Part shown: one piece after another, positions 1 through 64,000 of the stretch | Layout of the letters: every line of letters begins with the position of its first letter | Position numbering within the stretch: the stretch's first letter is position 1 | Source: an uncultured bacterium | GTDB lineage: Bacteria; Oederibacteriota; Muellerivitia; Muellerivitales; Muellerivitaceae | NCBI GenBank assembly: GCA_964624625.1 | Contig: CAZUXW010000004.1 | Span: forward strand, 28,931-92,930 | Length of the DNA stretch: 64,000 nucleotides | Direction of reading: 5' to 3' | The notes under the pieces: model-generated | Databases searched by the model: none | The model's input: the letters and a program-made list of their open reading frames with translations, nothing else | What the model was told of the DNA's origin: nothing | Program-made: the position numbers and the translations under genes

Positions 1-747
1 AAAAAATTCAAGAAAAGCTCGAGAAAGGCTTTGATCCTCCGGCTCAACAGCCCCGGGGGAGCGGTCGCGCCTTCCCAGGAGATTTATTCGGAGATCCTCA
101 GCGCCAGGGAAAGCAAGAAAATCGTCGTGGCCAGCATGTCCAGCATGGCCGCTTCCGGGGCCTATTACATCGCCGCCGCCTGCGACCAGATCGTCGCCGA
201 TCCCGGGACCTTGACCGCTTCCATTGGGGTGATCGCCGAGTTTCCCGACGCCTCGGGGCTTTTGAAAAAGGTCGGGGTTAATTTTCAGACGATCAAAAGC
301 GGAAAATTCAAGGATACGGGGTCCTTTAACCGCCCCATGAATCCCCAGGAGAGGGAATATCTCCAGGAAACCATCATGGATGTTTTCCAGCAGTTTTTGG
401 GTTCCGTCCTGGACGGCCGCAAGGCGGCGTTTCAGGGCCGATTGGCTGAAATCTTAAAAAAGAAAAAGGAATTGGTGACCGACCAGGAAATCCGGAATTT
501 CGTCACGCCTTACGCCGACGGCAGGGTCCTGACGGGGAAAAAAGCCTTTGAGCTTGGTTTTGTGGACCAATTGGGGAATTACGAGGTCGCGGTAAAATTA
601 ACCGCCCAATTAGCCGGGATCAAGGGGGATCCGGTGGTGAAGACGGACCAGGCGGTCAAACTCGACCAGATCCTGAACGGCATCCTGCCCTTTTCCTTCT
701 TGGCGAGGGCTAACAACGGCTTTCAACTGGAGTACCGGGCTTTCTAA
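1..747 (+). CDS. sppA: Signal peptide peptidase SppA (protease IV, S49 family), C-terminal part; 5' end lies upstream of the window
   Basis: The ORF is open to the window edge. The translation (…VVASMSSMAASGAYYIAAACDQIVADPGTLTASIGV…) recalls the S49 SppA catalytic region from memory. Confidence 0.7.
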   Translation, partial: KKFKKSSRKALILRLNSPGGAVAPSQEIYSEILSARESKKIVVASMSSMAASGAYYIAAACDQIVADPGTLTASIGVIAEFPDASGLLKKVGVNFQTIKSGKFKDTGSFNRPMNPQEREYLQETIMDVFQQFLGSVLDGRKAAFQGRLAEILKKKKELVTDQEIRNFVTPYADGRVLTGKKAFELGFVDQLGNYEVAVKLTAQLAGIKGDPVVKTDQAVKLDQILNGILPFSFLARANNGFQLEYRAF

Positions 748-833
748 TTCGGGGCTTTTTTGAATATGGAGGAAGGGCGTCCTTTTCGCCTTGAAGCTGG
801 AAACGAATAACTGTTTATCACAAGGGGGATATC

Positions 834-2699
834 GTGGCTGAATCCGCAAATCAGGCTCCAACTCCGGCAGCTGTTATTCCTCCGCCGGTTGAATCGGCAC
901 CGGCGCAACCGAAGGTTACGCGCCGCGAGAGCAAGTTCATGAAGGCCATGTCCAAATTAATGACCACCACGGCCTGGATGGGTTTCGCCGTCGGTTTTAT
1001 CCTGCTGGGAATCTTTAACCATTACCACGAGTTGGTTCCCGCGGCGGCCAAGGCTCCCTTCGCCCTGCTTCTCCCCCATTTGTCCTATTTCCTCGTCGGA
1101 CTGGGATTGGGGTGCATCGCCAAGATCCGCAACGGCGTCCAGGACGACTATTCCGCCGAATATAAGAAGAACCGGCAATTCTCCCACGCCTGGAAGATCC
1201 CCTTGATCGTGGTGGAAGTCCTGATCTACGTGGTGCTCGGAATTTACGGGGTCCTGGTCGGCGTCGGAAAAGTCGAGGCGGTCCAAAATATTTCGGCGCT
1301 CCTCTCGTTGTTTATTTTGTTTTTGCTTTATCTCCTCTGGTACGCCATTGCCTTCATCATGAACCGGTCGCCGGCGCGCGCCGGTTTTCTGGTCGCCGGA
1401 TACCTGGGGTTGGCCCCGGCTTTCATCTCCATTTGCTTCTGGGTTTCGCAGTTTATTTTCTTGAGCCTGGTTTTCGCGGTCCTGGCGCTGATCGCCACCA
1501 TCGTCGGGCTTACTATTTCCTCGACGCCGGGCCAGGAACAGCGGTTGAATGGGATGAGGATTTTGTGCGCGGCCGGCACCCTCGGCCTTTTATTGATCGT
1601 GGGGCTGAACGCCAGTTCCTACGGTAATTCCCGCGCGGTCCTGGCGGGGCTGGGGTTAGCCTCGAAGAATCCGATGGGTAATATCGGCGTGATCGCCTAT
1701 TCCCCGGAGGACCTGAAAGTATTAAACAATCCCCAGACCGCGAACCGGCAAAAGCTGGCCTTTTCAATTCACACCCAGGAAGGCTGGTTCCTTCAAGTCA
1801 TCGAAGCCAGGGAGAAGGAGTTTATCACCTCCTACAAGGTCCCGGCGGGGGAGGGCCCCTTCCGGCCCGTTTTCGCGGAAGGTGGCAAATCCATCATCCT
1901 CGATCCCGTCAAGGGTGGGGAGAGGGGCCTTTGGAAAGTGGACGCGGCAACGGGCCGGGTGGAAGTCCTCCGGCGCGGCGGAGTCCGGGACTTTGGCGAC
2001 GGCACTCCCTGGTCGGAAACGACGAAGCAATTTTTATACGTGACCGGGGACGATTCGGGCTATCAATTGAATGTTTACCCAGCTGGCAAGTCCAAAAAAG
2101 CGCTCCTGACCAGCGCCTCGCCCATCCTCTCGCCTTCTTGGACCATGTCGGGCGATCTTATTTCCTATGCCGACGGGACCCACGGCGTCTTTCGCGTCCT
2201 GAACCTGAAAACGGGCAAATCGGAGGCTTTGTTGTCTGATCAGGAAAAGGCCGAGAACCAGAAAATGGAGGGCATCGCCGTCAAGGAAGTGATCCCGGCC
2301 CCCGACGGTTTCCGCTACCTTTACCTGGCCGAGGAGGGGAAGGAATCATCCCTTTGGCTGGTGTTGGCCGACGGAACCAAACGGGAGAAGATTTACGAGA
2401 GCCGGGGGGAATTGAGCAACATCGCCTGGAATCCGGACGCCCAAAAGGTCCTGTTTGAGGAAAAAAGAAGCCGGTCGGTATTCCTCAATTTGTTCTACCC
2501 TTACGGATTTTTAACCGAGTCCCGGAGGATCAGGATTTTGGACGCCAACTTAAACACGGCCGAGGACCTCATTTTCCCGCAAATTTCCCACAGGGCTCCC
2601 GCGGTTTCCCCCGACGGCGTCAAGGTGGCCTTTGTGGCGGACCAGGGACTATGGCTGCGCCGGGGAAGTCCGGCCATTTGGGTGGCGCATCTTAGGTAA
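834..2699 (+). CDS. Polytopic inner-membrane protein (~7 predicted TM helices) with a C-terminal TolB-like PD40 beta-propeller
   Basis: GTG start preceded by AAGGGGG. The N-terminal ~300 aa contain several long hydrophobic stretches. The C-terminal half carries PD40-type repeats (SPSWTMSGDLISYA, AWNPDAQKVLF, AVSPDGVKVAFVAD). Confidence 0.6.
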   Translation: MAESANQAPTPAAVIPPPVESAPAQPKVTRRESKFMKAMSKLMTTTAWMGFAVGFILLGIFNHYHELVPAAAKAPFALLLPHLSYFLVGLGLGCIAKIRNGVQDDYSAEYKKNRQFSHAWKIPLIVVEVLIYVVLGIYGVLVGVGKVEAVQNISALLSLFILFLLYLLWYAIAFIMNRSPARAGFLVAGYLGLAPAFISICFWVSQFIFLSLVFAVLALIATIVGLTISSTPGQEQRLNGMRILCAAGTLGLLLIVGLNASSYGNSRAVLAGLGLASKNPMGNIGVIAYSPEDLKVLNNPQTANRQKLAFSIHTQEGWFLQVIEAREKEFITSYKVPAGEGPFRPVFAEGGKSIILDPVKGGERGLWKVDAATGRVEVLRRGGVRDFGDGTPWSETTKQFLYVTGDDSGYQLNVYPAGKSKKALLTSASPILSPSWTMSGDLISYADGTHGVFRVLNLKTGKSEALLSDQEKAENQKMEGIAVKEVIPAPDGFRYLYLAEEGKESSLWLVLADGTKREKIYESRGELSNIAWNPDAQKVLFEEKRSRSVFLNLFYPYGFLTESRRIRILDANLNTAEDLIFPQISHRAPAVSPDGVKVAFVADQGLWLRRGSPAIWVAHLR

Positions 2700-2725
2700 T
2701 TTTTAGCCCGGTCAAAGGGTCGTCC

Positions 2726-5700
2726 ATGAAGCCATTGAAGGGCCGCCGCTCCAATTTTCCATCCCTCCGTCGATGGCTTTTATCGGCCTCGCTCCTTCTT
2801 TCTATTCCGTCCCTCTCCTGGGGCCTGGAGTTTGGGATGAACAAGGTCCGGTACCACACGGACCATCAATGGAAAATCCTGGAGACGGAGCATTTCGAGA
2901 TTTATTACTACCAGGAATGCGAGACCCTCGCCCAGGCCGCGACCGGCTACGCGGAAAAGGCCTTCCTGAAGATCAGCAAAAGCTACGACTTCGTCCCCAA
3001 GAATAAAATCCCCCTGTTTATTTACGGCACTTCCACCGAGTTCCAGGAAACCAACATCACTCCCCAGGCCCTGCCCGAGGGAGTGGGGGGATTCACCGAG
3101 GTTTTCAAGAACCGCATCGTGGTTCCCATGGGCGGATCCTACCATGAGTTCGAGAAGGTCATCACCCATGAATTGACCCATGCCTTCCAGTACGACATGA
3201 TTTACGGCGAGGGTTGGCGCTCGGTGAACCTCTTCAAGGCGGTCTTCGTCCCCAATTGGATGATGGAGGGCATGGCTGAGTGGACGGCCCAGCATTGGGA
3301 ATCCCAGGGAGAGATGGTCCTGCGGGACGCGGTCCTGAACGACCAGGTCATCCCCCTGAATATGCTGGAATCCTTCGACCATTTCGAGCAGGTTTACATG
3401 GCTTACAAGGAATCCCAAAGCATCTTGGAATACGCCTCCCAGCTTTACGGCCCCGAGAAGGTCTACCAGATGATGAAAAAAATGGCCTCCAACCAGCAGG
3501 CCGACACGGTCCTGAAGTCCGTCCTGGGGGTTTCCCTGAACGAGCTTTTCGAGAACTGGCATTTTTACATCAAGTCCAGCGCCTGGGCGAGGATCCAAGG
3601 GATGCCTCCTCCGGACAAATACGGGGATTCCTTGGAGATGGGGGTCGCCAAGGCCGCGGCCTCGCCCGATGGGAAATGGGCGGCCTACCTGAAGGGAAGG
3701 GACCTGGTCCTTTGGGAAGTTTCCACCAAGAAAAAGACAACCCTCCTCCGGGAAAATTTCCAAACCCAGGGATCGGGAATCGCCTGGTCCCCGGACGGTA
3801 AAGAACTCGCCTTCGCCTCCAACCGGGATGGCGACTATATCCTCAAAACCATCGACCTGGGCAGCCGCAAGACGAGGGAACTCAAGGTTCCCCTTATGCC
3901 CTTGATCTATTCGCCGTCCTGGTCCCAGGACCAAAAGTTCCTGCTTTTTTCCGGTTTTGACTACCGCACCGTGGATTTGTACCGCTTGGAACTGGCCACC
4001 GGGAAGATCGACCGGCTCACCGACAACCAGGAAAGCGAATCCTGGGCCTGTTATTCGCCGGACGGCGCCAGCCTTTTTTACCTCGAGGAGGGCGGCGGGG
4101 AAACCAGGCTCAAGCGGGTGGATTTGGATTCCCGGGGCTTGCCCTTAAAGACGCCTATTTTAGTGGGAGGCGACCTGGGAACCGTCTCCTCTTTTCGAAT
4201 CGCGAAGAACTCGATTTACCTGACGTCCAATAAGAACAAGAGGATTTTCAACCTCTACCGCATGGATTTGGATGGAAGCCATTTGACCCAGCTGACGAAT
4301 AGCTTCGTGGACATCCTCAGCGCAGCCCCCGGCCCCGGCGCGGAGGATTTTTATTGCTGTCTTTACCGGCGGGGCCAGGAATCCCTCTCCCTGTTTCGCG
4401 CTGAAAAGCTGGAACCAACCCCCCCGCCCTCCGATGCTTCCGGCTATTTGGCCAATCGTTTCGACAACGCGTCGAACTTGATTCCCTCGGCCGCCGCTCC
4501 CCCTAAGGACGCGGAGAACCAGGACAACGCCGAAAAAACGGAGCAGGATTCGGCGAAGGACAAAAAAGAACCGGCGGCGCCGCCCATGGCCGTTTCCCGC
4601 TTGGAAGTCGTGGAAGCGTCCAATTTGGTCCAGCTCCAGTGGCCCGTGACCGCCGTGGAACAGGAAGCCGTAACCAGCTACCATGTTTTCCGATCCAAGA
4701 CCGCGGACGGGGATTTCGACCTGGTCGGAACCGTCTCCCCGGTTCGGCAGGGACGCTTCACGGATTATGACGTCCAAACGGGCGAGAATTATTTTTACTA
4801 TGTCACGGCCGTCAACAAGGCGGGCGAAAGCCCCCCCTCGCCCCCGCTGGAAGTCCAGCCCAATTTTAAGATCGTGTCCAGGGATTACCACCTGAAGATA
4901 TCCCCGGACATTCTTCTTTTCCTGGCCGGCTATGACAGTTCCTTCGGCTTCGTGGGGGGAGGTGTCCTCCAAATGAGCGATTACCTGGGCGACCACAGGC
5001 TGGCCATCCTGGGGGACACCATTCCCAGCGTCCGTACGGGCGTCGAGGCCAATTACCAGTTTTCCGCCTGGCGGACGACCGTGGACCTCAACTTTTTTTA
5101 TTTCCAGAATTTTTTCAGGATCTTCGACGTCCAAACGGGGAGCCTGGTGGATGAGTACCGCAACAACGAGAATGGGCTGGACGTGAATTTCACCTATCCC
5201 CTGGACCAGACCACGAGGTTCGAGTACGGGTTGGGGACCCAGCGTTTCCAGGGAAGCCCCCTGTTCCTGCGTTTCTCCGAGGGTATCTCCAATTATTTCC
5301 AAAACACGGACCAGTGGAACGTGGCCAACTATTACCGCGTCTCCCTGGTCCAGGACAAGCGGCGGGCCACCCAGTTTTGGCCGAGCAGCGGATACGCGGC
5401 GAATTTCACCCTGCTGCACGCGGTCCCGGTCCTGGACGCCAATGTTTCCTTCGCGAACCTTTTGTTGGAGACCCAGTTTTACGCCGATATCGGGTTTTTG
5501 AACCACTTGATCTGGGCGAACCGTATCGTCGCCATGACTTCCCAGGGCCCCAATCCCCAGTCCTTTTTTATCGGGGATGACGCGCCCTTCCAGGCTTTTT
5601 TCACGACCATCCGGGGCTACGGGGCAGGGACCTTTTTTGGGTCCAATTTAGGCCTCTGGAACATGGAGTTCCGTTATCCGATCGCCACCAACATGAATTT

Positions 5701-5950
5701 CGTGCCACAGCCCCTGTCGTTTGTCCTGATCAAGGATATCGAGCTGGCGGGGTTCTTGGACGCAGGCGTGGTTTCCAACCAATTGCAGGACCTTCCCTCG
5801 GCGCCCTTGCTCAGCAGCATCGGAACGGGAATCCGATTTTATAATTTTGTCTATCAAAGGGCCCTGGTCATGCTCCGGTTCGACGTGGCTTGGAGGCTGG
5901 ACCAGGCAGGGCCGCCTAGTTTCCACTTTAACTTGACCCCCATGTTTTGA
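2726..5950 (+). CDS. Chimeric outer-membrane protein: signal peptide, HExxH zinc-metallopeptidase (MA-clan-like) domain, PD40 beta-propeller, fibronectin-III domain and C-terminal Omp85/BamA-type (bacterial surface antigen) beta-barrel
   Basis: N-terminal signal peptide (LLSASLLLSIPSLSWG). HELTH zinc motif with a downstream MEGMAEW glutamate. PD40 repeats (AWSPDGKELAFASNRDG, YSPSWSQDQKFLLF, YSPDGASLFY). FN3-like block (YHVFRSK…YFYYVTAVNKAGESPPS). C-terminal Omp85 signatures (TTIRGYGAGTFFG…NMEFRYP…GFLDAG…GTGIRFY…) ending in F. The gene starts 27 nt after the preceding gene. Confidence 0.7.
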   Translation: MKPLKGRRSNFPSLRRWLLSASLLLSIPSLSWGLEFGMNKVRYHTDHQWKILETEHFEIYYYQECETLAQAATGYAEKAFLKISKSYDFVPKNKIPLFIYGTSTEFQETNITPQALPEGVGGFTEVFKNRIVVPMGGSYHEFEKVITHELTHAFQYDMIYGEGWRSVNLFKAVFVPNWMMEGMAEWTAQHWESQGEMVLRDAVLNDQVIPLNMLESFDHFEQVYMAYKESQSILEYASQLYGPEKVYQMMKKMASNQQADTVLKSVLGVSLNELFENWHFYIKSSAWARIQGMPPPDKYGDSLEMGVAKAAASPDGKWAAYLKGRDLVLWEVSTKKKTTLLRENFQTQGSGIAWSPDGKELAFASNRDGDYILKTIDLGSRKTRELKVPLMPLIYSPSWSQDQKFLLFSGFDYRTVDLYRLELATGKIDRLTDNQESESWACYSPDGASLFYLEEGGGETRLKRVDLDSRGLPLKTPILVGGDLGTVSSFRIAKNSIYLTSNKNKRIFNLYRMDLDGSHLTQLTNSFVDILSAAPGPGAEDFYCCLYRRGQESLSLFRAEKLEPTPPPSDASGYLANRFDNASNLIPSAAAPPKDAENQDNAEKTEQDSAKDKKEPAAPPMAVSRLEVVEASNLVQLQWPVTAVEQEAVTSYHVFRSKTADGDFDLVGTVSPVRQGRFTDYDVQTGENYFYYVTAVNKAGESPPSPPLEVQPNFKIVSRDYHLKISPDILLFLAGYDSSFGFVGGGVLQMSDYLGDHRLAILGDTIPSVRTGVEANYQFSAWRTTVDLNFFYFQNFFRIFDVQTGSLVDEYRNNENGLDVNFTYPLDQTTRFEYGLGTQRFQGSPLFLRFSEGISNYFQNTDQWNVANYYRVSLVQDKRRATQFWPSSGYAANFTLLHAVPVLDANVSFANLLLETQFYADIGFLNHLIWANRIVAMTSQGPNPQSFFIGDDAPFQAFFTTIRGYGAGTFFGSNLGLWNMEFRYPIATNMNFVPQPLSFVLIKDIELAGFLDAGVVSNQLQDLPSAPLLSSIGTGIRFYNFVYQRALVMLRFDVAWRLDQAGPPSFHFNLTPMF

Positions 5951-5983
5951 AAGCCCGGGCGAGACCGGAGTCCGGCGGCCAAT

Positions 5984-6017
5984 GGCGGGAGGTTTTTAAA
6001 GTGAAACTCCGCCTTTT
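5984..6017 (+). terminator. Putative rho-independent terminator after the Omp85-fusion gene
   Basis: GC-rich imperfect hairpin GGCGGGAGG…CTCCGCC followed by TTTTGGG. Confidence 0.35.
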
Positions 6018-6044
6018 GGGACAGGGAAGCGCGCCAAAAACCAT

Positions 6045-6743
6045 TTGGTAGGGCAGGGGGTACCAGTTATAATGGACCCTCTTAAAAAGGCCGCACTTCA
6101 AACGAGGAGTAGGTTCTTGAAAAAACTTTATTTTACAACCCTTTTCGGCCTTTTACTCACTGGTTCGATCCTCCTGGCCAAGCCCGCCGAGGAATTTAAC
6201 ATGGCTCAATACGAAATCATGGATCTGGATTTTCTCCGCACCCATTACAACGAGATCAATAACTGGCGCCAAATTCAAATTGACGGCACCTTTAGCTCCC
6301 TTAAATGGATGCCGCCCTACCAGTATAAGGAGCGCTTGAGCGCCATTGGGTTTGACGTCAACCAATATCATGTTCTTCAATTTGGCTTGAAGGAAAGTGA
6401 TGATTTTCATTATGGCTTTCCCCTTTTGCTTTTTAAAACCCAGGCGGGGGATTTGACGGAATTAGACCAGCTGGAAAAAGGGGAAAGGGTCACCCTCTAC
6501 GGCAGGTTCTTTAACCTGGCGAAATCCGAGTACGCCATGGAAGTGGACGTTTTGGAGACGGTAAAAAAAGGCGGCCATGACCGAAGGATATTGGTCGACG
6601 CCAGAGTTGCCCCGACCTTCACCCCCACCGCGACCATCACCAATACGCCAGGCCCCAACCTCTGGCAAAAGGTCTATTACAAGATCAATCCCAAGGAAAC
6701 GGCCACGCCGACCGGCACCATTACCCCTGAAGCCGGCAAGTAA
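6045..6743 (+). CDS. Hypothetical secreted protein with a Thr/Pro-rich C-terminal tail
   Basis: ORF with a hydrophobic signal-like segment (LFGLLLTGSILLA). I recognise no family. The true start may be the internal M at about 6072. Confidence 0.4.
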   Translation: MVGQGVPVIMDPLKKAALQTRSRFLKKLYFTTLFGLLLTGSILLAKPAEEFNMAQYEIMDLDFLRTHYNEINNWRQIQIDGTFSSLKWMPPYQYKERLSAIGFDVNQYHVLQFGLKESDDFHYGFPLLLFKTQAGDLTELDQLEKGERVTLYGRFFNLAKSEYAMEVDVLETVKKGGHDRRILVDARVAPTFTPTATITNTPGPNLWQKVYYKINPKETATPTGTITPEAGK

Positions 6744-6767
6744 AGGCTTCGATTACCGGGATTTTCA

Positions 6768-7724
6768 TTGAAAAAAACCGTCCTCATCACCAATAACCTT
6801 CCCGCGGCCGCCTATCAGAAACTTTCGCGGAAATTTCACGTCACCTGGAACCAAAAACAGCTGACGGAAAATCAATTGGCGTCCAAAGCCAAAAATGTCC
6901 ATGCCCTATTAACCACCCTGGCCGATCCGGTTACCCGGAAAGTCCTATCCGCCGCGCCCAGGCTCCAATGCGTCGCCAACTACGCGGTGGGATATAACAA
7001 TATTGACCTTCAAGCGGCGAAGGAAAAGGGAATTTGGGTCACCAACACACCCAATGTCCTGACCGAGGCCACGGCGGATATCGCCTGGGCCCTGATATTG
7101 GCCTGCGCCAGGAGGATTCCTGAGGGAGAAAGACTGGTTCGTTCGGGAAAATTCAAGGGATGGCATCCCCTGATGTTATTGGGGGTCGATTTGACCGGTA
7201 AAACCTTGGGACTTTATGGGTTGGGAAGGATTGGACAGGCGGTAGCGATGAGGGGAAGGGGATGGGGCATGAAAGTGCTCTACCATCAACGGCACCGTGA
7301 ATCCCGTCTGGTAGAGAAGTCATTAAACGCTAAGTTTGTCCCTTTTGAGGCCCTTTTAAAAAAATCCGACATTCTCAGTGTCAACTCACCCTTAACTCCT
7401 GAAACCAAGGGCCGTTTCACCTTGAAAGAGTTTAAGCGAATGAAGCCTAGGTCCATATTCATCAATACCGCCAGAGGCTTGATTCATGATGAAAAGGACT
7501 TGGCGGAGGCCTTAAAAAGGGGCCTTATTTTTTCCGCCGGATTGGATGTTTATCAGTTCGAACCGCTGGTCGACCCAGGACTCCGAAGGCTGAATAACTG
7601 CGTGCTGCTGCCGCACTTGGGCAGCGGCACGGTTGAAACCAGGAACCGTATGGCCCTTTTGGCCGCCGAAAACATAGAATCGGTTCTCCTGGGCCGAAAA
7701 CCTAAAACTCCCGTCCGAATTTAA
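6768..7724 (+). CDS. D-isomer-specific 2-hydroxyacid dehydrogenase (glyoxylate/hydroxypyruvate reductase-like), NAD(P)-binding
   Basis: TTG start. NAD-binding GLYGLGRIGQAVA motif and a catalytic region (…SVNSPLTPETKGRF…NTARGLIHDE…LDVYQFEP…) typical of the family. Confidence 0.8.
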   Translation: MKKTVLITNNLPAAAYQKLSRKFHVTWNQKQLTENQLASKAKNVHALLTTLADPVTRKVLSAAPRLQCVANYAVGYNNIDLQAAKEKGIWVTNTPNVLTEATADIAWALILACARRIPEGERLVRSGKFKGWHPLMLLGVDLTGKTLGLYGLGRIGQAVAMRGRGWGMKVLYHQRHRESRLVEKSLNAKFVPFEALLKKSDILSVNSPLTPETKGRFTLKEFKRMKPRSIFINTARGLIHDEKDLAEALKRGLIFSAGLDVYQFEPLVDPGLRRLNNCVLLPHLGSGTVETRNRMALLAAENIESVLLGRKPKTPVRI

Positions 7725-7804
7725 AACAAAGAATTAACTTTAAGCCTTAAAGCGATCCTTTAAAATGGACGTCCTAAAGCGTCTTTTTCAAAGGAGTTTT
7801 TCGC

Positions 7805-8584
7805 TTGGCTAATCTGGAAATGGAATCCCAAGTCTTCGGAGAGGGATTTCCGGTTGTTCTTCTTCACGCCTTTCCCCTTTCCCACCTGCTTTGGGAAAAC
7901 CTTCAGACTCCTCCTGGGTTCCAATTGATTTTGCCGGATTTTCCGGGATTTGGGGAATCCCCTTTGGCAACCGCAAGTTTTACGCTGCAAGAGGCTGCCC
8001 TGGGATTGGAAAAACACCTTCAAGAAAAAGGAATTAAGGGTCCCTTTGTCCTTGGCGGCATCTCCATGGGTGGTTATTGGGCTTTGGAATTTATCCGTCA
8101 ATTTCCCGGGCTCGTGAAAGGGATCCTTCTGGTCTCCACCAGGGCCGGAAAGGACCAACCCGAGGCCCGTCAAAAGCGTTTGGACACCGCTTTGAAAGTC
8201 GAAAAAGAGGGAACCGCTTTTTTGGCGGAAGCCATGGTTCCAGTACTTTTGGGTAAAACCACATTGGCTCGAAATACTTCATTGGCTAAAACCGTCAGCC
8301 GTTGGATATGGGCCGCAAAACCTGTGGCGGTCAGCTTGGCCCAAAGGGCTATGGCGGACCGAAGGGATCAAACGGACTTACTTCCGGGGTTGAAAGTAAA
8401 AACCCTGATCTTGGCTGGATCCGAGGATGCTTTAATCCCGAATTCGGAGTCGGAATCCATGGCCCGGATCATTCCTGGCGCAAAGTTGAAAATTTTGGAA
8501 CAGGTCGGTCACTTGCCGCCCTTGGAAGCGCCCGAGATTTTTCAAAAACACCTCGATGATTTTTTATTTCAATTGGACCTTTAA
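7805..8584 (+). CDS. Alpha/beta-fold hydrolase
   Basis: An HAFP-type oxyanion region and a nucleophile elbow (GISMGG), with a catalytic His near the C-terminus (GHLPPLE). AAGGAG RBS upstream. The start could be TTG at 7805 or ATG at 7820. Confidence 0.6.
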   Translation: MANLEMESQVFGEGFPVVLLHAFPLSHLLWENLQTPPGFQLILPDFPGFGESPLATASFTLQEAALGLEKHLQEKGIKGPFVLGGISMGGYWALEFIRQFPGLVKGILLVSTRAGKDQPEARQKRLDTALKVEKEGTAFLAEAMVPVLLGKTTLARNTSLAKTVSRWIWAAKPVAVSLAQRAMADRRDQTDLLPGLKVKTLILAGSEDALIPNSESESMARIIPGAKLKILEQVGHLPPLEAPEIFQKHLDDFLFQLDL

Positions 8585-8737
8585 AAGCGAAAATGGACTG
8601 AGGGTTCTGGTCGAGCTGGTCCTGAGATCGTTTAAAAAAACACTGATTGCGCGCAAAAACGGCCTTTAAAGCCTGTGAATTCTGAACCAGGCATTGAATC
8701 CAGTTGGGGCCCCGCGCCGGGCCTTGAGTCATTTTGG

Positions 8738-8766
8738 TTGACAATTGGGTTCGTAACTTCTATAAC
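8738..8766 (+). promoter_or_regulatory. Sigma-70-type promoter (TTGACA-17 bp-TATAAC) driving the recombinase gene
   Basis: Exact -35 hexamer, a 17-bp spacer and a 5/6 match at -10, placed 30 bp upstream of the AGGAGG RBS. Confidence 0.45.
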
Positions 8767-8786
8767 TACAATTATAGAAGTTACGA
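8751..8786. promoter_or_regulatory. Perfect 15-bp inverted repeat with a 6-bp spacer (TCGTAACTTCTATAA-ctacaa-TTATAGAAGTTACGA): candidate tyrosine-recombinase core site or autoregulatory operator
   Basis: Read directly from the sequence. It overlaps the promoter spacer and -10 and abuts the recombinase RBS. Confidence 0.5.
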
Positions 8787-8796
8787 AGGAGGAGTT

Positions 8797-9882
8797 ATGG
8801 CCGACGATAATCCATCCCAAGCCTTTAACCGCCCTGACGACCTTCAATTGCTGGAGCCCTATTCGGGTTTCTTGGCCCTTCGAAAATCCCCCCACACTAA
8901 ATCAAATTATCACCAGGATCTGAGGGTGCTTAAACAGTTCCTGGATGAATCCCGGTTGACTCCGGCTACGGCCAAACCCCAGGATTTGGCCAGGTTCGTG
9001 GGATTATTAACCAAACCAGGCCAAACGCCGGCCGGCAAGGCCCGCGGTTCCTATTCCACCAGGTCCATGAAACGAATATTGGCCTCGACCAGGTCCTTCT
9101 ACCGCTACCTGGCCTCCATCCAGCAAATCACCAACGACCCCACAGCCGTGTTTCATAACCTCGCGATTCGCAGCCCCCAGCGGAATCCCCGTCCCTTGCC
9201 GCCCCAAGCCAGGGCTGCCATGGTACAGGGCCTTCAGAAAGGCGATTTAGAGGCCTTAAAAGTAAGCCTGGTGGTCCTATTGGGCTACCATTGCGGTCTA
9301 AGGGTCTCGGAAATGGCGCACCTGAGGCTCCTGGATATAGACCTGAACCAGAAGGCGTTAACGGTCATTGGGAAAGGCGACAAGGAGCGGACCGTTCCCA
9401 TGACCGACGCTTTGAGGGACCTTCTCAAGCGGTATTTGGAGGAATGCGGTTCGGAGAAGGCTGGAGCCTCAGGGCCTTACTTATTTCCAAGCCCCCGCAG
9501 TGCGCAAAAGCCGATTCATCCTCATTTTTTGGAGACCTGGGTTAAGAAAGCCGCCCTATGGGCGGGTTTGGAAAACCCGGAGGATCTCACGGTTCATGTT
9601 TTAAGGCACACCTTTGGCACTCAATTGGCTGAATCAGGAGCCAGTGTTTATGAAATCCGCGATTTGATGGGCCATTCGAGCATCATGGTCAGTGAAAGTT
9701 ACGTGAAGCTAGCTTCCACGAAGGCCAAGCAGGCCCATGGGCGGGCTTTTGGAGGCGGCAACAAGGTCCATGCCTTAAGCTTGGAAGGCTCAGGGGGCCC
9801 TCGGGAGGTTTTACGGCGCTATCGGGCCAGGGGACGAAAAGCTTTACGGGACCCCTGGCCCGAGGATCCTGAAGCTGATTAA
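8797..9882 (+). CDS. Tyrosine-type site-specific recombinase/integrase (XerC/D-phage integrase family)
   Basis: C-terminal catalytic signature HVLRHTFGT…GHSSIMVSESY (R-H-R-Y family). ATG at 8797 is preceded by AGGAGG; the longer ORF from 8734 is rejected. Confidence 0.8.
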   Translation: MADDNPSQAFNRPDDLQLLEPYSGFLALRKSPHTKSNYHQDLRVLKQFLDESRLTPATAKPQDLARFVGLLTKPGQTPAGKARGSYSTRSMKRILASTRSFYRYLASIQQITNDPTAVFHNLAIRSPQRNPRPLPPQARAAMVQGLQKGDLEALKVSLVVLLGYHCGLRVSEMAHLRLLDIDLNQKALTVIGKGDKERTVPMTDALRDLLKRYLEECGSEKAGASGPYLFPSPRSAQKPIHPHFLETWVKKAALWAGLENPEDLTVHVLRHTFGTQLAESGASVYEIRDLMGHSSIMVSESYVKLASTKAKQAHGRAFGGGNKVHALSLEGSGGPREVLRRYRARGRKALRDPWPEDPEAD

Positions 9883-10340
9883 TCATTAAAAATGCATTCG
9901 AGAACGCACCTAAGTCTTTGTTTATCACATCTAATTACGACCTTTCTCGAGCCGCCGAAGGTCGATAAGGGATAGGTAAATTCAAAAGTTGCCAAAATGG
10001 GTCGTTTTTGCATTTAAACGATGTTTTTTTGAACGATTAATATCCATTGGCAATCTTTGTACTAGGGTCAAAAAAGCCCAAAAACGAATTGGTTGGGTGC
10101 CAAAACAACCTTTTGGAGGAGCGGCCAAATCCAACCCCGGATCCACCAGAAGGGCTTGTTTTTGGAATGGTCCTTTAAAATCAAGGATTTGGGGCCCCTT
10201 TGTTGGGACGTTCGTTTGAAAAAGCCGATTTTGATGGGTTTTTTGGAAATAGAGCGGTCTTCAAGCTTTGGTTTGATTTCAAGAACCTTGAAATAAAGGG
10301 TCTTGGCCTGGTCTTAAAGTTTTACTTTAAGGGGAATTAT

Positions 10341-11498
10341 ATGGAATTTTCGAACCGAACCCCAAGAGACTTATCCTTCAATCCCATCTCGAGTGCCCAA
10401 GATCGCCTGGAAGGTACCTCCCTTCTGGACTTAACCCAGTCCAATCCAACTCAATGCGGGTTTAACTACCCCTCGAATCTCCTGGAAACCCTTGGCAAGT
10501 CCCGGGGATTGTTTTACGAACCGGAACCTTTCGGTCATTCCAACGCCAGGCAGGCGGTCGCCGATTATTTAAGCCGTCACGGACCTCCCCTTGACCCCTC
10601 CAACGTCATCCTGACCGCCAGCACGAGCGAAGCCTATTCCTTTATTTTTAAACTCCTTGGCAACCCCGGCGACAGATTCCTGGTCCCGGCTCCCGGCTAT
10701 CCCCTGTTAGACCATCTCCTGTGCCTAGAGGGTCTGGAATCCATTCCCTATTTTTTAAAAAAAGAACCAGGTTGGCCGCTGGACCGGGATCCTTTTGAAA
10801 AGGCCCTCCGGCAAGGCACCAAAGGCCTCATCACGGTGAATCCCCACAATCCCACAGGCTGCTTTTTAAGTTTGGCCGACCAATCCTTTTTAACGGACCA
10901 ATGCCGTCAAAACTCCATGGCTTTCCTTTCGGACGAGGTTTTTTCCGATTTCGCTTTTCCAGGTCAGGGATCCGGTGAAAAGCCAACTCCTGATATCTTG
11001 TCCTTCCGGTTGGGAGGGCTCTCGAAAAGCCTGGGCCTTCCCCAGTTGAAGCTTTCCTGGATCGTCATGGAGGGTCCCGCTGGGGTTTTGGCGGAATGCC
11101 GGGCCAGGATGGAGTTGATCGCGGATACCTACCTATCGGTCAATACCCCGGTCCAATTGGCTTTGGGGGATTTGTTAAAGTTCGCGCCGATATTCCGGGA
11201 ACAGGTCTTAAGCCGGGTCTTGGAAAACTTGGCTTGTTTGGAAAGGACTTTGGCGGACTTGCCGGACGTCAAGGTTTGGCCGGTGCAGGGCGGATGGTAC
11301 GCTTTGGTGGAGGTTTTAAAGCCGGGCGTTTCAGAGGAACAGAGGGTCATTGACCTCTTGGAAAAGCAAGGGGTGTGGGTCCATCCCGGGGGGTTTTATG
11401 ACTTTCCCCAGGGAAATTTCTTGGTTTTGAGCCTGCTGCCGGCGGTTCGGGTTTTTGAGGAAGCGGCTGGCAGGATCAAAAAAAGCTTTAGGGTCTAG
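10341..11498 (+). CDS. Class I/II PLP-dependent aminotransferase (AlaA/MalY-like)
   Basis: The translation has aminotransferase fold features (…ILTASTSEAYSFIF…GDRFLVPAPGYP…) and a Lys-containing SKSLG segment. ATG at 10341 follows AAGGGG. Confidence 0.7.
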   Translation: MEFSNRTPRDLSFNPISSAQDRLEGTSLLDLTQSNPTQCGFNYPSNLLETLGKSRGLFYEPEPFGHSNARQAVADYLSRHGPPLDPSNVILTASTSEAYSFIFKLLGNPGDRFLVPAPGYPLLDHLLCLEGLESIPYFLKKEPGWPLDRDPFEKALRQGTKGLITVNPHNPTGCFLSLADQSFLTDQCRQNSMAFLSDEVFSDFAFPGQGSGEKPTPDILSFRLGGLSKSLGLPQLKLSWIVMEGPAGVLAECRARMELIADTYLSVNTPVQLALGDLLKFAPIFREQVLSRVLENLACLERTLADLPDVKVWPVQGGWYALVEVLKPGVSEEQRVIDLLEKQGVWVHPGGFYDFPQGNFLVLSLLPAVRVFEEAAGRIKKSFRV

Positions 11499-11531
11499 GC
11501 CGTTGGTTGGTGCGGTCCGGGGGGATTAAAT

Positions 11532-12197
11532 TCAAGCCTTGAGATTGCCCAGACGCCTGGACGCTTCCTTGCTCCAATTGGTATCTGGGTAGGACTGAAT
11601 GGTTATTTTCAATTGTTCCAGTGCCTTTTCCTTGTTTTGATTGTTGAGGTAAATGGACGAGAGGGTCAGGCGGATTTCAGGGGCGATAAAGCTATCCGAA
11701 TGGTCCTTCAAAAAAGTTTCGGCTAAAGTCGCGGCCGGGGCCCATTGGCTTTGCGCTTCCAAACACATGATCTTCCCCAAATAAGCCTCGTCGCCCAAGG
11801 GTGTTCCCTTGAGGTCCTGGTCCGCGGCGTCAAAACTGGTGTAGGCCTGGGTGAGTTGCCCTAAGGTCAGTTGGGTTTTGGCGACGTAATAACGGGCCAC
11901 TTTCGAGGTTTTGGTTCCGGAATAATCCGTGAGGATGCGTTGGAAGGTTTGAAGGGCCTGTTGATCCCTTTCCGCCCCCGATTTGAAGGGTCCGTTTTTG
12001 GGGTCCACCTGGGAGTGAAGGTAATATTGGCCGAGATTCAGGACGCCTCTGGCGTCATTTTCGCTCTTCGTTTGGCTGTGGAGGTAATAAGGAACCCCCA
12101 AGGCCAGGACCAGAAAAAGAATGCTGGCCACCGCCACGACCTCCTGATGGGCCTTGGCCCAATCCAGCCATTTTTGGGCCGCAGGTTTTTCCCCCAT
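11532..12197 (-). CDS. Membrane-anchored TPR-like protein (YfgM-like)
   Basis: A single N-terminal TM (VVAVASILFLVLALGVPYYL) followed by TPR-like helical repeats. Confidence 0.5.
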   Translation of the reverse strand: MGEKPAAQKWLDWAKAHQEVVAVASILFLVLALGVPYYLHSQTKSENDARGVLNLGQYYLHSQVDPKNGPFKSGAERDQQALQTFQRILTDYSGTKTSKVARYYVAKTQLTLGQLTQAYTSFDAADQDLKGTPLGDEAYLGKIMCLEAQSQWAPAATLAETFLKDHSDSFIAPEIRLTLSSIYLNNQNKEKALEQLKITIQSYPDTNWSKEASRRLGNLKA

Positions 12198-12292
12198 GAT
12201 CCTGTTGTGTCCCCAGTTGATCGTCATAAAAACCTCTTTGAGTGATCTAAAATTTGAAAGCGAAGCCTTCCGGTTGGGAAGGCCTCATTCGA

Positions 12293-12369
12293 TGGTACCC
12301 TCGACGCGAATCGAACGCGTGACCTACCCTTTAGGAAAGGGTCGCTCTATCCAACTGAGCTACGAGGGC
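12293..12369 (-). tRNA. tRNA-Arg (anticodon CCT)
   Basis: A cloverleaf built by hand from the reverse complement: acceptor GCCCTCG/CGAGGGT, D arm GCTC-AGTTGGATA-GAGC, anticodon loop TTCCTAA, T arm ACGCG-TTCGATT-CGCGT and a CCA end. Confidence 0.85.
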
Positions 12370-12499
12370 GTTCAAGCGCGGTGCCCCACTTTAAGCGCGA
12401 AGCGCTGAATTATGACTGTTTTAAATGGTTACCGCAATTCAAAAAGTCCCTTTGTTCCAATTAAAGGCGACCCCGGGACCAAGCCGGGGAAAGGCGCGG

Positions 12500-13012
12500 T
12501 TAGTATTGGATTATAGAGTAGACGGGGGTGCTTTTCAATTTTTCATGGCCCTTTAGGAATGTCAATTGAATGATAAAACAAGCCTCCACGACTTCACCGC
12601 CGGCCCGCTCGACCAGGCGGATCGTGGCGGCCGCTGTTCCCCCTGTGGCCAATACGTCATCGAGGACCAATATCCTGTCCCCTTTTCCGATGGCGTCCAG
12701 GTGTATTTCCAGGGTGTCCTTGCCGTATTCCAGCTCGTAAGTCTCCTGCAAGGTTTTCCAGGGAAGTTTTCCCGGTTTCCGGACTGGAATAAAGGAAACC
12801 CCCATCGTGGCGGCTAAGGCTCCGCCAAAAATAAAGCCCCGCGATTCCATGGCCACGATCGAGGTGATGCGGCTGTTTTTGTAATGGTCGGCCAATTGCC
12901 GGATAACTTCCTGAAACGCCTTGGGGTCCTTCAACAGGGGGGTGATATCCTTGAAGATGATCCCCTTTTTCGGAAAATTTGGTACATCACGGATCAGGCT
13001 TTTGAAATCCAT
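12500..13012 (-). CDS. apt: Adenine phosphoribosyltransferase
   Basis: PRPP-binding motif VLDDVLATGGT and overall APRT-like sequence. Confidence 0.85.
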   Translation of the reverse strand: MDFKSLIRDVPNFPKKGIIFKDITPLLKDPKAFQEVIRQLADHYKNSRITSIVAMESRGFIFGGALAATMGVSFIPVRKPGKLPWKTLQETYELEYGKDTLEIHLDAIGKGDRILVLDDVLATGGTAAATIRLVERAGGEVVEACFIIQLTFLKGHEKLKSTPVYSIIQY

Positions 13013-13086
13013 GGTCCATCCTTTATGAGTTTTATGGGTTGGCGGAAGTTTCGGGGGAAAACGAAACGGCTTTGCCGGGAAGAATC

Positions 13087-14058
13087 TTACACAAACTCGT
13101 TTAAAAGTTCACGGTATTCTTCGCCGCTGGATTTCATGAGGGACCTGATTTTTTGGAGGGCTTTTTCCTCGATTTGGCGGATTCTCTCCCGGGTGACACC
13201 TAAAAGGGTGCCGGTTTGTTCGAGGGTTTTGGGCTGGTCCTGGTCAAAGCCGAAGCGCATCAGGATCACCTTTTGTTCCTTGTCGTTGAGGTTTTCAATG
13301 AGCTTTTTCAACTTTTCGGTGCGGAGCTGGTCAAAAACGTTTTGAGCCGGGCTTAAAACGGTTTTGTCCTCGATGAAATCACCGATGGTCTTTGAGCCGG
13401 ACTCGTCCCCCACCGTCAATTCCAGGGATAGGTCCCTTTGAGCCAGCCGTTGGAGCTTGTGGATTTTTTCGAACTTGAGACGGGAGGCTTTGGAGATTTC
13501 CATGAGGCTTGGTTCGCGGCCCAGCTTGCGGGTCAGGTCCCTGGTGATCCTTTGGACCCGGTTGATATCCTCGGAAACATGGACCGGCACCCGGACGGTC
13601 CGGGATTGGTTGGAAAGGGCCCTCGTGATGGATTGGCGGATCCACCAAGTCGCGTAGGTGCTGAATTTAAACCCGCGCCGCCAGGAGAATTTCTCGCTGG
13701 CCTTGATGAGTCCCAGGTTGCCTTCCTCGATGAGATCCTGGAAAGCCAAACCTTGATTGACGTATTTTTTCGCGACATTCACGACCAGACGGAGATTGGC
13801 GGAGATGAGCCATTGCTTGGCCTTCATATCGCCCTTTTCGATCCTCTGGGCCAGTGAAACTTCCTCGGGGCCGGTCAAGAGCTTGACCCTGGAAATTTCG
13901 CGGAAGTAGAGCTTAAGGCTGTCGGTGGTGACTCTTTCACTGGTTTTAAATTGGTTGGATTGGAATAATTTCTTGTCAAGGATGGGAATCAGCGGGGCTA
14001 TGGCCATTTTCTTGGGCTTGGTTTTCAGCTTAAGTTTCAGGTTCGCTTTTTTGGCCAT
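13087..14058 (-). CDS. RNA polymerase sigma-70 family factor (RpoD/group 1-2-like)
   Basis: Region 2 (FSTYATWWIRQSITRA) and region 4 HTH (LGVTRERIRQIEEKALQKIR). The start is taken at MAKKANLK to avoid overlap with acyP. Confidence 0.8.
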   Translation of the reverse strand: MAKKANLKLKLKTKPKKMAIAPLIPILDKKLFQSNQFKTSERVTTDSLKLYFREISRVKLLTGPEEVSLAQRIEKGDMKAKQWLISANLRLVVNVAKKYVNQGLAFQDLIEEGNLGLIKASEKFSWRRGFKFSTYATWWIRQSITRALSNQSRTVRVPVHVSEDINRVQRITRDLTRKLGREPSLMEISKASRLKFEKIHKLQRLAQRDLSLELTVGDESGSKTIGDFIEDKTVLSPAQNVFDQLRTEKLKKLIENLNDKEQKVILMRFGFDQDQPKTLEQTGTLLGVTRERIRQIEEKALQKIRSLMKSSGEEYRELLNEFV

Positions 14059-14065
14059 AACCTTG

Positions 14066-14341
14066 TTACCCTCTGATCTCAAAGCCTTGATAGTCTTGGT
14101 GATCCTCAACCCATTGGGGTTCTACCTTTTCAACCCGGCTTCCGGTGGGTCCAGCTATTAAGCTTTGCATAAACTGTTCCAAATTTGACCTATCCCCTTT
14201 CGCGAATAATTCAACGGTTCCATCCGGCCTGTTTCGAACCCAACCTGTTAAATGCAGCTCATCCGCCTTGCCTTTCGTGAAATACCGGAAGCCGACCCCC
14301 TGCACTCTCCCTTTAACAACGGCGATGAAAGCGTTAAACAT
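14066..14341 (-). CDS. acyP: Acylphosphatase
   Basis: Motifs VKGRVQGVGFR and GWVRN…DGTV characteristic of acylphosphatase. Confidence 0.8.
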   Translation of the reverse strand: MFNAFIAVVKGRVQGVGFRYFTKGKADELHLTGWVRNRPDGTVELFAKGDRSNLEQFMQSLIAGPTGSRVEKVEPQWVEDHQDYQGFEIRG

Positions 14342-14445
14342 GGGAAACCTTCCTTGGGGATAGGCTTAAAATTGTCAGTTTTTTGAATAAATTGAGCTTA
14401 TTTTTGACTTTTTAAAAATCTGTGGTAACAACCCTAAATTCGGGA

Positions 14446-14485
14446 AAAACAAAAAGGCCAAGGCGTTCCCCATCCGCGGATTGGG
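14446..14485 (-). terminator. Possible terminator downstream of the tRNA-Pro pair
   Basis: A near-palindrome CCCATCCGCGGATTGGG followed (on the minus strand) by the T-rich tract TTTTTGTTTTT. Confidence 0.25.
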
Positions 14486-14509
14486 ACTGCCTTAGCCTCT
14501 TGAAAAAAA

Positions 14510-14586
14510 TGGTCGGGGCGGCAGGATTTGAACCTGCAACCTTTTGCACCCCATGCAACTGCGCTACCGGGTTGCGCCACGCCCCG
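14510..14586 (-). tRNA. tRNA-Pro (anticodon GGG)
   Basis: Reverse complement folds as acceptor CGGGGCG/CGCCCCG, D arm GCGC…GCGC, anticodon loop ATGGGGT, T arm GCAGG-TTCAAAT-CCTGC and a CCA end. Confidence 0.8.
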
Positions 14587-14625
14587 AAAAACCGACCATG
14601 AACCGAGATGTTGAAAGGGTGACTT

Positions 14626-14701
14626 TGGTCGGGGTGAGAGGATTCGAACCTCCGGCCCCTTGGTCCCGAACCAAGTGCGCTAGCCGCTGCGCTACACCCC
14701 G
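14626..14701 (-). tRNA. tRNA-Pro (anticodon CGG)
   Basis: Reverse complement folds as acceptor CGGGGTG/CACCCCG, anticodon stem CTTGG/CCAAG with loop TTCGGGA, T loop TTCGAAT and a CCA end. Confidence 0.85.
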
Positions 14702-14844
14702 TCCAAAGTAACCTTGCGGGACATCGTGAAGGCTTGGATCCTAAACTGAATCGATAAGGAACCCAACATCCCCCGAAGGGATGCATACTATAGGCCAAAA
14801 AATATCGGCATTCAAGAAAAGAAGATCGGGGAAAGACGGTTTTT

Positions 14845-15324
14845 TCAGGCTAAATTATATTTTTTGAGGATGGAATGGGTTTCGGCGATCAGGTTCTTCA
14901 ATTCCCTGACCTTTTCCCGAGAAATGGAGGGCCTGGGTGCCGGCGGTTGGGGAGCGATTTTAACCGGCTCGATCCTTCCGGTTTCATCCCCGGAAATTTC
15001 CGCCGGTTCGGCGGCGGGTGGTTCTGGCTTTGGCAGGCCGGGTGTTTTAATCCCGAACATATCCATTTGGTCCAAACCGGCTTTTTCGAGCTCCTCCAGT
15101 TTTTGGAGGGCTCCCGCAATGGTGTATTTCTCGTCGTAGAGCAGTCTTTTGATGGTGAGGGCGACCTGAAGATCCTTTTTTCGGTAGGTTCTTTGGCCTG
15201 TTTCGGATTTCTGGGGGTTTAACTTTTTAAACTCAGACTCCCAGTAACGGAGCACATAGGGTTTCACGTCCACGACTTGGGCGGCCTCGCCGATTGTGTA
15301 AAAAAGCTTCTCTTCCTCAGACAC
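14845..15324 (-). CDS. MerR-family transcriptional regulator
   Basis: N-terminal HTH (YTIGEAAQVVDVKPYVLRYWESEF), a coiled-coil segment and a Pro-rich C-terminal tail. Confidence 0.7.
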   Translation of the reverse strand: MSEEEKLFYTIGEAAQVVDVKPYVLRYWESEFKKLNPQKSETGQRTYRKKDLQVALTIKRLLYDEKYTIAGALQKLEELEKAGLDQMDMFGIKTPGLPKPEPPAAEPAEISGDETGRIEPVKIAPQPPAPRPSISREKVRELKNLIAETHSILKKYNLA

Positions 15325-15483
15325 GGTTCCCTCCTAAAACTTTAGCCGCGAATCGACCTAAATTAACGCCAATTTAAAAAGAAAGTCAACAAAAGGAGCT
15401 TCAAGAAACGGTTGATGTTTTGCCGGTTAAGTCTTTTTTCAACGCTAAAATATGCGTCCATTTGCGGTTACGCCTTCGTTTGA

Positions 15484-15759
15484 TTAACTTCCCTTCAGCT
15501 TTTTTTTAATCAACCTGCTGGGTTTAAACACCAAGACCTTTCGGCTGCCCAGGGCCACCACTTTCCCTGTTTTGGGGTTGCGGGCCAAACGGGCGATACG
15601 GTTTTTCCATTCCCAAGTTCCGAGACCCACTATAGAAACCTTTTTTTCTTCCCGCAAGGCGGTGGTGATCGTGTTGAAAAAAACATCCACCGTCTGGAGG
15701 GCTTGTTTTTTCGTAAGGCCCAATTGGGTGAGACTTTTCAAAAGATCCTGACGGGTCAA
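15484..15759 (-). CDS. HU/IHF-family nucleoid DNA-binding protein
   Basis: 91 aa with a bacterial histone-like signature (…GLGTWEWKNRIARLARNPKTG…). Confidence 0.8.
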   Translation of the reverse strand: MTRQDLLKSLTQLGLTKKQALQTVDVFFNTITTALREEKKVSIVGLGTWEWKNRIARLARNPKTGKVVALGSRKVLVFKPSRLIKKKLKGS

Positions 15760-16772
15760 AAGGAGGTCCTTTCGGCGAAATCATTCTCGGGTTTAGCGGT
15801 CCGGGACAAGAGGGAGGCGACCGCTTCTTTCGCTTTTTTGCCCTCAAAAAGAACTTTATAAACTTCCTCGGTGATGGGAACGTCCATTTTGACGGTCTGG
15901 GCGAGGGCCACGGCGGCTTTGGCAGTCTTGACGCCCTCAGCCACCATGGTCATTTCCTTCAAAGCTTGTTCGAGGCTGGAGCCCTTGCCGATCTTCTCGC
16001 CCAATAACCGGTTGCGGCTGTGGTGGCTGGTACAGGTGACGATAAGGTCCCCCATGCCAGCCAGTCCGGCGAAGGTCTGGGCTTGGGCCCCCAGAGCCAC
16101 GCCTAAACGGGTAATTTCGTGAAGGCCGCGGGTCATGAGGGCGGCTTTGGCGTTGTCCCCCAAGCCTAAACCGTCGGTAATTCCCGCGGCAATGGCAATC
16201 ACGTTCTTCAGCGCCCCCCCCAACTCCACTCCGACGACATCACTGGAGGTATAAACCCGGAAATAATCCGAATGAAACACCTTTTGAACCGTCTTGGCCA
16301 AGTTTAAGTCGGACGAGGCGGATACAACCGTGGTCGGCATTTGACGGGAAACCTCCTCGGCGTGGCTGGGACCGGATAATACAGCGATTGAGGCCTCTGA
16401 TTGAAGGCTTTGCTTTAAGACCTCGCTCATGCGAAGGTGGGTTTCTTCCTCGAGCCCTTTGGAGGCGCAGGCGGCCCAAGCTTCCTTGGGCCAATGAGGG
16501 GCTGCCGTCTTGAGGGTTGAGCGGACGACATGGGATGGAATGGCAATGATGACACCCTCGCGGCCCTTAAGAGCCCGCTGAATTTCATGGGTGACTAGGA
16601 TTTCGAGAGGCAGCTTGACGCCCGGCAGGCGGACGGGATTTTCCCGAAGCTTGTTGAGGTTCTCGGTTTTAGATTTATCGTGGTCCCAAAGAACCAGGTC
16701 GTGACCCGCTCTTTTGAGGTGGATAGTTAAAGCGATTCCCCAGCTTCCGCCGCCTAAAACACATAACTTCAT
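15756..16772 (-). CDS. gpsA: NAD(P)H-dependent glycerol-3-phosphate dehydrogenase
   Basis: N-terminal GGGSWG Rossmann motif and GpsA-like sequence throughout. It overlaps the HU gene by 4 nt. Confidence 0.9.
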   Translation of the reverse strand: MKLCVLGGGSWGIALTIHLKRAGHDLVLWDHDKSKTENLNKLRENPVRLPGVKLPLEILVTHEIQRALKGREGVIIAIPSHVVRSTLKTAAPHWPKEAWAACASKGLEEETHLRMSEVLKQSLQSEASIAVLSGPSHAEEVSRQMPTTVVSASSDLNLAKTVQKVFHSDYFRVYTSSDVVGVELGGALKNVIAIAAGITDGLGLGDNAKAALMTRGLHEITRLGVALGAQAQTFAGLAGMGDLIVTCTSHHSRNRLLGEKIGKGSSLEQALKEMTMVAEGVKTAKAAVALAQTVKMDVPITEEVYKVLFEGKKAKEAVASLLSRTAKPENDFAERTSF

Positions 16773-16777
16773 ATGTT

Positions 16778-17377
16778 TTACCCCTGTTTTTTCTTTCCGA
16801 TTTTGTTTTCGGTTCCGGCCAAGATGCGTTTAATGTTCTGGCGATGGGTCCACCATATCATGACGGTGGCGGCAATGGCCAAGCCTGAAAACCAGTTGAG
16901 GCCCTGATGATAGAGGGTGAAGGACATCATGGTGGTCGCGCCCAAGAGGCTGCCGAGGGAGACCATCCTGGTCAAGCCCAGGATCACCAAGAAGACGGCC
17001 ACCCCAGCGGCGCTTTCCAAGGGTAAGAGGCTGAAAAAGATTCCGACACTGATTCCAATGCCCTTGCCCCCCTTAAATTTCAGGAAGATGGGAAATACAT
17101 TGCCTAAGAGGGCCGAAAGGCCGCAAATAACCTTGAGGAGGTCGTCTCCGGGGTCAAAATGGCCTGCAATCCAAATGGCCGCGACACCTTTTAGGATATC
17201 TAAGGCTAATGTGGCTATTCCCCACCCTGCTCCCGCGACCCGCCAGACGTTGGTCATGCCGATGTTGCCGCTTCCTTGGGTCCGGACATCAATACCCTTG
17301 ATCCACTTAACGATTAAGAAACCGAAGGGGATGGATCCGATGAGGTAGGCGGCAATGGGGATAAGGAGGTCAGCCAC
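16778..17377 (-). CDS. plsY: Glycerol-3-phosphate acyltransferase PlsY
   Basis: GSIPFGFL and GSGNIGMTN motifs in a polytopic membrane protein. Confidence 0.9.
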   Translation of the reverse strand: MADLLIPIAAYLIGSIPFGFLIVKWIKGIDVRTQGSGNIGMTNVWRVAGAGWGIATLALDILKGVAAIWIAGHFDPGDDLLKVICGLSALLGNVFPIFLKFKGGKGIGISVGIFFSLLPLESAAGVAVFLVILGLTRMVSLGSLLGATTMMSFTLYHQGLNWFSGLAIAATVMIWWTHRQNIKRILAGTENKIGKKKQG

Positions 17378-18809
17378 GGTTTCTCCTGGCTGCTTTCTTT
17401 TTGGCGACCTTCTCTTTATGAGCCCTTAAGTTAAAGTTTCGCTTGAAGGTTTTGCGTCCATGTTCTTCTTTATTCTTGTCCCCCTTGGTCTTGAGGACCA
17501 ACTGTAGGGGCGTTGATTCCATCCCGAGGCTCTTACGCAGCTCCGCTTCCAGAAAACGCATATAAGCCGGTGAGGCGCATTCGGGGCGGTTGGCGAAGAT
17601 CTCGAAAGCCGGCGGATGGCCTATCCTTTGGTAGCCATAGAGGATTTTGATCTGTCCCCCGTTTCGGAAGGGCGGGGATTGCTTGGCAACCGCCTCCTGG
17701 AGGGCGTTATTGACCTGCCTGGTCGGGATTTGGCGGCAACTCTCCTCATAAACGGCGTAAACCGCTGGTAGGACCCTGTTGATATTCAATCCCGTCTTAG
17801 CTGAAGTAAAGAGGATGGGGGCGAAATTCAGGTGCCGTAGCTGGCGCTTGATCACCCTTTCGGCATGGGCCTGTTCCGCGCCTTTGTGGCTGATATCCCA
17901 TTTGTTGATGACCACGACAACCGGCCGGAATGCGTCGAAAATAATCTTGCTGATATTCACATCCTGGTGGGAAACGCCCTTTTCGCCGTCGATAAGGAGC
18001 AGGGCAACCTGGCAGGTTTGGAGTTCGTAAAGGGCCTGCTCAACGCTGATCTTTTCGATGCGGCTGTCCTGTTTCAAGTTGGCCCGGATGCCGGCCGTAT
18101 CGACTACGATCAAGGGATCGTCCTCGGTTTCCAGGATCACGGGGATGGCATCATGGGTAGTGCCAGGCATATCGTCGACAATTTGGGTTTTTTGACCGGA
18201 CAAAGCATTGACTAATGAGGACTTACCGACGTTAGGCTTACCTAAGATCGCAAGTCGGAGGGGTTTCTTCTCGATTTCCCTGTCACCCATGGGTTTGGAG
18301 GAGGTCTTCCCGATGGCCGAGACCACCGAATCCAGGAAATCGTTGATGCCGATGCCGTGGGTCGAGGAAATGGGAAAAACCCTGTCAAAGCCAAGGTTCA
18401 AGAAATCCGAGATGTCCTCGTCCTGTTTGCCGATACGGTCCGCCTTATTGACTAAAAGCCAGGTTGGGATGCCGTATTTGCGAAGGTTCCTGGCAATAAG
18501 ATTGTCGGCGGGGGTGGCTCCCTCTTGGGCGTCCACGATGAACAATAGGGCGGAAACCTTCTTCAGGCGGGCTTCCAATTGCTCCCCCACCTTGAGGGCG
18601 ATGGTCTCTTTTTCCCCGGGAACCCACCCTCCTGAGTCGGTGAGGATGAAGGTGACCCCGTTCCAAAGGAGCTCAAAGCTTTTCAAGTCGCGGGTGGAAC
18701 CAGGCATATTATCGACCAAAGCCATGGATTTACCGGCTAAACGGTTAAAAAGGGTGGATTTACCCACATTGGGTCGTCCGACAATCAGCACTTCAGGTAG
18801 CGGTCGCAA
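17370..18809 (-). CDS. der: Ribosome-biogenesis GTPase Der (EngA)
   Basis: Two tandem GTPase domains (GRPNVGKST and GKPNVGKSS) and a KH-like C-terminus. Conserved der-plsY-gpsA order. Confidence 0.9.
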   Translation of the reverse strand: MRPLPEVLIVGRPNVGKSTLFNRLAGKSMALVDNMPGSTRDLKSFELLWNGVTFILTDSGGWVPGEKETIALKVGEQLEARLKKVSALLFIVDAQEGATPADNLIARNLRKYGIPTWLLVNKADRIGKQDEDISDFLNLGFDRVFPISSTHGIGINDFLDSVVSAIGKTSSKPMGDREIEKKPLRLAILGKPNVGKSSLVNALSGQKTQIVDDMPGTTHDAIPVILETEDDPLIVVDTAGIRANLKQDSRIEKISVEQALYELQTCQVALLLIDGEKGVSHQDVNISKIIFDAFRPVVVVINKWDISHKGAEQAHAERVIKRQLRHLNFAPILFTSAKTGLNINRVLPAVYAVYEESCRQIPTRQVNNALQEAVAKQSPPFRNGGQIKILYGYQRIGHPPAFEIFANRPECASPAYMRFLEAELRKSLGMESTPLQLVLKTKGDKNKEEHGRKTFKRNFNLRAHKEKVAKKKAARRNRG

Positions 18810-18842
18810 GCATGACTCCGATTTTTGACTAGTTGTGTGGAT

Positions 18843-18871
18843 GGATTGTACAGGACTTGGGAGGGGTTGTC
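18843..18871 (-). promoter_or_regulatory. Candidate sigma-70 promoter for the der-plsY-gpsA operon
   Basis: On the minus strand: CTGACA, a 17-bp spacer, then TACAAT, about 35 bp upstream of the der start. Confidence 0.3.
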
Positions 18872-18892
18872 AGCTTAGGTTTGCGACAGAAA

Positions 18893-19369
18893 CTATTTCA
18901 AAACTACAAATTTCTGAAGGGGAAGCTTCGTGATTTGGCCCGTTGCCTTATCCTCGATTTGGGCTTGGTAATAGTAAATTCCCTCGGAGACGGTCTTTAA
19001 GTTCCAAAGAATGTCGAAAAGGGACCCGCCTTCTTTTTCGATGGTGGCGATCACGTCAAAGAAGCGGTTGTTGACCCGGATGCGGACTTTGCAGGGGCCG
19101 GCGGCCATGACCCTAAAGTTAAGTTTCTTGCCGCGGGCTGGGTTGGGGATGACGGTGACTTTGGGCAGGGATTTGTCGAAAACGATGGTGGGTTTGGGAG
19201 TGTCGGCGAAAATTGGGGAAAGCGGCATTGCGCCACAGATGAACAAGGATAAACACAGATGGCCTAGGAAAATCTTAAGTAGGGTTTGCCGCGTCTTAAA
19301 ACCACCCGATGGGGGTTGAGTCCCGCAAGGACGGCTAAAATTCCTAATTCCTAATCCCGAATTCCTCAT
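18893..19369 (-). CDS. Hypothetical secreted protein with a C-terminal Ig-like/FlgD-like domain
   Basis: Signal-peptide-like segment (LCLSLFICGAMPLSPIFA). The C-terminal beta-rich block (VTVIPNPARGKKLNFRV…GIYYYQAQI) resembles secretion-sorting/Ig-like domains. The start is ambiguous between M1 at 19381 and M5 at 19369, because the 5' end overlaps a TTAGGAATT repeat. Confidence 0.4.
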   Translation of the reverse strand: MRNSGLGIRNFSRPCGTQPPSGGFKTRQTLLKIFLGHLCLSLFICGAMPLSPIFADTPKPTIVFDKSLPKVTVIPNPARGKKLNFRVMAAGPCKVRIRVNNRFFDVIATIEKEGGSLFDILWNLKTVSEGIYYYQAQIEDKATGQITKLPLQKFVVLK

Positions 19370-19377
19370 GGTAGTTC

Positions 19378-20316
19378 TCATCCTGTTAATTTTACCGCCG
19401 CGACGAGGGTCTTGGCGTCTTCCACGTTCGTGACCGTGTTGTTCTTATCGCACTTCTTCACCATGGTACTGTAAATCTTGCCGGGACCCACTTCCACCCA
19501 AACCCTGAAGCCGCGATGGGTCACGGCTCCCACGGTCTTGATCCAGTCGACGGGACTGGAGTATTGCTTAATTAAGACGTCCCGGACCATCTCAAGGGTT
19601 CCAACATATTCACCATCGGAAGAGCGCAGGAAGGTGATTTTGGGATGTTTTAACTGGATCTCGCCCAGACATTCCTTCAAAAGGGCCTCAAAAGCCGGTT
19701 CCAGTTCCGCGGCCTGGGGGCTGAACAAGGGGCCCCTCGGAAGCTGGGGATTGGTCCTGATCTCTTTGACGCCTTGAACTTCGGCCTGAACGGACTTCAC
19801 CGCCTCAACCGGTCCCCAAACGATGAAAGTGTCCGGGGCCAGGTGATGGGTGATGATCAGTTCCCCTTCTTCCCTGGTCAGGAGGGGCTGGAGTTGATCC
19901 AGGGTGATTCCGGTCAAGGAAAGGGACGCGCCTCCATGCTTGAGGGCGAAAGCTTCGATCAGGGCCGCGCGCTTAACCACATATTGCAAGGCGGTGATGT
20001 AAGGAATGGACTCGGCGGCGACCAAGGCCGCCACTTCCCCCACGCCAATGCCGGTTAAGAGCTCGGGTTTCCGCCGGTTGGAAACCAGGGGATCGAAACA
20101 AGCCACGTCATTCACGAAAGTAATAAGCTGGGCATTGACGGTTTTGTCCTGCTCATCCTTGGGCCCGAGGAAGCAAGTTTTCGCCAGCTTCAATCCCAGG
20201 AGCTTTTCGGCCTTTTCGAAAAATTCCCTGGCGGACATGGATTTCGCGTAAAAATCCTTGCCCATTCCCACGTAATGGGAGCCTTCGTTGGGAAAGATCG
20301 CTGCGATGCGGGCCAT
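19378..20316 (-). CDS. FabD-like acyltransferase (malonyl-CoA:ACP transacylase family) with a substituted active site
   Basis: Aligns to FabD from memory: FPNEGSHYVGMG versus FPGQGSQ.VGM, and GIGVGEVAALVAA where FabD has GHSLGEYSALVAA. The nucleophilic Ser is replaced by Gly. Confidence 0.65.
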   Translation of the reverse strand: MARIAAIFPNEGSHYVGMGKDFYAKSMSAREFFEKAEKLLGLKLAKTCFLGPKDEQDKTVNAQLITFVNDVACFDPLVSNRRKPELLTGIGVGEVAALVAAESIPYITALQYVVKRAALIEAFALKHGGASLSLTGITLDQLQPLLTREEGELIITHHLAPDTFIVWGPVEAVKSVQAEVQGVKEIRTNPQLPRGPLFSPQAAELEPAFEALLKECLGEIQLKHPKITFLRSSDGEYVGTLEMVRDVLIKQYSSPVDWIKTVGAVTHRGFRVWVEVGPGKIYSTMVKKCDKNNTVTNVEDAKTLVAAVKLTG

Positions 20317-20478
20317 AATGAAACCTTTGATTTTAAAGAATGGTCAATGAAGGGCGCATTTTATCATAAGGAGACGCAGAAGTTTTGGTTGTCTCCCGGC
20401 TTAAAAAAAGGGGGGTAGGAACCGAAAAGGCTAAATTCCCCTTTTCAAAGGGGGAAATAATCATCCGTTCATTTGGAA

Positions 20479-22587
20479 TTAAATATGCGGCTGGGAGGCC
20501 AGAAAATCGGTAATGGTAGCCTTGTCCGGCGGGTTAGGCACTAACAGCAAATAACGCTCGAACATTTGGGCCGCGTAATCAGCCCTGGTTCTCATATTCA
20601 TGTAACCCAAGGTCCGATAGGCCTCGGCGTAATTGGGATCAAGGCTTCGGACCGTTTCCCATTCCTTGGTCGCCTGTTCGAAGAGCCCGGCCTGGAAGTA
20701 CTGAAAGCCCAGGTGCTGATGGGCGTCCGTGGAGCTGGGATTTAATTTGACGGCCTTCCGGAAGAACTGAAGGGCATCCTTCGGATTTTTTTGGTTCTCG
20801 GCCAAGATTCCCCGGTCAAACCAGGGAAGAAAATAACCAGGGGACAATTGGGACGCCTTCTCGAAGGAAAGGGCCGCGTGATCGGTCCAGCCCTGGCTGT
20901 TCTCCACCACGCCGGCGTTGAGGAAAAGGCGGCTATTGTCGAACCCGATCGCCTTGGCCTGCATCAGGCAATCCTCCCCCATGAAGCCGCTTTTCGCCAC
21001 CTCGAGGCCGTAGGAAGCCTTGAACAGGTAATAGCGCGAGGCTGTTTCCCGCGACAAGTAATCATGGTTCAGTTCGACCCTGGGAGTCCTGAAATTCTGC
21101 CATAGGAATTCCTCCGCAGGCGGTGGATGTCCCCCATAAGCCTCCCAAAAGAGCAGTCCCTTCATCAGGAGGGTTTCCCGGGGCGCGTCGATTTTCTCGC
21201 TGTAAAAAACAGCCGAGGGGTTCTGGCGGGCTTCGTAGTTTCTTTCCGCCGCCGCCAAGAGGGGCGGGGCCGTTCCCGTCTCGTTCCGGTAATCCAACAA
21301 ATGGTAAATGTCCGGAAAGAGTCCTCCGGTGCGGTCGAAGATGTCCAGGTCGGGACGCAAATGGCGGACGAGTTTCAGGTAAGCCAAGGGAAAGGTGATG
21401 GAGTCACCCGAGCTGAAAAGAACCGAATGGGCCGGCATTTGGGAAAGGATGTCCAGGCCGACGTCCTCCACCGCCAAGTTCCGGCTGGAGTTGTTTTGGG
21501 TGAAGGCGGAAAGGGTTGAGCCGCAGAGGATGAGCGCCGCCGCCGGGATCAGGAGTGGTTTCCAGGAACCCCTTCGGGCAAAAATCCATTCCAGGCCCCT
21601 CAGAATGAGGGGTGAAAACCAAAGAAGGGCCGGGGGAAGAAAAGCCCCGTTGATGTGGTTGTTTTCGGGATTGTAATCATCCCGGATCAGGAACGGAAGA
21701 AGGATGAAAAGGCAAGAGGCCCCGATGAAATATTCCGGTTGGATCCCCTTCCGGTTTTTCCAAAGGCCTGCCGCCAGGAGAACCGGGCCCAGGCCCCAGG
21801 ACTCCAGCAGGAAATCCTTCGTGTAGAGGTAAAGGTCCCAAAAACCATTCAGGAAGGATCCGGTGGAGATGTCGCCGCCATATTGGGCCCGGGTGACATG
21901 GTAAAAAAGCTGTTGGAAGGTGGAGGGGTTTCCCCAATTGACCAGGGGAGCGAGGTTGGCACGGAGCGGAAGGACGAGGTAGGGTGATAATCCGAGGCAA
22001 AGGAGCGAGGAGGCGATCGCGGCTTTTTTACCGTCCTTAAGCTCATTTCGATAAGCCCATCCCAAGGCTGGAAGGATCAAGAAGGTTAGGTGCTGATGGG
22101 ACAGGGCGGCTCCTGTCAGGAAGCCGGCGGCGTAAAGATTGAATGTGGTTGGAAAAAGGACGAAGTTCAATAGACCCGCGGTGAAAAAAAGATGCAGCGC
22201 GAAAACTTCCGGGCTGACCATTTGGTGAAAAACCAGGGGTCCGGCCATGACCAAGCCGGCGGCCAGCAGGACAAGGGAATTTTTCCCGGTGGGGGTGTTG
22301 GAACTTCCGGCGAACTTTCCGAGGGTAGGGACCAAGACCATCAAGGCGGCGGTTTGGGCCAGTATCGACAAAAAAGTCATTCGAAAGGCGGGGGAACCTA
22401 ACGGTAAAAGCTGGGCCAAACGGCCGAGTGTGACGAAAAGAGGGTAGCCCGGAGCGTGGGCGGAGCCCAGGTGAAAGGCGGCGGCGGTCAACTCAGGCGC
22501 GTCCCCCCCCACCATCCCAGGCGCCGCCGCCGCCAAGGATAGGGCGATCCAAATAAAAGGAAGGGCTCCGGTGAAAACCGTGATCAT
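20479..22587 (-). CDS. DUF2723/TMEM260-like polytopic membrane protein fused to C-terminal TPR repeats
   Basis: The N-terminus (GGDAPELTAAAFHLGSAHAPGYPLFVTLGRL) resembles the DUF2723 signature. About 11 TM helices are followed by soluble TPR repeats. Confidence 0.6.
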   Translation of the reverse strand: MITVFTGALPFIWIALSLAAAAPGMVGGDAPELTAAAFHLGSAHAPGYPLFVTLGRLAQLLPLGSPAFRMTFLSILAQTAALMVLVPTLGKFAGSSNTPTGKNSLVLLAAGLVMAGPLVFHQMVSPEVFALHLFFTAGLLNFVLFPTTFNLYAAGFLTGAALSHQHLTFLILPALGWAYRNELKDGKKAAIASSLLCLGLSPYLVLPLRANLAPLVNWGNPSTFQQLFYHVTRAQYGGDISTGSFLNGFWDLYLYTKDFLLESWGLGPVLLAAGLWKNRKGIQPEYFIGASCLFILLPFLIRDDYNPENNHINGAFLPPALLWFSPLILRGLEWIFARRGSWKPLLIPAAALILCGSTLSAFTQNNSSRNLAVEDVGLDILSQMPAHSVLFSSGDSITFPLAYLKLVRHLRPDLDIFDRTGGLFPDIYHLLDYRNETGTAPPLLAAAERNYEARQNPSAVFYSEKIDAPRETLLMKGLLFWEAYGGHPPPAEEFLWQNFRTPRVELNHDYLSRETASRYYLFKASYGLEVAKSGFMGEDCLMQAKAIGFDNSRLFLNAGVVENSQGWTDHAALSFEKASQLSPGYFLPWFDRGILAENQKNPKDALQFFRKAVKLNPSSTDAHQHLGFQYFQAGLFEQATKEWETVRSLDPNYAEAYRTLGYMNMRTRADYAAQMFERYLLLVPNPPDKATITDFLASQPHI

Positions 22588-23354
22588 GGATTGTTTTTTA
22601 AGTTGAAGGAAAAGGTGATGACGCCCGATTGGTCGGTTTGGCTGATTTCAGGCGGAAGGGGCTCGAATTCCCATTGGACCAGGGCTTTGTAAACCACTTG
22701 GTCCAATTCGCGGTAGCCCGAGGTCTGTTCGAATTGGATGTCATTTTCCCGCAAGAGGCCGTTGGGCATGACCGTCAATTGAAGTCGGACAGTAGCCTCG
22801 ATTCCCTGTTTCTTCGCCCAGTCCGGGTACTCAGGATTCACTTGCCACTTGATGGTTCGAGCCGCCAGTTCCCCCTCAATGTTGGCGTTGCCGTTGGGGG
22901 TGCCGGCCACCCCGATATGGCCCAATCCGGCGGTGGTTTTAATTTTATTCGGGGCATCCTTTTTAAGTTCCAAACCGATGGGGGCGGAATGACGCAGGCT
23001 TTCCAAGTAGGCTTCCGACGAGGCGGCGCCGGAATGGACTTTTGGTTTGAGGGGTTTCTTGACGCTGACCTCCGGCTTTTCCGCCGCCGACACGGGCGGG
23101 TTCGACAATTCTGTCCGGGGCGTGGAGAATTCCCCGTTGGTTTCCGCCATGGGAAGTTGGACTGGAACTTCACCCGTGTGTGAAGCGGGTGATCCCAGGC
23201 CCTGGCCCTGGGACATTTGGCCGATGAGGGTCAACTCCATGAGTAGGGGCGTTCGAACCACCAAGAAAGAATGGTAGAGGACAAATAAAATAAGCAGCAG
23301 CAATCCGTGGAATAGGGTCGAGTAAATGAGGGAATTTTTAAAATCTTGTTCCAT
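22584..23354 (-). CDS. tonB: TonB-family energy transducer
   Basis: An N-terminal TM helix, a Pro-rich spacer and a C-terminal TonB-like domain (…EATVRLQLTVMPNG…VITFSFNL). It overlaps the DUF2723 gene by 4 nt. Confidence 0.65.
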   Translation of the reverse strand: MEQDFKNSLIYSTLFHGLLLLILFVLYHSFLVVRTPLLMELTLIGQMSQGQGLGSPASHTGEVPVQLPMAETNGEFSTPRTELSNPPVSAAEKPEVSVKKPLKPKVHSGAASSEAYLESLRHSAPIGLELKKDAPNKIKTTAGLGHIGVAGTPNGNANIEGELAARTIKWQVNPEYPDWAKKQGIEATVRLQLTVMPNGLLRENDIQFEQTSGYRELDQVVYKALVQWEFEPLPPEISQTDQSGVITFSFNLKNNP

Positions 23355-23363
23355 CGAGGATCC

Positions 23364-23819
23364 TTATTTGGGCGTGATGGGGGCGGGGGCATTGTCCCCC
23401 AGCTCCACGGCGATTCCCAATTTGCTGATGCCGGCCGTATAGGCCTTGGACATGATTCCCGCTACGGTTCCGTGGGAGACGTTTTTATCGGCGTTGATCA
23501 TGACCAGGGCCGCCGGCTTCTTTTGAATCAGGGTTTGGAGCAGGGCCACCAGATTTTCCAAGGGGGTTTCCGCGTCGTTCACGTAAACCTTATCCCCCTG
23601 GGTGATGGTAATGGTGATGGTTTCCGGCAAGGCTGGCGAGGGGGCCGCGACCTTCGGCAGCTTCACCTGAAAAGCGCCCTGGAACAGGAAGGGCGTGGTG
23701 ACCATGAAGATGACCAAGAGGACCAACACCACGTCGGTGAAGGGCACCATGTTGATTTCGGCGATGAGCTTCGATTTAGACCTCAGTCGGCTTTGCATCG
23801 ATAGTTCTCCTTCCGGCAA
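23364..23819 (-). CDS. exbD: ExbD/TolR biopolymer transport protein
   Basis: EINMVPFTDVVLVLLVIFMV TM segment and an ExbD periplasmic domain. Confidence 0.8.
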   Translation of the reverse strand: MPEGELSMQSRLRSKSKLIAEINMVPFTDVVLVLLVIFMVTTPFLFQGAFQVKLPKVAAPSPALPETITITITQGDKVYVNDAETPLENLVALLQTLIQKKPAALVMINADKNVSHGTVAGIMSKAYTAGISKLGIAVELGDNAPAPITPK

Positions 23820-23841
23820 ATATCAAAAACAACAAGTCCAC

Positions 23842-23943
23842 TTGCCACAGATGATCAGGGATGAACTCAGACAAATCTTTTTTAAAAGGATTTCGAATTT
23901 TAGTTTGCGCCATCCGTGTTAATCCGTGTTCATCTTTGGCTAA
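23842..23943. repeat. Copy X of a ~95-nt structured intergenic repeat (TTGCCACAGATGATCAGGGA…GTGTTCATCTTTGGCTAA)
   Basis: Lies between exbB and exbD. It shares termini and internal inverted repeats with the copies at 24587 and 42103. Confidence 0.55.
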
Positions 23944-23954
23944 CCCTAGTTTCC

Positions 23955-24566
23955 TCATCCGAACCTTTCGTTTATTTCCGAGATGACGATCTCCGCTTCC
24001 TGGGCGATTTCATTCAGCCTGGCCTGGAACCAGTTGTAGATGAAAACCGCCGAGATGGCCACGAAGAGGCCGGTGGCGGTGGCAAAAAGGGCCTCCGCGA
24101 TTCCTTTGGAAACGACCGCCGCTCCCCCGGCATTGGCCAAAGCCAGGTCCTGGAAGGCCTGAATAATGCCTAAAACGGTGCCAAAAAGCCCCACGAAGGG
24201 CGCGATGCTGCCGATGGTGGCCAGAAGCGGCAATCGGGCTTCCAGCCGCAAAAGCTGGATCTTCGCCTCCCTTTCCATGGCCTGGGTCAAGTCCGTCCCG
24301 TCATTTTTGGCCTTGAGCCCCGCCTGGACGACCTTGGCTAAAAGGGTGCCGTTTCGGTCGCAGGCTTCCACGCATTCATGGAACGTTTTTTTGTTGAGGA
24401 AGGGTTCCAAAGCCGCCATCACCTCTTCCCTTTTCCGGTAATGGGCGCGGAAATAGGTCCAGCGGTTGTAAAGCACCGCCACGACCACAATGGACATGAG
24501 GATCAAAAGGCCGATCGTCCAGCCGCCCTTCAATAAAACCTGGAACAACGAGAAATCGTGACTCAT
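23955..24566 (-). CDS. exbB: ExbB/TolQ/MotA-family proton channel
   Basis: Three TM segments with the conserved C-terminal region (…IAPFVGLFGTVLGII.AF…GIAEAL.ATA.GL). Confidence 0.85.
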   Translation of the reverse strand: MSHDFSLFQVLLKGGWTIGLLILMSIVVVAVLYNRWTYFRAHYRKREEVMAALEPFLNKKTFHECVEACDRNGTLLAKVVQAGLKAKNDGTDLTQAMEREAKIQLLRLEARLPLLATIGSIAPFVGLFGTVLGIIQAFQDLALANAGGAAVVSKGIAEALFATATGLFVAISAVFIYNWFQARLNEIAQEAEIVISEINERFG

Positions 24567-24586
24567 AAATCCTCCAAAAAATTCAA

Positions 24587-24680
24587 TTGAACCACAGAGT
24601 TACTCAGAGTTCCCAAAAGTGAGGCTTAAAATCCTTGAAATCATTTTACTCTGTGTTACCCCGTGTAACTCTGTGGTTAA
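24587..24680. repeat. Copy Z of the structured intergenic repeat (TTGAACCACAGAGTTAC…GTAACTCTGTGGTTAA)
   Basis: A 14-bp perfect terminal inverted repeat plus internal ACTC(A/T)G(A/T)G repeats, between the OM-barrel gene and exbB. Confidence 0.6.
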
Positions 24681-24685
24681 AATCC

Positions 24686-26575
24686 CTAAAAAATAACTTC
24701 AATTCCCCCGCGGATGTGAAACCTCGGCTCCAAGTATCCAGGCTGGATTTGGTAATTCTCTCCCAGCAAATTATCCCCATTCAGCCATAGGGAGAAAGTC
24801 TTGCTCAAATGGTAAGTGGCGTCAAGCCCCAGGGTCCAGTAGGCGGGTAAGGACCCAGGCAGGCTGTCGAACGCCTGCCGGTCCGACATGGCCTGCAATT
24901 CCAACCTTGTTTCCAACTGGTCGTCCCCGCGATAAATGGAAAGGATGCCCCGGTGCGCGGCTAATCCCGTAACGTTCAAACCATCCCCGGAGCGGTTCAT
25001 GCCCTGGGTCCATTGATAGGTCGCGGCAGCCTGCCAATCCTTCATGAAGTTCCATTGAACATTGGCCCCGGCCTTGGTGATTTCAACCTCGCCGAGGGTG
25101 GAATAGGCCTGGATTTGGACCGGCGCCGAGGGAGATATGTCGGTCCATTGGTGGTCGTTTTGAATCCTGGCGACGGAGGCGGAAAGCGAGGTGATGATTT
25201 TTTCCGATATTTTTTGGGTGAACCGGCCTCCCCACTCGCCGGTCACCTCCGTGGCCAGGGGAAAACCCGTTTCCGGGGCCACATGCTCGTTGTTCATGTA
25301 GGTGTTATGAAAACTATCGACGTAACGGTCCGTGCGCCAATACAGATTGAGCTGGCTTTGGCCGAAAAACCGCCACATGAGGTCCAGAACGGGGAAAAAT
25401 TTGAGGGGAAGGTCCAATCCGCTTCCGCCCTGTCCTTGGAGTTTGGCCGTTAAGGACAAGTTTTCCCCGTGTTTTAAAAAGGCCTGGAGGCCGAACCATG
25501 CCCAGTCATAACTGGTGACGGCGGGCGAGGCGAAATCCGAGGTCGCCCTCCTGCCGCCGGCCTCTAATCCGACGCGGTTCAGGAAAGGATCCAGGTCCTC
25601 GGCGGTTACCTTAAATTGGCCTTCCAACTCGCCGGTTTGGTTGGTTTTGGCGCTTCCGTCCCAGTAGGACAAGGTCGTCGGCTGGTTTGAGATTTTCACT
25701 TGGGCCTGGACCAGGTTTGAGATTTTCCAATGGAGGTCCGCGCTTTGTTCCGAACCCTGATGGGTTTCCCGAATCGAGCCTTGGTAAGGCAGCTCATCCT
25801 CGATTTGGGAGATATTCCCGGCCAAGCGGAGGCTGAAGGGTGTCGAGGAGAATAATTTGACGTCCAATCCGAAATTATAGCGCTTGTCCCCGTCCCGTCC
25901 GGCTCCCGCCGCCTCGCCGCCCCAAGTCGAGTAAAAACCGTTCAACAGGTACTGAAGATCCTTGAATTCCTGGCCGAACAGCCCCCAGCCGCCGTAGCTG
26001 TCGGGAGTTCCTCCGCCCGCGTGCAGGATAAAGGCCGTGTCCTTCGAGGGGCCCGCTTCCTCCGCGGTCAAGGCGGTAAAGGTTTTATTGAGGCCGGGAA
26101 GATCGTTGATGGCTCTTTCCACCCCGGTCAGATCGTGGCTTCCCAAGGTTACGTCATTCTCTTTTCGATCCAGCCTCTTGGCGCCGATGGTCAATTCGTT
26201 TTCCCCCGTGATGACGACTTCAGGCAGGGAAAATTCCGGAACCGCGGTGGGCCGGCTTTGAACGGGGGCCTTTTCACCCTCGCCTTGGGATGGTTTTTGG
26301 TTGGCGCCAGGGGCCTGACCGGATGGTTCTCCCGGGATTGCCGCCGCGTCGGGCTTGGAGATATCGGATTTATCCGTCGCGGGGGTGGCGGAAGAGGTCA
26401 AGTCGCTGTCGGGAAGGATCGTCTCTTCGGCCTGGACGGAGGCGGCCATCAAACCTAAAACGCCGAAAAATAAAAATAGCCGATAGAGGCCGATTTGTCC
26501 GGCGGAGTTTTTGCGGAGCCGGAGGGAGGCCGGTGGGAAACCTTTTGGGCGGGGGATTTTTATGGGACTTTTCAC
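24686..26575 (-). CDS. Outer-membrane beta-barrel protein, TonB-dependent-receptor-like
   Basis: A signal peptide, a low-complexity Pro/Ser/Gln linker, a plug/TonB-box-like PEVVITGE, aromatic-rich beta-strand periodicity and a C-terminal …GGIEVIF. At 629 aa it is short for a canonical TBDR. Confidence 0.5.
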   Translation of the reverse strand: MKSPIKIPRPKGFPPASLRLRKNSAGQIGLYRLFLFFGVLGLMAASVQAEETILPDSDLTSSATPATDKSDISKPDAAAIPGEPSGQAPGANQKPSQGEGEKAPVQSRPTAVPEFSLPEVVITGENELTIGAKRLDRKENDVTLGSHDLTGVERAINDLPGLNKTFTALTAEEAGPSKDTAFILHAGGGTPDSYGGWGLFGQEFKDLQYLLNGFYSTWGGEAAGAGRDGDKRYNFGLDVKLFSSTPFSLRLAGNISQIEDELPYQGSIRETHQGSEQSADLHWKISNLVQAQVKISNQPTTLSYWDGSAKTNQTGELEGQFKVTAEDLDPFLNRVGLEAGGRRATSDFASPAVTSYDWAWFGLQAFLKHGENLSLTAKLQGQGGSGLDLPLKFFPVLDLMWRFFGQSQLNLYWRTDRYVDSFHNTYMNNEHVAPETGFPLATEVTGEWGGRFTQKISEKIITSLSASVARIQNDHQWTDISPSAPVQIQAYSTLGEVEITKAGANVQWNFMKDWQAAATYQWTQGMNRSGDGLNVTGLAAHRGILSIYRGDDQLETRLELQAMSDRQAFDSLPGSLPAYWTLGLDATYHLSKTFSLWLNGDNLLGENYQIQPGYLEPRFHIRGGIEVIF

Positions 26576-29500
26576 TTGGAAACCTCCGTTGGAACGCCAG
26601 CGGCAGGGCCGGCTGTCGTGGGAGCGGCGCCTGGGTTCACGGTTTCAACCGGCGCGGCCGTTGGTTCAGCCTTTGCCGGTCCTGGTTCGGGGGTGGAGGT
26701 TTTCACTTTTTTACCATTTCCTTTTCCTTTTTTCACCGGTTTGGCCTTGGCGGGTTTTTTGGCCCTCTCCTTGGCCAAGAAGGGTTCTAACGCCTTGAGC
26801 CGTTTCAAGGTCGCTGAGCGGTAAGATTTAATGTGGGTGTATTTCAAGATTCGGTTATAGGTCTCCTCCGCCTTGGTAAATTGCTTCATGGACTCGTAAC
26901 ATTCCGCCATCTTGGCGAAGGCCGTCACGACCCATTGGTCCTGGGAGGGGTATTGAATCGTGATATGGTTGAACTCGCTGACCGCTTCCGAGTACTTCCC
27001 CCCCTGCTTCAGGAGGTCGGCGTGGTAAAAAGCCGCTTCCACCGCCAGTTTTTGGTTTTCGGAACGCATGGTCACTTCGTAAGCTTTCGAGGCCTCCTCT
27101 TTACGCCCGTTTTTTTCCAGCAGGACGCCGGCCTGGAGGCCCGCTTCCTGGGCTAGGGGATCCGAACCATAGTCCTTTAAAAGTTTTTGGAAATATTCCA
27201 GGGATTTATCCGGATGGCCCAATTGCTTCTCGCAGATGGCGCTGTTGAAGAGGGAGTGGGGCGCCAAACGGTGGTCGGGGTAGTCTTGAAAAATGCCCGT
27301 ATAGGAGGCGAGGGCGTCCTTGAAATCCTGGGTCTCGAAATAAATGGAGCCGAGGCTGAATTGCCCCTCCAAGGCCAATGGATCGGTTGGGAATTTTTTT
27401 AAAAGGTCCTGGAAGACAGGCAGGGCCTCCTTGTTTTGCCCGTTTTTCACCAGGGCCGTTCCCATCCAAAAAAGGGACCGGGGGGCTTCGGCGCTGGCAG
27501 GATACTTATCGAGCAGGGTTTTGTAGGCCTCCACCGCTTCAGGGTATTTCTCGTCATGGAACAAATTATCCGCCAGACGGTACTGGATGCTCGGGGCAAA
27601 GGAGCTTCCGGGGAATTTTTCCAGAAAATCCTTCGCCACCTTCGAGGACTCGGACTTTTCCCCGAGCTTTTCCGAGGACCATTGGAGGCCGTAGAGGGCG
27701 TCGGGCAAGAGCGGATGCTCGGGATAGAGATCCATGAAGCTGCGGTAGACTTTTTTCGCTTCCGTGAACCGCTTGAGGTTAAAAAGGCAGTCCGCTTCCC
27801 TGAGATGGGCCTCGGGGGCCAGGCTGTCCTTGGGGTTTTCCGCCTCCACTTTGCCGAAAAGAACCTGGGCGGAATCGAAATCCTTGTCCCGGAAACAAGC
27901 CCAAGCGGTCCAGTAGGTCAGCCGCGCCTTGCGGTCCTCCGTTCCCGGTTTTAGGAGGAGCGCCTTCCAGAGTTCCCTGGCATGGGGGAATTTTTCCTGG
28001 CGGTAGGCGCACCAACCCAGCTGCTCCATCGCGTCCAGGGAATAGGGGGCGGCGGCCTTGTCGGTGACCAATTGGCGGTAGAGGGGTTCCGCCTTTTCGT
28101 ACTGGTGCTGGTTGTAAAAGCAATCCCCTGCCCGGAGCTGGGCTTCCATCCCCAAGGGTGAGGAGGGGTTTAACCGGTAGGATTTTTGGAAATTTTTGGC
28201 GGCGTCGTCGTATTTTTCCTGCTGAAAAAGACTCCAGCCGAGCCCGGAGAGGCAATTCAAGGCCAGGTTATCCGCCGGTTGTTTTTGGAGGGCGGCCCCA
28301 TATTCTTTCTCCGCTTCCGGGTAATTTTTTAATTGGTAGTCCGTTTCCGCGGCCCCCCAAAGGGTCCTGGTCTTGAGGTCGCCCTCGGCATCCTTGGCCA
28401 CCTCGCGGAAGGTCGTCAAAGCGCTGTCGTATTTCCCCGTGGCGTAATCGCACCAGGCCTTCCAATAGGAGGAAGCTTGGGCCAACTCACCAGGCCCCTT
28501 CTCATGGGTTTGGCTGTAAAGATCCCTCGCCGCATCGTATTTTTCCTGAAGGTAGAGGCATCCGGCTTGTAGATATTGGGCGTCCCAGCGCAGGTCGCTT
28601 TCCGGAAGGAACTTAGCGACGGCCTCGAAGTGGACCTCGGCCGAGTCAAATTGGCGGTTGGAATAATCGATCCAACCCAGCCCGTATTCCAGGAGGTCGG
28701 CCGGGGTTTTATGCCCCGCCAACTCCAGGCCCCGGCGGTAGGCTTGTCCCGCCGCCTCCTGGTCCCCCAGGACGGAGGATTCGGCGCCCTGCCGGGCCGC
28801 GGCCCAAGGCGCCAACAGGTGGGTGGGAAAGGAGGCGACGATCTTGCCGAAGGTCTTTTCGGCCTGGCTGTGGTTTTTTTGTTTTTCCAGGGTCCAGCCC
28901 AGCCCATAAAGAGCCGGCGCCTCCAGGAAATCATCCGGATATTTTTTCAGGAAATACTCGTAGCCCGTTTGGGCGTCCTGGAAATTTCCAAGGCGGAAGT
29001 GGGTTTCCGCCAATTGAAAAAGCGTCAATTTGGAAAGGGTGTTGTCCTCAGGGGATTTTTCCAGGACCTGGGTGAAGCCCTCCAAAGCCTGGGTATAGTC
29101 GTTGTGCTGGTAGTAGCACCAGGCCCTCAGGTAGCGCACCAAGTTGGCGTATTGGTAGTTTGGATTTTGGTCCAGGATTTTGCCGTATTGCCTTCCGGCG
29201 TTCTCGTAGTCCTCCAGTTGGAAATAACATTCCGCCTCCCAAAAATAAAGGTCGGAGAATGTGTCCGGCTCAAAGGCCCGTTTTTCCAACTCTTGGAACT
29301 TGTCGATGGCCGACCGGTAATTTTTCAGGTAAACGGAGGACACAGCCGATTTAAATTCCAGCCCCAAGGCCCCCGCGGAGAGGGGGTTTAAGTGGAGCGA
29401 TTGTTGGTAGGCCTGGTAGGCGGAGGCGTAGTCCTTCTCGTGAAATTGCGTCTCGCCGATCAGCCGCAGGGCCAGGGCCCTTTCAATGGTGCTTTCGCTT

Positions 29501-29694
29501 TTTTCCTCGACGAGAAGAAATTGCTCCATGGCCAGGTGGTAGGCACGGGATTTCAACAGGGCTTTACCCTGGTCCGCGGGGGAGGGCGGGTCGATGCCGG
29601 CGGCGGACAAATGGCTTGGCCCCCATTGGGCGCAAATCAGCGCAACCCCAAAAAGAATGGGGCGTAAATGGCGAAGGGAATATTTCGGGGTCAT
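26572..29694 (-). CDS. Large (~1040 aa) periplasmic TPR-repeat scaffold protein with a Lys/Pro/Ala-rich C-terminal tail
   Basis: A signal peptide at MTPKYSLRHLRPILFGVALICAQWG, then about 25 TPR-like repeats (recurrent Y..A….G.Y..A pattern). The tail reads KKPAKAKPVKKGKGNGKK…. Its stop overlaps the OM-barrel start. Confidence 0.6.
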   Translation of the reverse strand: MTPKYSLRHLRPILFGVALICAQWGPSHLSAAGIDPPSPADQGKALLKSRAYHLAMEQFLLVEEKSESTIERALALRLIGETQFHEKDYASAYQAYQQSLHLNPLSAGALGLEFKSAVSSVYLKNYRSAIDKFQELEKRAFEPDTFSDLYFWEAECYFQLEDYENAGRQYGKILDQNPNYQYANLVRYLRAWCYYQHNDYTQALEGFTQVLEKSPEDNTLSKLTLFQLAETHFRLGNFQDAQTGYEYFLKKYPDDFLEAPALYGLGWTLEKQKNHSQAEKTFGKIVASFPTHLLAPWAAARQGAESSVLGDQEAAGQAYRRGLELAGHKTPADLLEYGLGWIDYSNRQFDSAEVHFEAVAKFLPESDLRWDAQYLQAGCLYLQEKYDAARDLYSQTHEKGPGELAQASSYWKAWCDYATGKYDSALTTFREVAKDAEGDLKTRTLWGAAETDYQLKNYPEAEKEYGAALQKQPADNLALNCLSGLGWSLFQQEKYDDAAKNFQKSYRLNPSSPLGMEAQLRAGDCFYNQHQYEKAEPLYRQLVTDKAAAPYSLDAMEQLGWCAYRQEKFPHARELWKALLLKPGTEDRKARLTYWTAWACFRDKDFDSAQVLFGKVEAENPKDSLAPEAHLREADCLFNLKRFTEAKKVYRSFMDLYPEHPLLPDALYGLQWSSEKLGEKSESSKVAKDFLEKFPGSSFAPSIQYRLADNLFHDEKYPEAVEAYKTLLDKYPASAEAPRSLFWMGTALVKNGQNKEALPVFQDLLKKFPTDPLALEGQFSLGSIYFETQDFKDALASYTGIFQDYPDHRLAPHSLFNSAICEKQLGHPDKSLEYFQKLLKDYGSDPLAQEAGLQAGVLLEKNGRKEEASKAYEVTMRSENQKLAVEAAFYHADLLKQGGKYSEAVSEFNHITIQYPSQDQWVVTAFAKMAECYESMKQFTKAEETYNRILKYTHIKSYRSATLKRLKALEPFLAKERAKKPAKAKPVKKGKGNGKKVKTSTPEPGPAKAEPTAAPVETVNPGAAPTTAGPAAGVPTEVSK

Positions 29695-29854
29695 GGGTCG
29701 CACGCTATTTTGACGAGGGAATGGCCCGGGGGTTACCACTGAAATTTCTTCGGACGGTTTAAACCGCCCGGGGGACGGTTGAAACGCCCGAAAGGGCCTT
29801 GGGGCCCCGCACCGATGGGAGGATGGCTGGCGCAAGCGGACCGTTTATCCGCGG

Positions 29855-31585
29855 TTAAAACTCATCATCGTCCTCTTCCGCCTCGGTTTTCGACTTTTTG
29901 AGGAATTTTTTCAGCATCTTCTGGAAAGCGCCGGTTTTACGGTGGACCGAGTTCTCCTCGTCCTCCGCGGTTACGGTTTCCGTTCCTTCCTTGGCGTCGG
30001 ATTTCTTGGTTAAAGCCTTAAGGCTCAAGGCGATCCGGCGTTTCCCGGAGTCGATCGACAGCACCTTGACGGTGACTTCCGAACCCACCTTGACGGCGTC
30101 CTCCAGGTTTTTGGGAGGCGGGTTGGAAATCTCGGTTTTATGGATCAAGCCTTCCACGTTTTTTTCCAGTTCCAGGAAAGCGCCGAACTCCACCAAACGG
30201 TAAATCTTGCCCGTGATGACCTGGCCCGGTTTGTACTTCTCCTCAACTTTGTCCCAGGGGTCCCCCTCGACCTGCTTGAGTCCCAGGGAAATTCTTTTCT
30301 TTTCCAGGTCGATCGCCAGCATTTTGACGCTCAAGGTTTGGCCGATCTTGAAATCTTTTTGGGGGGCCTTGGATCTTTTGTCCCAGGTGATGTCCGATTG
30401 ATGAAGGAGTCCCTCCAGCCCTTCCTCAATTTCCATGAAGAGGCCGAAATCGGTGACGTTCGTGACGGTGGCTTGGAAATTGGAGCCGATGGGATGGCGT
30501 TGTCCCACATCCTCCCAAGGGCTCTTCTCCAGGCGCTTGAAACTGAAGTTGATTTTCCGCTTCTCGAAGTCGATTTCAATGATTTGGGCCTGTTTTTTGT
30601 CGCCCACCTTAAATAAATCGGAGGGTTTTTTGAGTTTCTTGGACCAGGAAATCTCGGTGACGTGGCAGAATCCCTCCAGGTTGTCGCTGGTCTTTAAAAA
30701 GACGCCGTAGTCTGCGAAATGGGTGACTTCCACATCCACGATTTGGCCCACCCGGTACCTGGCTTCGGCCTGGGTCCAGGGATCGGCGGTCATCTGCTTC
30801 ATGCCCAGGGAAATTTTTCCTTTTTCCTTGTCGACCTGCAGGATCATGACCTTCACCTGGGAATCCAGTTTCACGAAATCCTCGACCTTGTTAACCCTTC
30901 CCCAGTCGATGTCGGCGATATGGAGGAGACCGTCGATGCCGCCCAAATCCACGAAGGCGCCGTAACTCACGATGCTCTTGACCCTTCCCTCCAGGATTTG
31001 GCCCGGTACTAACTCGGTCAGGCGTTTGTTCCTTGTCTCGTCCCTTTCGACTTCCAAAACGGGCCTGCGGGAAACCACCACATTGGAACGGGCCCGGTCC
31101 AGTTTGATGATTTTAAACTCGTAGATTTTCTCCAGGTGGTCCTCGGTGTCCGCGCCCTTTTGAAGGGTGATTTGACTCGCGGGAAGGAAAGCCTCCACCA
31201 CGCCCAGGTCCACCCGGTATCCGCCGTTCACTTTTTTGGTGACCCGGCCCTTGATCAGGGCTCCCGCCTTGTTTTGCTCCTCAAGGTTTTGCCAGACCCG
31301 GCTTTTATCGACGTTGCGCTTGGAAAGCATCATGCGGCCGTTGGAATCGGACATGCGTTCGACCGACACCTCGACCTTATCCCCGATCTTTACGGTCAAT
31401 TCACCAGCGATGTCAACGAACTCCGAGCGGGGGATCACTCCCTCCGTTTTATAGCCCACGTCAATGACCAATTCGTCGTCGCCGATTTTAATGATTTCAC
31501 CCGTGACCACTTGGCCCCGGGCGACGCGCTTTTCCTCGTTTAAAAGTTCCTCCATCGTCATTTCGGGAATGGGTGAATCAGCCAT
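29855..31585 (-). CDS. rpsA: 30S ribosomal protein S1
   Basis: Six tandem S1 domains (recurrent G.V..I..FGAFV.L..G..GL.H.S motif). The start is taken at MADSPIP. Confidence 0.9.
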   Translation of the reverse strand: MADSPIPEMTMEELLNEEKRVARGQVVTGEIIKIGDDELVIDVGYKTEGVIPRSEFVDIAGELTVKIGDKVEVSVERMSDSNGRMMLSKRNVDKSRVWQNLEEQNKAGALIKGRVTKKVNGGYRVDLGVVEAFLPASQITLQKGADTEDHLEKIYEFKIIKLDRARSNVVVSRRPVLEVERDETRNKRLTELVPGQILEGRVKSIVSYGAFVDLGGIDGLLHIADIDWGRVNKVEDFVKLDSQVKVMILQVDKEKGKISLGMKQMTADPWTQAEARYRVGQIVDVEVTHFADYGVFLKTSDNLEGFCHVTEISWSKKLKKPSDLFKVGDKKQAQIIEIDFEKRKINFSFKRLEKSPWEDVGQRHPIGSNFQATVTNVTDFGLFMEIEEGLEGLLHQSDITWDKRSKAPQKDFKIGQTLSVKMLAIDLEKKRISLGLKQVEGDPWDKVEEKYKPGQVITGKIYRLVEFGAFLELEKNVEGLIHKTEISNPPPKNLEDAVKVGSEVTVKVLSIDSGKRRIALSLKALTKKSDAKEGTETVTAEDEENSVHRKTGAFQKMLKKFLKKSKTEAEEDDDEF

Positions 31586-31702
31586 GGTTGACCTCAAGTT
31601 CTTACTCCGTAAGGAGAAAATTGGAATTTCGGGGTTCATTCTACATCAGAGGGCGTGGCTGTGGAAACTCTTATAAGGGAAAAGGGTGCCAGCGAATCGT
31701 TT

Positions 31703-32326
31703 TTACTTGCTATCGCTTGGCCGAAGTTTGGCGATATTATCCATCAAACGCTCGGCGATTTTAAGATAGGTACTTTTGTCCGCTTTTTCACGATAAAGAT
31801 CCTCCAGCGGAACGGGAGGTCCATAGGTAACCGAGGTTTTTCCGGGACGAGGTAACAGTTTACCCTTGGGCCAACAGTGGAAGGTTCCGGCGATGTAGGC
31901 CGGGATGACTGGGACTTTGGCGTTGTAAAGGAGCATTCCCGCCCCTTTTTTGGCCGGTTGCAGTTCCCCCGTCAAGGTCCTCGTCCCTTCCACGAATAAA
32001 ACCAGCGGTTTTCCCGAATGGAGGAAATCGTGGAACCGCTGGATGGCGGTCTCGTCAAAGGTTCCCCGCTTCACCGGAAAGGCGTTGCAATAGGTAATGA
32101 TGGCGCCGAAGACGGGGACTTTGAAAAGCTCTTCCTTGGCCATGAACCCCACTTCCCTCTCGCGGCTGGTGTAGCCGATGAGATAGGGATCCAAAAAGCT
32201 GGCGTGGTTGGCCACGACGATAAAGGGGCCGGTCAAGGGGATGTTTTCGGTGCCGATGCCCTTGGTTTGGAAAAAGAGGGAGATGAACCAGGTGGTGGTG
32301 ACGCGTAGTTTGGGGAAAGAAGCCAT
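31703..32326 (-). CDS. plsC: 1-acyl-sn-glycerol-3-phosphate acyltransferase
   Basis: HxxxxD motif (ANHASFLD) and an FVEGTR block. Confidence 0.8.
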   Translation of the reverse strand: MASFPKLRVTTTWFISLFFQTKGIGTENIPLTGPFIVVANHASFLDPYLIGYTSREREVGFMAKEELFKVPVFGAIITYCNAFPVKRGTFDETAIQRFHDFLHSGKPLVLFVEGTRTLTGELQPAKKGAGMLLYNAKVPVIPAYIAGTFHCWPKGKLLPRPGKTSVTYGPPVPLEDLYREKADKSTYLKIAERLMDNIAKLRPSDSK

Positions 32327-32348
32327 TCAATCCCTCCAGGGTTTGAAG

Positions 32349-32447
32349 AAATTAGGAATTCGGAATGAGGAGTTGGGAATTGAACCAAAAGCCGCGGGAT
32401 TGTCGTTGGTTTTAAAATTCCTAATTCCTAACTCCTAATTACTAATT
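32349..32447. repeat. Inverted-repeat element built from TAGGAAT-like heptamers (AAATTAGGAATTCGGAATGAGGAGTTGGGAATT … AAAATTCCTAATTCCTAACTCCTAATT) flanking a 27-bp core
   Basis: Read directly. It lies in the plsC upstream region and overlaps the last codons of the DAHP synthase gene. A related copy is at 19337-19369. Confidence 0.55.
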
Positions 32448-33561
32448 ATTTGTTCCATAGTTTCTTCAGACGGTTGTGGGCCAACAGGATCAACTCCTCG
32501 GTGGTGACCCAGTTGATGCAGGCGTCGGTGATGGAGACGCCGTATTGTAATTTGGACCGGTCCTTTTGCAGGGGCTGGTTGCCCTCGTTCAGGTTGCTTT
32601 CCAGCATGAAGCCGACCACCGAGTCATTTCCCTTTTCGATTTGATCCAGGACGGAATTGAAGGCCGTGGGCTGCAAACGGTAGTCCTTGTTGGAGTTGCC
32701 GTGGCTGCAATCCACCACGATATTCTTCGGCAGTCCCGCGTCCGCCAGGCCCTTTTCGCAGGCGGCGATGGAAGCGGGATCGTAGTTGGGCTTGGAGCCC
32801 CCCCTCAGGACGATGTGCGCGTAGGGATTTCCCGTTGTCCGGAAAACGGCTGTTTGGCCGTTTTGATCGATCCCTAAAAAATGATGGGAGCTGTTGGCCG
32901 ACTTGATGCCGTTCAGGGCAACCTGGATGCTTCCATCGGTGGCGTTCTTGAAGCCGATGGGCATGGAAAGGCCGCTGGCCATTTCCCGGTGGGTTTGGGA
33001 CTCGGTCGTGCGGGCGCCGATGGCGGACCAGCTGATGAGGTCGGCCAGATATTGGGGAATAATCGGATCCAGGGCCTCGGTCGCGGTCGGCAGGCCCATT
33101 TCCGTGAATTTCAGGAGCAGGCGGCGCCCCAACAGGATGCCCTTCTCGATATGAAAGGAATCATTCATGTCCGGATCGTTGATCAGGCCCTTCCAACCGA
33201 TGGTCGTGCGGGGTTTCTCGAAATAAACCCTCATCACCAGGAGCATGGTCGACTGGACCATGCCCGCCAGGCGTTTGAGTTTTGACGCGTATTCATAAGC
33301 GGCTTGGGGATCGTGGATGGAACAGGGGCCCACCACCACGAATAAACGGCGGTCCTTGTGGTCGAGGATCGCCTCGACTTCCCTGCGTCCCTTGAGGACC
33401 GTTTCATAGGCCTTTTTGTTCCCCGGCAGTTTCGCCTTCACTTTTTTGGGCGTGATGAGGATTTGGGAGCCGGCCACATGGGTGTCCTGGGCCCTGGCTT
33501 TGAGGTTGATCTTGCCGATTTGGGAGAATTTTAATTTGGGGGATGTCTTTTTTTTCGCCAT
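32446..33561 (-). CDS. aroG: 3-deoxy-7-phosphoheptulonate (DAHP) synthase, class I (AroG/F/H type)
   Basis: Motifs RLFVVVGPCSIHD, KPRTT.GWKGL and GARTTESQ.HRE… match class I alpha DAHP synthase. Confidence 0.9.
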   Translation of the reverse strand: MAKKKTSPKLKFSQIGKINLKARAQDTHVAGSQILITPKKVKAKLPGNKKAYETVLKGRREVEAILDHKDRRLFVVVGPCSIHDPQAAYEYASKLKRLAGMVQSTMLLVMRVYFEKPRTTIGWKGLINDPDMNDSFHIEKGILLGRRLLLKFTEMGLPTATEALDPIIPQYLADLISWSAIGARTTESQTHREMASGLSMPIGFKNATDGSIQVALNGIKSANSSHHFLGIDQNGQTAVFRTTGNPYAHIVLRGGSKPNYDPASIAACEKGLADAGLPKNIVVDCSHGNSNKDYRLQPTAFNSVLDQIEKGNDSVVGFMLESNLNEGNQPLQKDRSKLQYGVSITDACINWVTTEELILLAHNRLKKLWNK

Positions 33562-33652
33562 TCCAATTTCCGCTCTTTCCTGAAAAGTTTGAGGGAGGGA
33601 TTATAGGGACTCCGAGAATGAGTTCCAAGTGGAAGTTTTGGCGGGTCCGGAG

Positions 33653-34282
33653 TCAGGGCCGGTGGAGCGACGACTCTACTTTTGGCTGGAGCGTTTGGAG
33701 GAAGAGCTTTGGCCTGGGACAGTTTAAGAGGACCAGGGGGCCCGAGGGGCTTCCCGTGTCGATCTCGATATGCCCGTAATTAAAGAGGAGTCCCAGAGGG
33801 CTTTGTTGAAAACCGGTCTTGCGGACCGAACCGTAAGGCACGGCGGTCACCCGCCGGATCGGAAACCAGCTTTCAACATAGATCTCGCGCGGGGTGAGTT
33901 TATACCTGGTTCCGATTTGCCAAAGATGGTGGTAAACCGCCGCCGCGACTGCGATCGTCGTCAATCCCCTCTCGCCCCAATAGAGGCCCAAGTCGGCCCA
34001 ACTGACGGGAAGACCCCGCAGGTTTTTGAAGACTTCCAGCAGGTAAGGCGGGAACCATATGAAAAATCGGCGGGTTAAAAGGCAGAAACCGATCGAAAGG
34101 CCGTAGGCGAAAAGGACCATCCACCAGGACGGCATGGTGTTAAGAAGCGGCTGGTTGGGCGGAGACGCCTTGACCTGGTTTTCTCCCGGGGGTTTGGCCC
34201 CCACGGACTTACGAAATATGTTGATGACCGGTGCTCTCATGGAACCTTCCTCGTGCCGCCCAGCGACGAAGCACTTTACCAA
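33653..34282 (-). CDS. Hypothetical membrane protein (bacterial PH-domain-like)
   Basis: Two TM helices followed by a small beta-rich domain. I recognise no confident family. Confidence 0.35.
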   Translation of the reverse strand: MVKCFVAGRHEEGSMRAPVINIFRKSVGAKPPGENQVKASPPNQPLLNTMPSWWMVLFAYGLSIGFCLLTRRFFIWFPPYLLEVFKNLRGLPVSWADLGLYWGERGLTTIAVAAAVYHHLWQIGTRYKLTPREIYVESWFPIRRVTAVPYGSVRKTGFQQSPLGLLFNYGHIEIDTGSPSGPLVLLNCPRPKLFLQTLQPKVESSLHRP

Positions 34283-34304
34283 AAAAAGCCGTGATTTTCA
34301 TTAT

Positions 34305-34363
34305 CTCAAAACGGATTTGAACCACCCAGCCCCTCGCGCCGAGGCGAGGGGCAGGGTGGTTCA
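34305..34363 (-). terminator. Rho-independent terminator after the glycosidase-like gene
   Basis: A ~20-bp near-perfect GC-rich hairpin (TGAACCACCCAGCCCCTCGC…GCGAGGGGCAGGGTGGTTCA) followed on the minus strand by a GTTTTG tract and then a T7 run. Confidence 0.45.
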
Positions 34364-34383
34364 AAAGATTTTGGGGTAAATTT

Positions 34384-37300
34384 TCATTTTAACCGCGAAT
34401 TTACTTCGGTCCAAAAAGTTGGACGAAGAAAACTTTTCAACATTTGAACCGAGTCTTCCAGCCTCAATTCACTCCGGATCAACAGCCCTTTCCCGACCTT
34501 TTGAAGGATCACCGCTGACCGGCCGGGATTCTTCGAAAGGGCAACAAGGGACGCCCATTGGGAACCCTTGGCGGTTAACCCATGATCGACCTTTCCCGCG
34601 GCCAATCCTGGGACAAAGCCGAAGAGTTCCGCCAGGGCCGGCCCTTCCCGGCGCCCGCCCTCCTTGGAGGGAACCGCCTCATCCCTCGTGTCGTCCACTT
34701 CCCAACCCCCTTGCGTCAAATGGATCAACCACTCGGGAAGAATCTCCCGGTTTGAATAGGCCGGTCCCAAGAAAAGTATCCCGCCCCTTTCCAGGAATTT
34801 TTTGAAGGCCTTTCCCAGCTCCTGGTCGGCCCAGTAAGAGGCGGGTTTAAAATGATGGCGGCCCGAGGAAAAGGCGCCGGTGCCTAAAACCGCCAGTTTG
34901 GTCCGTAAGGCTCCCTTGTCATCCAACAGTGCGGAAGCGATGTCCCCGGTGGAAATCGGCAGGTCCATATCCAGGAAACTGACCGAAGAGGTGACCCGCC
35001 TCATGGTCTTGAGCTCGCTGCCGCCCACCGATGGGAAGTTGGCTGGTTCGGTATTTTTGTGTTTTAGGAAAATCCCCGAGGGCGTGGTGAGGAGCAGGAG
35101 GCTGGAGGGTTCCACCAGGTAAGGTTCCGGTTGAAAAGGTTGGGGCGGCGGCGGGTTCCGTTCCCCGCTCGGAAGTTGGGACCCTTCGGAAACGGTGATG
35201 GTTTGGTCCTGGCCCTCCGCCAAAGTAAAACGGCACCTGGCTTCCCTGCCGTTGGTTTCAGCCAACGTTTTTTGCCATTCCACTGAACCCAAAGTGGTGA
35301 GGTTGGATAAAAGGTGTAGGCTTGCCCAAATATCAACCAGGACTTCAGGGGAGGGACCCTTGTCCAGATGAAAGTTGACGGACCATTCTTTCGCCCCGGT
35401 TCTTTTCAGGGAAAATGAGACTTGGGATTTTCCGACGAGAAGCCTCTGGGCCGAGAATATTTTCAAATCCTCCGGCAGGTGGGGCGAAAACACAACCCGG
35501 TTGTTTCCGGCGTCCGGGGAGAAGCCCGTGATAAATTCCAAAAGCGACTCCGTATTTAAACCGCCTTCCCAGGGCCTCACCCTCCCGCTGGTACCAAGTC
35601 CCCAAGCAGGCGTATTCCAGGGGTGACATTGACCGTCGTACATCTCGGCGAATTCGCCCGAAGGCGTGGCGGTTTTGAGAACCGCGCGGTAGGCCTTTTC
35701 GGCCCAGGGCAGCCGGGCTTTCGAAAACGAGTAAAGCAATTGGCCGGGATTCATTCCCACGAAAAAATCAACCGTCGGCGTTGTTTTCCAAAAACCATCT
35801 TCCCTTCCGAGAATGGGATAAGCATTACGCAAGGCGGCAACCGCATGGCCCGAACTGGAAGGCGTTTCGCCTAAGGGGTCTAAGTCGTTCCTGGCGTAAC
35901 CGCACCAAAAGGGATTGATCAGGACATTGGCCTGGGGCGCGTTGACCAGGGGGCCCAACAGGGATTGGGCCGGCGCCCAATAGCCGGCTTTTTCGTTCCA
36001 ATAGGTGGCCTCGGCCTTGTCGCGGACCTTGCGGGCCAGGCTGGTCATTTCCGAAACATCCTTATCCATCTCAATATATTTTCCCAAGTAGGCCAAGCGG
36101 TCCGCGGCCGCGACGAGGTCGAAGCTGGAATCCGCCGCGAAGGCGTAAGTGGATAGGTCGTAATTGGGACAGGGGCATTGGTCAAAGCACCTGGATTCGA
36201 GGCACCAAAGATAGGTCTCGTCCCGGTGGAAAAAATACTTGTCCTCCACCCGGACCTGTCCCTCGACGCATCGTTTTAAATAGCCCCACCTGGCCCGGAT
36301 CAGGTCGATGTCGCCGGTCGTCAGGTAATACCACCAATGCTGCAGCACAATCCAATTGGGAGTCTCCGCGTGCTCCACTTGGATGTCCGAAAGGTCTTTT
36401 TTCCGGAAATTCAGGGGGAAATCCACCCGGACGCTGTTGGGAAGGGATCCCATGCTCGAGGCGATCCCGTAAAAAAAATCCATGGCTCCCTTCGCTTCCC
36501 GGGGATGGCCTGTTTTCAAAAACCAGCGGATGGGGCCGTTGTTGTCACGGATCCAAGTGTAGGAATAACCGATGAGCGGCGAGAAGCCTCCGGAGTGGGA
36601 TTGCTGGCTCTTAAAAATCATCGATTCAATCTCGAAAAGATCCGTGATTTTGGGATCCCCGGCGAATTCCGTTCCCTGCCGGAACCAATCGGTGAAATAA
36701 ACGCGGGTCTGATCCAAAAGGGAGAGGGCTCCTTTTTTGCGGAGGCCGGCGCTGTCCGCGGCGCTTTCCCGGGAAGTATCGGAGGAGAGAAGAAAGAAAG
36801 CGGCCCATGTTTCCCCGCCTGGCGGCAAGCTTGGAAAGCGGTAGCGGAGGTTGCCTTCGGATATGCTGGCGTTGCCCTGTTGGAAAGCCCCCAGCCTCCA
36901 TACCGTTCGCTTTTTCGCCTTCGCGGCTTTTTGAACCAACACCAAATCATGGCCGATGTTTTTCTTCGGGGCTGTCACGTTCCAGGCTGCTTGGATTTTC
37001 AACTCAAGATTCAGGTCGGATTCGGTTTTTGTTCCCGAGTTGGTGAGGTGGACCATCCGGATGATAACGGGCGTGTTGTTCCAAACGGCATCATCCTCGG
37101 AAGTCACTGGGGCGAAATCATAACTCTCGACGGACAAACCGCTCCCCTGGGCTTCCACCTTCACCAAGCCGGACCTTTTCACCCAGCCGATTTTTTGCCC
37201 GGGAAGCCAGACGGGGCTGCCGCCCCTGGTCAGGGCCATGTGGAGGGAGCCCAAGTCCGGCTCTTGATAGGAATCCCCGTAGATGTTCGACCAATTCCAA

Positions 37301-37599
37301 AGGGGGCTGGAAAGCCCGACCAGGGCGAAGGCCCGCCCGTTTCCGACGCAATAGGCTCCGGTTAGGTTGGCCTTGACCTCTTGGGAGGATAAATCAAAAG
37401 TTTCGTTCCAGGAATAAAGGTCGCGGAGCCAGGGACGCTCCTCCAGAACCCTTCTTCCGGCTTTTTCCAAAGCCCTATCCGCTCCAGTCGTGGAACGGCC
37501 CGGGGGACCTTGGTCGCTTTGGCCCAACCAAGCCGGTTCCGGCAATCCCCAAAGCACCGGCAGGATCAGCAGGATTATCCAGGGGCGCCTTTCGTTCAT
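34384..37599 (-). CDS. Secreted six-hairpin (alpha/alpha)6 glycosidase-like protein (GH15/GH63-like core) with an extra C-terminal domain
   Basis: A signal peptide. YSYTWIRD and multiple W-rich helical repeats are reminiscent of glucoamylase/GH63 toroids. The C-terminal ~200 aa (…GGILFLGPAYSNRE…) resemble a class-I-amidotransferase-like/ThuA-like fold. The family assignment is tentative. Confidence 0.5.
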   Translation of the reverse strand: MNERRPWIILLILPVLWGLPEPAWLGQSDQGPPGRSTTGADRALEKAGRRVLEERPWLRDLYSWNETFDLSSQEVKANLTGAYCVGNGRAFALVGLSSPLWNWSNIYGDSYQEPDLGSLHMALTRGGSPVWLPGQKIGWVKRSGLVKVEAQGSGLSVESYDFAPVTSEDDAVWNNTPVIIRMVHLTNSGTKTESDLNLELKIQAAWNVTAPKKNIGHDLVLVQKAAKAKKRTVWRLGAFQQGNASISEGNLRYRFPSLPPGGETWAAFFLLSSDTSRESAADSAGLRKKGALSLLDQTRVYFTDWFRQGTEFAGDPKITDLFEIESMIFKSQQSHSGGFSPLIGYSYTWIRDNNGPIRWFLKTGHPREAKGAMDFFYGIASSMGSLPNSVRVDFPLNFRKKDLSDIQVEHAETPNWIVLQHWWYYLTTGDIDLIRARWGYLKRCVEGQVRVEDKYFFHRDETYLWCLESRCFDQCPCPNYDLSTYAFAADSSFDLVAAADRLAYLGKYIEMDKDVSEMTSLARKVRDKAEATYWNEKAGYWAPAQSLLGPLVNAPQANVLINPFWCGYARNDLDPLGETPSSSGHAVAALRNAYPILGREDGFWKTTPTVDFFVGMNPGQLLYSFSKARLPWAEKAYRAVLKTATPSGEFAEMYDGQCHPWNTPAWGLGTSGRVRPWEGGLNTESLLEFITGFSPDAGNNRVVFSPHLPEDLKIFSAQRLLVGKSQVSFSLKRTGAKEWSVNFHLDKGPSPEVLVDIWASLHLLSNLTTLGSVEWQKTLAETNGREARCRFTLAEGQDQTITVSEGSQLPSGERNPPPPQPFQPEPYLVEPSSLLLLTTPSGIFLKHKNTEPANFPSVGGSELKTMRRVTSSVSFLDMDLPISTGDIASALLDDKGALRTKLAVLGTGAFSSGRHHFKPASYWADQELGKAFKKFLERGGILFLGPAYSNREILPEWLIHLTQGGWEVDDTRDEAVPSKEGGRREGPALAELFGFVPGLAAGKVDHGLTAKGSQWASLVALSKNPGRSAVILQKVGKGLLIRSELRLEDSVQMLKSFLRPTFWTEVNSRLK

Positions 37600-39320
37600 G
37601 TTTTTTTCCCGAGTTTTTTTCCGCCTTTGGTTCCCGGAACCGGTTCTTTGGACGGCGGCGCGGCTGGGATGGGTGTGGGGATAGGCTTACTCATGGAATA
37701 AAAATAGGTTTTGCCGTGGTAAGGGACAGGCTTGAGAAGATATTGGCCCAGGAACTGGGATAGGCGGTCGGGCGGAAGGTTCATCAACCGGATAAATTTC
37801 AGGTTCCACTCGTCATTTTTGTTCACGACTTCGGACAGAACCCAGACTTTGTGGTGGCGCTTCCAGGTATGGTCCAACAGAAGGGACAGGTCCTCCCAAG
37901 GATCCTGGTCTCGACCCTGGGAGTGGTTGGCTGGAGGTTTATCTTTTTTGACCTCGTATTTCCTTAAAAAAGAGTGAAGGCTTAAATAATGTCTTTTTTG
38001 GTAGCGGTCAATGTAGAAAGGAACGGTGTTGATTCCCGTCAGCATTAAAAGGTCCTCCGCCCCGACTTTCCAATCGATTGCCTCAAGGAGGGGTTTCGCG
38101 CTGTGGGTCACGGCGGTTTTCTTGATCGAGGATTGGAAGTTATAGAGGTACAAGAGCGCCACCAACCCCGTCCATAACAGGATCACGATTCCCCGGTTGG
38201 CGAAATGAAGGACGGGGTTGGTCCAACGCTGGGAGATGGCGGAGACGGTCACCCCCATCAAGATCCAGCAAGGCACGGTGGAAGAAACCCAAAACTCGAT
38301 ATTCCAGGGCTCCCACCATAAAAAAAAGGGGACAAAAACACCGATCCAGAGGACCCCGACCCAAAGAGTTTGCCGGTAACTTTCCCAAAAGAGCCTGAAA
38401 CGGACGAGGAGAAAACCCAGGCAGATGAAAATGGCGTATTGGAAGAGGGTTTTGACAAACTCGAGGGTGATGGGCTGGTTGGGGCCTGGATCCGGATTGG
38501 TTTTGGCGAGAAAAGCCTTCAACATCGCCAATTTTCCCTGTTCAAAACCAGCGGCGGGAAGATAGCCGCCCCATCCTTGGACATGGAAATATGCGAAAAC
38601 CCAATAAATCCAGGAAGCGTAAGTCTTGTGGAAATAAATAAACCTTCCCACAAAGGCGTAAAAGGAAAGCACGCCCAAGGTGAGGGACGACAGGTAATAG
38701 ATACAAAACCAAAACCTTTCTCCGGCGCTTTTCTCCCGGACGCAGCAGATTCCGCCCAAAAACGCCGGGATCAGCATCAAATTGGTCTGGTGTCCCAGAA
38801 CCGCCAACCCGTGGGAAAGGCCCAACAGGACGCCGAAGGCCGGCCCCCGCTCCTTCAAAAAAGTCAGCAGGTACCAGGTCAAGAGGGGTGTGACCGTGGC
38901 GAAAATTCGGACGCCAGGGGATGTGGAAAAATACCAGTAGCTGAAAGTAAAGGACATGCCCAGTGCCGTCAGGAACGATACGAAGGGGTCCTTGGTTTTT
39001 CGGACGAGAAGGTGGAAGGCGATCAGCACCCCCAGGATCCCGATCAAGATATCGAAAAATTGGAGGGCCACCATGCCGTCCCAGGCGGCCCCGTGATCCC
39101 TACCCCATAAATAAAAAAGGCGGCCCAAAAATGCGTAAATCAGGTGGTGGGGATGAAAAAACTTATAAAGCGGCGTGTCCGAGTTTTCGACCCTCTCGGC
39201 GAACACCATGCCGTCGTAGGTGAAATTGACGGGCAACTTGGAAAGGTACACGAAAAGGCATAAAGCGAATAAACCCAGGCTCAAAAGAAAGGTAACGGCC
39301 GGTTTGGTCCAATCACGCAT
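37596..39320 (-). CDS. DUF2723/TMEM260-like polytopic membrane protein (standalone paralog)
   Basis: The N-terminus (FTYDGMVFAE…HPHHLIYAFLGRLF) parallels the 20479-22587 protein. About 12 TM helices. Its stop overlaps the start of the downstream glycosidase-like gene. Confidence 0.55.
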   Translation of the reverse strand: MRDWTKPAVTFLLSLGLFALCLFVYLSKLPVNFTYDGMVFAERVENSDTPLYKFFHPHHLIYAFLGRLFYLWGRDHGAAWDGMVALQFFDILIGILGVLIAFHLLVRKTKDPFVSFLTALGMSFTFSYWYFSTSPGVRIFATVTPLLTWYLLTFLKERGPAFGVLLGLSHGLAVLGHQTNLMLIPAFLGGICCVREKSAGERFWFCIYYLSSLTLGVLSFYAFVGRFIYFHKTYASWIYWVFAYFHVQGWGGYLPAAGFEQGKLAMLKAFLAKTNPDPGPNQPITLEFVKTLFQYAIFICLGFLLVRFRLFWESYRQTLWVGVLWIGVFVPFFLWWEPWNIEFWVSSTVPCWILMGVTVSAISQRWTNPVLHFANRGIVILLWTGLVALLYLYNFQSSIKKTAVTHSAKPLLEAIDWKVGAEDLLMLTGINTVPFYIDRYQKRHYLSLHSFLRKYEVKKDKPPANHSQGRDQDPWEDLSLLLDHTWKRHHKVWVLSEVVNKNDEWNLKFIRLMNLPPDRLSQFLGQYLLKPVPYHGKTYFYSMSKPIPTPIPAAPPSKEPVPGTKGGKKLGKKT

Positions 39321-39487
39321 GAGGTGAACCCTTTATCATTCCGCGGATGGGCTATTTAATGATAATTGGGTGGCCTATGCAAGGGGGCTCAAGGGCAGGT
39401 TCAAGGCGCCTGGTTCCACGGAAATCATCCAAAAACGACCGTTGTCGGCGGTTATGTGTTTTTAACTTGGACCTGGAACCGGTTGTT

Positions 39488-40003
39488 TTACTTTTTTTTC
39501 GCTTCATCCGCCTTGAGCTCGATGGAGGCTGAATTGATGCAATAGCGCAATCCCCCCGGTTTGGGGCCGTCCTCGAACACGTGGCCCAAGTGTCCGCCGC
39601 AGCGGGGGCAGAGAACTTCCGTTCGGTTCATGAAATGGGAATGGTCCTCCTGGGTCGCCACGCCGCCCTCGCTGATGGGTTTGGAAAAGCTGGGCCAGCC
39701 GCAGCCGGAGTCAAACTTGTCGTCGGAAACGAAAAGCTTATAACCGCAGGCGGCGCAGACATAGGTTCCCTTGTCGTGGGAATTCCAATATTTTCCCGTG
39801 AAGGCCTGTTCCGTCCCCTTTTGCCGGAGAACCGCGTATTGCTCCGGGGTTAAAGTCTTTTTCCATTCGGCGTCCGATTTCACCACTTTTTCCTGCATGA
39901 CGGCCCCCTTTTTGTTTTTGGCTTTATCCTTGGCTTCGCTGGAAAAGAAAGCGCCAGCCGCTAGAAACGAAAATGCCCAAATCATGATCGTCTTTTTTTT
40001 CAT
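39488..40003 (-). CDS. msrB: Peptide-methionine (R)-S-oxide reductase MsrB with a signal peptide (periplasmic)
   Basis: Two CxxC pairs ([21 protein letters not shown]) and the RYCINS active-site block. N-terminal signal [20 protein letters not shown]. Confidence 0.85.
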
Positions 40004-40207
40004 TGGTTCCCCCATAGGGATTCGGCTTTCGGTAATAAGTAAGTCTCCGGGATGGAAATGGTTACAGGGTACAAAGATTTAAGGGGATTTATCAATCACC
40101 CTCCCCTCAAGGGAGAGGGAAACCCTTGAGACTGGTACTGCTCCCAGGTGGGGCGATCCTCTGTGGCCGCTCCTAGATCACCCATAATGGTTTAATTGAA
40201 GATAAAA

Positions 40208-41245
40208 TTACGCCAGTCCCTGTTGGATTCTCTCGCCTAATACCGAATAGGGCCTGTGGGTTCCGCTCTTTCCCTTGATCCGGACCGGCTCCAAGGCCTC
40301 CATCCGAAATTGATTTCCCACCACCATGGCCAGATCCTGGTTGATCAGGCATTGCCCGTCCTCCGCGATCGAGCAGAGCCGGGAGGCCATGTTGACCGTG
40401 TCCCCGATGAGGGTGAATTCCATGCGCCTGGCCGAACCAATATTGCCGATGACCACATCGCCGCCGCACATGCCGACCCCGAGTCCCGTATGGACCGTTT
40501 CGCTGTAATTTTCCCGGAAAGTTCCCTGGATTTTGTGGAAGGAGTCCTGTATCCGCAAGGCGGCCAACAGGGCTTTCTTGGCGAAGGATTCCTCGGACTC
40601 GGCTGGCAGGGGGAAAAAGGCCATGATGGCGTCCCCCATGTATTTGTTTATCTCGCCGCCGGAAAAAGCGATGATTTCCTCGAACTCGGTGAACATTCGG
40701 TTCAGGTACCTGACGGTTTCCTGGGGGCGCAATTTTTCGGACATGGAGGTGAAGCCCCGGACGTCGGAAAAAAGCACCACCGCCCTGGTTAACTCCCCTT
40801 CCCAAACGGCCTGGATCCCCTTTTGGGTCGCGAACTGGGAAGCCTTGGTGCCGACGAACTTATCCAGGACATGCCTGGTCTCGCTGAGTTTTTTCTCGCT
40901 CTGCTGGAATCGCTGGGAGGCCGAGTCCATCAGTTGCTGTTTGGTTTGATCGATATCCATGGGGGAAACTTTTCGGATGATTTTGTAGTCATCCGGCAGT
41001 ATTTTACTGCGCAGTAGGAATATCTGGAGCTCGACGAAGAATCCCTCCTGTAATTTCCACCAAATGGCGCGCCAGGAGAGGAACAGGACGGGAATGGCCG
41101 CGATGCCCACCGCTATACTCGCTTTCCAATCTTGGAAAAAATACCAGCAGGATCCGGCGGTGAGGAAAAGCGACGCCAGACTCCAGCCGAGGGCGAAGGA
41201 GGAGGTGGGGCGGAAGGTTGTTTTTGTTTCAGGCGCGTCGGCCAT
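40208..41245 (-). CDS. Membrane-anchored class III adenylate/guanylate cyclase
   Basis: Two N-terminal TM helices. The catalytic domain carries FSDVRGFT, the metal-binding Asp, GDAIMAFF and LIGDTVNMASRL motifs. Confidence 0.75.
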   Translation of the reverse strand: MADAPETKTTFRPTSSFALGWSLASLFLTAGSCWYFFQDWKASIAVGIAAIPVLFLSWRAIWWKLQEGFFVELQIFLLRSKILPDDYKIIRKVSPMDIDQTKQQLMDSASQRFQQSEKKLSETRHVLDKFVGTKASQFATQKGIQAVWEGELTRAVVLFSDVRGFTSMSEKLRPQETVRYLNRMFTEFEEIIAFSGGEINKYMGDAIMAFFPLPAESEESFAKKALLAALRIQDSFHKIQGTFRENYSETVHTGLGVGMCGGDVVIGNIGSARRMEFTLIGDTVNMASRLCSIAEDGQCLINQDLAMVVGNQFRMEALEPVRIKGKSGTHRPYSVLGERIQQGLA

Positions 41246-41345
41246 GATCGGATATGTCCTCGGTGAAATGAACCGGGAGCATCATACCGTAAGGCCGACG
41301 GGGGTTCCATTGGGAGGGTGCCAGAAGATTTTATTCGACAACAAG

Positions 41346-42035
41346 TTAGCGGGGGTTTTGGCGGATATATTGGAACAAAGCCTCGGCGGATTGGTCGACG
41401 GATAAATCAGAATGATCCATCACAATGGATTCGGGTGTTTTACGGAGACCGCCCACGGCCCTCTTATAATCCCGGTCATCCCTGGCCTGAACCTCGGCCA
41501 TGACTTGCTCGAGAGTGGCTTTTGATCCAGCCTTTTCCAAGTCCATCAGTCTCCGCTTAGCCCTCGTCTCCACGGAAGCGTCCAAAAAAAATTTATATTG
41601 GGCGTCTGGAAAAACGTCCGTGCCGATGTCCCGCCCCTCCAACACCGATCCCCCGTAGGTAGCGCTGTCAACCCGGCCCATTTGCTGCTGCCGGGCGACT
41701 AGGATTTTACGGACCGGTACGGAGTTGGCGATATGGGCGGAGGCGTGGGTCACTTCCGGCGTGCGGATTTCGGAACTAACATCTTCCCCATTAAGGAACA
41801 CCTTGTTGTCAGGCTCGCCGGGTTTTAACTCTACTTTAGATTCTTGGGCGATCTTTTCCAACTCCGAGTCGTTTTTCAAATCCGCTTTTTTCCGAAGGGC
41901 GGATAGGGTCACCGACCGGTACATGGCGCCAGTGTCAATGTGAAGGAACCCTAGTTTCTTGGCCAATTGTTTCGCGACGGTGCTCTTCCCCGCCCCAGCC
42001 GGCCCGTCGATCGCGACGATAATGACTTTGTTCAT
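41346..42035 (-). CDS. cmk: Cytidylate kinase
   Basis: P-loop IAIDGPAGAGKST and an HIDTGAMYR block. The start is taken at MNKVIIV. Confidence 0.9.
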   Translation of the reverse strand: MNKVIIVAIDGPAGAGKSTVAKQLAKKLGFLHIDTGAMYRSVTLSALRKKADLKNDSELEKIAQESKVELKPGEPDNKVFLNGEDVSSEIRTPEVTHASAHIANSVPVRKILVARQQQMGRVDSATYGGSVLEGRDIGTDVFPDAQYKFFLDASVETRAKRRLMDLEKAGSKATLEQVMAEVQARDDRDYKRAVGGLRKTPESIVMDHSDLSVDQSAEALFQYIRQNPR

Positions 42036-42102
42036 GTTAACCCCGAATGATGAATTGGAAAAGCCGAAGGCGCATACAAGAAACGGTAAAAGATAAAACC
42101 TA

Positions 42103-42196
42103 TTGACCACAGATGAACAGGGATTTACACAGAAGTAAAATTATTTTTATGTAAACCTTTTTCAATCGGTGTAAATCCATGTCCATCAATGGTTAA
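42103..42196. repeat. Copy Y of the structured intergenic repeat (TTGACCACAGATGAACAGGGATTTACAC…GTGTAAATCCATGTCCATCAATGGTTAA)
   Basis: Lies between aroA and cmk. It has the same 5' CCACAGATGA.CAGGGAT and 3' TGG.TAA ends as copies X and Z, plus an internal GATTTACAC/GTGTAAATC inverted repeat. Confidence 0.55.
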
Positions 42197-42206
42197 TTTC
42201 ATTTTC

Positions 42207-43505
42207 CTAACCGCGGCTGATTCGCTTCAGCATGGTTTCGAAGCCGGGGAATGAGGTATTGATGTTTTCGGTGTCCAGAATCGTCGTGGGCCCCTCCGCG
42301 ATCAAAGCCGCGACGGCGAGGGACATCGCGATTCGGTGGTCCCCTCCCGAAGAAAGCACGCAACCTTTTAACGGAGTGGGCCCCTTGATCACCCATCCAT
42401 CCTGGGTGGGCGTGATATCGGCGCCCATTTTTTTCAAAGTCACCGCCATCAGGCTGATCCTGTCGGATTCCTTGACCTTCATTTCGCCGGCATTCCGGAC
42501 GATGGTCGTTCCCCTGGCCTGGGTCGCAGCCACGGCGAAAACCGGAAACTCATCGATCATCCGGGGAACCAGGTCGCCTCCCGCGGCAACGGCCTTTAAT
42601 GGGGAGGACGACACCATGAGGTCCGCGCTTGGCTCCTCCCCCTTTCCCGATTTTCGGGGCATCACCTTGATTTTAGCGCCCATTTTTTTGAGAACATCGA
42701 GGATTCCGGTGCGGGTGGGATTCATTCCGACATTTTTTAAAGTCACTAAGGACTTGGGAACAATAAGACCGGCAACGATAAAAAAAGCGGCCGAGGAAAT
42801 ATCGCCTGGGACGGTAATTTTCCTCGCTTTGAATGGATCGACCGGGCCCGTTACCGAAATTTCCTTGTTCTTTTTGCGGAAGGGGATGGAAAAGGCGCTG
42901 AACATTCTTTCCGTATGATCCCTTGTGGGCGTCGGCTCGACGACGGTGGTTTTCCCATCCGCGAAAAGACCTGCCAACAACAGGGCGCTTTTGACCTGTG
43001 CGCTGGCCACCGGCAAGGCATAGGTGATTCCCGTTAATCCGCTTGGTTGCAGCGTTAAGGGAAGCAGGGCTGCATTCCCGGGGCCCGAGATCCGCGCTCC
43101 CATTTGGGCCAGCGGCGCGACTACCCGTTTCATCGGGCGCTTCCGGAGATACTTGTCTCCGGTTATGGAACAGGCAAAGGGCTGGCCTGCCAAAAGCCCC
43201 AAAATAATCCTGGCGGTCGTTCCCGAGTTCCCCGCGTCAAGAATTCCTTTGGGCATCCTCAAGGAATTGAGCCCTTTACCATGGATCACGATTTCCCCGG
43301 CCTTTTGTTCGATTCGGACGCCCATCTTCCTGAAAATTCCGATGGTGGAACGGCAATCGGCCGAGTTTAGAAAATGGCGGACACGCGTTTTTCCAAGCGC
43401 GAGGGACCCCAGCATGACGGAACGGTGGGAAATGGATTTGTCGCCGGGAACCTCCAGGGTCCCTTTCAGGCTCGCCGCGGGATGGACCGTTATTTTTTTC
43501 ATCAT
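42207..43505 (-). CDS. aroA: 3-phosphoshikimate 1-carboxyvinyltransferase (EPSP synthase)
   Basis: Motifs LEVPGDKSISHR, LDAGNSGTTAR and GDHRIAMS. The start ATG overlaps the tyrA stop (ATGA). Confidence 0.9.
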   Translation of the reverse strand: MMKKITVHPAASLKGTLEVPGDKSISHRSVMLGSLALGKTRVRHFLNSADCRSTIGIFRKMGVRIEQKAGEIVIHGKGLNSLRMPKGILDAGNSGTTARIILGLLAGQPFACSITGDKYLRKRPMKRVVAPLAQMGARISGPGNAALLPLTLQPSGLTGITYALPVASAQVKSALLLAGLFADGKTTVVEPTPTRDHTERMFSAFSIPFRKKNKEISVTGPVDPFKARKITVPGDISSAAFFIVAGLIVPKSLVTLKNVGMNPTRTGILDVLKKMGAKIKVMPRKSGKGEEPSADLMVSSSPLKAVAAGGDLVPRMIDEFPVFAVAATQARGTTIVRNAGEMKVKESDRISLMAVTLKKMGADITPTQDGWVIKGPTPLKGCVLSSGGDHRIAMSLAVAALIAEGPTTILDTENINTSFPGFETMLKRISRG

Positions 43506-44350
43506 AATTTTTCCCGCAGGGCGCGGGCCTTCTCGAAATAGTCGAACCAAAACCGGGAATTCCCTTTTTTGAGTTTCTTTTCCAGCGCGGCCAGGGTCCT
43601 TCGGTATTGGAGCAGGCAGGATTTGATTTCCACCGCGTTCATTTCCAGGATATCGCTCCACATGGCGGGATTTCCCCCCGCGATCCGGGTAAAGTCGCGG
43701 AAACCCGATCCCACGGCCGTCCGGAGGGAGGAAGACCGGCGGAGCTGACGCCCATATTGGCTGGTGAGGACCGCCGCCAAGAGGTGGGGCAGGTGGCTGG
43801 AGAGGGCCACGTTGCGGTCGTGGGTCGCCGCGTCCATCACAACCGGTCTGGCCCCGGTTTCTTTCCAAAAGTCGACCGACCTCCGGACAAGCCCCGCGGG
43901 TGTTTTCGGAAGGGGCGTGATGAAGACAAACTTTCCTTTATACAAGTCCGGGTCCGCGAAAGCGGGGCCGGATTTTTCCTTTCCCGCCATGGGGTGGCAG
44001 GGGACGAAATGAAGGTTCATCCCCGGCAGGCGGGACGCGGCCTTCACCACTTCCCCCTTCACGCTGGACACATCCAAAATAAGGGTTCGTGGTTGGAGCA
44101 GGGGGGTCAATTCCCTCAAAACGGGAGCGATGGATCCGGAGTGGGCGCACAATACGATGACATCGGCTCCCAGCACGGCCTTTTCGAAAGTCGCGGCGAC
44201 CGGCAAAAGTTTCGCGGCTTTTTTTCGGGAGGCGGCCCTGTGATTCCAGCCGACGAGGTCATATTTTCGTTTTTTTTTCAAAACCAAAGCAAGGGATCCG
44301 CCCAAGAGGCCGACCCCAATGATCGCGACTTTGGAATGGGAGGTACTCAT
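43502..44350 (-). CDS. tyrA: Prephenate/arogenate dehydrogenase
   Basis: N-terminal Rossmann motif VAIIGVGLLGGS and a TyrA-like catalytic region (HPMAG). Confidence 0.85.
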   Translation of the reverse strand: MSTSHSKVAIIGVGLLGGSLALVLKKKRKYDLVGWNHRAASRKKAAKLLPVAATFEKAVLGADVIVLCAHSGSIAPVLRELTPLLQPRTLILDVSSVKGEVVKAASRLPGMNLHFVPCHPMAGKEKSGPAFADPDLYKGKFVFITPLPKTPAGLVRRSVDFWKETGARPVVMDAATHDRNVALSSHLPHLLAAVLTSQYGRQLRRSSSLRTAVGSGFRDFTRIAGGNPAMWSDILEMNAVEIKSCLLQYRRTLAALEKKLKKGNSRFWFDYFEKARALREKL

Positions 44351-45447
44351 TTGGGATGGGCTCCCTTTGCCTTGAGGACCCCTTCGAAAACCCCAAGGAA
44401 ATTTCGCGTTTCTTCCTCCGTCCCCGTGGTGACCCTCAGAGCGTTGGGCCCCATGGGACGGATGATGACTCCCTTTTCCAGAAGCCCTTGGTAGAGCTCA
44501 AGGGCGCCGGGAATGTTGAAATAAACAAAGTTCGCCTGGGTTGGCGCCGGCTTTAATCCCAGTTTGACGAGGCCGTCCAAAAGAAGGCCGCGCATGGAAC
44601 TGTTGAGCGCCGTGACTTTTTTCATGTGGGAGATGTCCGTCAAGGCCGCTTCCGCGGCGGTCATGGCCAGGCTGTTGACGTTAAAAGGCTGTCGGGTTTT
44701 TTGGTAAATTTCGGCGAAATCCTCGTGGGCGATGCCGTAACCGACGCGGAGGCCGGCCAGTCCGAAGGCCTTGGAGAAGGTCCGAAGCACGATGAGATTG
44801 GGGTATTTGTCCAGGATGCGCAGGGATTCGAAATAGGTTTTTTCTTCCACGTACTCGTAATAGGCCTCGTCCAAGACCACCAGGACGCTGGGAGGACAAA
44901 CCTTTAAGAAAGCCTCCACCGCCAATAGGGAAACCATGGATCCCGTCGGGTTGTTGGGGTTACAAATGTAAACCAACTTGGTTTTGGGGGTCAGGGCCTT
45001 GGAGAAGGCCTGCAGGTCATGGGCGAAATCTTTCAGGGGAATGGCCCTGGGAACCGCCTCAAAAAGTTGGGCCACCAGGGGGTAAATAATGAAGCCTGGC
45101 TCCGCGAAAACAACCTCGTCGCCGGGATTTAAAACCATTTGGCCCAAAAGGACCAAGAGCTCATTGGAGCCGTTTCCCAATAAAACCTGTTTGGGATTCA
45201 CCCCCAAGTGGCGCGAAAGGGCGTGGGAAAGATTATGGGCGCCGCCATCGGGATAGCGGCTTATTTTGGACAGGGCCTTTTCCAGGGCTTGAAGCACCTT
45301 GGGCGAGGGCCCCAGGGGATTTTCGTTGGAAGCGATCTTGGACGCGTTTTGGATGCCCAGTTCCCTTTCCAGCTCCTCAATGGGTTTGCCGGGAATGTAG
45401 GGCTTGATCCCCAATAAGTTTTTTCGAAGCGGCACTTGGAATGACAT
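44347..45447 (-). CDS. hisC: Histidinol-phosphate/aromatic aminotransferase
   Basis: N-terminal KPY.PGK…KLASNENP signature and a PLP-Lys region (TFSKAFGLAGLRVGY). Confidence 0.8.
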   Translation of the reverse strand: MSFQVPLRKNLLGIKPYIPGKPIEELERELGIQNASKIASNENPLGPSPKVLQALEKALSKISRYPDGGAHNLSHALSRHLGVNPKQVLLGNGSNELLVLLGQMVLNPGDEVVFAEPGFIIYPLVAQLFEAVPRAIPLKDFAHDLQAFSKALTPKTKLVYICNPNNPTGSMVSLLAVEAFLKVCPPSVLVVLDEAYYEYVEEKTYFESLRILDKYPNLIVLRTFSKAFGLAGLRVGYGIAHEDFAEIYQKTRQPFNVNSLAMTAAEAALTDISHMKKVTALNSSMRGLLLDGLVKLGLKPAPTQANFVYFNIPGALELYQGLLEKGVIIRPMGPNALRVTTGTEEETRNFLGVFEGVLKAKGAHPK

Positions 45448-45520
45448 TTTAAAACCTCAAAGTGGTTCCGGGGCCAAGGCGCCAGGTACCAGTTGGAACC
45501 TGGAACCTAGTTCCTGGTTT

Positions 45521-46603
45521 TCAATTTTCGCTTCTCGGGTAGGACCCAAGAACCTTGACGGTCAAGGAGGCCTTCTCGATTTCCGCAAGGGCTTTCTGCG
45601 CCTTGGGATCCGCCACATGGCCCAAGAAATCAATGAAGAAGTAATAGTCCCATGCTTTTTTCCGGGAAGGCCGGGATTCGATGCTGGATAAATTAATCCC
45701 CTGTTTCTCGAAGGGATAAAGCAGGGAGAAAAGGGCGCCGACCTTATCCTTGATCGAGACCATGATCGAGGTTTTATCGTTGCCGGTTTTCTCGGCGCTG
45801 GTTTTTCCAATGACCAAGAAGCGGGTAAAGTTATCCTGCATGTCCTCAATGCGCTTGGCGATGGGCTTTAACTTGTAAAGTTTCGCCGCCAATCCCGGGG
45901 CGATGGCAGCCGCCGACCCTTCCGACGAGGCCAACTGGGCCGCACGGGCCGTGCTGGCGCTTTCCGTGATGGCCACTCCCGGCAAGTTTGCCTCCAGCCA
46001 GACGCGGCATTGGGCCAAGGCTTGGGGATGGCTGTAAACTTTTTTCACTTTTTCGAAACTGCCGGATTTGGACATGAGCGTATACGAAATCGGCATGAAG
46101 ATTTCCGAGCAGATTTTCAAGTCCGACTCCACGAACAAATCCAGCGTGTGATTGATGGTGCCCTCGGTTGAGTTCTCGATCGGAACGACCCCATAGTGGG
46201 CCCTGCCCCTTTCCACTTCCAGGAACACGTCCTTCAGCGTCGCGCCCGCGACATAAGAGGAGGAACTGCCGAATTTTTGCAAAGCGGCGATATGGGTATT
46301 GGTTCCCAATTGGCCGAAATAAGCGATTTTTAATTTGGACTCAAGGGCCAGTGAGCCGGACATGATTTCGCAGAAAATGGAGGTCAGGATCTCATTGGAA
46401 AAAGGGCCATGGTTGAGACGGGCGATCCGCCGGTACACTTCCATTTCCCGGTGGGGCGCGTAAAAATGGAGCTCCCCTTTGGATTTGACGGATTTTATTT
46501 TTAGCACATTTTTAGCCCTCTCGTTTAAAAGGGCGACCAATCGGGCGTCGATCCGGTCGATGGCATCACGGAATTTTTTCAACTCATTTTTTGTTGTTTT
46601 CAC
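45521..46603 (-). CDS. pheA: Bifunctional chorismate mutase/prephenate dehydratase
   Basis: An N-terminal CM helix (R..ID.ID..L..LL.ER), a PDT domain with TRF and ESRP motifs, and a C-terminal ACT domain. Confidence 0.9.
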   Translation of the reverse strand: MKTTKNELKKFRDAIDRIDARLVALLNERAKNVLKIKSVKSKGELHFYAPHREMEVYRRIARLNHGPFSNEILTSIFCEIMSGSLALESKLKIAYFGQLGTNTHIAALQKFGSSSSYVAGATLKDVFLEVERGRAHYGVVPIENSTEGTINHTLDLFVESDLKICSEIFMPISYTLMSKSGSFEKVKKVYSHPQALAQCRVWLEANLPGVAITESASTARAAQLASSEGSAAAIAPGLAAKLYKLKPIAKRIEDMQDNFTRFLVIGKTSAEKTGNDKTSIMVSIKDKVGALFSLLYPFEKQGINLSSIESRPSRKKAWDYYFFIDFLGHVADPKAQKALAEIEKASLTVKVLGSYPRSEN

Positions 46604-46686
46604 TGTCGAATCCCCGGAAAAATTCGATAAAATGCGAAGCGATCGGTCAGGATTATATTACATTTTACCGCGTTCATGGGAACATT

Positions 46687-47547
46687 ATGAATCCACCGGC
46701 TTCCCCGGGAAAAATCCGCTTCGTTTTTTTCCTCGCGCTCCTTATTTTGATTTTCACTTTGGGATTTTTCCTTTCCTTCGCGCGGGATCAATCCCGGGCC
46801 CGGGACACGGGTCGGCTGGCATGGAGCCATTTAATTTACGTCCTGGACCTCAAGGATGACATGGCGGTGGTGGATTGGTCCAAAAATTTGGAAACTTTGG
46901 AGATTGTCGCAGCATTTCGGGTGAAGTCCGCAGGAAAGGTCGTCATTGACGGAGGCAACCTTGAATTCCTTCCCGCGGCTGTTCCTGAGGGCGTGTCTTT
47001 CAAGGCGCCCGACCGTTGGATTTTTGAACAAAGGGAGGAGAAGGCGGGCCGCGAACCCAGGGAATTTGTAATGGCGCTTCACTTCCATCCCGGTCCCCTT
47101 CTCTGGGGCTTATTCGGATTAACCGCCTGTCTCCTTTCCTACTGGTTCAACCGAGGATCCGGGAAGCAGGCTCTCCAATCCCCGGAAGGAGGAACCGCTC
47201 ATAGTGAAGGCGGCAGCCGGACTTCCCCCCCTCCACCCCATCCTCCCACCTCCCCATCCCAAGTCCCTTCCGGCCTTCCTTATTTGTTTCTGGATAAACA
47301 TTACGTTATTCAACAAATTTCGCCGGAAGCCTCCGCCCTTCTGCAAAGACCTTCCTCGGATCTGCTTCAAGGCCATCTTTTTGATTTGGAACCGGACCCC
47401 CTATTAATGGAGGCGCTTTCGAAAAACCAGGAGGTTAAACTTTTAAAGTCCTTTAAATCCTACCAGCACCTTTCGGCGGTCCTCAAACCGGACCAGAACG
47501 GAACCTTGGTTTTTTTGGAGAGGATTGAACCGGCGAAAACCACCTGA
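46687..47547 (+). CDS. Hypothetical membrane protein with a Pro-rich linker
   Basis: An N-terminal TM (FVFFLALLILIFTLGFFL), a second TM and a PPPPHPPTSPS linker. The ATG at 46687 is preferred over the upstream extension that overlaps pheA. Confidence 0.4.
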   Translation: MNPPASPGKIRFVFFLALLILIFTLGFFLSFARDQSRARDTGRLAWSHLIYVLDLKDDMAVVDWSKNLETLEIVAAFRVKSAGKVVIDGGNLEFLPAAVPEGVSFKAPDRWIFEQREEKAGREPREFVMALHFHPGPLLWGLFGLTACLLSYWFNRGSGKQALQSPEGGTAHSEGGSRTSPPPPHPPTSPSQVPSGLPYLFLDKHYVIQQISPEASALLQRPSSDLLQGHLFDLEPDPLLMEALSKNQEVKLLKSFKSYQHLSAVLKPDQNGTLVFLERIEPAKTT

Positions 47548-47626
47548 AATCATTGAATTTGTTGACTTTTTAAACTAAAAACCATAAACTGCGGTCAAAT
47601 CTAATCCACTCCCCAGGAACGCCCGA

Positions 47627-48937
47627 TTGCGCGAAACTTTAAAAAGTTTATCCATTTTCTCCTCCATGCTTTTACTGCTTCTTCTTATTTCCTCGGGTTG
47701 TGATGTCAACATTCCCGGGTGCGGGAAAAGGACCCTTCCTTTTTTTAAAAGAATCGCTCCACCCCCCACGCCCGTTCCCCAGCCGGTTCAATCGGCCCCC
47801 GTTAATCCTGTCGCGACCCCTGAACCAGCAGTTCCTATCCCGGTAACCCAGCCAGTGACCAAGACGAAGGACAAAAAAACCTCGCTGGAAGCCTCCACTG
47901 AAATGTCCATATCCAAGCCGAAAGCAGGGCCCACTTTTTCTCCCACGCCGACCTTTACCCCCATCGAAGCCGAAAAAATCGCCTATACCACCATTGAAAA
48001 GGACAAGCCCACCCTTTGGACCATGAACCCGGATGGCACCGGCAGGACCCGTTTGACGGCGGTTGGAACGGGAAGCTGGTTCCCGCTTTGGTCCCCGAAC
48101 GGCAAGATTTTGGCTTTCTTATCCGACATGAACGACGAAAAGAAAATGAATCTTTACATGGTCAAAAAAGGCACCAATGATTTTACCCAAATAACCTTTT
48201 ATCCCGACATGACGATCGAAAACTCGAATAACTTAAAATCCCCCTTTACCTGGTCCCCTCGAAGCGACGAGATCGCCTACACTTACCACAACCAGGTTTG
48301 GAAAGTGGACCTGACAACCCTGAGCCAGGTAACCTTAACCACTCTTGATCCCGCCTACTCGGTTTCAGCGGTCGAATGGGCCCCCCACCGCGACACGAAA
48401 TTCGTGGCCTACCTGGCTAAAAAAGGCGTTGATTTCTTTGGCTTGGTATTAGTCAATCCCCGTCTGATGGATCAACTGAAGTTGGTGGACTCCTCCACCC
48501 TCATCTCCGACATGACCTGGTCCCCCGACGCCCGGAATATCGCCTATGTTTTAAATAAAACCTCCATTTATTTGGCCTCAGCGGAAAGATCCCTTCCCAA
48601 GCTGGTCCTCTTGGGCGGCAATGCCGAACTGGGTCCCTTGCTTTCTTATTCTCCCGCGGAATCCACTGTTTCCCCCCTGTTAACCTTGGCAAAGAAACTT
48701 TCGACCGATAATGGCTTTCGTGTAGCCGTGCTGGATAAGGCCGCCTCGGACAAGGACACGGGTTCGTTGAAATTCCTTACCGAGCCTGGTGCCGTGGACG
48801 CCATTTGGTCGCCGGACGGAGGCAAGATCGCCTATGTGATGAATGGCGAGCTTTGGGTCATGGATGGGTTGACGGGAGCGAATAAAACTAGAATCGCCGC
48901 CACTGGGATTATCACGCCCAATTGGTCGAAAAAGTGA
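47627..48937 (+). CDS. Lipoprotein with a TolB-like PD40 beta-propeller
   Basis: Lipobox LLISSGC, a Pro/Thr-rich linker and repeated WSP.G/WSPDG blades. Confidence 0.6.
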   Translation: MRETLKSLSIFSSMLLLLLLISSGCDVNIPGCGKRTLPFFKRIAPPPTPVPQPVQSAPVNPVATPEPAVPIPVTQPVTKTKDKKTSLEASTEMSISKPKAGPTFSPTPTFTPIEAEKIAYTTIEKDKPTLWTMNPDGTGRTRLTAVGTGSWFPLWSPNGKILAFLSDMNDEKKMNLYMVKKGTNDFTQITFYPDMTIENSNNLKSPFTWSPRSDEIAYTYHNQVWKVDLTTLSQVTLTTLDPAYSVSAVEWAPHRDTKFVAYLAKKGVDFFGLVLVNPRLMDQLKLVDSSTLISDMTWSPDARNIAYVLNKTSIYLASAERSLPKLVLLGGNAELGPLLSYSPAESTVSPLLTLAKKLSTDNGFRVAVLDKAASDKDTGSLKFLTEPGAVDAIWSPDGGKIAYVMNGELWVMDGLTGANKTRIAATGIITPNWSKK

Positions 48938-48945
48938 GAACACAA

Positions 48946-49953
48946 ATGAGGGCAGTCCTAAAATATCCGAGGTTCACGGCAGGCTTGGCCTTGCTCCTAT
49001 TGATGGGTCTTGTGGCGACCACTGGCTGCAAGAAAAGAGCGGAGGCTCCGCCGCCCCCGCCCCCGACGCCGACCCCCGTCATTCCCCCGGGAAGCCTGGT
49101 GTTCATCCAAAAGGGCCATTTAGCGAGATTGGATATGGAATCGAACCAAATCACGCCCTTGACCAGCGGCAAAAGCACCGAGTGGTATCCCTCCTGTTCC
49201 CCCAAAGGCGACCAGGTCATTTATTGGTCCAATTACGCCGAAGGAAATTCCGGACAAGGAAGCTATAACCTTTGGAAAATGAATTTGGACGGGACCAACC
49301 GGATCCAACTCACCTTTGAGGAAACGGACGCGATCCAAACCAACGAGCAAAATCTCCGATTAAACGACGCGGCGTCATGGTCCATCGACGGCAAAAGGAT
49401 CATTTACTCCATCGGCGGGGACATCTGGACGATTAACTCCGATGGTTATAACCCGGAAACAATCCTGCTGGGCCATCACGCCCTTTGCCCCCTTCTGTCC
49501 CCGGACGGCAAAACCGTCTTGTTCATCTCCAATGAGGGTGACGTGGTTTTCAATATTTGGGCCCTGAACCTGGAGGAAAAAACCGTGAAGAAAATAACCG
49601 AATATACCGATTGGAACGTCGGCTCCCCCTCCTATTCCATGGACGGGAAAAAGATCCTCTTTAATTTATACCGCTCCAATGTGACCCAGGTTTACACCGC
49701 CAACGCCGACGGTTCCGATCCCCTGAACATCACCAATAACAACCGCAGCTTGTGCCCCCGTTACGCCGTTAACGACCGTAAAATAGTCTTCAGCTCTTTT
49801 GGAACGGGCGAGGACGCGGGTCTTAATCTTTTCATCGTGAACGCCAACGGAACCGAGACAAAAACCCTCACCACCGAGGGGGGAGCCTCTCCCAGCTGGG
49901 CCCCCGCCCGGGTTGTCACTTCAACGTCCCTCCCGACTCCTGTCGGTAAATAA
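48946..49953 (+). CDS. Lipoprotein with a TolB-like PD40 beta-propeller (tandem paralog)
   Basis: Lipobox VATTGC, a PPPPPPTPTP linker and PD40 blades (CSPKGDQVIYWSN, LSPDGKTVLF). The start is uncertain: ATG at 48946 or TTG at 48922. Confidence 0.55.
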   Translation: MRAVLKYPRFTAGLALLLLMGLVATTGCKKRAEAPPPPPPTPTPVIPPGSLVFIQKGHLARLDMESNQITPLTSGKSTEWYPSCSPKGDQVIYWSNYAEGNSGQGSYNLWKMNLDGTNRIQLTFEETDAIQTNEQNLRLNDAASWSIDGKRIIYSIGGDIWTINSDGYNPETILLGHHALCPLLSPDGKTVLFISNEGDVVFNIWALNLEEKTVKKITEYTDWNVGSPSYSMDGKKILFNLYRSNVTQVYTANADGSDPLNITNNNRSLCPRYAVNDRKIVFSSFGTGEDAGLNLFIVNANGTETKTLTTEGGASPSWAPARVVTSTSLPTPVGK

Positions 49954-51270
49954 CTAAACCACCCATTTCAGCAGTTCGGGATAGAGCGGGAATTTTTTCG
50001 TCAATTCCCCTATTTCCCCCTTCACCTTTTCTCGCACTTCCTTGTTTTCAGGCGCGGTGATGACCTCGTTGATCCATTTGGCGATCAACTTGAATTCCGC
50101 TTCCTTAAAGCCCCTGGTGGTCAGGGCGGGCGAGCCCAGCCTCAAACCGCTGGTTAAAAGCGGCGATTCGGTGTCGTAGGGCACGGAGTTCTTGTTGGTG
50201 GTGATATTGGCCTCATCCAGGGTCATTTGGGCCTGCTTTCCGTTGATCTTCTTGTTCCGCAGGTCAATCAGCATCAAGTGGTTATCCGTCCCCCCTGAGA
50301 CGATGTTAAATCCATATCCCACGAGGGCCTCACAAAGTGTTTTCGCGTTGAGTTTCACCTGTTTGGCGTATTGCTTGAACTCCGGCTTCAGGGCCTCCCC
50401 AAAGGCCACGGCCTTGGCCGCGATGACGTGCATCAGCGGCCCGCCTTGGATTCCGGGGATCATTTGGCTGTCCAACAGTTCCCCCATTTTTTTAGTACGG
50501 CCGCTTTTGGGAGCCACCGCTCCAAAAGGGTTATCAAAGTCCTTCCCCATGAGGATCATGCCGCCTCGCGGGCCCCGGAGGGTTTTGTGGGTCGTCGTGG
50601 TGACCACATGACAATGGTCCATGGGGTTATTGAGCTCGCCCGCCACGATCAAACCCGCCGTATGGGCGATATCAGCCCAAAGGAAGGCGCCGACCTCGTC
50701 CGCGATCTGGCGGAAGGCCGCGTAATCCCAATCCCTCGAGTAGGCTGACGCGCCGATGGAGATCATCTTGGGCCTGTGTTTTTTGGCCAAATCCCTGGCC
50801 TGGTCCATATCCACCCGACCGTCCTCCTTGCGGACCTGGTAGGCGAAGAAGTTATACATCCTCCCGGAGAAATTTCCCTTGAAACCGTGGGTCAGGTGTC
50901 CGCCGTGGGACAAATCAAGGCCCAGGACCGTGTCGCCGGGATTGATGAAGGTAAAATAAACCGCCATGTTGGCCTGGCTGCCGGCGTGGGGCTGCACATT
51001 GACATATTGCGCCCCGAAAAAAAGTTTGGAAGCCCTTTCCCTGGCCAGGTTCTCCGCCACATCCACCCACTCGCAGCCGCCGTAATAGCGGTTGCCGGGA
51101 TAGCCCTCGGCGTATTTATTGTTCATCACGTTGCCCAGAGTATCCAGGACGGCCACGCTTGGAAAATTTTCCGAGGCGATAAGTTCCAGCTTCTCGTTCT
51201 GCCGGTGAAGCTCCCCCACGGTCGCCCGGTAGATTTCAGGATCGGCGGCTTTTAGGTATTCCATGGACAT
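49954..51270 (-). CDS. glyA: Serine hydroxymethyltransferase
   Basis: Motifs ELIASENF and [15 protein letters not shown] (PLP-Lys), and the overall SHMT sequence. Confidence 0.9.
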
Positions 51271-51333
51271 GGGTGAGGCTCCTTTTCGAGTGGTTTAATT
51301 TTGCCGGCCAGGACGGGGCCCCCGCCGGCGGTT

Positions 51334-51654
51334 TTAAAAGCGAACGATCATCCCGACTTTTAGCCGCAATTTGCCGCATGAGCCGCGAGGCAGTTCCAAA
51401 CAATGCTCGCTTTCCGGGGGCCCCCAAAAGAGGCGCCAAGGGCCGGCGGACGGAACAATTTCGAGTATTGTCCGGGTTTTATCCATAAAAACAAGGTCTG
51501 GTTTTAAAAAAGTGAAGAAGGTATGGACGGACCGGCAATGGGGGAAAAAAAGGCCCTTGGCCCCGGGGGGCCAGTTCCGCATCCCCATGAGGCCTAAAAA
51601 TCTCGGCCAAAATGTCCCGGCGGTCAGGATGTTTTGAAGGGACAGGCTTCTCAT
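51334..51654 (-). CDS. DUF192-family protein (COG1430)
   Basis: ~106 aa with HCRSVHTFFTF…DLVFMD, resembling the DUF192 core. Confidence 0.55.
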   Translation of the reverse strand: MRSLSLQNILTAGTFWPRFLGLMGMRNWPPGAKGLFFPHCRSVHTFFTFLKPDLVFMDKTRTILEIVPSAGPWRLFWGPPESEHCLELPRGSCGKLRLKVGMIVRF

Positions 51655-52517
51655 GGCCGGAAGAATTGCAGGAGAATGGGCCCAAAGATGATCAAAAAAG
51701 TCACCGGCATGATGAAGAGGATCAAGGGGACCAGCATCTTAACGGGCATTTCCTGGACGGTTTTTTCGGCCCTTTGAGTTTGCTTGTCACGGGTGGTCAA
51801 GGAAAGCTGCCGCAGGATTTTCGAGACCCCTGTGCCGAAGCGCTCGGCCTGGATAAGGCTGGCGCAAAAGAGGCTGTAATCGGTCAAATGGAGCCGGCTG
51901 GCAGAGGATTCCAGCGCCTTTTTGCGGCTGGAACCGCTTTGGGTTTGCCCCAGGACAAGGGTGAATTCGGCCTGGAGGGGTCCTGGTTTTGAATGGCGGA
52001 GATATTGCTCCATCGACTGTTCCAGGGAAAGGCCAGCCTCGGAACATAAAGAGAGGATTTCCAACGCGTTCGGCAATTCCGACAGCAGAGCCCTTTCCCG
52101 CCTCCCGGCCTGGTCCCGAAGCCATTGCAGAGGGAGGATTCCTCCGGCCAAGAGGGCCAAGAGCCCCAGTCCCAGGCTGCCGGTCAAAAAAAGAACAAAA
52201 GCCGCAGCCACCAGGGCTGAAAATATTTGGGAAAAAACCAAATGGCGCTGGGTCAAGTCGCCGCGTCCCGCCCTTTGAAGAAGGCCCGAGAGGTAGAGGG
52301 CGTAATTCCCGGCCCATTTGAATCTCGAAAGCGATGGAAGCCTATTTCCGACGAGAAAAATGGTTCCGGCGGCCAGGGAGGTCTTTTGGGATTGGAGGAG
52401 GTTCGACAGCCTGATTTTTTGCCTCCAGGTGCGCCAGGAGGACAGGGCCTCGTCCGCCAGGTTGAAAGAAAGCCATCCCCACATGACCGCTGAAATGAGG
52501 AGAAAAAAGGTCGCCAA
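51651..52517 (-). CDS. tadC: Tad/Flp pilus assembly protein TadC (T2SS-F family)
   Basis: A GspF-like cytoplasmic domain (LSELPNALEILSLCSEAGLSLEQS) with TM helices at both ends. It overlaps the DUF192 gene by 4 nt. Confidence 0.65.
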   Translation of the reverse strand: MATFFLLISAVMWGWLSFNLADEALSSWRTWRQKIRLSNLLQSQKTSLAAGTIFLVGNRLPSLSRFKWAGNYALYLSGLLQRAGRGDLTQRHLVFSQIFSALVAAAFVLFLTGSLGLGLLALLAGGILPLQWLRDQAGRRERALLSELPNALEILSLCSEAGLSLEQSMEQYLRHSKPGPLQAEFTLVLGQTQSGSSRKKALESSASRLHLTDYSLFCASLIQAERFGTGVSKILRQLSLTTRDKQTQRAEKTVQEMPVKMLVPLILFIMPVTFLIIFGPILLQFFRP

Positions 52518-52518
52518 G

Positions 52519-53358
52519 TCAAAACTCCAAGCGTAAAAGCTGTCGAATCCAAAGGAACCCGATCGTTTCCAACAAACCAGCCAGCAGAAGGATGGCCCAT
52601 CCTGTTTTTTCGGTGAAAAGCGGGAGGATAAGGCCGGGATCCATGAAAAAAAAGACGGCTCCCAGCAAAAGCGGCAGCAACCCCATGAGAAGTCCCGAAA
52701 GCCGGGCCTGGGCCGTAAGGGCTTCCCTCTTACGGAACATCCTGTTCTTTTCCTCCATGCCGTCCATTAGGACCTCCAGCAAATGGATCAAATTAGCCCC
52801 CGTTTGCCGGGAAATCCTGTAGGATTCCAGAAATTGCCTCAACTCGATGAAACCCTCAAAACGACCGCACATTTTGGACAGGGCCTGGTCGGCGGAAGCC
52901 CCCAGATTCAACTCGGAGCAAACCAAGGACCATTCCTCTTTTAATGGACTGGGACTTTCCGCCGACAAGTACTCAAAAACCTGTTGGACGGTTTGACCTG
53001 TTTTAAGCGATTGAACCATCATCCCCAGAGCTTGAGGGAAAAGCTCGCGCATCCCCTCCATTTTTTTATTCCGCTCGATTTTTTTCAGGTAAATCGGAAT
53101 ATTTTTGAGGGCGTACCAGCCCAAGGCGAGGGGAAAAAGGATGAAAAGGACCGGGAAACCAGCGAGCCCCAAGGCCGCCACCGCCGCCAGGGCGCAGAGG
53201 ATGCCAAGGGGGGCGCGGATGGGGATTCTTCCGCTCCAGGCCTTTGTCGGGAGGGTGGAAGGCTTGACCAGGGCCGACATCCCTTGGGCGGCCCACCAGG
53301 ATAAAAGTCCCGCGGATAAGGCCGCCAAGCCCACGCCAGCCAACAGGGATGGGTTCAT
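52519..53358 (-). CDS. tadB: Tad/Flp pilus assembly protein TadB (T2SS-F family)
   Basis: A GspF-like domain (FPQALGMMVQSLKTGQTVQQ…LNLGAS.DQAL) and three TM segments. Confidence 0.65.
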   Translation of the reverse strand: MNPSLLAGVGLAALSAGLLSWWAAQGMSALVKPSTLPTKAWSGRIPIRAPLGILCALAAVAALGLAGFPVLFILFPLALGWYALKNIPIYLKKIERNKKMEGMRELFPQALGMMVQSLKTGQTVQQVFEYLSAESPSPLKEEWSLVCSELNLGASADQALSKMCGRFEGFIELRQFLESYRISRQTGANLIHLLEVLMDGMEEKNRMFRKREALTAQARLSGLLMGLLPLLLGAVFFFMDPGLILPLFTEKTGWAILLLAGLLETIGFLWIRQLLRLEF

Positions 53359-54059
53359 TCGCTGACTCCCACCCCTTTATTGAAAGGCTCCTCTTCCTCG
53401 ATTTGACGAAGGCTTTTCTGGGCGGATTGTTGGATGTCGCGATTTTGGGTCAATGCCATGAGTTTTCGAAGCTCGATTTTGGCCTGCTTGAAGTTCAATA
53501 ATTTTAAAAAGGAGTTGGCGATCATCAATTGGGCCGAGGTCGCGGCCTGGTCCGTGGGATATTTCTCGATCAGGTCACGGTAGGCGTTGATGGCGTCTCC
53601 GACCTTGTCGTCCAACAGAAGGCAGTTTCCCGATTGGAGCTGGGCGTAGGGGGCAAAACCCTTATCGCCGTAGGAAGTTAGGAGCTTCTTATATTCCTTT
53701 CCGGCTTTTTCGTAATGGCCCTGCCAATACTCGCAATCGGCCAGGAGCTTTTGGGCGTTCGCCGCATAGAAGCCGCCCTGGTAAAAATCAAGGATTTGCT
53801 TGAGGGGAAGCTTGGCGCCGTGAAAATCCGATTGGCCGTAAACGAGGACATATGCTTGGAGGTAAAGGGCCTCCTCCGAGGAGGCGCTGGCCGGGACCAG
53901 GCTGGAAATTTCCCTCGCCAGCCTGAGGACTTCCTTGTAATCGCCTTCGGCCAATAACTCCCGGAGTTTTAACAGGGGCGCCTGGACCGGGGGCGGCGGC
54001 GGGGATTTCCTGCCGCAGCCGGCCGCCAGGACCGCAGTGAATAAAAAGATGAGGAACAT
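53355..54059 (-). CDS. TPR-repeat lipoprotein, TadD-like
   Basis: Lipobox LAAGCG and a PPPPP linker, followed by 4-5 TPR repeats. It lies immediately upstream of tadB with a 4-nt overlap. Confidence 0.5.
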   Translation of the reverse strand: MFLIFLFTAVLAAGCGRKSPPPPPVQAPLLKLRELLAEGDYKEVLRLAREISSLVPASASSEEALYLQAYVLVYGQSDFHGAKLPLKQILDFYQGGFYAANAQKLLADCEYWQGHYEKAGKEYKKLLTSYGDKGFAPYAQLQSGNCLLLDDKVGDAINAYRDLIEKYPTDQAATSAQLMIANSFLKLLNFKQAKIELRKLMALTQNRDIQQSAQKSLRQIEEEEPFNKGVGVSE

Positions 54060-54112
54060 TTTTCCCAAGACATTACCCCGTAATCCAGGATCCCGATGAG
54101 CCGCGCCGGACC

Positions 54113-55744
54113 TCACATTTGCTCCGGCGCGGATACGCCCAGGAGGGCCAAGGCGTTGTGAAGGACCGTTTTCACCCCCTTGACCAGGCTCAATCGGGCC
54201 TTGGCCACCTCCGGCGGGGCGTCCAATATCCGGTGTTTTGAGTAGAAAAGATGGAAACCGCCGGCAAGGTTTTGCAAGTAAGCCACCATCCGGTGCGGTT
54301 CGAAAGCCCTGCCGCTTTCCACGACCCATTGTGGATATTCCATGATTTCTTTCAAGAGTAAAAGGGACTCGGGTTCGACGAGTGGGGTAAATTCACCGGA
54401 CCTTTGGCCCGGAGTCAACCCGTTCTCGGCGCATTTTTTCAGCAAACTGCAGATCCTGGCATGGGCATATTGGATGTAAAAGACGGGGTTTTCATCCGTC
54501 TGCTTCCGCGCCACCTCAATATCAAAATCAAAATGACTGTTCGCGCCCCTCATCACGAAAAAAAACCTCGCCGCGTCCTTCCCCACCTTTTCCAACAGCT
54601 CGTCCATCGTGACGAATTTTCCCTCGCGTTTGGACATCTTGACCTTTTCCGTCCCTTCCATCAGGTTGACCTGCTGGGCGATGAGGACCGTAAAATGGTC
54701 CACGGCGCAGCCAGCGGCCTGGAGGGCGGATTTCATCCGGAGGATATGGCCGTGGTGGTCCGGCCCCCAAATGTCCAGGACCTGGTTGAATCCACGGGAG
54801 AATTTTTGAAGGTGGTAGGCGATATCCGCGGCGAAATAAGCGAATTGTCCGTCGCTTTTCACGATGACCTCGTCCTTGGGGGCCCCAAAATCCGAGACCC
54901 TCATCCATTGAGCTCCGTCTTTTTCATATATCAGGCCGGATTTTTGGAGGTCCTCAACGGTTTTTCGGACCAACCCGGAGTCGTGCAATTCCCTTTTCTC
55001 CGAAAACCAACGGTCAAAGGAAACGCCGTAGCTTTCCAGGGACTTCTTGTGCCATCCCAGGACCTGTTCCATGCCCCACAAGGAAGCGTCGGGCGGAGGG
55101 AGAACCTTCACATATTCCCTGGCCAGGTCCTCCATATAGGCCCCTTGATAGCCGTTTTCCGGCGCTGGTGTGTTGAGGCCGTTGATCCGGTCGCGGGCCG
55201 CTAAAAGCGATTCCCCAAAAAGCCTGGCCTGGACCCCCGCGTCATTGACGTAATACTCGCGGGAAACCACCGCGCCGGAGGCGGCCAGGAGATTCGCGAT
55301 ACAGTCGCCCAGGGCCGCCGCCCTGGCGTTGACCACGTTCAGAGGGCCGGTGGGATTCGCGCTGACAAATTCCAAAATCACACGGGAGGTTTTTTCCTGG
55401 TTATTTTCCCCGAATCGATCCCCTTGATCCAGCGCCTGTTCCAAGGCGGAATAATAGACCCTTGGGTTCAGCCGCAAATTGATAAAGCCCGGTGAAGCCG
55501 CCTCGGCGGTCAAGACCAGTTCCGGATCGAACTTCAGGTTTTGGATCAGGTCCCGGGCGATGGCCAAGGGCGGCTTCTTGAGCTTTTTCGCCAGCAACAT
55601 GGCCAAGGGAGCCGCGTAATCACCATGGTTTTTATCCTTGGGCCGCTCGATCGAAACGGGGGTTTCGCCGGCTCCGAGGGGCCCGGCGGCCTCGCGGAAA
55701 GCCTCCGCCAAGGTTTGATGAAGGGAAAAGATGTCGTTATTCAT
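54113..55744 (-). CDS. argS: Arginine--tRNA ligase
   Basis: HIGH-type motif (PTGPLNVVNARAA), a DALR anticodon-binding C-terminus and the overall ArgS sequence. Confidence 0.9.
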   Translation of the reverse strand: MNNDIFSLHQTLAEAFREAAGPLGAGETPVSIERPKDKNHGDYAAPLAMLLAKKLKKPPLAIARDLIQNLKFDPELVLTAEAASPGFINLRLNPRVYYSALEQALDQGDRFGENNQEKTSRVILEFVSANPTGPLNVVNARAAALGDCIANLLAASGAVVSREYYVNDAGVQARLFGESLLAARDRINGLNTPAPENGYQGAYMEDLAREYVKVLPPPDASLWGMEQVLGWHKKSLESYGVSFDRWFSEKRELHDSGLVRKTVEDLQKSGLIYEKDGAQWMRVSDFGAPKDEVIVKSDGQFAYFAADIAYHLQKFSRGFNQVLDIWGPDHHGHILRMKSALQAAGCAVDHFTVLIAQQVNLMEGTEKVKMSKREGKFVTMDELLEKVGKDAARFFFVMRGANSHFDFDIEVARKQTDENPVFYIQYAHARICSLLKKCAENGLTPGQRSGEFTPLVEPESLLLLKEIMEYPQWVVESGRAFEPHRMVAYLQNLAGGFHLFYSKHRILDAPPEVAKARLSLVKGVKTVLHNALALLGVSAPEQM

Positions 55745-55748
55745 GGGG

Positions 55749-56114
55749 CTAGAGTTGGATCGTCAGGAGTGTTTTATAGTTCAGGGACCTCATTTTCAGT
55801 TCCACGGACTCGAAATCGCTTTTTCTCCCGTCAAACAGCTCCCATATGATTTTTTCCAAATCCGAGGTGGGGGGCGGCAGAAACTCGACCTGGCGCTCGC
55901 CCTGGGGATCCGTGATGACATGCACCAAACCCATTCCCGCGAAGGTTTGAAGCTTGGCTTCCAGGGCGTCTTCGGGCAGTGAAATGAGGTCCGCGACGGA
56001 CTTGGTGGAATACCTGGTGCCTTTGGCCAGGAGCCAAATTCCCATTAAGAGGCGGGAGGTAGTGTTGGAAAATAGTTTCTTGAACTTATTGCGTTCAGTG
56101 TTGATTTCGCTCAC
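55749..56114 (-). CDS. Hypothetical small protein (possible winged-helix)
   Basis: 121-aa ORF with an HTH-like segment (STKSVADLISLPEDALEAKL). It overlaps the upstream gene by 20 nt, and no family is recognised. Confidence 0.3.
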   Translation of the reverse strand: MSEINTERNKFKKLFSNTTSRLLMGIWLLAKGTRYSTKSVADLISLPEDALEAKLQTFAGMGLVHVITDPQGERQVEFLPPPTSDLEKIIWELFDGRKSDFESVELKMRSLNYKTLLTIQL

Positions 56115-56952
56115 GAACCCGCTCCTTTAATTTGCGGAAATCCCTGCCGATGATCACGACCACGTCCATGGCCGGGTCGGTGGAATCCTCAACCGAATCC
56201 TTGGCCAACCCCAGCCTTTCAAGGGCTTCCTCCAGCGCGATGGGAATTCCAGCGGAGGTTTTGATGATCGTCTTGTTAAATCGGAAATTTTCCGCGTTAC
56301 CCGTACCCACGATGGTGACGCCGGCGCCCTTGAAACGGCGGGCGGCCCAATCCGCGGCTCCCTTTATACCACATCCGTTCAATATTTCTACCCGAAGGAC
56401 CCCGGGGCTTCCGGCGGGAACGGGGGTCCTGGAGGGGCCGGGGTTTTCCTTCACCTCCCCTGGGACAGGCGTGGCTGTTTCACCGGCGGGAGGCAAGGCG
56501 GCTTGGCTTGGGGCCGAGGGAGGCGGCGGTGTGGAACGAAGGGATAAGTAGAGCCGGTCCATCCATTGGAGGTTGTCAAAAACCTCCCCCGATCCGTTTT
56601 GGCGGAAGCCGTCCCACCCGCCACCCAGGTAGCCCGGCCATGCCTCATCGGCGGTCGGGAAACCGATCCAAATTTCGGACGGGCCGAAAGACCTGGCAAA
56701 AACCGACAATTGGGCCTTGTCCCTCAACCTCAAGATTTCCATGCCCAACCGGCTTTGCTCGCCGGACAAGTGAAGGGGTTCCACCACCGGTTCCCGGCGG
56801 TTCAAATAGACCTTCAAACGATAGGCTTCCACTAAGTTGTCCGATCCCCTTAAAAGGAAAAGTTCCAGGGGGGTCCGGGAAACCTCCCAGCGCCCTGCCC
56901 CCACCAAAAAAAGGACCGGCAGGATGAAAAGGATTTTTTTATATAGTTTCAT
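56095..56952 (-). CDS. LytR_C (cell-envelope-related attenuator C-terminal) domain protein
   Basis: Signal/TM anchor, then a VEILNGCGIKGAADWAARRFKGAGVTIVGTGNA block typical of the LytR_C domain. Confidence 0.55.
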   Translation of the reverse strand: MKLYKKILFILPVLFLVGAGRWEVSRTPLELFLLRGSDNLVEAYRLKVYLNRREPVVEPLHLSGEQSRLGMEILRLRDKAQLSVFARSFGPSEIWIGFPTADEAWPGYLGGGWDGFRQNGSGEVFDNLQWMDRLYLSLRSTPPPPSAPSQAALPPAGETATPVPGEVKENPGPSRTPVPAGSPGVLRVEILNGCGIKGAADWAARRFKGAGVTIVGTGNAENFRFNKTIIKTSAGIPIALEEALERLGLAKDSVEDSTDPAMDVVVIIGRDFRKLKERVRERNQH

Positions 56953-57523
56953 TGGTTCCCGCCGCGTAGTAATTCCAGGTTTCCAGCAACCGGGGGTGGA
57001 TCACCCTTTTTTCCCGAAAAAGAAATTGGATGGTCATGGAGGCTTTCGTCAAAACACCTTGCCTTAAGCTTAACCTCGCCGCCTTCCTGGCTTCGCCCGC
57101 TTCGGAAAATTTCCTTCCCGGCTCGATGAAATCGGCGACAAAAAGGGCCTGGGCCAAGGGGCCCATGCCGGCTTTCCCCAGGGTATGGCAGCGGATGGCC
57201 TCAAGAATGGCTGCGTCGCGGATGCCCCACCGGAGGGCTGCGACCGCGGCTCCGGCATGGGGGTGCCAGAGCCCCGGGAGGAGCTCCTCCATCGCGTCCA
57301 ATTTATACTTGGCTTTCCTCAGCCATTCCTTCATTTCACGCCTCGTCATTTCCTTGGCGCAATCGTGCAGCCAAGCGGCTGTCTGGGCTTTTTCCATGGA
57401 CAGCCCGTACCGGGCCGCGAGCCTTTTGGCGGTCCGCGCGACCCCCTGGATGTGTTGAAATCGGAAAGGACTTACCCGGCCCTTTAACCAAGCCTGGATT
57501 TCCCGCCCTTTGGAATTCCCCAT
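56939..57523 (-). CDS. yqeK: HD-domain Ap4A hydrolase YqeK
   Basis: HD motif region (HIQGVARTAKRLAARYGLSMEKAQTAAWLHDCAK). The start is taken at MGNSKG and abuts the upstream permease stop. Confidence 0.7.
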   Translation of the reverse strand: MGNSKGREIQAWLKGRVSPFRFQHIQGVARTAKRLAARYGLSMEKAQTAAWLHDCAKEMTRREMKEWLRKAKYKLDAMEELLPGLWHPHAGAAVAALRWGIRDAAILEAIRCHTLGKAGMGPLAQALFVADFIEPGRKFSEAGEARKAARLSLRQGVLTKASMTIQFLFREKRVIHPRLLETWNYYAAGTNETI

Positions 57524-58452
57524 CACCCGTAAATTCCGGTGTAGGCGATGCCGCGGATGATCGTTTTTTGGAAAAACAGCAAAAGCAGGACCGAGGGGAT
57601 GGTGCTGAGGGCCAGGGCGGCCATCACCACGTTCCAAGGTTCGCCCGTATCGATGAGTTTTTGAACACCCAGAACCAGGGGATAATAGTCCGGATTATTC
57701 AAAACGATCAGGGGCCAGAAAAAGCTGTTCCAGGTCGTCACGAAGGAAAAGATGGCGAGAATGGACATGATGGGCTTGGTCATGGGAAGGATGAACCGGA
57801 AAAAAATCCTGGTCTCGGTGCAGCTGTCGATCCTGGCGGCGTAAATAATCTCATTGGGGATGGAATCGTAAAAATCCTTCAACACCACGATGGAAAAGGC
57901 GCTGAAAACCCCCGGAAGGATCAAGGCCCAGTAAGTGTTGATGAGGTTCGTGTTCGCGACCCCCGGTCCGAATGGGAAAAATTTCATGATCAGGTACAGC
58001 GGGATGACCAGGACCTCAAAGGGCACCATGAGGCTGGTCATGAACAACAGCAGGATCCCTCCCGCGAACCGGACCCGAAGCTTGGAGAGCGAATAGGCCG
58101 CCATGGAGGAGATGAACAGCTGTCCCAGGACCACGCAGGCGCAAATGAGCAGGCTGTTCATGAAATATTTCGCGAATGAAACCAGCCGAAGGGCCTCCTC
58201 GTAATTGTTGAAATTAAACTCATGGGGAACGTAGGTTTGGGGCACGGAATAAATCTCGCCGGGCGACTTGAAGGAGCCCAACACCATCCACACGAGGGGG
58301 GCGATCGTGACGAGGCTCCCCAGGGCCAAAAGGAGGGTTCCCAGGGACAAGGCGACAAGGACGGACTTCTTTTTCCGGTCCTGATGGGAAAAGACCCCCC
58401 TGGCGCCTGGCTTTGGTTTTTGAGGTTGGGCTGCGGCGGAGAAATTTTCCAT
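57523..58452 (-). CDS. Carbohydrate ABC transporter permease (MalG-like)
   Basis: Six TM helices and an EAA-type loop (…ARIDSCTETRIFFRFILP…). Confidence 0.8.
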   Translation of the reverse strand: MENFSAAAQPQKPKPGARGVFSHQDRKKKSVLVALSLGTLLLALGSLVTIAPLVWMVLGSFKSPGEIYSVPQTYVPHEFNFNNYEEALRLVSFAKYFMNSLLICACVVLGQLFISSMAAYSLSKLRVRFAGGILLLFMTSLMVPFEVLVIPLYLIMKFFPFGPGVANTNLINTYWALILPGVFSAFSIVVLKDFYDSIPNEIIYAARIDSCTETRIFFRFILPMTKPIMSILAIFSFVTTWNSFFWPLIVLNNPDYYPLVLGVQKLIDTGEPWNVVMAALALSTIPSVLLLLFFQKTIIRGIAYTGIYG

Positions 58453-58465
58453 TATTCCCTCTTCG

Positions 58466-59743
58466 TCATCGGGATGTCCTCTTCAGCTGTAAAAAACGGG
58501 CCATCGTAAAGATAAATAGGACGGCGAACATCAGCATGGCCATCGCGGAGGCATAGCCCAAATCCATGGAGCCGAAGGCTGTTTTATAGATGTAGGTTCC
58601 GATGACTTCCGTCGCGTGCATGGGCCCGCCCTTCGTCATGACGTAGACCTCCGTGAAGATCTGAAAAGTGGTTAAGACCTGGATGATCGAGAGGATCCAC
58701 ATCACCGGGACCAGGTGGGGCAGGGTGATGTGGAATACCTTTTTGAGGACTCCCGCCCCGTCCATTTCAGCGGCTTCGTATTGCTCCTCCGGAAGGTTTT
58801 GCAGGGAGGCGAAATAGATCAGCATGAACCATCCGGTGTTTTTCCAAACGAACATGAGGACAATGGAAATGAGGGCCCACCGGGGATCCGTCAGCCAGCC
58901 GACCGGGCCCAGGGATGGGGAGACCCATTGCAGGATCGAGTTCAGCACCCCGAAACCCTCGTCAAAAATCCATTTCCAGAGATTGGCCGCGGGAACGGCC
59001 GGAATCACGAACGGCAAAAGGTACAGGAATTTGAACAGGCCCTTGCCATAGGTTATTTCGTTCAGCAAAATCGCCAATAGGATCGGGGGCCAAAAGCCCA
59101 GCGCCAGGGACAGGAGGGTGAAGGCCGCGGCGTTCACGACGGTTTGCCAGAATAGCGAGTCCTGGAACGCCCTTTGGTAATTCTCCCATCCAACCGGTTC
59201 ACTCATGCCCAGGGGGCTGTAATGGGTCAAACTGATCTGAAAGCCCTGGACCATGGGATAGAGGTAGAAAAGCCCGAAAAACAAAAGGGCCGGCAGGAGA
59301 AACCAAAAAGTTTGGGCCCGGTAGCTGAGCGGGTGCCAGAAGGCCTTGCCGGCGGCGATGGATTTGTCCGGCTCGATGGGTTTGTCGAAAATGGAGGCGA
59401 CCTTCCGGCGGTCGCGGATCTTTCCCGAGTCCTGCCGCTTGCGGATCATGGATTTGGCCCGGTCCTCGACGGACTCGGTGGATTGTCCCTGCAGGAAGGG
59501 GACGTTTTCCATCGAGGCGGATGGGGATTTTTCCTTGGCTGGACCGCTTCCCCCGCCGGGGGCGGGAGCCCCCTCGAATTGACGCATCAATTCCCTTCGG
59601 GTCGCCTCATCCTCCGGGCTTGGCACATCCTCGATTTCCAGGTTCAAGTTCGCCGGGCCCTCCTTGAGCTCGTCCGGAATGGGCACTGGCTTGTTTTTGT
59701 CCTCGTCATCGTCATAAATGGAAAAGGGCTTATAGTCGGTCAT
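58466..59743 (-). CDS. Carbohydrate ABC transporter permease (MalF-like) with a ~130-aa acidic N-terminal extension
   Basis: Permease core from about residue 140. The N-terminus is rich in D/E/P (MTDYKPFSIYDDDEDKNKPVPIPDE…). Confidence 0.8.
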   Translation of the reverse strand: MTDYKPFSIYDDDEDKNKPVPIPDELKEGPANLNLEIEDVPSPEDEATRRELMRQFEGAPAPGGGSGPAKEKSPSASMENVPFLQGQSTESVEDRAKSMIRKRQDSGKIRDRRKVASIFDKPIEPDKSIAAGKAFWHPLSYRAQTFWFLLPALLFFGLFYLYPMVQGFQISLTHYSPLGMSEPVGWENYQRAFQDSLFWQTVVNAAAFTLLSLALGFWPPILLAILLNEITYGKGLFKFLYLLPFVIPAVPAANLWKWIFDEGFGVLNSILQWVSPSLGPVGWLTDPRWALISIVLMFVWKNTGWFMLIYFASLQNLPEEQYEAAEMDGAGVLKKVFHITLPHLVPVMWILSIIQVLTTFQIFTEVYVMTKGGPMHATEVIGTYIYKTAFGSMDLGYASAMAMLMFAVLFIFTMARFLQLKRTSR

Positions 59744-61050
59744 GGGGCCCCCTTCACCTTGGCGAATATATTCCGGTCCGCCTCCTTCGCGTAGGTCAAT
59801 AACAATTGCTGGGGATCGGCGTCCTGGTCCAAAAATATGTTTTGGAGCGGATCCTCGTCCAATAGGTCCCGGACCTGGGGCCAGCCGTTGACATGGGGCT
59901 CCACCCTGGCCGTTTCCAAGGCGTCCTTGACCATCTTAAACTCCGGCTGGTTGGCGATTTCAGTCGCGGAGCTGAAGGCGCCGGGAAAGATGAACATTTT
60001 CAGCTGATGCATCCGGACCCATTTGCGCAATTGGTTGGCCGGTGAAAGCTCAAACTCAATCCACTTCCAGGCGGCGGCCTTTTTCTCGTCCGAGCTCGTC
60101 GCGTTGATCACGTAAACATCCCCTCCCAAATGGGCTGCCCGGCCCGCGGGGCCCGCCGGCAGGGGGGCGATCCCGAAGGATTGGGGGTCGATTTTGTACC
60201 GGGTGATCAGGGACGGCAGGAGATTTTCCGTGCCCAAGGTCATCGCGATTTTTCCCAGGGCGAATAAGTGTAATAGCTCCGCCTCGGTCATCAAGGGGTC
60301 CGGCTGCAGCACCTTATATTTCCACTTGAGGTCCTTCCAAAACCGGAGGGCTTGGACCGCCGCCGGCTCGAAAAAGGCCGACCGAACCTTGCCGTTTTCG
60401 ACCCTTGTCATTTCCCCGCCGGCCTGCCAAACGAAATCCTGGAAATACCAGGTTTTGGGGACCAATCCCAGGCCATATTGGCCCTTCTCACGGTGGGTCA
60501 GGATTCTCGCGGTTTCCGCCAATTGATCCCAGGTGGCAGGGGGTGTTTCCGGGTTGAGCCCCGCCGCGGTGAACAAATCCTTCCGATAAAGCAGGAACAA
60601 AAAGTAGGTGTCGGCGGGAATTCCGTAAAAATGGCCGTCCACCTTGGTGCTTTCGAGCAAAACAGGCTTGATGAAGTCCTTTTGGCTCCAGTTTTGGATT
60701 TGGGAATCCACGGATTGCAGAAATCCCAGGTTGGCGAGGGTTTGGATCGCCCCCACCCAGACCTTGACCAGGTCCGGTCCTTTGCCCCCCGCCATGACCG
60801 TGATGAACTCCTCCGGCTGATAGTCCCTCTCGACTCCCTCGATTTTAACGCCGGGATTCTCGCTTTCGAACTGTTGGACGGTTTCTTCCCAGAGCTGGCG
60901 GTCCAAGGGCAGGGATTTGGGGGGAACATTCCACAGGGTGAGGTGGACGAGGGTCTTATCCTGGAGGTCTTTTTGGTTCCGGCGCATTAAAAATTGGCTC
61001 AATCCAAAGACCAGCAATGCCAGGAGGAGCAGGATGAAGATTTTTTTCAT
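59740..61050 (-). CDS. ABC transporter extracellular solute-binding protein (family 1, sugar-type)
   Basis: Signal peptide and an SBP_bac_1-like sequence. Its stop overlaps the permease start. Confidence 0.8.
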   Translation of the reverse strand: MKKIFILLLLALLVFGLSQFLMRRNQKDLQDKTLVHLTLWNVPPKSLPLDRQLWEETVQQFESENPGVKIEGVERDYQPEEFITVMAGGKGPDLVKVWVGAIQTLANLGFLQSVDSQIQNWSQKDFIKPVLLESTKVDGHFYGIPADTYFLFLLYRKDLFTAAGLNPETPPATWDQLAETARILTHREKGQYGLGLVPKTWYFQDFVWQAGGEMTRVENGKVRSAFFEPAAVQALRFWKDLKWKYKVLQPDPLMTEAELLHLFALGKIAMTLGTENLLPSLITRYKIDPQSFGIAPLPAGPAGRAAHLGGDVYVINATSSDEKKAAAWKWIEFELSPANQLRKWVRMHQLKMFIFPGAFSSATEIANQPEFKMVKDALETARVEPHVNGWPQVRDLLDEDPLQNIFLDQDADPQQLLLTYAKEADRNIFAKVKGAP

Positions 61051-61166
61051 GGAAAAACCGGCTCCTCAAAGGGGGGATGGTTGAGGGCTATTTTAACAAA
61101 ATTTCCCCGGGGAAAACGGCTTTTCTTCAGGACCGAGGGACCAGGACCTCGGGGAAAAGGGAGGAA

Positions 61167-63530
61167 TTAGGGTTTGGTGGTGAGGGAAATGAGGGCCCGG
61201 CGTTTGGTCTCTCCCGCGGCGGGGTTCGCGGCGGACTTGGCCGGCTCCCTCGCCGAATAACCCACCGCGAAAATGGCGTCCGGTGAAATCTTGAGGGCTT
61301 TCGTCAGGAACTTTTTGACCTCCAGGGCCCGGTCGTGGGACAGGACCAGCAGGTCCCCTGTTTCGTCCGGGGCGGCGTAGCCCTTGACCACCAAAATACT
61401 CTTGTTCAGGTAGGGGCGGATGGAGGTGGCCGCCTTCTCGATTTCCTTTTTGGCGTCCGACGACAGGGCCGAACTCATGGCGTCAAAATAAACCGTGGTT
61501 AAATTCAGCGTCATCTGCTCCCCGGTAGTGGGAGGCTGGTAATCGACTTGAACGCTGGCGGGATCGCTCGCGGCGGAGTTTCCCGCGCGGTCAAAGGCCG
61601 TCAATTGGAAGTCCACCAGGGAGCCCGGATCCACGGTCTTTCCGCTGTCCGTGCCCCCGTCCCAGGTTATTTCCTTCGGTGGCTGCCCCTCCCCCGTGAA
61701 ACGCTTGAGGACATCGCCGTTTTCATCGGTGATTTCCAATCTCCAATTTTGGATCCCGCTTTGATCGGACGCTTGGAGGTTCATCTTGTAGTTTTTCCTG
61801 GAGTTGAAATCGACCAGGTTATCCTCGCCCTTCACGGTCAATTCCGGCGGAAGGCTGTCGAGGGTGACGCTCACGGGATCCGTTTTGAGGCTGTTCCCCG
61901 CCAGGTCCCGGGCCGTCAGGCGGCACAAGTAATTTCCGTCCGGCAGGGGAGCTCCCTTAAGTCCCTTCCCGTTCCACTTGAGGCTCTTGGGGAGCTTGGT
62001 TTGGCCCTGGGCCGAGTAAACCACCTTGTTGGTCGAGGCGTCGCTCACCTCGAAGTTCCAATCCTGAACCTCGGTCGAGCCTCCGGCGTTCAAGGTGAAA
62101 AGAATCTCGTTCTTCCTTTTTTTCGCCTCCCGGGGGGAGAAATAATCGGCGCTGGCCTGAATCTCGAAATGGGCCCTGGTGGAGAGGATTTCCACCCTCT
62201 CAACATCATTGGAGATCAGCTCGTTTTTGCGGTTGAAGGTTTTCAGGACCACCTGGTACCTGCCGTCCGGGACCTGTTTGCCCTCCTCGTTCAAGCCGTC
62301 CCAGGAGAGCATGGGCAGGAGGGGTCCTGTTCCCCCGACGCGCCTCACCGTTTTGGGCCCCGGCGCCTGGATCTCAATGATCCAGCGGGCGATGTCCGCC
62401 ACCTTCCCCTCCGGGAAGGAAATGGACGTGGTTTTTTGCTGGCCCGCCGGCGAGAAGATCGGCGGATCCACCTCAATGCTCATTTTTCTCAAGGGAACAT
62501 CGGAAATGGGTTTACCGGTTTTCGCCGGCGCCTCGGTCAATTCCAACCCGGATCCGATGGTGATTTCCGCGGAGGAGGGGGAGATGGTTTTCACCGAGGG
62601 GGTTTCGGCTTTTCCCAGGTCGTCGAACCTGTAAACGAAGGAAAGGAAATGGGAAAACTGGGTATTGGCCGCGGAGGCCCGGAAAGCGTAGCTGATCTCA
62701 AAGGGTTGGGCCGGATGGTAGCCGGCTCCCATGGAAAAATAACCGTCGTTGTTGAAGAGGTCGTCGAATCCCAGGCGGAGGGAATAAAACCTATCGCCGA
62801 AGAATCGCTCCGCCCCCAGCCGGAGCCGGTTGTGCAGGGCCGAGTTTTGGAGTGTTTGGTCGATGATGTCGTAATCCATCTCGATCCTGGTATCGGGGAT
62901 GTTTTGGTAGGCGGCGCCCAGCACGAAAGTCCTGGTCACCGGCTGCTCGTCCGTATTGTCGAACCGGACTTGGGTTCCAGCGTCCTTGACGGCCAGGGCG
63001 AAGGAAGCGATGGTCCCCTGGGGCCTCCTGAGGTCATAAGAAATCCCGAAATCCATCCCCAATCCCCTCCCGTTTTCCCGGACGCCTCCGGCCAGGGTGG
63101 AAAGGGCCATGTATTTTAAATTAAATCCCAGCAAAAAATCCCGGGAGGCGTTCAAGGGCAGGGCCACCGATCCCATGTAGGTCGTGTTGGAGGTGGGGAA
63201 AGAGGGCAGGTCGGTGAATTGGGAAAGGGCGAAAACGGTGCCGTCGGGAAAGGGATATAAGACACTGGTGTTGAATTGAAGGTCGGAAGTGGCGGGATTA
63301 AAGCCCAATCCCAATTGGGCCATGGGAACCGTGGCCCTGGCGATGCCGGCGGGATTCCATTGAATGGCGTGGGTTCCGCCAGCCACCGCTGCGACCGCGC
63401 TGCCCATGCCGATTCCGTAGGTATCCTGTTCCAAACTGGAGTTAAAGGCCTGGGAGGGGGCGGTTAGGGAAAAGCAGGACAAGCTTAGAAGTAGGAGTAG
63501 GTGTGGGTATCGAGTCGAAAACAACTTCAT
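61167..63530 (-). CDS. Large OmpA-family protein: N-terminal beta-barrel-like domain, central Ig/FlgD-like repeats and a C-terminal OmpA/MotB peptidoglycan-binding domain
   Basis: Signal peptide (MKLFSTRYPHLLLLLSLSCFSLTA). C-terminal OmpA_C block (TVYFDAMSSALSSDAKKEIEKAA…LVVKGYAAPDETGD…LSHDRA). The start is taken at MKLF. Confidence 0.6.
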   Translation of the reverse strand: MKLFSTRYPHLLLLLSLSCFSLTAPSQAFNSSLEQDTYGIGMGSAVAAVAGGTHAIQWNPAGIARATVPMAQLGLGFNPATSDLQFNTSVLYPFPDGTVFALSQFTDLPSFPTSNTTYMGSVALPLNASRDFLLGFNLKYMALSTLAGGVRENGRGLGMDFGISYDLRRPQGTIASFALAVKDAGTQVRFDNTDEQPVTRTFVLGAAYQNIPDTRIEMDYDIIDQTLQNSALHNRLRLGAERFFGDRFYSLRLGFDDLFNNDGYFSMGAGYHPAQPFEISYAFRASAANTQFSHFLSFVYRFDDLGKAETPSVKTISPSSAEITIGSGLELTEAPAKTGKPISDVPLRKMSIEVDPPIFSPAGQQKTTSISFPEGKVADIARWIIEIQAPGPKTVRRVGGTGPLLPMLSWDGLNEEGKQVPDGRYQVVLKTFNRKNELISNDVERVEILSTRAHFEIQASADYFSPREAKKRKNEILFTLNAGGSTEVQDWNFEVSDASTNKVVYSAQGQTKLPKSLKWNGKGLKGAPLPDGNYLCRLTARDLAGNSLKTDPVSVTLDSLPPELTVKGEDNLVDFNSRKNYKMNLQASDQSGIQNWRLEITDENGDVLKRFTGEGQPPKEITWDGGTDSGKTVDPGSLVDFQLTAFDRAGNSAASDPASVQVDYQPPTTGEQMTLNLTTVYFDAMSSALSSDAKKEIEKAATSIRPYLNKSILVVKGYAAPDETGDLLVLSHDRALEVKKFLTKALKISPDAIFAVGYSAREPAKSAANPAAGETKRRALISLTTKP

Positions 63531-63614
63531 CTCCTGCGGCGGTTGAGCCAATGCGTCCTTTTGATGGGGAAGGTTAATATAATTCATCCCAAGGTCGATA
63601 AAAAGCCCTAATTT

Positions 63615-63914
63615 TCAGAGCCTGGCGGCAATCCCGTAAAGAGTCTCAACGAGGAACTTTTTCGCGAAAATCAGGGCTAAAACCGCCAAAAAAGGCGATA
63701 GGTCAAGCCCATGGAACCGCCAGGGAGGCAGCAGCCTTCGAAGGGGTCCCAGCAGCGGTTCGGAAATGGCGTGGATGGCCCTGACAAAACCATTATAGGG
63801 ATCGGCGTTGGCCCAGGACAAAAGAACCCGCAGGAGAATCACCCAATAGAGGGCCTCCATCACCATTCCCAAAACGTCCGCGGCCGCCGTCAATAAATTC
63901 CCGAGCACAAACAT
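63615..63914 (-). CDS. yggT: YggT-family membrane protein
   Basis: ~99 aa with two TM helices and a YggT-like motif (…ILLRVLLSW…NGFV…ISEPLL.PLRR). Confidence 0.7.
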   Translation of the reverse strand: MFVLGNLLTAAADVLGMVMEALYWVILLRVLLSWANADPYNGFVRAIHAISEPLLGPLRRLLPPWRFHGLDLSPFLAVLALIFAKKFLVETLYGIAARL

Positions 63915-64000
63915 GGCCTTTTCCCTTTTTCCTTAAGATTTTGAGGTCAGCGTCACCCAAGTCTTGTCGTCCGTCATTAAATATTTTTGGACGGCTTTTT

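Follow-up and report, generated by a model that had tools for sequence, protein, structure and literature searches.

A WD40-like Omp85 protein with a predicted zinc peptidase domain, encoded downstream of sppA in candidate division FCPU426

Results

The window analysed here, a stretch of 64,000 nucleotides from a lineage of candidate division FCPU426, encodes a protein (gene B) whose domain architecture places it in the WD40-like subfamily of the Omp85/TpsB superfamily. We lean towards reading it as an outer-membrane-tethered zinc peptidase that faces the periplasm, with a propeller gating access, and that serves the turnover of envelope proteins or peptides. Gene B is preceded by sppA and by gene A, which encodes an inner-membrane protein; 86 nt separate sppA from gene A and 26 nt separate gene A from gene B, which lie on the same strand. 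The features of the region are listed in Table 1; the open reading frames lie where the original prediction, made from the DNA letters, had placed them. Conservation in gene B was assessed over 70 sequences with identities down to 25%.

Table 1. Features of the sppA–gene A–gene B region (window coordinates; fractions give conservation among the 70 gene B sequences)
Feature	Position	Strand	Basis
sppA, 3' part (36K-type signal peptide peptidase, S49); 5' end beyond window start	31..747	+	Pfam, TIGR00706
Putative weak terminator-like hairpin and T-run over the sppA stop codon	735..762	+	5-pair stem then GGCTTTTTTG, consensus scan only
Gene A, inner-membrane protein, 621 aa, basic N-terminus, about 7 TM helices, C-terminal propeller	834..2699	+	ORF, hydropathy
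Gene A membrane domain, orphan 7-helix, aa 42-264	957..1625	+	hydropathy
Gene A propeller, TolB/PD40 type, aa 270-621	1641..2696	+	TIGR02800, E 1.8e-14
Gene B, peptidase-propeller-FN3-Omp85 protein, 1074 aa	2726..5950	+	ORF, profile matches, AlphaFold2 model
Gene B Sec-type signal peptide, aa 1-33, MKPLKGRRSNFPSLRRWLLSASLLLSIPSLSWG, without lipobox Cys	2726..2824	+	sequence
Gene B gluzincin-type zinc peptidase domain, aa 40-290	2843..3595	+	Peptidase_MA_2
GVGGFTE strand, aa 119-125	3080..3100	+	G121, G122, F123, E125 invariant, 70/70
HELTH, predicted zinc-binding and catalytic motif, aa 148-152	3167..3181	+	H148, E149, H152 invariant, 70/70
WMMEGMAEW, aa 178-186	3257..3283	+	W178, E181, G182 invariant, 70/70
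Six-bladed TolB-type propeller, aa 297-560	3614..4405	+	
Pro/Ala/Lys/Glu-rich low-complexity linker, aa 561-625	4406..4600	+	pLDDT 48-79 (AlphaFold2)
FN3 module, aa 626-712	4601..4861	+	Pfam fn3, pLDDT >90 beta-sandwich (AlphaFold2)
16-strand Omp85 barrel, aa 722-1074	4889..5947	+	AlphaFold2 model
Loop-6 RGY motif, aa 963-965	5612..5620	+	R963 70/70, G964 68/70
FLDAG (FxDxG) on strand 13, aa 1010-1014	5753..5767	+	F 68/70, D1012 70/70, G 67/70
Lineage-specific 232-aa protein, one N-terminal hydrophobic segment, Thr/Pro-rich tail	6045..6743	+	

Domain architecture of gene B

All four domains named for gene B in the original prediction were recovered by Pfam above the curated cut-offs: Peptidase_MA_2 at aa 76-283 (E 4e-18, 66.3 bits against a cut-off of 32.4), PD40 (E 8e-10), fn3 at aa 625-710 (E 5e-6, 27 bits against 25) and Omp85 (PF01103) at aa 782-1069 (E 7e-10, 39.3 bits against a gathering score of 24). 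The motifs it quoted, HELTH, WMMEGMAEW, RGY, FLDAG and the C-terminal F1074, are likewise all present. In NCBIfam, a TolB-propeller match covers aa 313-468 (E 3e-23), and NF047779 Omp85_fam is matched at E 4.5e-13, under its cut-off. In the AlphaFold2 model (mean pLDDT 86.9, pTM 0.87), the peptidase domain is alpha/beta plus helical and spans aa 49-290, the propeller covers aa 300-558, and a low-confidence linker (about aa 560-625) leads to a beta-sandwich (aa 627-710); 16 barrel strands follow across aa 725-1072. Low pLDDT is also found over aa 1-34; the end of the signal peptide in Table 1 is a predicted cleavage site.

Two motifs are recognized in the BamA/TamA/FhaC literature, (V/I)RG(F/Y) in loop 6 and FxDxG on strand 13. 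The former corresponds to IRGY (962-965), in a loop that the model places between barrel strands 11 and 12. We regard the barrel as a genuine Omp85 because RGY and FxDxG are conserved and all 70 homologues end in F or Y; in structure comparison it superposes on the barrels of BamA and TamA. The conserved loop-6 lock could reflect a barrel role beyond anchoring. As predicted, POTRA is truly absent: PF07244 gave no match in gene B (Pfam) nor in the precomputed domains of 120 listed homologues, and the model leaves no room for it, with FN3 ending at about aa 710 and strand 1 beginning at aa 725. Gene B therefore falls outside the canonical BamA, TamA and TpsB types, in keeping with the subfamilies of Heinz & Lithgow that lack POTRA; the BamA equivalog TIGR03303 OM_YaeT was not reached (22.6 bits, cut-off 297.15). 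The FN3 module, which is matched by a myomesin FN3 (E 1.2e-5), immediately precedes barrel strand 1 and so takes the place of POTRA in BamA. Beyond the window's clade, only a few other lineages have it.

The structurally closest relative of the propeller is TolB. Gene B differs from TolB of the Tol-Pal system in lacking the TolB N-terminal domain and in scoring far under the TIGR02800 TolB equivalog cut-off (82.6 bits against 343.15), the match being restricted to the propeller part (profile positions 199-355). The linker between propeller and barrel is poorly conserved and measures 0-95 aa across the family; in many members 10 residues or fewer separate the propeller from the pre-barrel segment.

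The original prediction knew of no description of this architecture, but it has been described: Heinz & Lithgow (2014, PMC4104836) defined a 'WD40-like' or 'WD40-Omp85' subfamily of the Omp85/TpsB superfamily, whose WD40 part is stressed in the main text and whose peptidase part appears only in the supplementary Table S3, which records for about 100 members matches to a BamA/TamA barrel, to the TolB propeller and to aminopeptidase/collagenase. The same Omp85s are said elsewhere to carry 'divergent WD40 and peptidase domains' (PMC11358297). Set against Table S2 (PMC4104836), gene B has the PF01103 barrel and PF07676 (PD40) without POTRA, and its propeller is nearest TolB and its N-terminal region aminopeptidase/collagenase-like. 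The phyla that carry gene B also overlap with those of the subfamily, Melioribacter and Ignavibacteria being examples. A genome of Melioribacter roseus encodes a full-length homologue (aa 18-1070, 27% identity) with Peptidase_MA_2 and PD40 matches, and we believe three accessions on the Heinz & Lithgow list to be from this species. We assume that the proteome set of 2014 did not include FCPU426 itself. Since the architecture was catalogued in 2014, gene B is a new member and not a new class. The original prediction was to fall if the architecture proved to be a named and characterised family: named it is (PMC4104836), but characterised it is not, the subfamily being called highly conserved yet uncharacterised in 2024 (PMC11116518), with a second paper of that year likewise calling it conserved but uncharacterised (PMC11358297). 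The FCPU426 version differs from the subfamily at large: in the window's clade, a disordered low-complexity stretch of about 65 residues and an FN3 domain are inserted between propeller and barrel.

The peptidase domain

Conservation across the family peaks in the peptidase domain: compared with distant members it is 41.7% identical, the propeller 24% and the barrel 27%. HExxH and a downstream Glu on the following helix, the pattern of gluzincin clan MA(E), are both found in gene B (helices 139-160 and 177-188 of the AlphaFold2 model) and are invariant; the zinc site had been correctly called. E181 is the predicted third zinc ligand: in profile alignments it pairs with the Glu of WFDEGTAEF in collagenase ColG, and WMMEGMAEW also aligns with WWSEGIAEY of a second collagenase. 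Y227 is invariant as well (70/70). Residues 123-125 of GVGGFTE form a beta-strand in the model and, with thermolysin-fold peptidases as a guide, GVGGFTE is a candidate substrate-binding edge strand. A double-Gly edge strand is a feature of M9 collagenases, and gene B has one as well. The invariance of the zinc site, Y227 and GGFTE, the top conservation of the domain and the third-ligand motif aligned with ColG lead us to read the peptidase as probably zinc-binding and catalytically active.

Gene B resembles the gluzincins of families M9 (clostridial collagenase) and M1 (aminopeptidase N type) in its HExxH, in a Glu about 28 residues further on and in the W-x-x-E-G-x-A-E context. It differs from both in that the similarity is marginal, all profile matches being weak (3cia, E 0.003; 7esi, E 0.12; ColG, E 0.17), and in lacking collagenase activator and accessory domains. 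The M1 exopeptidase motif GxMEN is absent upstream of HExxH, where GGFTE stands instead, and Peptidase_M1 remained below threshold (E 0.09, 12.8 bits against 27.7, Pfam). Peptidase_MA_2 is a catch-all Pfam assignment.

Gene A and the genomic neighbourhood

The neighbours of gene B had been correctly named as sppA and a polytopic inner-membrane protein with a propeller. The sppA product matches Peptidase_S49 (E 2.7e-42, Pfam) and exceeds the TIGR00706 SppA_dom cut-off (176.2 bits against 155.45). The AlphaFold2 model of gene A has a pLDDT of 79.7. The membrane domain of gene A matched no Pfam or NCBIfam family. Just 17 clusters of gene A homologues were found in a word-indexed search, and an exhaustive phmmer search of 1.84 billion representatives returned only 26 relatives, of which the full-length ones measure 546-697 aa and the rest (101-490 aa) look like fragments; on these searches gene A is a tiny lineage-specific family. 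Its propeller matched TolB and S9-peptidase propellers in Foldseek and is 29% identical to that of gene B over 154 aa. The odd helix count and basic N-terminus suggest that this propeller is periplasmic. The 232-aa gene, whose product neither Pfam nor NCBIfam matched, follows B across the window's clade and is kept with sppA-A at loci without B; its membership of the module is uncertain.

Relatives of gene B occur at at least 596 genome loci in several phyla, found in a one-pattern scan. Across the window's clade, synteny extends over the entire block mutL-miaA-nudix-sppA-A-B-232aa-...-hydrolase-xer. Within the clade, sppA-A-B is contiguous at every locus reaching far enough upstream, and the flanks vary, with genes inserted, inverted or moved around an intact sppA-A-B at five loci (L013, L014, L016, L025 and L027). 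Gene A adjoins gene B only in this clade and at one distant locus, L062, where sppA is followed by an A-like gene and then by B. At four other distant loci (L030, L031, L040 and L043) sppA adjoins B without A between them; at these and at L062, B is about 34% identical and the remaining synteny is gone. Distant gene A homologues, for their part, adjoin sppA without B. The pair had been taken for a two-gene module, which is not supported, since each gene occurs elsewhere without the other. In all FCPU426-type loci that retain linkage, sppA lies directly upstream of A and/or B, and because sppA-A without B and sppA-B without A both occur, sppA is the common neighbour. Among the loci examined outside FCPU426, B has neither sppA nor gene A beside it; its homologues in Goldbacteria and Coatesbacteria have unrelated neighbours. 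No tol/pal genes were identified near B in the loci examined.

Discussion

A periplasmic proteolytic or quality-control role is the best reading of gene B. The Sec signal peptide would export the protein, with the C-terminal barrel inserting into the outer membrane. Because an Omp85 barrel has its two ends on the periplasmic side, the enzyme module should hang in the periplasm, attached in the window's clade through FN3 and the flexible linker. A periplasmic N-terminal module is also favoured by the short joins between propeller and barrel, by PlpD, whose N-domain, once thought secreted, has been placed in the periplasm by experiment (Hanson et al. 2024, PMC11116518), and by the view of Omp85 N-terminal regions as periplasmic (PMC11358297). 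In the peptidase, HExxH and E181 would hold zinc, E149 would act as the base in catalysis, and substrate would be bound with the help of Y227 and the GGFTE edge strand. By analogy with DPP-IV, prolyl oligopeptidase (S9) and tricorn, the six-bladed propeller may limit entry to unfolded chains or oligopeptides. These are serine peptidases, soluble or anchored by a single pass, whereas the catalytic domain of gene B is a gluzincin, lies N-terminal to its propeller and is anchored by a beta-barrel. Candidate substrates would be peptide fragments, or outer-membrane proteins that are stalled or misfolded.

Like PlpD and other patatin-like Omp85s, gene B carries an enzyme N-terminal to an Omp85 barrel, the scaffold being reused as an envelope-enzyme anchor. 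PlpD is a lipase that has kept one POTRA and forms a homodimer, whereas gene B combines a zinc peptidase with a propeller and has no POTRA. For quality control, the best functional analogy is BepA, a periplasmic M48 HExxH peptidase at the Omp85 barrel of BAM whose edge strand engages unfolded outer-membrane-protein substrate (PMC8423444, PMC13478230). BepA is a separate, soluble protein with TPRs, bound non-covalently at BAM, whereas the Peptidase_MA_2 domain of gene B is covalently fused and paired with a propeller.

The linkage of B to sppA in FCPU426, and to gene A as well in one clade, suggests that SppA, gene B and, in that clade, gene A share an envelope-proteolysis pathway, in which A with B, or SppA with B, would cooperate. 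Since B stands without these neighbours outside FCPU426, this pathway may be lineage-specific or the linkage simple synteny. It is a serious possibility, although one we stop short of adopting, that the adjacency of A and B (and sppA) is a functionless gene order inherited in one candidate phylum, and that B works alone as in other phyla. The synteny of the entire mutL-to-xer block, the unrelated neighbours in Goldbacteria and Coatesbacteria and the loss of either A or B from the locus all agree with this; against it, the sppA-B linkage outlives all other synteny at the five distant loci, and sppA-A-B stays intact at the five loci with rearranged flanks.

Gene B might instead be a specialised outer-membrane-protein insertase, a BamA paralogue with a built-in BamB-like scaffold in which the barrel does the work, the propeller docks partners or substrates and the peptidase only triages failed clients, as BepA does. 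The family-wide conservation of loop-6 RGY, FxDxG and the terminal aromatic and the superposition on BamA/TamA would fit, and a BamA-BamB fusion has been proposed (Heinz & Lithgow 2014, PMC4104836). BepA, moreover, binds BAM for quality control. We nevertheless find this unlikely: conservation is lower in the barrel than in the peptidase, POTRA is missing, the BamA model is missed by a wide gap and the propeller is six-bladed and TolB-type, whereas BamB is an eight-bladed PQQ-type propeller.

The original prediction had offered a surface-protease or autotransporter-like (type Vd) class, in which the barrel would export the peptidase-propeller to digest external proteins for nutrition or defence. 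Translocation was raised as one possibility for enzyme-Omp85 fusions (Heinz & Lithgow, PMC4104836), and the disordered linker of the window's clade could in principle thread the pore. Carriers of B include Ignavibacteria and Bacteroidota, which are protein-degrading heterotrophs. The topology of Omp85 proteins and the re-examined PlpD, the model case, nonetheless make surface display improbable; joins of 0-10 residues in many members are too short for membrane crossing, gene B has neither POTRA nor features of the two-partner-secretion type, and the passenger would be a folded 520-aa two-domain module N-terminal of the barrel, unlike classical autotransporters.

Least probable of all is a Tol-Pal-like bridge with proteolysis secondary, in which the A and B propellers would bind one another, or else a partner that is Pal-like or peptidoglycan: both propellers are TolB-like and the two genes are closely spaced, adjacent at every window-clade locus extending upstream of B and arranged alike at L062, but B is spread over many phyla while the A family numbers only about 17-26 clusters, A occurs without B at the same locus and B without A, and gene B lacks the TolB N-terminal domain and the equivalog score.

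SppA, A and B of FCPU426 might even form one envelope-spanning proteolytic relay, a proposal that we consider a long shot. SppA and A, in the inner membrane, would capture and cleave peptides released from the membrane, or envelope proteins that have misassembled, and the products would be passed across the periplasm to the zinc peptidase B anchored in the outer membrane. Such a relay, if true, would be a quality-control or peptide-clearance system without a described counterpart, and would provide the first function for the WD40-like Omp85 subfamily.

Results

An ORF check bore out the original prediction in placing sppA, gene A (an inner-membrane protein with helices and a propeller) and gene B (peptidase, propeller, FN3 and Omp85 barrel) on the plus strand. 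The intergenic gaps measure 86 nt between sppA and A and 26 nt between A and B. The identity of sppA was confirmed by TIGR00706 (176 bits against an NCBIfam cut-off of 155). A promoter and terminator scan of the locus gave weak consensus matches only. The start adopted for gene B agrees with the N-terminal lengths of its homologues, and a Sec signal peptide without a lipobox cysteine can be read at the N-terminus. The public gene call of the identical protein (P0001, 1037 aa) begins at Met38, which leaves out window 2726..2836 and with it the signal peptide.

Four Pfam families exceed their curated cut-offs in gene B (Peptidase_MA_2, PD40, fn3 and Omp85), and a TolB-propeller match was obtained from NCBIfam (E 3e-23). 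An alignment of gene B with 69 homologues (25-78% identity) was used as AlphaFold2 input and yielded a model with a mean pLDDT of 86.9 and a pTM of 0.87. The profile matches and the model uphold the domains originally called. The POTRA profile PF07244 had no match in gene B (Pfam) or in the precomputed domains of the homologues listed (120/120), and the model leaves no room for a POTRA domain. The window's clade and a few other lineages have FN3 and a long linker; in the window's clade, FN3 sits just before barrel strand 1, at the POTRA position. In most family members the propeller-barrel connection measures 0-30 residues.

Coordinates of the locus, of the domains of gene B and of other genes in the window
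Feature	Position	Strand	Remarks
sppA, 3' part	31..747	+	5' part outside window; Peptidase_S49 E 3e-42 (Pfam)
Gene A	834..2699	+	621 aa
Gene B	2726..5950	+	1074 aa
Peptidase_MA_2 (PF13485)	gene B aa 76-283		E 4e-18 (Pfam)
PD40 (PF07676)	gene B		above curated cut-off (Pfam)
fn3	gene B aa 625-710		E 5e-6 (Pfam)
Omp85 (PF01103)	gene B aa 782-1069		E 7e-10 (Pfam)
Peptidase domain	gene B aa 49-290		AlphaFold2 model
Propeller	gene B aa 300-558		AlphaFold2 model
Pro/Ala/Lys/Glu-rich linker	gene B aa 560-625		AlphaFold2 model, low confidence
Beta-sandwich	gene B aa 627-710		AlphaFold2 model
16 barrel strands	gene B aa 725-1072		AlphaFold2 model; RGY loop between strands 11 and 12
232-aa gene	6045..6743	+	one N-terminal hydrophobic segment, Thr/Pro-rich tail; no family match; lineage-specific
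Two tRNA genes	14513..14586, 14629..14701	-	only Rfam matches within the 64-kb window
TMEM260-like O-mannosyltransferase	20479..22587	-	fused to TPR repeats
628-aa ORF	24686..26575	-	no Pfam family (E <= 1e-3)
1086-aa protein	26572..29835	-	nearly all TPR repeats
1070-aa ORF	34384..37599	-	no Pfam family (E <= 1e-3)
573-aa ORF	37596..39320		weak PMT_2 glycosyltransferase match; precedes 1070-aa ORF
805-aa envelope protein	61167..63587	-	FlgD_ig, Big_13 and OmpA-domain

Residues H148, E149, H152, E181 and Y227 and the strand G121-G122-F123-x-E125 are invariant in all 70 aligned sequences. The peptidase-domain profile aligns the HExxH and W-x-x-E-G-x-A-E motifs to collagenase ColG and also matches an M1 aminopeptidase weakly (E 0.003-0.17), in support of a gluzincin whose predicted third zinc ligand is E181. 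Identity to distant members is 41.7% in the peptidase, as against 24% in the propeller and 27% in the barrel. The peptidase is therefore the most conserved part of gene B, which argues for selection on catalysis in the family. The hallmarks of Omp85 are also kept, with R963 and D1012 present in 70/70 sequences and a C-terminal F or Y in 70/70.

A word-indexed search with gene B retrieved 1580 proteins (E <= 1e-5), and when one genome per species was scanned with a single peptide pattern, at least 596 loci were confirmed. The typical member is 930-1150 aa long and carries PF13485, PF07676 and PF01103. Pfam was also run on five diverse sequences from the 70-sequence alignment. Among relatives of 50-78% identity the prevailing label is candidate division FCPU426, the lineage of the window, with a few bins labelled otherwise (e.g. 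Proteobacteria, Solirubrobacteraceae). Distant members occur in Goldbacteria, Firestonebacteria, Zixibacteria, Ignavibacteria/Melioribacter, Bacteroidota, Chitinivibrionales, Spirochaetia, Coatesbacteria, Eisenbacteria and Nitrospirota.

In the window's clade, a homologue of A lies directly upstream of B in every locus that extends far enough upstream, within the block mutL-miaA-nudix-sppA-A-B-232aa-...-hydrolase-xer. Several genomes show rearrangements in the flanks of the block, with sppA-A-B contiguous throughout. The 232-aa gene follows B throughout the clade. In three loci whose A homologues are distant (L087-L089), mutL-miaA-nudix-sppA-A is retained together with the 232-aa gene, and B is absent. 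Its position is occupied by a small gene of 165 aa or 228 aa without family match in L087 (8463..8960) and L089 (8090..8776), and no B remnant was detectable there. Conversely, in four loci with B of about 34% identity (L030, L031, L040 and L043), B directly follows sppA, with neither A nor any other syntenic gene. In Goldbacteria, Coatesbacteria and about 50 other loci outside FCPU426, B has neither neighbour. The case for an obligatory A-B pair is weakened by these A genes without B, B genes without A and B genes with neither A nor sppA beside them; the common denominator is sppA.

One further locus, L062 (MAG 'bacterium DBS1-3.bin31'), carries sppA, then a gene for a 776-aa protein with seven helices and a propeller (1352..3682), then a B homologue of 34% identity. 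The 776-aa protein ends in LWVADLR, and gene A in IWVAHLR. L062 represents a distant copy of the triad, which may for this reason be old and eroded. Both L007 (Coatesbacteria) and L001 and L005 (FCPU426) have genes for a sigma-70 factor, a phosphoribosyltransferase and a TPR protein a few kb at most from B, the remaining neighbours differing between the two phyla; this trio may be left over from an older gene order.

The gene A product has a basic N-terminus; about seven hydrophobic helices span aa 42-264, and a TolB-like propeller spans aa 270-620. An odd helix count combined with a cytoplasmic N-terminus would put the propeller on the periplasmic side. The family is very small: it comprises 17 clusters in an index of 5.8 billion proteins, and an alignment query returned the same 17. 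An exhaustive search of 1.84 billion representatives with the membrane domain found only 26 relatives, none of which connects it to a known family; the full-length relatives measure 546-697 aa, as expected of the same architecture.

Minus-strand ORFs of about 1071 and 1087 aa in the window, with neighbours of 574-629 aa, were considered as B and A paralogues and rejected: one consists of TPR repeats, one is ribosomal protein S1, one has a weak, sub-threshold match to PMT_2 glycosyltransferase, and two have no family.

Discussion

The architecture of gene B had been thought undescribed. It belongs, in fact, to the WD40-Omp85 (WD40-like) subfamily of Omp85 proteins, defined in 2014 by Heinz & Lithgow, who called it TolB-like and compared it with a BamA-BamB fusion (PMC4104836). 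Table S2 of that study gives the PF01103 and PF07676 profiles, and in its Table S3 about 100 members have entries for matches to the BamA/TamA barrel and to TolB and for a 'best aminopeptidase hit', e.g. tricorn factor F3, aminopeptidase A, ERAP1 or collagenase. Later reports mention 'divergent WD40 and peptidase domains' in the group (PMC11358297) and describe the subfamily as highly conserved, widespread and not characterised (PMC11116518). No functional study was found in the literature on peptidase/WD40 Omp85 proteins or on Peptidase_MA_2 in that context. The architecture is thus known and named, without functional study; what is new here is one more member, which comes from an uncultured phylum and has FN3 inserted, and not a new class of system.

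Gene B most likely encodes a zinc peptidase anchored in the outer membrane and facing the periplasm, which would work in the turnover of envelope proteins or peptides. Its propeller would admit only unfolded chains or oligopeptides, the presumed substrates. An Omp85 barrel has its two ends in the periplasm, and the linker between propeller and barrel is almost nil in many homologues, which argues for this topology. PlpD, a patatin-like fusion and the one enzyme-Omp85 fusion tested, is periplasmic (PMC11116518). The same three points disfavour the display at the cell surface that had been put forward. A precedent is provided by BepA, a periplasmic HExxH peptidase that acts at an Omp85 machine, BAM, via an edge strand (PMC8423444, PMC13478230). 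Of the original interpretation, the domains and the idea of periplasmic proteolysis are retained; its novelty, display at the surface and an obligatory pairing of A with B are not. The linkage to sppA in FCPU426 is genomic evidence that would fit a shared pathway; contact between A and B is conceivable.

Omp85 proteins devoid of POTRA domains are a recognised blank spot. For this family, our analysis adds a peptidase that is the most constrained part, with invariant catalytic residues and a less constrained propeller and barrel; a confidently predicted fold lacking POTRA, whose place FN3 takes in one clade; a distribution over hundreds of species; and a linkage to sppA in one candidate phylum, FCPU426.

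Follow-up and report, generated by a model that had tools for sequence, protein, structure and literature searches.

What purpose is served by a perfect inverted repeat that lies within the promoter of a tyrosine recombinase gene? The arrangement was found in a 64-kb stretch of DNA that was analyzed as a whole (the window), from an uncultured bacterium of the phylum FCPU426. The initial annotation had offered several readings of the repeat: the recombination site of the enzyme itself, a remnant att site of a degraded mobile element, an autorepression operator, or part of a site-specific inversion or resolution system.

Recombinase gene and protein

The gene (8797–9882, plus strand) begins with an ATG at 8797, has a stop codon ending at 9882, and encodes an Xer-like tyrosine recombinase of 361 aa, the 362 aa given initially being the number of codons with the stop included. 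The protein has the two-domain fold and the R-K-H-R-H/W-Y residues of the tyrosine recombinase superfamily, with matches to Phage_integrase (PF00589, 3e-32) and a SAM-like N-terminal domain (PF02899, 2e-11). The catalytic residues R169, K193, H267, R270, H293 and Y302 align with those of XerD and are invariant in 32 sequences, and by its sequence the enzyme looks active. An AlphaFold model (pLDDT 87) returned Xer proteins as the top fold matches, and the predicted fold is nearest to XerA, XerD and XerH. Scores against the curated models lie below their cutoffs in all cases: 166.3 bits for XerC (TIGR02224, cutoff 335.15), 152.7 bits for XerD (TIGR02225, cutoff 329.6), 132.6 bits for XerA (NF040815, cutoff 220) and, across the catalytic domain only, 85.8 bits for XerS (NF003462, cutoff 267). 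A basic C-terminal helix (residues 333–351) is carried by the chromosomal clade. The xer gene is single-copy in all sequence searched, and the window holds no other ORF for a tyrosine recombinase.

Promoter and inverted repeat

Upstream of the gene, on the plus strand, are a -35 hexamer, TTGACA (8738–8743), and a -10 hexamer, TATAAC (8761–8766), separated by 17 nt. They are accompanied by a perfect palindrome (8750–8787) that consists of TTCGTAACTTCTATAA (8750–8765), ctacaa (8766–8771) and TTATAGAAGTTACGAA (8772–8787). A promoter overlapping a perfect inverted repeat, as read initially from the sequence, is thus borne out, with some changes of detail. Each arm is one base longer than the 15 bp first given (16+6+16), and the repeat does not follow the -10 hexamer but contains it, the hexamer being made up of five bases at the inner end of the left arm and the first base of the central region. 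The Shine-Dalgarno sequence AGGAGG (8787–8792, plus strand), 4 nt ahead of the ATG, abuts the right arm and shares the last base of its extended form; the 10 bp said to separate the two is what lies between the 15-bp arm and the ATG. A terminator scan identified a GC-rich hairpin followed by a T-run (8704–8727, plus strand) past the upstream alpha/beta-hydrolase gene and just ahead of the -35 hexamer, which suggests that xer forms its own transcription unit.

Apart from this palindrome, the window has no perfect inverted repeat that combines arms of 10 bp or more with a spacer of 3–10 bp, and arms of 16 bp were not reached in any of 100 first-order Markov simulations (largest, 14). Its 16-mer has no other occurrence in the window when up to three mismatches are allowed, the chance expectation being 0.16 matches. 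The xer promoter, matching at 11 of 12 positions, is the best in the window. Matches to a sigma-70-like promoter at 10 or more of 12 positions are enriched in intergenic DNA (four in 6.3 kb, versus three in the other 58 kb) and are correctly oriented there, and sigma-70-type promoters appear from these sequences to be used by this organism. The last base of the -10 hexamer in the window is C, where T is highly conserved; a stricter scanning rule demands T at this position and therefore did not call TATAAC. Of 29 species, 18 have TATAAT and seven have TATAAC as the hexamer, and a -35 TTG lies 16–18 bp upstream of the TATAAY of the left arm in 21 of the 29.

A dif-like core site and its co-variation with the recombinase

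Comparison of 30 FCPU426 species shows that the functional unit is shorter than the palindrome seen here, and has the 11+6+11 geometry of dif sites. Arm positions 1–11 are complementary in 26–30 of the 30 species, while from position 12 outward complementarity is at chance level (15, 12, 11 and 8 species at positions 12, 13, 14 and 15). The outer five pairs of the extended palindrome are not conserved in other species, and a palindrome of such length is found in this lineage only. In the window, the 28-bp core site (8755–8782) comprises a left arm, AACTTCTATAA (8755–8765), the central region CTACAA (8766–8771) and a right arm, TTATAGAAGTT (8772–8782). The inner arms, TATAA/TTATA, are near-invariant and include the conserved ATAA/TTAT of dif sites. 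The outer positions 6–10 vary between species with both arms changing together: two to four types of complementary pair occur at each position, and complementarity is kept in 26–30 species where 9–16 would be expected if the arms evolved independently. The symmetry of the arms argues for a single binding specificity, and the asymmetric central region within an exact 11+6+11 layout looks like the geometry of a crossover site.

The changes in the arms are matched by changes in the protein. The motif H241-P242-H243, followed by F244, appears to set arm specificity: species with CTTC arms and those with TCGG arms are separated by just two alignment columns (243 and 244). Residue 243 is H with CTTC arms, D with TCGG arms, R with TTCA arms, and H or N with TTAG arms, while F or Y occupies position 244. 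The species with CTTC arms do not form a tight clade, their mean identity being 0.63 within the group versus 0.61 to the other group. Residues 243–244 align with T-R-Q-T-F of XerD, the position of the 'RQX' dif-binding specificity motif (PMC2958812).

Each of the 29 loci for which upstream sequence was available has the site ahead of xer, at 15–80 bp from where the protein match begins. Searches of the window and of 28 loci, each about 13 kb long, gave no second copy. A metagenome scan with the 22 specified bases of the site gave 11 matches, of which five adjoin xer in FCPU426 genomes. The remaining six have unrelated spacers; five of them are in low-GC DNA, and the contig with the sixth (47% GC) has none of the genes of the locus. 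All FCPU426-type matches in the scan adjoin xer. The only match in the window to a canonical XerCD-type dif (42137–42157) has two mismatches, which is at chance level, and lacks a symmetric left arm. It had been proposed initially that the absence of a second site would favor a simple operator. That test is unsound: a dif site on a chromosome should have no second copy there, as it recombines with its counterpart on the sister chromosome.

Genomic context

The locus is chromosomal: its neighbors are housekeeping genes, and the contigs that carry it reach 1.4 Mb. Across the phylum (about 30 species) the genes keep the order abhydrolase, xer, aminotransferase, TPR, and in 33 of 33 assemblies the orientation of xer with respect to the adjacent hydrolase gene is unchanged. 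Gene orientations converge at 11498–11532: to the left are 15 plus-strand genes over 20.7 kb, and to the right 37 of 42 ORFs, over 52 kb, are on the minus strand. Across loci the convergence point falls 0.1–2.7 kb downstream of xer, most of these loci being syntenic and hence not independent as to position. On one 918-kb contig, the block from miaA to hyp232 has moved across xer and been inverted, with the result that it points at xer as before. The switch in orientation could be local, the left side being known for about 20 kb only.

Going through the locus, GC skew turns from negative to positive, a polarity that is origin-like and contrary to what a terminus usually shows. Skew at third codon positions is negative (C over G) on the coding strand in genes of both orientations, and no consistent shift was seen between the left and right flanks of 21 loci. 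GC skew was rejected as a test for the terminus, as the signal tracks the gene strand; it carries no separable replication signal because third-position skew follows the coding strand. A replication origin in the AT-rich stretch downstream of xer was also rejected, given that the genes converge rather than diverge and that dnaA, dnaN and parAB are not nearby. The window holds no ftsK gene.

Integrated elements that exploit the core site were not found, either in scans of IMG/VR or in phage-like contigs. Two IMG/VR scans with the arm pattern for mimics of the site in integrated elements or phages gave only chance palindromes in AT-rich phages, and one better-looking match (in L059) is inside a 478-aa ORF. 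HNH-like ORFs located between the upstream flanking element (see below) and the promoter in two loci (L006 and L010) scored under the Pfam cutoffs.

Flanking inverted elements

The stretch downstream of the gene (9883–10341) is 40% GC, compared with 54.5% for the window. Initially seen as possible debris of a mobile element, it instead holds a conserved non-coding element of about 50 bp, with the consensus CCAAAATGGGyCGaTTTTGCATTTAAAnnnnGTTTwTTTGAAmGATTATT. The copy in the window, CCAAAATGGGTCGTTTTTGCATTTAAACGATGTTTTTTTGAACGATTAATAT (9992–10044, plus strand), is strong (nhmmer, E = 2e-13), and downstream copies are kept in about 24 species, 100–150 bp past the xer stop codon. An alignment of these copies shows a conserved extension, CAATCTTTGTACTA (10051–10064, plus strand), which occurs only with downstream copies. 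An inverted, upstream copy (8627–8664, minus strand) was detected by regular expression and nhmmer; it is degenerate, with the outer blocks ATCGTTTAAAAAAACA and GCAAAAACGGCC kept and the core TTTGCATTTAAA lost. Other species have a strong upstream copy at the same position on the minus strand, 120–270 bp ahead of xer. In most species, the inverted pair brackets the core site and gene, the copies being about 1.35 kb apart, while the elements are missing from four species.

In the DNA searched, the element is near-exclusive to xer flanks, the one clear exception being a third copy (3703–3751) in locus L028. It shares no sequence with the core site and does not co-vary with the recombinase, remaining constant while the core arms and the recognition motif change, and the two copies within a genome are not homogenized. 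No Rfam family matched the locus at either gathering or E <= 1 thresholds, and RNAalifold gave no consensus RNA structure for the element on either strand. A promoter function was rejected, as the element fits neither sigma-54 spacing nor sigma-70; reading the downstream copy as a Bacteroidetes-type -33/-7 promoter is not supported either, the intergenic regions of the window containing no examples of that type.

By analogy with the accessory sites at cer and psi, the flanking elements could act as a topological filter or form a loop around dif, or, like the TrmBL2 boundary beside archaeal dif, they could stall SMC condensin. They could also be polar fork traps, so that replication ends at dif. 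The C-terminal helix of the recombinase (residues 333–351) might serve as a bridge to them. It is a tentative and rather unlikely possibility that the gene, the site and flanking elements that bind a second conserved protein make up a compact terminus-organizing cassette.

Function of the site

The locus is probably an xer-dif module in which a single recombinase resolves chromosome dimers and the site also serves as an operator for autorepression. The repeat is supported as the enzyme's own recombination site because of its dif geometry, the symmetric co-variation of its arms and their co-variation with the DNA-recognition motif of the protein. The operator reading is supported as well, given that protein bound there would block the -10 hexamer and the transcription start. 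The two readings are probably both true, and the suggestion of a resolution system fits.

From these comparisons we infer binding, recombination, a role in dimer resolution, a location at the terminus and repression, as follows. Two monomers of the 361-aa enzyme would bind the two 11-bp arms of the 28-bp site. When sister chromosomes have been fused into a dimer by homologous recombination, the two copies of the site would synapse in a tetramer, Tyr302 would cleave at the edges of the 6-bp central region, and the dimer would be resolved by two sequential strand exchanges through a Holliday junction. The left arm would supply the -10 hexamer, placing the transcription start within the central region or right arm, and for this reason an occupied site would block RNA polymerase and hold recombinase synthesis near the level needed to fill the site.

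It is unlikely that the palindrome is an autoregulatory operator only, with the true recombination substrate elsewhere or on a mobile partner. Such a role would agree with a site that covers the conserved promoter from the -10 to about +20 and that has no second copy in the window, the loci or the metagenome scan, and recombinase-fold proteins can repress (structures of phi3T SroF are among the distant fold matches). However, none of the six catalytic residues varies within the family, an enzyme that is active must have a substrate, and the core site is the sole conserved site that co-varies with the recognition motif; its geometry and asymmetric central region are those of a crossover site, and uniqueness is expected of dif. 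There is similarly little chance that the site is a real recombination site with another task, such as resolving multimers of a secondary replicon or unloading SMC condensin at the terminus. Xer proteins do have such extra roles (PMC11840125), as with XerD, which at XDS sites provides docking for the unloading of SMC condensin, and the location between converging genes would suit a terminus-organizing role. Against this, the context is one of chromosomal housekeeping genes on long contigs, recombination is indicated by a site with both arms complete and by intact catalytic residues, and a condensin role would add to dimer resolution rather than replace it.

The readings that involve mobile or invertible DNA are much less probable still. 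A decayed integrative element or prophage, of which the gene and site would be the integrase and att remnant, is suggested by the nearest outgroup proteins (42–47% identity), which are encoded on phage-like contigs of about 12 kb, by the AT-rich region downstream and by the conserved inverted elements flanking the gene. On those contigs no dif-like repeat was found beside the gene, and IMG/VR contains no close relatives of these paralogues. The identical gene order in about 30 species implies vertical inheritance, no direct repeat of the core site was found at a far end in the loci searched, there are no element genes and there is no variable location, and the downstream stretch holds a conserved element, all of which makes a remnant very improbable. 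Ancient domestication of an element integrase may have occurred; it would concern the origin of the gene and not its present function. An inversion switch, in which the recombinase flips a segment between inverted sites, is equally improbable. The inverted pair of roughly 50-bp elements that brackets the gene recalls hin between hixL and hixR, but these elements are unlike the core site, are constant between species, are not homogenized between copies and are missing from four species. Moreover, no second, inverted core site was found in the window or the 13-kb loci, and the constant orientation of xer in 33 assemblies leaves only one of the two orientations represented.

Comparison with known systems

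The xer-dif module proposed here shares features with several described systems. XerS/difSL of streptococci and lactococci also has one recombinase, of about 356 aa, with the site directly upstream of the gene, and constitutes a single genetic module at the terminus. Overlap with the promoter and autoregulation were proposed for xerS by its discoverers (PMC1914069). The difSL site differs in being 31 bp and asymmetric, with TTTCCGAAAA-type arms, whereas that of FCPU426 is a symmetric, 28-bp site of the canonical dif type with an unrelated sequence, and the protein scores only 86 bits against the XerS cutoff of 267. XerH/difH of Helicobacter and Campylobacter likewise has a single Xer (354–362 aa) and a site near the gene, at 16–66 bp in most species (PMC2731167), the same range of distances being reported for difSL and difH from xerS and xerH (PMC1914069, PMC2731167, PMC5357621). 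XerH has the highest TM-score (0.62) among the Foldseek matches listed, but sequence similarity to it is confined to the catalytic domain (E = 3e-7), and the arms of difH are asymmetric and of the TGAAAA type.

Archaeal XerA/dif combines a single recombinase with a near-palindromic 11+6+11 site that has inner (A)TATAA/TTATA(T) sequences, as in T. kodakarensis, where dif is TTTTGATATAA-TGTACC-TTATATGACAA (PMC11840125); the architecture of dif is described in PMC2958812. In some lineages, e.g., haloarchaea, dif is upstream of the xerA operon (PMC2958812, PMC5357621, PMC11840125). The present system is, however, bacterial, its protein has a beta-hairpin insertion and a C-terminal helix that XerA lacks, and it scores higher with the XerC and XerD models (166 and 153 bits) than with the XerA model (133 bits, cutoff 220). 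XerC and XerD (E. coli, B. subtilis) are the closest relatives by sequence (XerD 1a0p, E = 5e-31), with the recognition motif at the same position, and their dif has the same 11+6+11 layout and inner ATAA/TTAT. They differ in being two paralogous enzymes acting on asymmetric arms, with genes far from dif, and the present protein reaches only about half of the curated cutoffs for either model. Cre/loxP of phage P1 resembles the FCPU426 system in having one enzyme and a site that has perfectly symmetric arms around an asymmetric spacer and adjoins the regulatory region of the recombinase gene, but loxP, with a 13+8+13 layout, is part of a phage or plasmid, and the fold similarity to Cre is distant (14–15% identity). 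XerL/dif of Legionellales, likened here by description alone, is outlined in PMC9765430 as a recently recognized, lineage-specific, single-recombinase dif system, the site having been recognized, according to the same outline, through the attachment site of a mobile element near the replication terminus.

Implications

Chromosome dimer resolution is near-universal. The single-recombinase solutions that were found described in the literature are XerS, XerH, XerA and XerL, and the FCPU426 system would be a fifth; it is most likely a variant on known xer-dif systems, in a phylum without a cultured member. Its target is a perfectly symmetric canonical dif, whose arm sequences have changed on several occasions along with a single residue of the recognition motif. 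This amounts to a natural specificity code for Xer proteins, which is testable and could be used to re-target recombinases. With the site placed inside the promoter of the recombinase gene, the system offers a direct case for testing the autoregulation and anti-hitchhiker idea that was put forward in 2007 for xerS, and a literature search found no later report that takes up this idea. For FCPU426 assemblies, in which GC skew is uninformative, the 28-bp site would mark the likely replication terminus.

Inverted Repeat and Promoter of the Recombinase Gene

The gene for the Xer-like tyrosine recombinase (xer, ATG at 8797, end at 9882, plus strand; 361 aa) is preceded by a -35 hexamer, TTGACA (8738-8743, plus strand), that can be read directly in the sequence, and 17 nt after it by a -10 hexamer, TATAAC (8761-8766, plus strand). 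The -10 hexamer sits within the left arm of a perfect inverted repeat with 16 bp arms, TTCGTAACTTCTATAA (8750-8765) and TTATAGAAGTTACGAA (8772-8787), that surround the central region ctacaa, and an AGGAGG motif (8787-8792, plus strand) abuts the right arm. A terminator-like hairpin (8704-8727) lies between the upstream gene and the xer promoter. The initial annotation had described a promoter and a perfect repeat ahead of a tyrosine recombinase gene, and the sequence confirms this with small corrections: the overlap of -10 and repeat stands, whereas a -10 placed before the repeat does not, and the arms and the ORF are 16 bp and 361 aa long rather than 15 bp and 362 aa.

Among inverted repeats with arms of 10 bp or longer and a spacer of 3-10 bp, that at 8750-8787 is the sole perfect one in the whole window. 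Arms of 16 bp were reached in none of 100 Markov simulations, and no further copies of the arm sequence (up to 3 mismatches) occur elsewhere in the window; a chance origin is excluded. Sigma-70-like matches of at least 10/12 in the window cluster in intergenic DNA and have the correct orientation, with the xer promoter ranking best. Neither a second core site (the dif-like repeat of the xer promoter) nor a further tyrosine recombinase ORF was found in the window. An intergenic, canonical dif-like match at 42137-42157 (plus strand, AAAATTATTTTTATGTAAACC) is at chance level, being equalled in 34% of shuffles, and lacks a symmetric left arm; its right half resembles TTATGTAAAC, the arm to which XerD binds in B. 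subtilis dif.

Recombinase Protein and Its Relatives

The recombinase has a Phage_integrase domain and a SAM-like N-terminal domain (Pfam). Its top NCBIfam hits, XerC (166 bits), XerD (153), XerA (133) and XerS (86), are far under the curated cutoffs of all four models. The closest solved structures by sequence are XerD (1a0p, 5e-31) and archaeal XerA (4a8e), and the match to XerH is confined to the catalytic domain. Residues R169, K193, H267, R270, H293 and Y302 are invariant among 32 family members and align with the catalytic residues of XerD. In the AlphaFold model (pLDDT 87) the protein adopts the two-domain fold of Xer recombinases, and Foldseek ranked XerA, XerD, integron integrase and XerH at the top. 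Two additions are seen in this model: a beta-hairpin inserted into the N-terminal DNA-binding domain at residues 72-87, which is predicted with confidence and in which G75, T77 and G80 are invariant and P78, K81 and R83 nearly so, and an extra basic C-terminal helix (333-351) past the usual end of Xer proteins.

Orthologues with 54-83% identity, single per contig, were found in 33 species-level genomes, mostly labelled candidate division FCPU426. Outside this chromosomal clade, the recombinase comes closest (42-47% identity) to integrases of 316-343 aa whose genes lie on phage-like contigs of some 9-13 kb (L076, 2795-3745; L077, 552-1523; and the contig of relative P0110). These integrases do not keep the C-terminal motif KVHAL...VLKR (region 315-361) of the chromosomal clade. 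These contigs carry small genes, including those for SLT or GH25 lysins, a holin and a DNA methylase; on one, a viral coat-protein domain (P2_N) is weakly matched. The contigs resemble small phages without tails. Beside their integrase genes no dif-like repeat was found, and IMG/VR contains no close relative of the integrases. Either a host Xer was captured by phages or a phage integrase was domesticated.

Conservation of the Core Site and Predicted Arm Recognition

An inverted repeat lies directly before xer at every locus having upstream sequence. Of 30 distinct sites, 26-30 have complementary arms at each of positions 1-11, counted from the centre; at positions 12 to 15 the number drops to 15, 12, 11 and 8. 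Because complementarity is limited to positions 1-11, the functional unit is exactly 11+6+11 = 28 bp (8755-8782 in the window), and the 16 bp arms of the window are a lineage peculiarity. The inner bases, TATAA/TTATA, are almost invariant among the 30 sites, positions 6-10 vary by lineage (AACTTC, ATTCGG, ATTTCA, AATTAG, ATTTGG, AATGAG) and always change in both arms together, and the central region is asymmetric, with the pattern YTNNAR and TTACAG as its most frequent form. The architecture is that of dif, which has 11 bp arms, a 6 bp spacer, conserved inner ATAA/TTAT and variable outer specificity bases (PMC2958812). The inner arms also match those of archaeal dif, e.g., TTTTGATATAA-TGTACC-TTATATGACAA of T. 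kodakarensis (PMC11840125).

No second core site with up to 5 mismatches to the locus's own site was present in any 13 kb locus. A scan of 241 million metagenome records with the pattern AACTTCTATAA-N6-TTATAGAAGTT gave 11 matches, five of them from FCPU426, where the site immediately precedes xer. The other six have unrelated spacers; five are in low-GC DNA and one (47% GC) is on a contig, L066, without any of the locus genes.

When 24 orthologues were aligned and searched for columns separating species with CTTC outer arms from those with TCGG or TTGG arms, only two, the adjacent columns 243 and 244, did so. Residue 243 is H with CTTC arms, D with TCGG, R with TTCA, and H or N with TTAG; residue 244 is F or Y. 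Mean identity is 0.63 inside the CTTC group against 0.61 to the other group, so that the former is as diverse within as it is distant from the latter, and simple inheritance by clade therefore does not explain the separation. In the alignment, 243-244 correspond to T-F of T-R-Q-T-F in XerD, the 'RQX' motif, which sets arm specificity in XerC, XerD and XerA (PMC2958812). This co-variation is the strongest indirect evidence for the predicted binding of the core site by the recombinase.

Promoter Overlap and Possible Autoregulation

With the loci anchored on the site, 21 of 29 species show a -35 TTG at a distance of 16-18 bp ahead of TATAAY, with an A-tract beyond it; the -10 hexamer reads TATAAT in 18 species, TATAAC in seven. 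About a third of species have an in-frame ATG abutting the right arm, so that the leader would be very short. If a dimer of the recombinase occupied the core site, both the -10 element and the transcription start would be covered, and autorepression would thus be a natural consequence; we infer that xer may be repressed in this way. Le Bourgeois et al. proposed the same autorepression for difSL-xerS, an arrangement also proposed to penalise insertions at dif, as these would separate the gene from its promoter (PMC1914069).

A Second Conserved Element Flanking xer

In most FCPU426 species, xer is also enclosed by two inverted copies of a roughly 50 bp conserved element (core, TTTGCATTTAAA-N4-GTTTwTTTGAAmGATT), the same end of which always faces the gene. 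Downstream copies are on the plus strand, 100-150 bp past the xer stop codon, and upstream copies are on the minus strand, usually 120-270 bp ahead of the start codon, as exemplified by locus L015 (5766-5813, minus, and 7160-7215, plus). In the window, the downstream copy is strong (9992-10044, plus strand) and is extended by CAATCTTTGTACTA (10051-10064, plus strand), while the upstream copy (8627-8664, minus strand) is degenerate. An HMM search of the window and the comparison loci found the element almost exclusively at the xer flanks; the few matches elsewhere were weak (E = 6e-4 or worse), except that one locus, L028, has a third copy (3703-3751), and four species (L020, L025, L030 and L070) lack the element. 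It has no consensus RNA fold or Rfam match, does not resemble the core site and does not co-vary with the core arms. Archaeal dif adjoins a condensin boundary (PMC11840125), and one may speculate that the flanking element is a similar boundary, an accessory-protein site or a fork trap.

In some species, the stretch from the upstream element to the xer promoter contains an additional gene. Two lineages have homologous HNH-like ORFs there that are rich in cysteine and 122-124 aa long (L006, 3792-4166, and L010, 5552-5920, both plus strand; Pfam HNH matches under cutoff), and one has an NmrA-like gene (L011, 4966-5820, plus strand). The interval beside the core site appears to accept insertions.

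Synteny and Chromosomal Position

The window derives from a metagenome contig of 110 kb. The gene order peptidase-Omp85, hyp232, 2-hydroxyacid dehydrogenase, alpha/beta-hydrolase, xer and aminotransferase is kept across the phylum, followed on the other strand by TPR, PRT and sigma-70 in conserved order; this makes xer a chromosomal gene that is inherited vertically and is not mobile. Conserved ORFs of the window that lack a Pfam domain (6045-6743, plus strand; 24686-26575 and 34384-39320, minus strand) comprise hyp232, whose synteny with xer extends throughout the phylum, as well as proteins of 629, 1071 and 574 aa. Two adjacent tRNA genes (14513-14586 and 14629-14701, minus strand) are both overlapped by a probably spurious 128 aa ORF (14412-14798).

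On the source contig, 15 consecutive plus-strand genes, including xer, cover 20.7 kb on the left, and on the right, from 11.5 kb of the window on, 37 of 42 ORFs over 52 kb are on the minus strand; the two directions of transcription thus meet 2.7 kb downstream of the core site. Convergence 0.1-2.7 kb from xer is seen at other loci too, but given the shared synteny this is not independent evidence. The block miaA-NUDIX-S49-peptidase-hyp232 is usually left of xer on the plus strand; in L040 (918 kb contig CAWCKJ010000003.1, 11188-20597) it is on the right, on the minus strand, adjoining an IS/DDE transposase gene (12050-13480), and def-fmt-rsmB have replaced it as left neighbours, so that convergence on xer is kept. 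The same displaced, inverted miaA-hyp232 block occurs in L018 and L019. The rearrangement looks like the pattern expected of inversion between replication arms, with xer/terminus as pivot. GC skew goes from negative to positive across the locus. At third codon positions, the coding strand has more C than G in almost all genes of the window, on either strand, and the bulk skew therefore mirrors gene orientation only; the genome has almost no replication-linked skew separable from gene strand. With the skew uninformative, the convergence patterns only suggest that the core site is at the replication terminus.

Probable Function and Relation to Known Xer Systems

The central idea of the initial annotation, a recombinase gene with its own lox/dif-like site, was right. 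That the site is purely an operator, as its overlap with the -10 might be read, is unlikely: an active enzyme needs a substrate, and only the core site co-evolves with the recombinase. The remnant of an integrative element, the reading that the phage-borne relatives might bring to mind, is very improbable given the conserved synteny, and an inversion switch hardly more credible, since no second core site was found in the window or the 13 kb loci and the orientation is the same in all assemblies. The repeat could also be a real recombination site with another task, such as resolving secondary-replicon multimers or unloading condensin; this too we consider improbable, and condensin unloading would be an addition to dimer resolution, not a replacement.

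It has been suggested that physical linkage of site and gene may characterise Xer systems with a single recombinase (PMC5357621): the distance between difH and xerH is 16-66 bp in several species (PMC2731167), and in haloarchaea a dif-like site is found upstream of the xerA operon (PMC11840125). The FCPU426 recombinase is most like XerC/XerD in sequence, and its core site shares perfect symmetry with archaeal XerA sites and, unlike difSL and difH, is of the canonical dif type. The FCPU426 pair would work like the XerS, XerH and XerA systems while belonging to none of them, and its most likely function is to resolve chromosome dimers with one Xer that regulates itself.

Follow-up and report, generated by a model that had tools for sequence, protein, structure and literature searches.

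In Tol-Pal systems TolA contacts TolB by strand augmentation onto a short N-terminal box, and pairs of TPR and barrel proteins are a theme in exopolysaccharide and lipoprotein export (BcsC, PgaA, AlgK/AlgE, Slam). Genes for TonB, ExbB and ExbD are frequently encoded together, and CpoB-like TPR proteins are regular companions of Tol-Pal beyond the Proteobacteria (PMC12204202). The ‘core complex’ of the Agl-Glt system in Myxococcus and its relatives, encoded by aglRQS and gltD/E/G/C (PMC3169522), has a counterpart in Fibrobacter succinogenes, FSU_2396-2403 (PMC6851124), and the plug-less SusC-type transporters of Bacteroides provide natural and functional barrels of the TonB-dependent transporter (TBDT) type (bioRxiv 10.1101/2025.11.13.688124). 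Here, a 64,000-nucleotide stretch of DNA from the candidate phylum FCPU426 (the window) presents a motor of the ExbB-ExbD-TonB type encoded with one barrel and one giant TPR protein.

Gene layout and encoded proteins

Six closely packed open reading frames occupy positions 20479-29694, all at the coordinates first given for them (Table 1). An earlier note on the window had read them as a six-gene operon with stop/start overlaps and had assigned domains to the products. The tight packing and both overlaps are present in the sequence, with GTGA joining the TPR stop to the barrel start (26575/26572, preceded by GGAGG) and ATGA joining the tonB stop to the start of the DUF2723 gene (22587/22584), and the domain calls are borne out by Pfam and NCBIfam profile matches. 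That the six genes form a single operon is not established; between barrel and exbB the spacer ranges from ~15 to ~870 nt among relatives and contains an antisense gene in one of them. The genes flanking the cassette on both sides are housekeeping and co-directional.

Table 1. Features of the cassette and of the adjoining DUF2723 gene in the window.
Feature	Position	Strand	Remarks
TPR protein gene	26572-29694	-	1040 aa from ATG at 29694
Barrel gene	24686-26575	-	629 aa
Structured palindromic repeat, barrel-exbB spacer	24567-24685	-	fold and shared 5′ arm
exbB (ExbB/TolQ-type proton-channel subunit)	23955-24566	-	203 aa
Structured repeat, second copy, exbB-exbD spacer	23820-23954	-	alignment and pattern match
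exbD (ExbD/TolR-type subunit)	23364-23819	-	151 aa as listed
tonB (TonB-like force transducer)	22584-23354	-	256 aa
DUF2723/TMEM260-like gene	20479-22587	-	702 aa

The two structured repeats at the borders of exbB, also noted earlier, are real: they share the 5′ arm TAGGG..TTA.CCA.AGA..ACACGG..TAACAC.GA and are both built as long hairpins, they align with a mean column identity of 75%, and the window contains five occurrences of their word pattern where 0.16 would be expected. Compared with shuffled sequence, only the first hairpin (MFE -35 kcal/mol, z -3.4) stands out clearly in stability, the second giving a z of -0.6. The barrel-exbB spacer measures 15-30 nt in distant relatives, and in three others (L006, L009 and L010) it carries very stable hairpins unrelated to the window repeat.

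ExbB and ExbD match PF01618 (E 3.2e-34) and PF02472 (E 4.4e-29) respectively, while the TonB-like protein matches PF03544 (E 1.3e-11) and scores above the cut-off of TIGR01352 (50.8 vs 27.1 bits). From N- to C-terminus, this transducer comprises a transmembrane helix, a linker containing Pro and Lys, and the TonB_C domain. At the level of sequence the motor proteins are shown to retain the residues required for function, namely the transmembrane Asp of ExbD (FTDVVLVLL) and the S-x3-H motif in the TonB helix (STLFH). For ExbD the ATG at 23798, which GGAAGGAG precedes, is the likeliest start and would yield a protein of 144 aa, in place of the TTG at 23819.

The open frame of the TPR protein extends upstream to a TTG at 29835; the ATG at 29694 precedes a signal peptide. 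The protein further has about ten CpoB/YbgF-like units of three TPRs each and a Lys/Pro-rich C-terminal tail, and TIGR02795 (tol_pal_ybgF) matches in 10 stretches with 282 bits, the TPR proteins of FCPU426 and Ignavibacteria together giving 282-374 bits; many TPR Pfam families also match.

Besides a signal peptide and a low-complexity linker, the barrel protein has an invariant segment (residues 113-177) which opens with a TonB-box-like motif, LPEVVITGE, kept in about 20 distant proteins of 515-595 aa that represent 50%-identity clusters. It models as a 22-strand TBDT-type fold (AF2, residues 180-629, pLDDT about 80-97), and Foldseek against the PDB places BtuB first (E 3.5e-18, TM about 0.6), all the matches listed being TonB-dependent transporters. 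Profile searches align it to canonical TBDTs over the C-terminal ~120 residues only; no Pfam family matches the 629-aa protein at E<=0.01, although several family members match PF00593, and no Plug domain was matched in the window barrel or in the other members tested. Only about 55 residues separate the LPEVVITGE motif from the first strand. The barrel thus appears to lack a Plug, as judged from the failed profile matches and the length and not from a structure; since residues 41-177 are modelled with pLDDT below 50, this N-terminal segment may still hold a small plug.

Conservation of the five-gene cassette

The order TPR (~1000 aa), barrel (~600 aa), ExbB, ExbD, TonB is found in all fetched FCPU426 loci long enough to show it, with one cassette per locus at a single conserved position in every FCPU426 species examined. 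These data alone are insufficient for functional linkage because the whole neighbourhood is syntenic in FCPU426, and the argument therefore rests on three further lineages, two of Ignavibacteria type and one uncultured clade, in which the same order lies between other flanks. In one Ignavibacteria locus (L030) a single extra gene separates the barrel and ExbB genes, and barrel homology is supported by hhalign with a probability of 91% (E 9e-7); in L041 a SPOR-domain gene is inserted among the five; and in the L034/L035/L036 clade the flanks are trehalose-phosphatase and UvrD-like genes. In FCPU426, the L036 clade and the Ignavibacteria loci L030 and L041, the barrel gene has a gene for a TPR homologue of ~1000 aa as its neighbour, and the TPR stop overlaps or abuts the barrel start in each of the four lineages examined. 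Compared across these sequences, the gene order far exceeds chance, and the five genes are regarded as a conserved cassette because their order recurs with unrelated flanks in at least three other deep lineages. Two cases count against this: in Marinilabilia (L031) no motor adjoins the TPR-barrel pair, and the gene for a TPR homologue in Zixibacteria (L033) lacks both a barrel and a motor as neighbours.

The earlier note had linked motor, barrel and giant TPR protein, and had named as evidence against this a lack of synteny in relatives or a barrel that proved an ordinary siderophore/B12 receptor with the TPR and DUF2723 genes transcribed separately. The linkage withstands both: synteny extends across the phylum and beyond, and the barrel, with no Plug match, no Pfam family and no nutrient-uptake context, is something other than such a receptor. 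Of the six genes grouped in that note, five are kept together, while the sixth, the DUF2723 gene, drops out as a member.

We consider it fairly probable that the cassette encodes a self-contained trans-envelope machine of the Ton/Tol type, in which the motor drives a plug-reduced barrel of its own and the TPR protein serves as the partner in the periplasm. The proton-driven ExbB/ExbD stator would energise the TonB-like protein, the C-terminal domain of which would grip the LPEVVITGE strand by β-strand augmentation and pull the ~55-residue N-terminal segment that stands in place of the usual plug of ~130-150 residues. The ~1000-residue TPR solenoid, produced together with the barrel, would dock on its periplasmic side as a scaffold, either bridging towards the cell wall and inner membrane or handling cargo. 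The role is probably housekeeping, in constitutive envelope maintenance or gating, and not nutrient-specific; this is preferred to nutrient uptake because the cassette is phylum-wide, its neighbours are housekeeping genes, and no regulator (Fur or ECF-sigma included), binding protein or inner-membrane/ABC importer was found among the neighbouring genes.

Alternative functions and the DUF2723 gene

A more specific version of this machine, and no strict alternative to it, would be a functional analogue of Tol-Pal that tethers the outer membrane and constricts it as cells grow and divide, the barrel with its TonB/TolA-box-like strand filling the role of the TolB-Pal anchor and the giant CpoB-like TPR protein coordinating this process with cell-wall synthesis. 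We regard this as possible though doubtful. The top NCBIfam models of the motor are tolQ for ExbB (126 bits, vs 91 bits for exbB) and tolR for ExbD (92.7 bits), the TolQ and TolR models outscoring those for ExbB and ExbD in FCPU426 and Ignavibacteria alike, and the CpoB/YbgF-type units scored by TIGR02795, the gene for a SPOR (septal peptidoglycan-binding) domain inside the cassette of one lineage, the universal occurrence and housekeeping context in FCPU426 and the CpoB-like companions of Tol-Pal outside the Proteobacteria (PMC12204202) point the same way. However, the TolQ, TolR and TolA equivalog scores, like that of exbB, all fall below the curated cut-offs, the transducer has TonB_C and reaches only 18 bits with tolA_full (cut-off 59), and no lineage has a TolB or Pal gene within or beside the cassette. 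Elsewhere the window encodes PD40 lipoproteins (47627-49953) and, at 61167-63587, a protein with an OmpA domain, so that a separate Tol-Pal-like system may exist.

It is unlikely that the locus is a nutrient-uptake operon in which a general TonB system serves a small divergent receptor and the TPR gene is an unrelated neighbour. The TBDT fold and C-terminal homology of the barrel, its TonB-box-like motif, the PF00593 matches in its family and the common co-encoding of tonB, exbB and exbD (PMC12204202) would all suit such an operon, yet it fits poorly with the failure of every member tested to match Plug, the TPR-barrel stop/start overlap common to four lineages, the survival of the entire five-gene order amid unrelated flanks, the lack of an adjacent regulator, binding protein or inner-membrane importer, and the single, fixed position of the cassette in each FCPU426 species examined.

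The DUF2723 protein matches PF11028 (62.7 bits, cut-off 24.2), carries TPRs at its C-terminus and resembles the human TMEM260 structure 9rql (phmmer, E 8e-19). Its D29 aligns with the catalytic D52 of TMEM260 (PMC10214176), and this GT-C membrane enzyme is probably an active periplasmic glycosyltransferase. Of about 22 FCPU426 genomes that can be scored (the window and 21 fetched species), 8 carry its gene and about 14 lack it. The slot that it occupies, between tonB and fabD, varies in content: both earliest-branching groups leave it empty, with about 65 bp, and other species have unrelated genes there, EAL-like and zinc-ribbon-type by sequence reading; in the cassettes of Ignavibacteria and the L036 clade the DUF2723 gene is absent throughout. 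The ATGA overlap, shared in kind with the close relatives L005 and L006, indicates that the gene is translationally coupled to tonB, behind which it was probably inserted within one FCPU426 sub-lineage. A second, unlinked GT-C gene lies in the window at 37596-39320, so that GT-C enzymes are simply common in the host genome. By its distribution the gene is a lineage-specific add-on outside the core machine, and a role in glycosylation or secretion is pure speculation. The proposal of the earlier note, that all six genes form a hard-wired energised system for envelope assembly, protein glycosylation or secretion with the GT-C enzyme integral, is therefore the least probable, since the gene is missing from most scorable FCPU426 genomes and from the other lineages, its slot is filled by unrelated genes elsewhere, a second GT-C gene is unlinked and the low-complexity regions occur also in species without it, despite the tonB overlap, the retained catalytic Asp and periplasmic TPR domain, the precedent of TPR and barrel pairs in export, and the Ser/Thr/Pro-rich segments of barrel, TPR tail and TonB linker that could be glycosylated.

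Comparison with known systems

The DUF2723 protein shares with the O-mannosyltransferase TMEM260 (PMC10214176; PDB 9rql) the N-terminal GT-C module, including the GGDxxEL...HxPGYPLF loop with its catalytic Asp, and a C-terminal TPR domain on the non-cytoplasmic side, but it is bacterial and lies behind tonB in part of one phylum only. The Ton/Tol-type machine proposed here has the MotA_ExbB, ExbD and TonB_C domains, with key transmembrane residues, of TonB-ExbB-ExbD with transporters such as BtuB and Cir, and the barrel has their 22-strand fold, C-terminal homology and N-terminal TonB-box-like strand. It differs from them in having no detectable Plug (about 55 residues from motif to strand, against about 130-150), in the dedication of one motor to one barrel, in an obligatory periplasmic TPR partner of ~1000 aa, with translational coupling between its gene and that of the barrel, and in lying outside a nutrient-uptake context. 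With Tol-Pal and CpoB/YbgF it has in common TolQ/TolR-like motor subunits, CpoB-type TPR units, housekeeping-like conservation and, in the proposed mechanism, strand augmentation at a short N-terminal box. It lacks TolB, Pal and a TolA-type C-terminal domain, its outer-membrane partner is an integral 22-strand barrel, and its TPR protein is about four times the length of CpoB and without the CpoB architecture (PRK10803, 80 bits vs a cut-off of 383).

Agl-Glt (PMC3169522) and FSU_2396-2403 (PMC6851124) likewise bring together genes for a motor of the TolQR type, a transducer resembling TonB and a giant periplasmic TPR protein (~1200 aa), as a unit found in several phyla with primary function unknown. 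They possess two ExbD/TolR paralogues, several TPR proteins and a transducer with an FHA domain, and no TBDT-like barrel; the GltE and AgmX/PglI models score here only 36 and 18 bits, far under their cut-offs of 225 and 40. The plug-less SusC-type transporters (bioRxiv 10.1101/2025.11.13.688124) are also TBDT-type barrels minus the plug, but belong to polysaccharide-utilisation loci, are proposed to work as hollow small-sugar channels and are not described as requiring a TonB box or a dedicated motor, whereas the window barrel retains a TonB-box-like motif and is encoded alongside its own motor and TPR partner.

Five linked genes within and beyond FCPU426

The six genes examined here contain a five-gene cassette of the Ton/Tol type, in which a plug-reduced outer-membrane barrel and a giant TPR partner are encoded together with a motor, and which is conserved across phyla. 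The earlier note had described six closely packed minus-strand ORFs with two stop/start overlaps; these ORFs are confirmed and the overlaps are genuine, 26575/26572 reading GGAGG-N7-GTGA and 22587/22584 reading ATGA, while the profile searches it had proposed, run with Pfam and NCBIfam, return matches for MotA_ExbB, ExbD, TonB_C, TPR and DUF2723. For the ExbD gene an ATG at 23798, behind GGAAGGAG, is a more likely start than the TTG at 23819. The domains of a Ton motor (MotA_ExbB, ExbD and TonB_C) are thus all present with their key transmembrane residues, since ExbD carries the transmembrane aspartate (FTDVVLVLL) and the transmembrane helix of TonB an S-x3-H motif (STLFH), as read in the sequence. 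These are the residues required in Ton and Tol motors. The equivalog models for exbB (TIGR02797, 91 bits against a cut-off of 206) and ExbD (TIGR02803, 67 bits against 153) are not reached, and in two phyla the TolQ/TolR models score above the ExbB/ExbD models for the motor.

Features of the cassette and its surroundings (window positions, unless a homologous locus is named)
Feature	Position	Strand	Observation
Secreted TPR protein, 1040 aa	26572-29694	-	Nearly all TPRs; 10 stretches match the CpoB/YbgF model TIGR02795 (282 bits)
Barrel, 629 aa	24686-26575	-	No Pfam family; faint C-terminal match to siderophore-receptor model
MotA_ExbB protein	23955-24566	-	PF01618, E 3e-34
ExbD protein	23364-23819	-	PF02472, E 4e-29
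TonB_C protein	22584-23354	-	PF03544, E 1e-11
702-aa protein	20479-22587	-	N-terminal TMEM260-like (DUF2723) module and C-terminal TPRs
162-aa ORF	18893-19381		N-terminus probably inflated by AT-rich repeat
AT-rich 34-nt repeat (TAAAATTCCTAATTCCTAA...)	19336-19369 and 32413-32446		85% identical; directly downstream of the stops of fabD and aroG, both on the minus strand
Palindromic repeat, third member	42117-42182		Inverted ACAGGGATTTACACAGA and ACATGGATTTACACCGA arms; spacer before EPSP-synthase gene
Palindromic repeat, weaker match	19243-19259
PMT_2-like GT-C protein, 574 aa	37596-39320	-	Weak match; stop overlaps start of the next gene
Secreted protein, 1071 aa	34384-37599	-	No Pfam family
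PD40 (TolB-like propeller) proteins, adjacent	47627-48937 and 48922-49953	+	First with lipoprotein-like N-terminus
806-aa protein	61167-63587	-	Big_13, FlgD_ig and C-terminal OmpA peptidoglycan-binding domain
PD40/beta-propeller protein, 621 aa	834-2699	+	Followed by the 1074-aa protein
1074-aa protein	2726-5950	+	Peptidase_MA_2, PD40 repeats, fn3 and C-terminal Omp85-superfamily barrel; unusual protease/propeller-Omp85 fusion
Tyrosine recombinase	8734-9882	+	Phage-integrase family
Two tRNA genes	14513-14701	-
T2SS-F (TadB/TadC-like) genes, two adjacent	51651-53358	-
L041, 589-aa protein	12611-14380		Between barrel and exbB; weak N-terminal HU-like match, C-terminal SPOR domain
L006, hairpin	7794-7923		Barrel-exbB spacer
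L009, hairpin	5460-5609		Barrel-exbB spacer
L010, hairpin	11726-11850		Barrel-exbB spacer

Relatives of the barrel are few, with just 64 in a collection of 5.8 billion proteins, all from MAGs labelled uncultured ‘bacterium’, and an exact-sequence look-up with the window barrel gave no match. A scan of one genome per species yielded 24 loci, mostly labelled candidate division FCPU426, a metagenome scan with a narrower barrel alignment added two short loci, both informative, and a protein search with a diverse barrel alignment gave 11 matches, one of them useful. When the window proteins were mapped onto all loci, the order TPR, barrel, exbB, exbD, tonB was found in every sufficiently long one, down to 40% barrel identity. 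Within FCPU426 the entire neighbourhood is syntenic (aroG, plsC, rpsA, cassette, fabD, a small gene, der, plsY, gpsA), so that the data from this phylum alone do not prove functional linkage, and the decisive evidence is provided by the loci outside it. In an Ignavibacteria MAG (L030) a TPR protein of 995 aa is followed by proteins of 572 and 156 aa and then by ExbB, ExbD and TonB; the 572-aa protein is a homologue of the barrel family (hhalign over 341 columns, probability 91%, E 9e-7), and the 156-aa protein has no family match. A second, Ignavibacteriales-like lineage (L041) starts with a TPR protein of 990 aa and ends with ExbB, ExbD and TonB, between which lie a barrel of 531 aa and a SPOR-domain protein, while a third uncultured clade (L034/L035/L036) has the five genes alone, with a TPR protein of 1046 aa and a barrel of 590 aa, flanked by genes for a trehalose-phosphatase and a UvrD-like helicase. 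The TPR stop overlaps the barrel start in all three, and this overlap, together with the order kept outside FCPU426, identifies the conserved unit as five genes that travel as one block amid changing flanks. The synteny comparison therefore bears out the earlier note for these five genes, in FCPU426 and beyond, and not for the sixth.

Some TPR homologues occur in contexts without the cassette, namely one in Zixibacteria (L033) and the protein labelled ‘Fibrobacter sp.’ (L038/L039), and a Marinilabilia locus (L031) presents a TPR-barrel pair alone, its barrel being weakly similar to the window barrel family. No TPR-barrel fusion of the ‘Rosetta stone’ kind was found among the long TPR homologues.

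The barrel and its N-terminal segment

An AlphaFold2 model built on 32 homologues presents residues 180-629 of the barrel as 22 strands with a pLDDT of ~80-97. In a Foldseek comparison with the PDB, BtuB ranks first (E 3.5e-18, TM ~0.6), and among the matches listed all are TonB-dependent transporters (TBDTs). Sequence profiles align only the last ~120 residues to canonical TBDTs (Cir, OprC and a metagenomic B12 transporter). The window barrel has no match to the barrel model PF00593 and reaches 18.9 bits with TIGR01783 against a cut-off of 223; several other members of the family, and distant relatives, score above the PF00593 cut-off, while the Plug domain (PF07715) finds no Pfam match at E<=0.01 in the window barrel or in the ten distant relatives tested. 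Likewise, neither the PDB nor a canonical TBDT gave profile alignments in the plug region.

The N-terminus consists of a signal peptide and a low-complexity linker followed by an invariant segment of ~65 residues beginning PEFSLPEVVITGENELTIGAKRL. The motif LP[ED]V[VI]I.GE, which reads LPEVVITGE in the window, is invariant in FCPU426 and recurs in ~20 distant representatives of 50%-identity clusters (515-595 aa), with the variants MPEYIITG and LPDFVITG in the Ignavibacteria barrels. It resembles a TonB box, for which the canonical form is xTxVVTA, and is a putative TonB-binding strand. From this motif to the first strand there are ~55 residues, compared with ~130-150 for a normal plug, and the segment is modelled at pLDDT <50. 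A canonical plug is absent from the barrel, as judged from the failed profile matches and the length of this segment, while the low-confidence N-terminal region may contain a mini-plug.

The variable slot and the intergenic repeats

The earlier note had tied the DUF2723 gene to the machine, a link that proves to be specific to certain lineages. The PF11028 module of the encoded protein scores 62.7 bits against a cut-off of 24.2 (residues 29-180), and the protein matches the structure of human TMEM260 (9rql, E 8e-19). The counterpart of D29 in chain 9rql_A is D52, the loops around the two residues being nearly identical (GGDapEL..AHaPGYPLF against GGDsgEL..AHpPGYPLF). In human TMEM260, D52 lies in the first extracytoplasmic loop and has been implicated in catalysis (PMC10214176). 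On the strength of this alignment the sixth gene probably encodes a GT-C enzyme that is active and whose TPR domain is periplasmic; a single-sequence AF2 model of it is unusable (pLDDT 41). Its gene lies between tonB and fabD in a slot of variable content, which is filled by a DUF2723 gene in the window and in L005/L017, L006, L007, L009, L016, L019 and L024, is an empty spacer of ~65 bp in L001/L026, L003, L022, L023, L028 and L029, and in other loci holds different genes, including, by reading of the sequences, an EAL-like and a zinc-ribbon-type gene. In a neighbour-joining tree of the barrels the DUF2723 gene is found in only three sub-clades, all within one large clade, and is missing from the two earliest-branching groups, and it is not in the cassette of any lineage examined outside FCPU426. 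The window also holds a second, unlinked GT-C gene of the PMT_2 type, and the pairing of a GT-C enzyme with a large envelope protein seems to recur in this genome. The variable slot, the limited spread and this second gene together indicate that coupling to a glycosyltransferase is a local addition and not a property of the system. The earlier interpretation, a possible envelope-assembly or glycosylation/secretion system, is thus supported in part: the linkage of motor, barrel and TPR protein holds and extends across phyla, and the glycosyltransferase as an integral part is not supported.

A promoter and terminator scan across the region gave matches at chance level and both flanks are co-directional, so that the transcript boundaries cannot be set computationally. 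The two spacers bordering exbB (119 and 135 nt) each carry a long palindromic element, the 5′ arm being common to both, and the repeat word pattern has 5 matches in the window where 0.16 are expected. The exact pattern occurs in none of the related loci checked and the hairpin repeats have no family in Rfam. Distant relatives have exbB-flanking spacers of just 8-30 nt. Very stable hairpins unrelated in sequence (z ~-5.6 against shuffled sequences) occupy the barrel-exbB spacer in L006, L009 and L010, the same spacer in L005 contains an antisense gene, and the words GGTTGCTTCGTCATA and CTCGCAATGAC, common to L009 and L014, suggest another, putative repeat family. These varied insertions indicate that the junction between outer-membrane and motor genes is a site at which each genome's own palindromic repeats are tolerated. 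REP elements occur inside E. coli operons, and by analogy the hairpins at exbB could cause the two halves of the cassette to differ in mRNA level.

Possible function and relation to known systems

Given the linkage, the fold, the motifs and the intact motor residues of the cassette, a mechanism can be envisaged in which the ExbB/ExbD stator would drive the TonB-like protein, the C-terminal domain of the latter would capture the LPEVVITGE strand of the barrel and pull on the short N-terminal segment, and the TPR solenoid, produced together with the barrel, would partner it on the periplasmic side. A constitutive envelope function is favoured over a nutrient-specific importer by several features: no regulator, binding protein or ABC importer is found nearby, the cassette is universal in FCPU426, the Tol-type models outscore their Ton counterparts, CpoB-type units make up the TPR protein, and a SPOR-domain gene lies inside the cassette of one lineage (L041). 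As a tentative reading, possible rather than probable, the cassette would represent an undescribed, multi-phylum class of TonB-type machine, in which a dedicated proton-driven motor opens or pulls on a plug-less 22-strand outer-membrane gate that has a 1000-residue periplasmic TPR solenoid as its permanent partner, serving outer-membrane tethering or the export or assembly of envelope material and not nutrient import, with a periplasmic TMEM260-type protein glycosyltransferase recruited in the sub-lineage of the window.

The most concrete version of an envelope function would be a Tol-Pal-like role in tethering or constriction, which we consider possible rather than probable. TIGR02795 reaches 282 bits on the TPR protein against a cut-off of 90, a score summed over 10 repeats, but the full-length CpoB model PRK10803 gives 80 bits against 383. 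Although the TolQ/TolR models score best on the motor, tolQ (126 bits against 221), tolR (93 against 127) and tolA_full (18 against 59) all stay below their cut-offs; the transducer is moreover of the TonB_C type, and neither tolB nor pal is found in the cassette or its immediate flanks in any of the loci examined. Elsewhere in the window, the 806-aa protein with an OmpA domain may serve, in the manner of Pal or OmpA, to anchor the outer membrane to the cell wall, and no motor or Pal gene lies beside the adjacent PD40 genes.

Membership of the Agl-Glt systems is rejected (NF033758, GltE, 36.5 bits against 225; NF033768, the AgmX/PglI tail, 18 against 40), as is that of PorW/SprE on HMM cut-offs. 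The TPR-barrel exporters PgaA, BcsC and Slam are dismissed because the family HMMs fall below cut-off and there is no export barrel of 14-18 strands, the sole match to the PgaA model TIGR03939 (18 bits against 367) lying in the TPR region of the DUF2723 protein and the matches to TPR_Slam being of a generic TPR kind, none of their stretches significant by itself.

TonB and Tol are the two textbook routes by which energy of the inner membrane is carried to the outer membrane of diderms. From FCPU426 to Ignavibacteria, the cassette brings together its own motor, a giant TPR partner that is obligatory, and a TBDT-fold barrel with a TonB-box-like motif and no Plug match; should this be confirmed, such motors would have a third kind of output. 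The cassette would also offer a natural test of how TonB acts on a barrel with little or no plug to unfold, and it provides a concrete, probably essential envelope system of FCPU426, a phylum without a cultured member and with almost no functional literature. New partners of 5:2 motors are actively sought, as exemplified by vWA transducers and Glt systems (PMC12204202, PMC3169522).

Within the limited coverage of our literature search, no description was found of a cassette comprising TPR, plug-less TBDT, ExbB, ExbD and TonB. In Bacteroides, SusC transporters lacking a plug have been reported, both natural and engineered ones (bioRxiv 10.1101/2025.11.13.688124), but these belong to sugar-utilisation loci with no dedicated motor described, whereas the present barrel is encoded with its own. 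The cassette does not fit the TPR/tolQ/tolR/transducer family known from the PVC group (PMC12204202), while a locus of the cultured planctomycete Roseiconus lacunae (L040; CP141221.1, 1612787-1632086), rejected as a cassette, looks like a member of it, with a TPR protein (1099 aa), a long ExbB (395 aa), ExbD, a 916-aa protein without clear family, a second MotA_ExbB protein (493 aa) and a protein of >716 aa. The closest system in composition is the Agl-Glt core complex (aglRQS with gltD/E/G/C) of Proteobacteria and Fibrobacter, whose primary function is unknown (PMC3169522). In it a TolQR-type motor with two TolR/ExbD paralogues, AglQ and AglS, is joined by a TonB-like protein and by giant TPR proteins, its components including TPR proteins of the GltE and GltD types and a transducer of the GltG/AgmX type. 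The FSU_2396-2403 cluster of F. succinogenes (PMC6851124), compared here by its published descriptions alone, probably belongs with it. Both differ from the cassette, with its single ExbD, in having two ExbD paralogues, several TPR proteins and no TBDT-like barrel.
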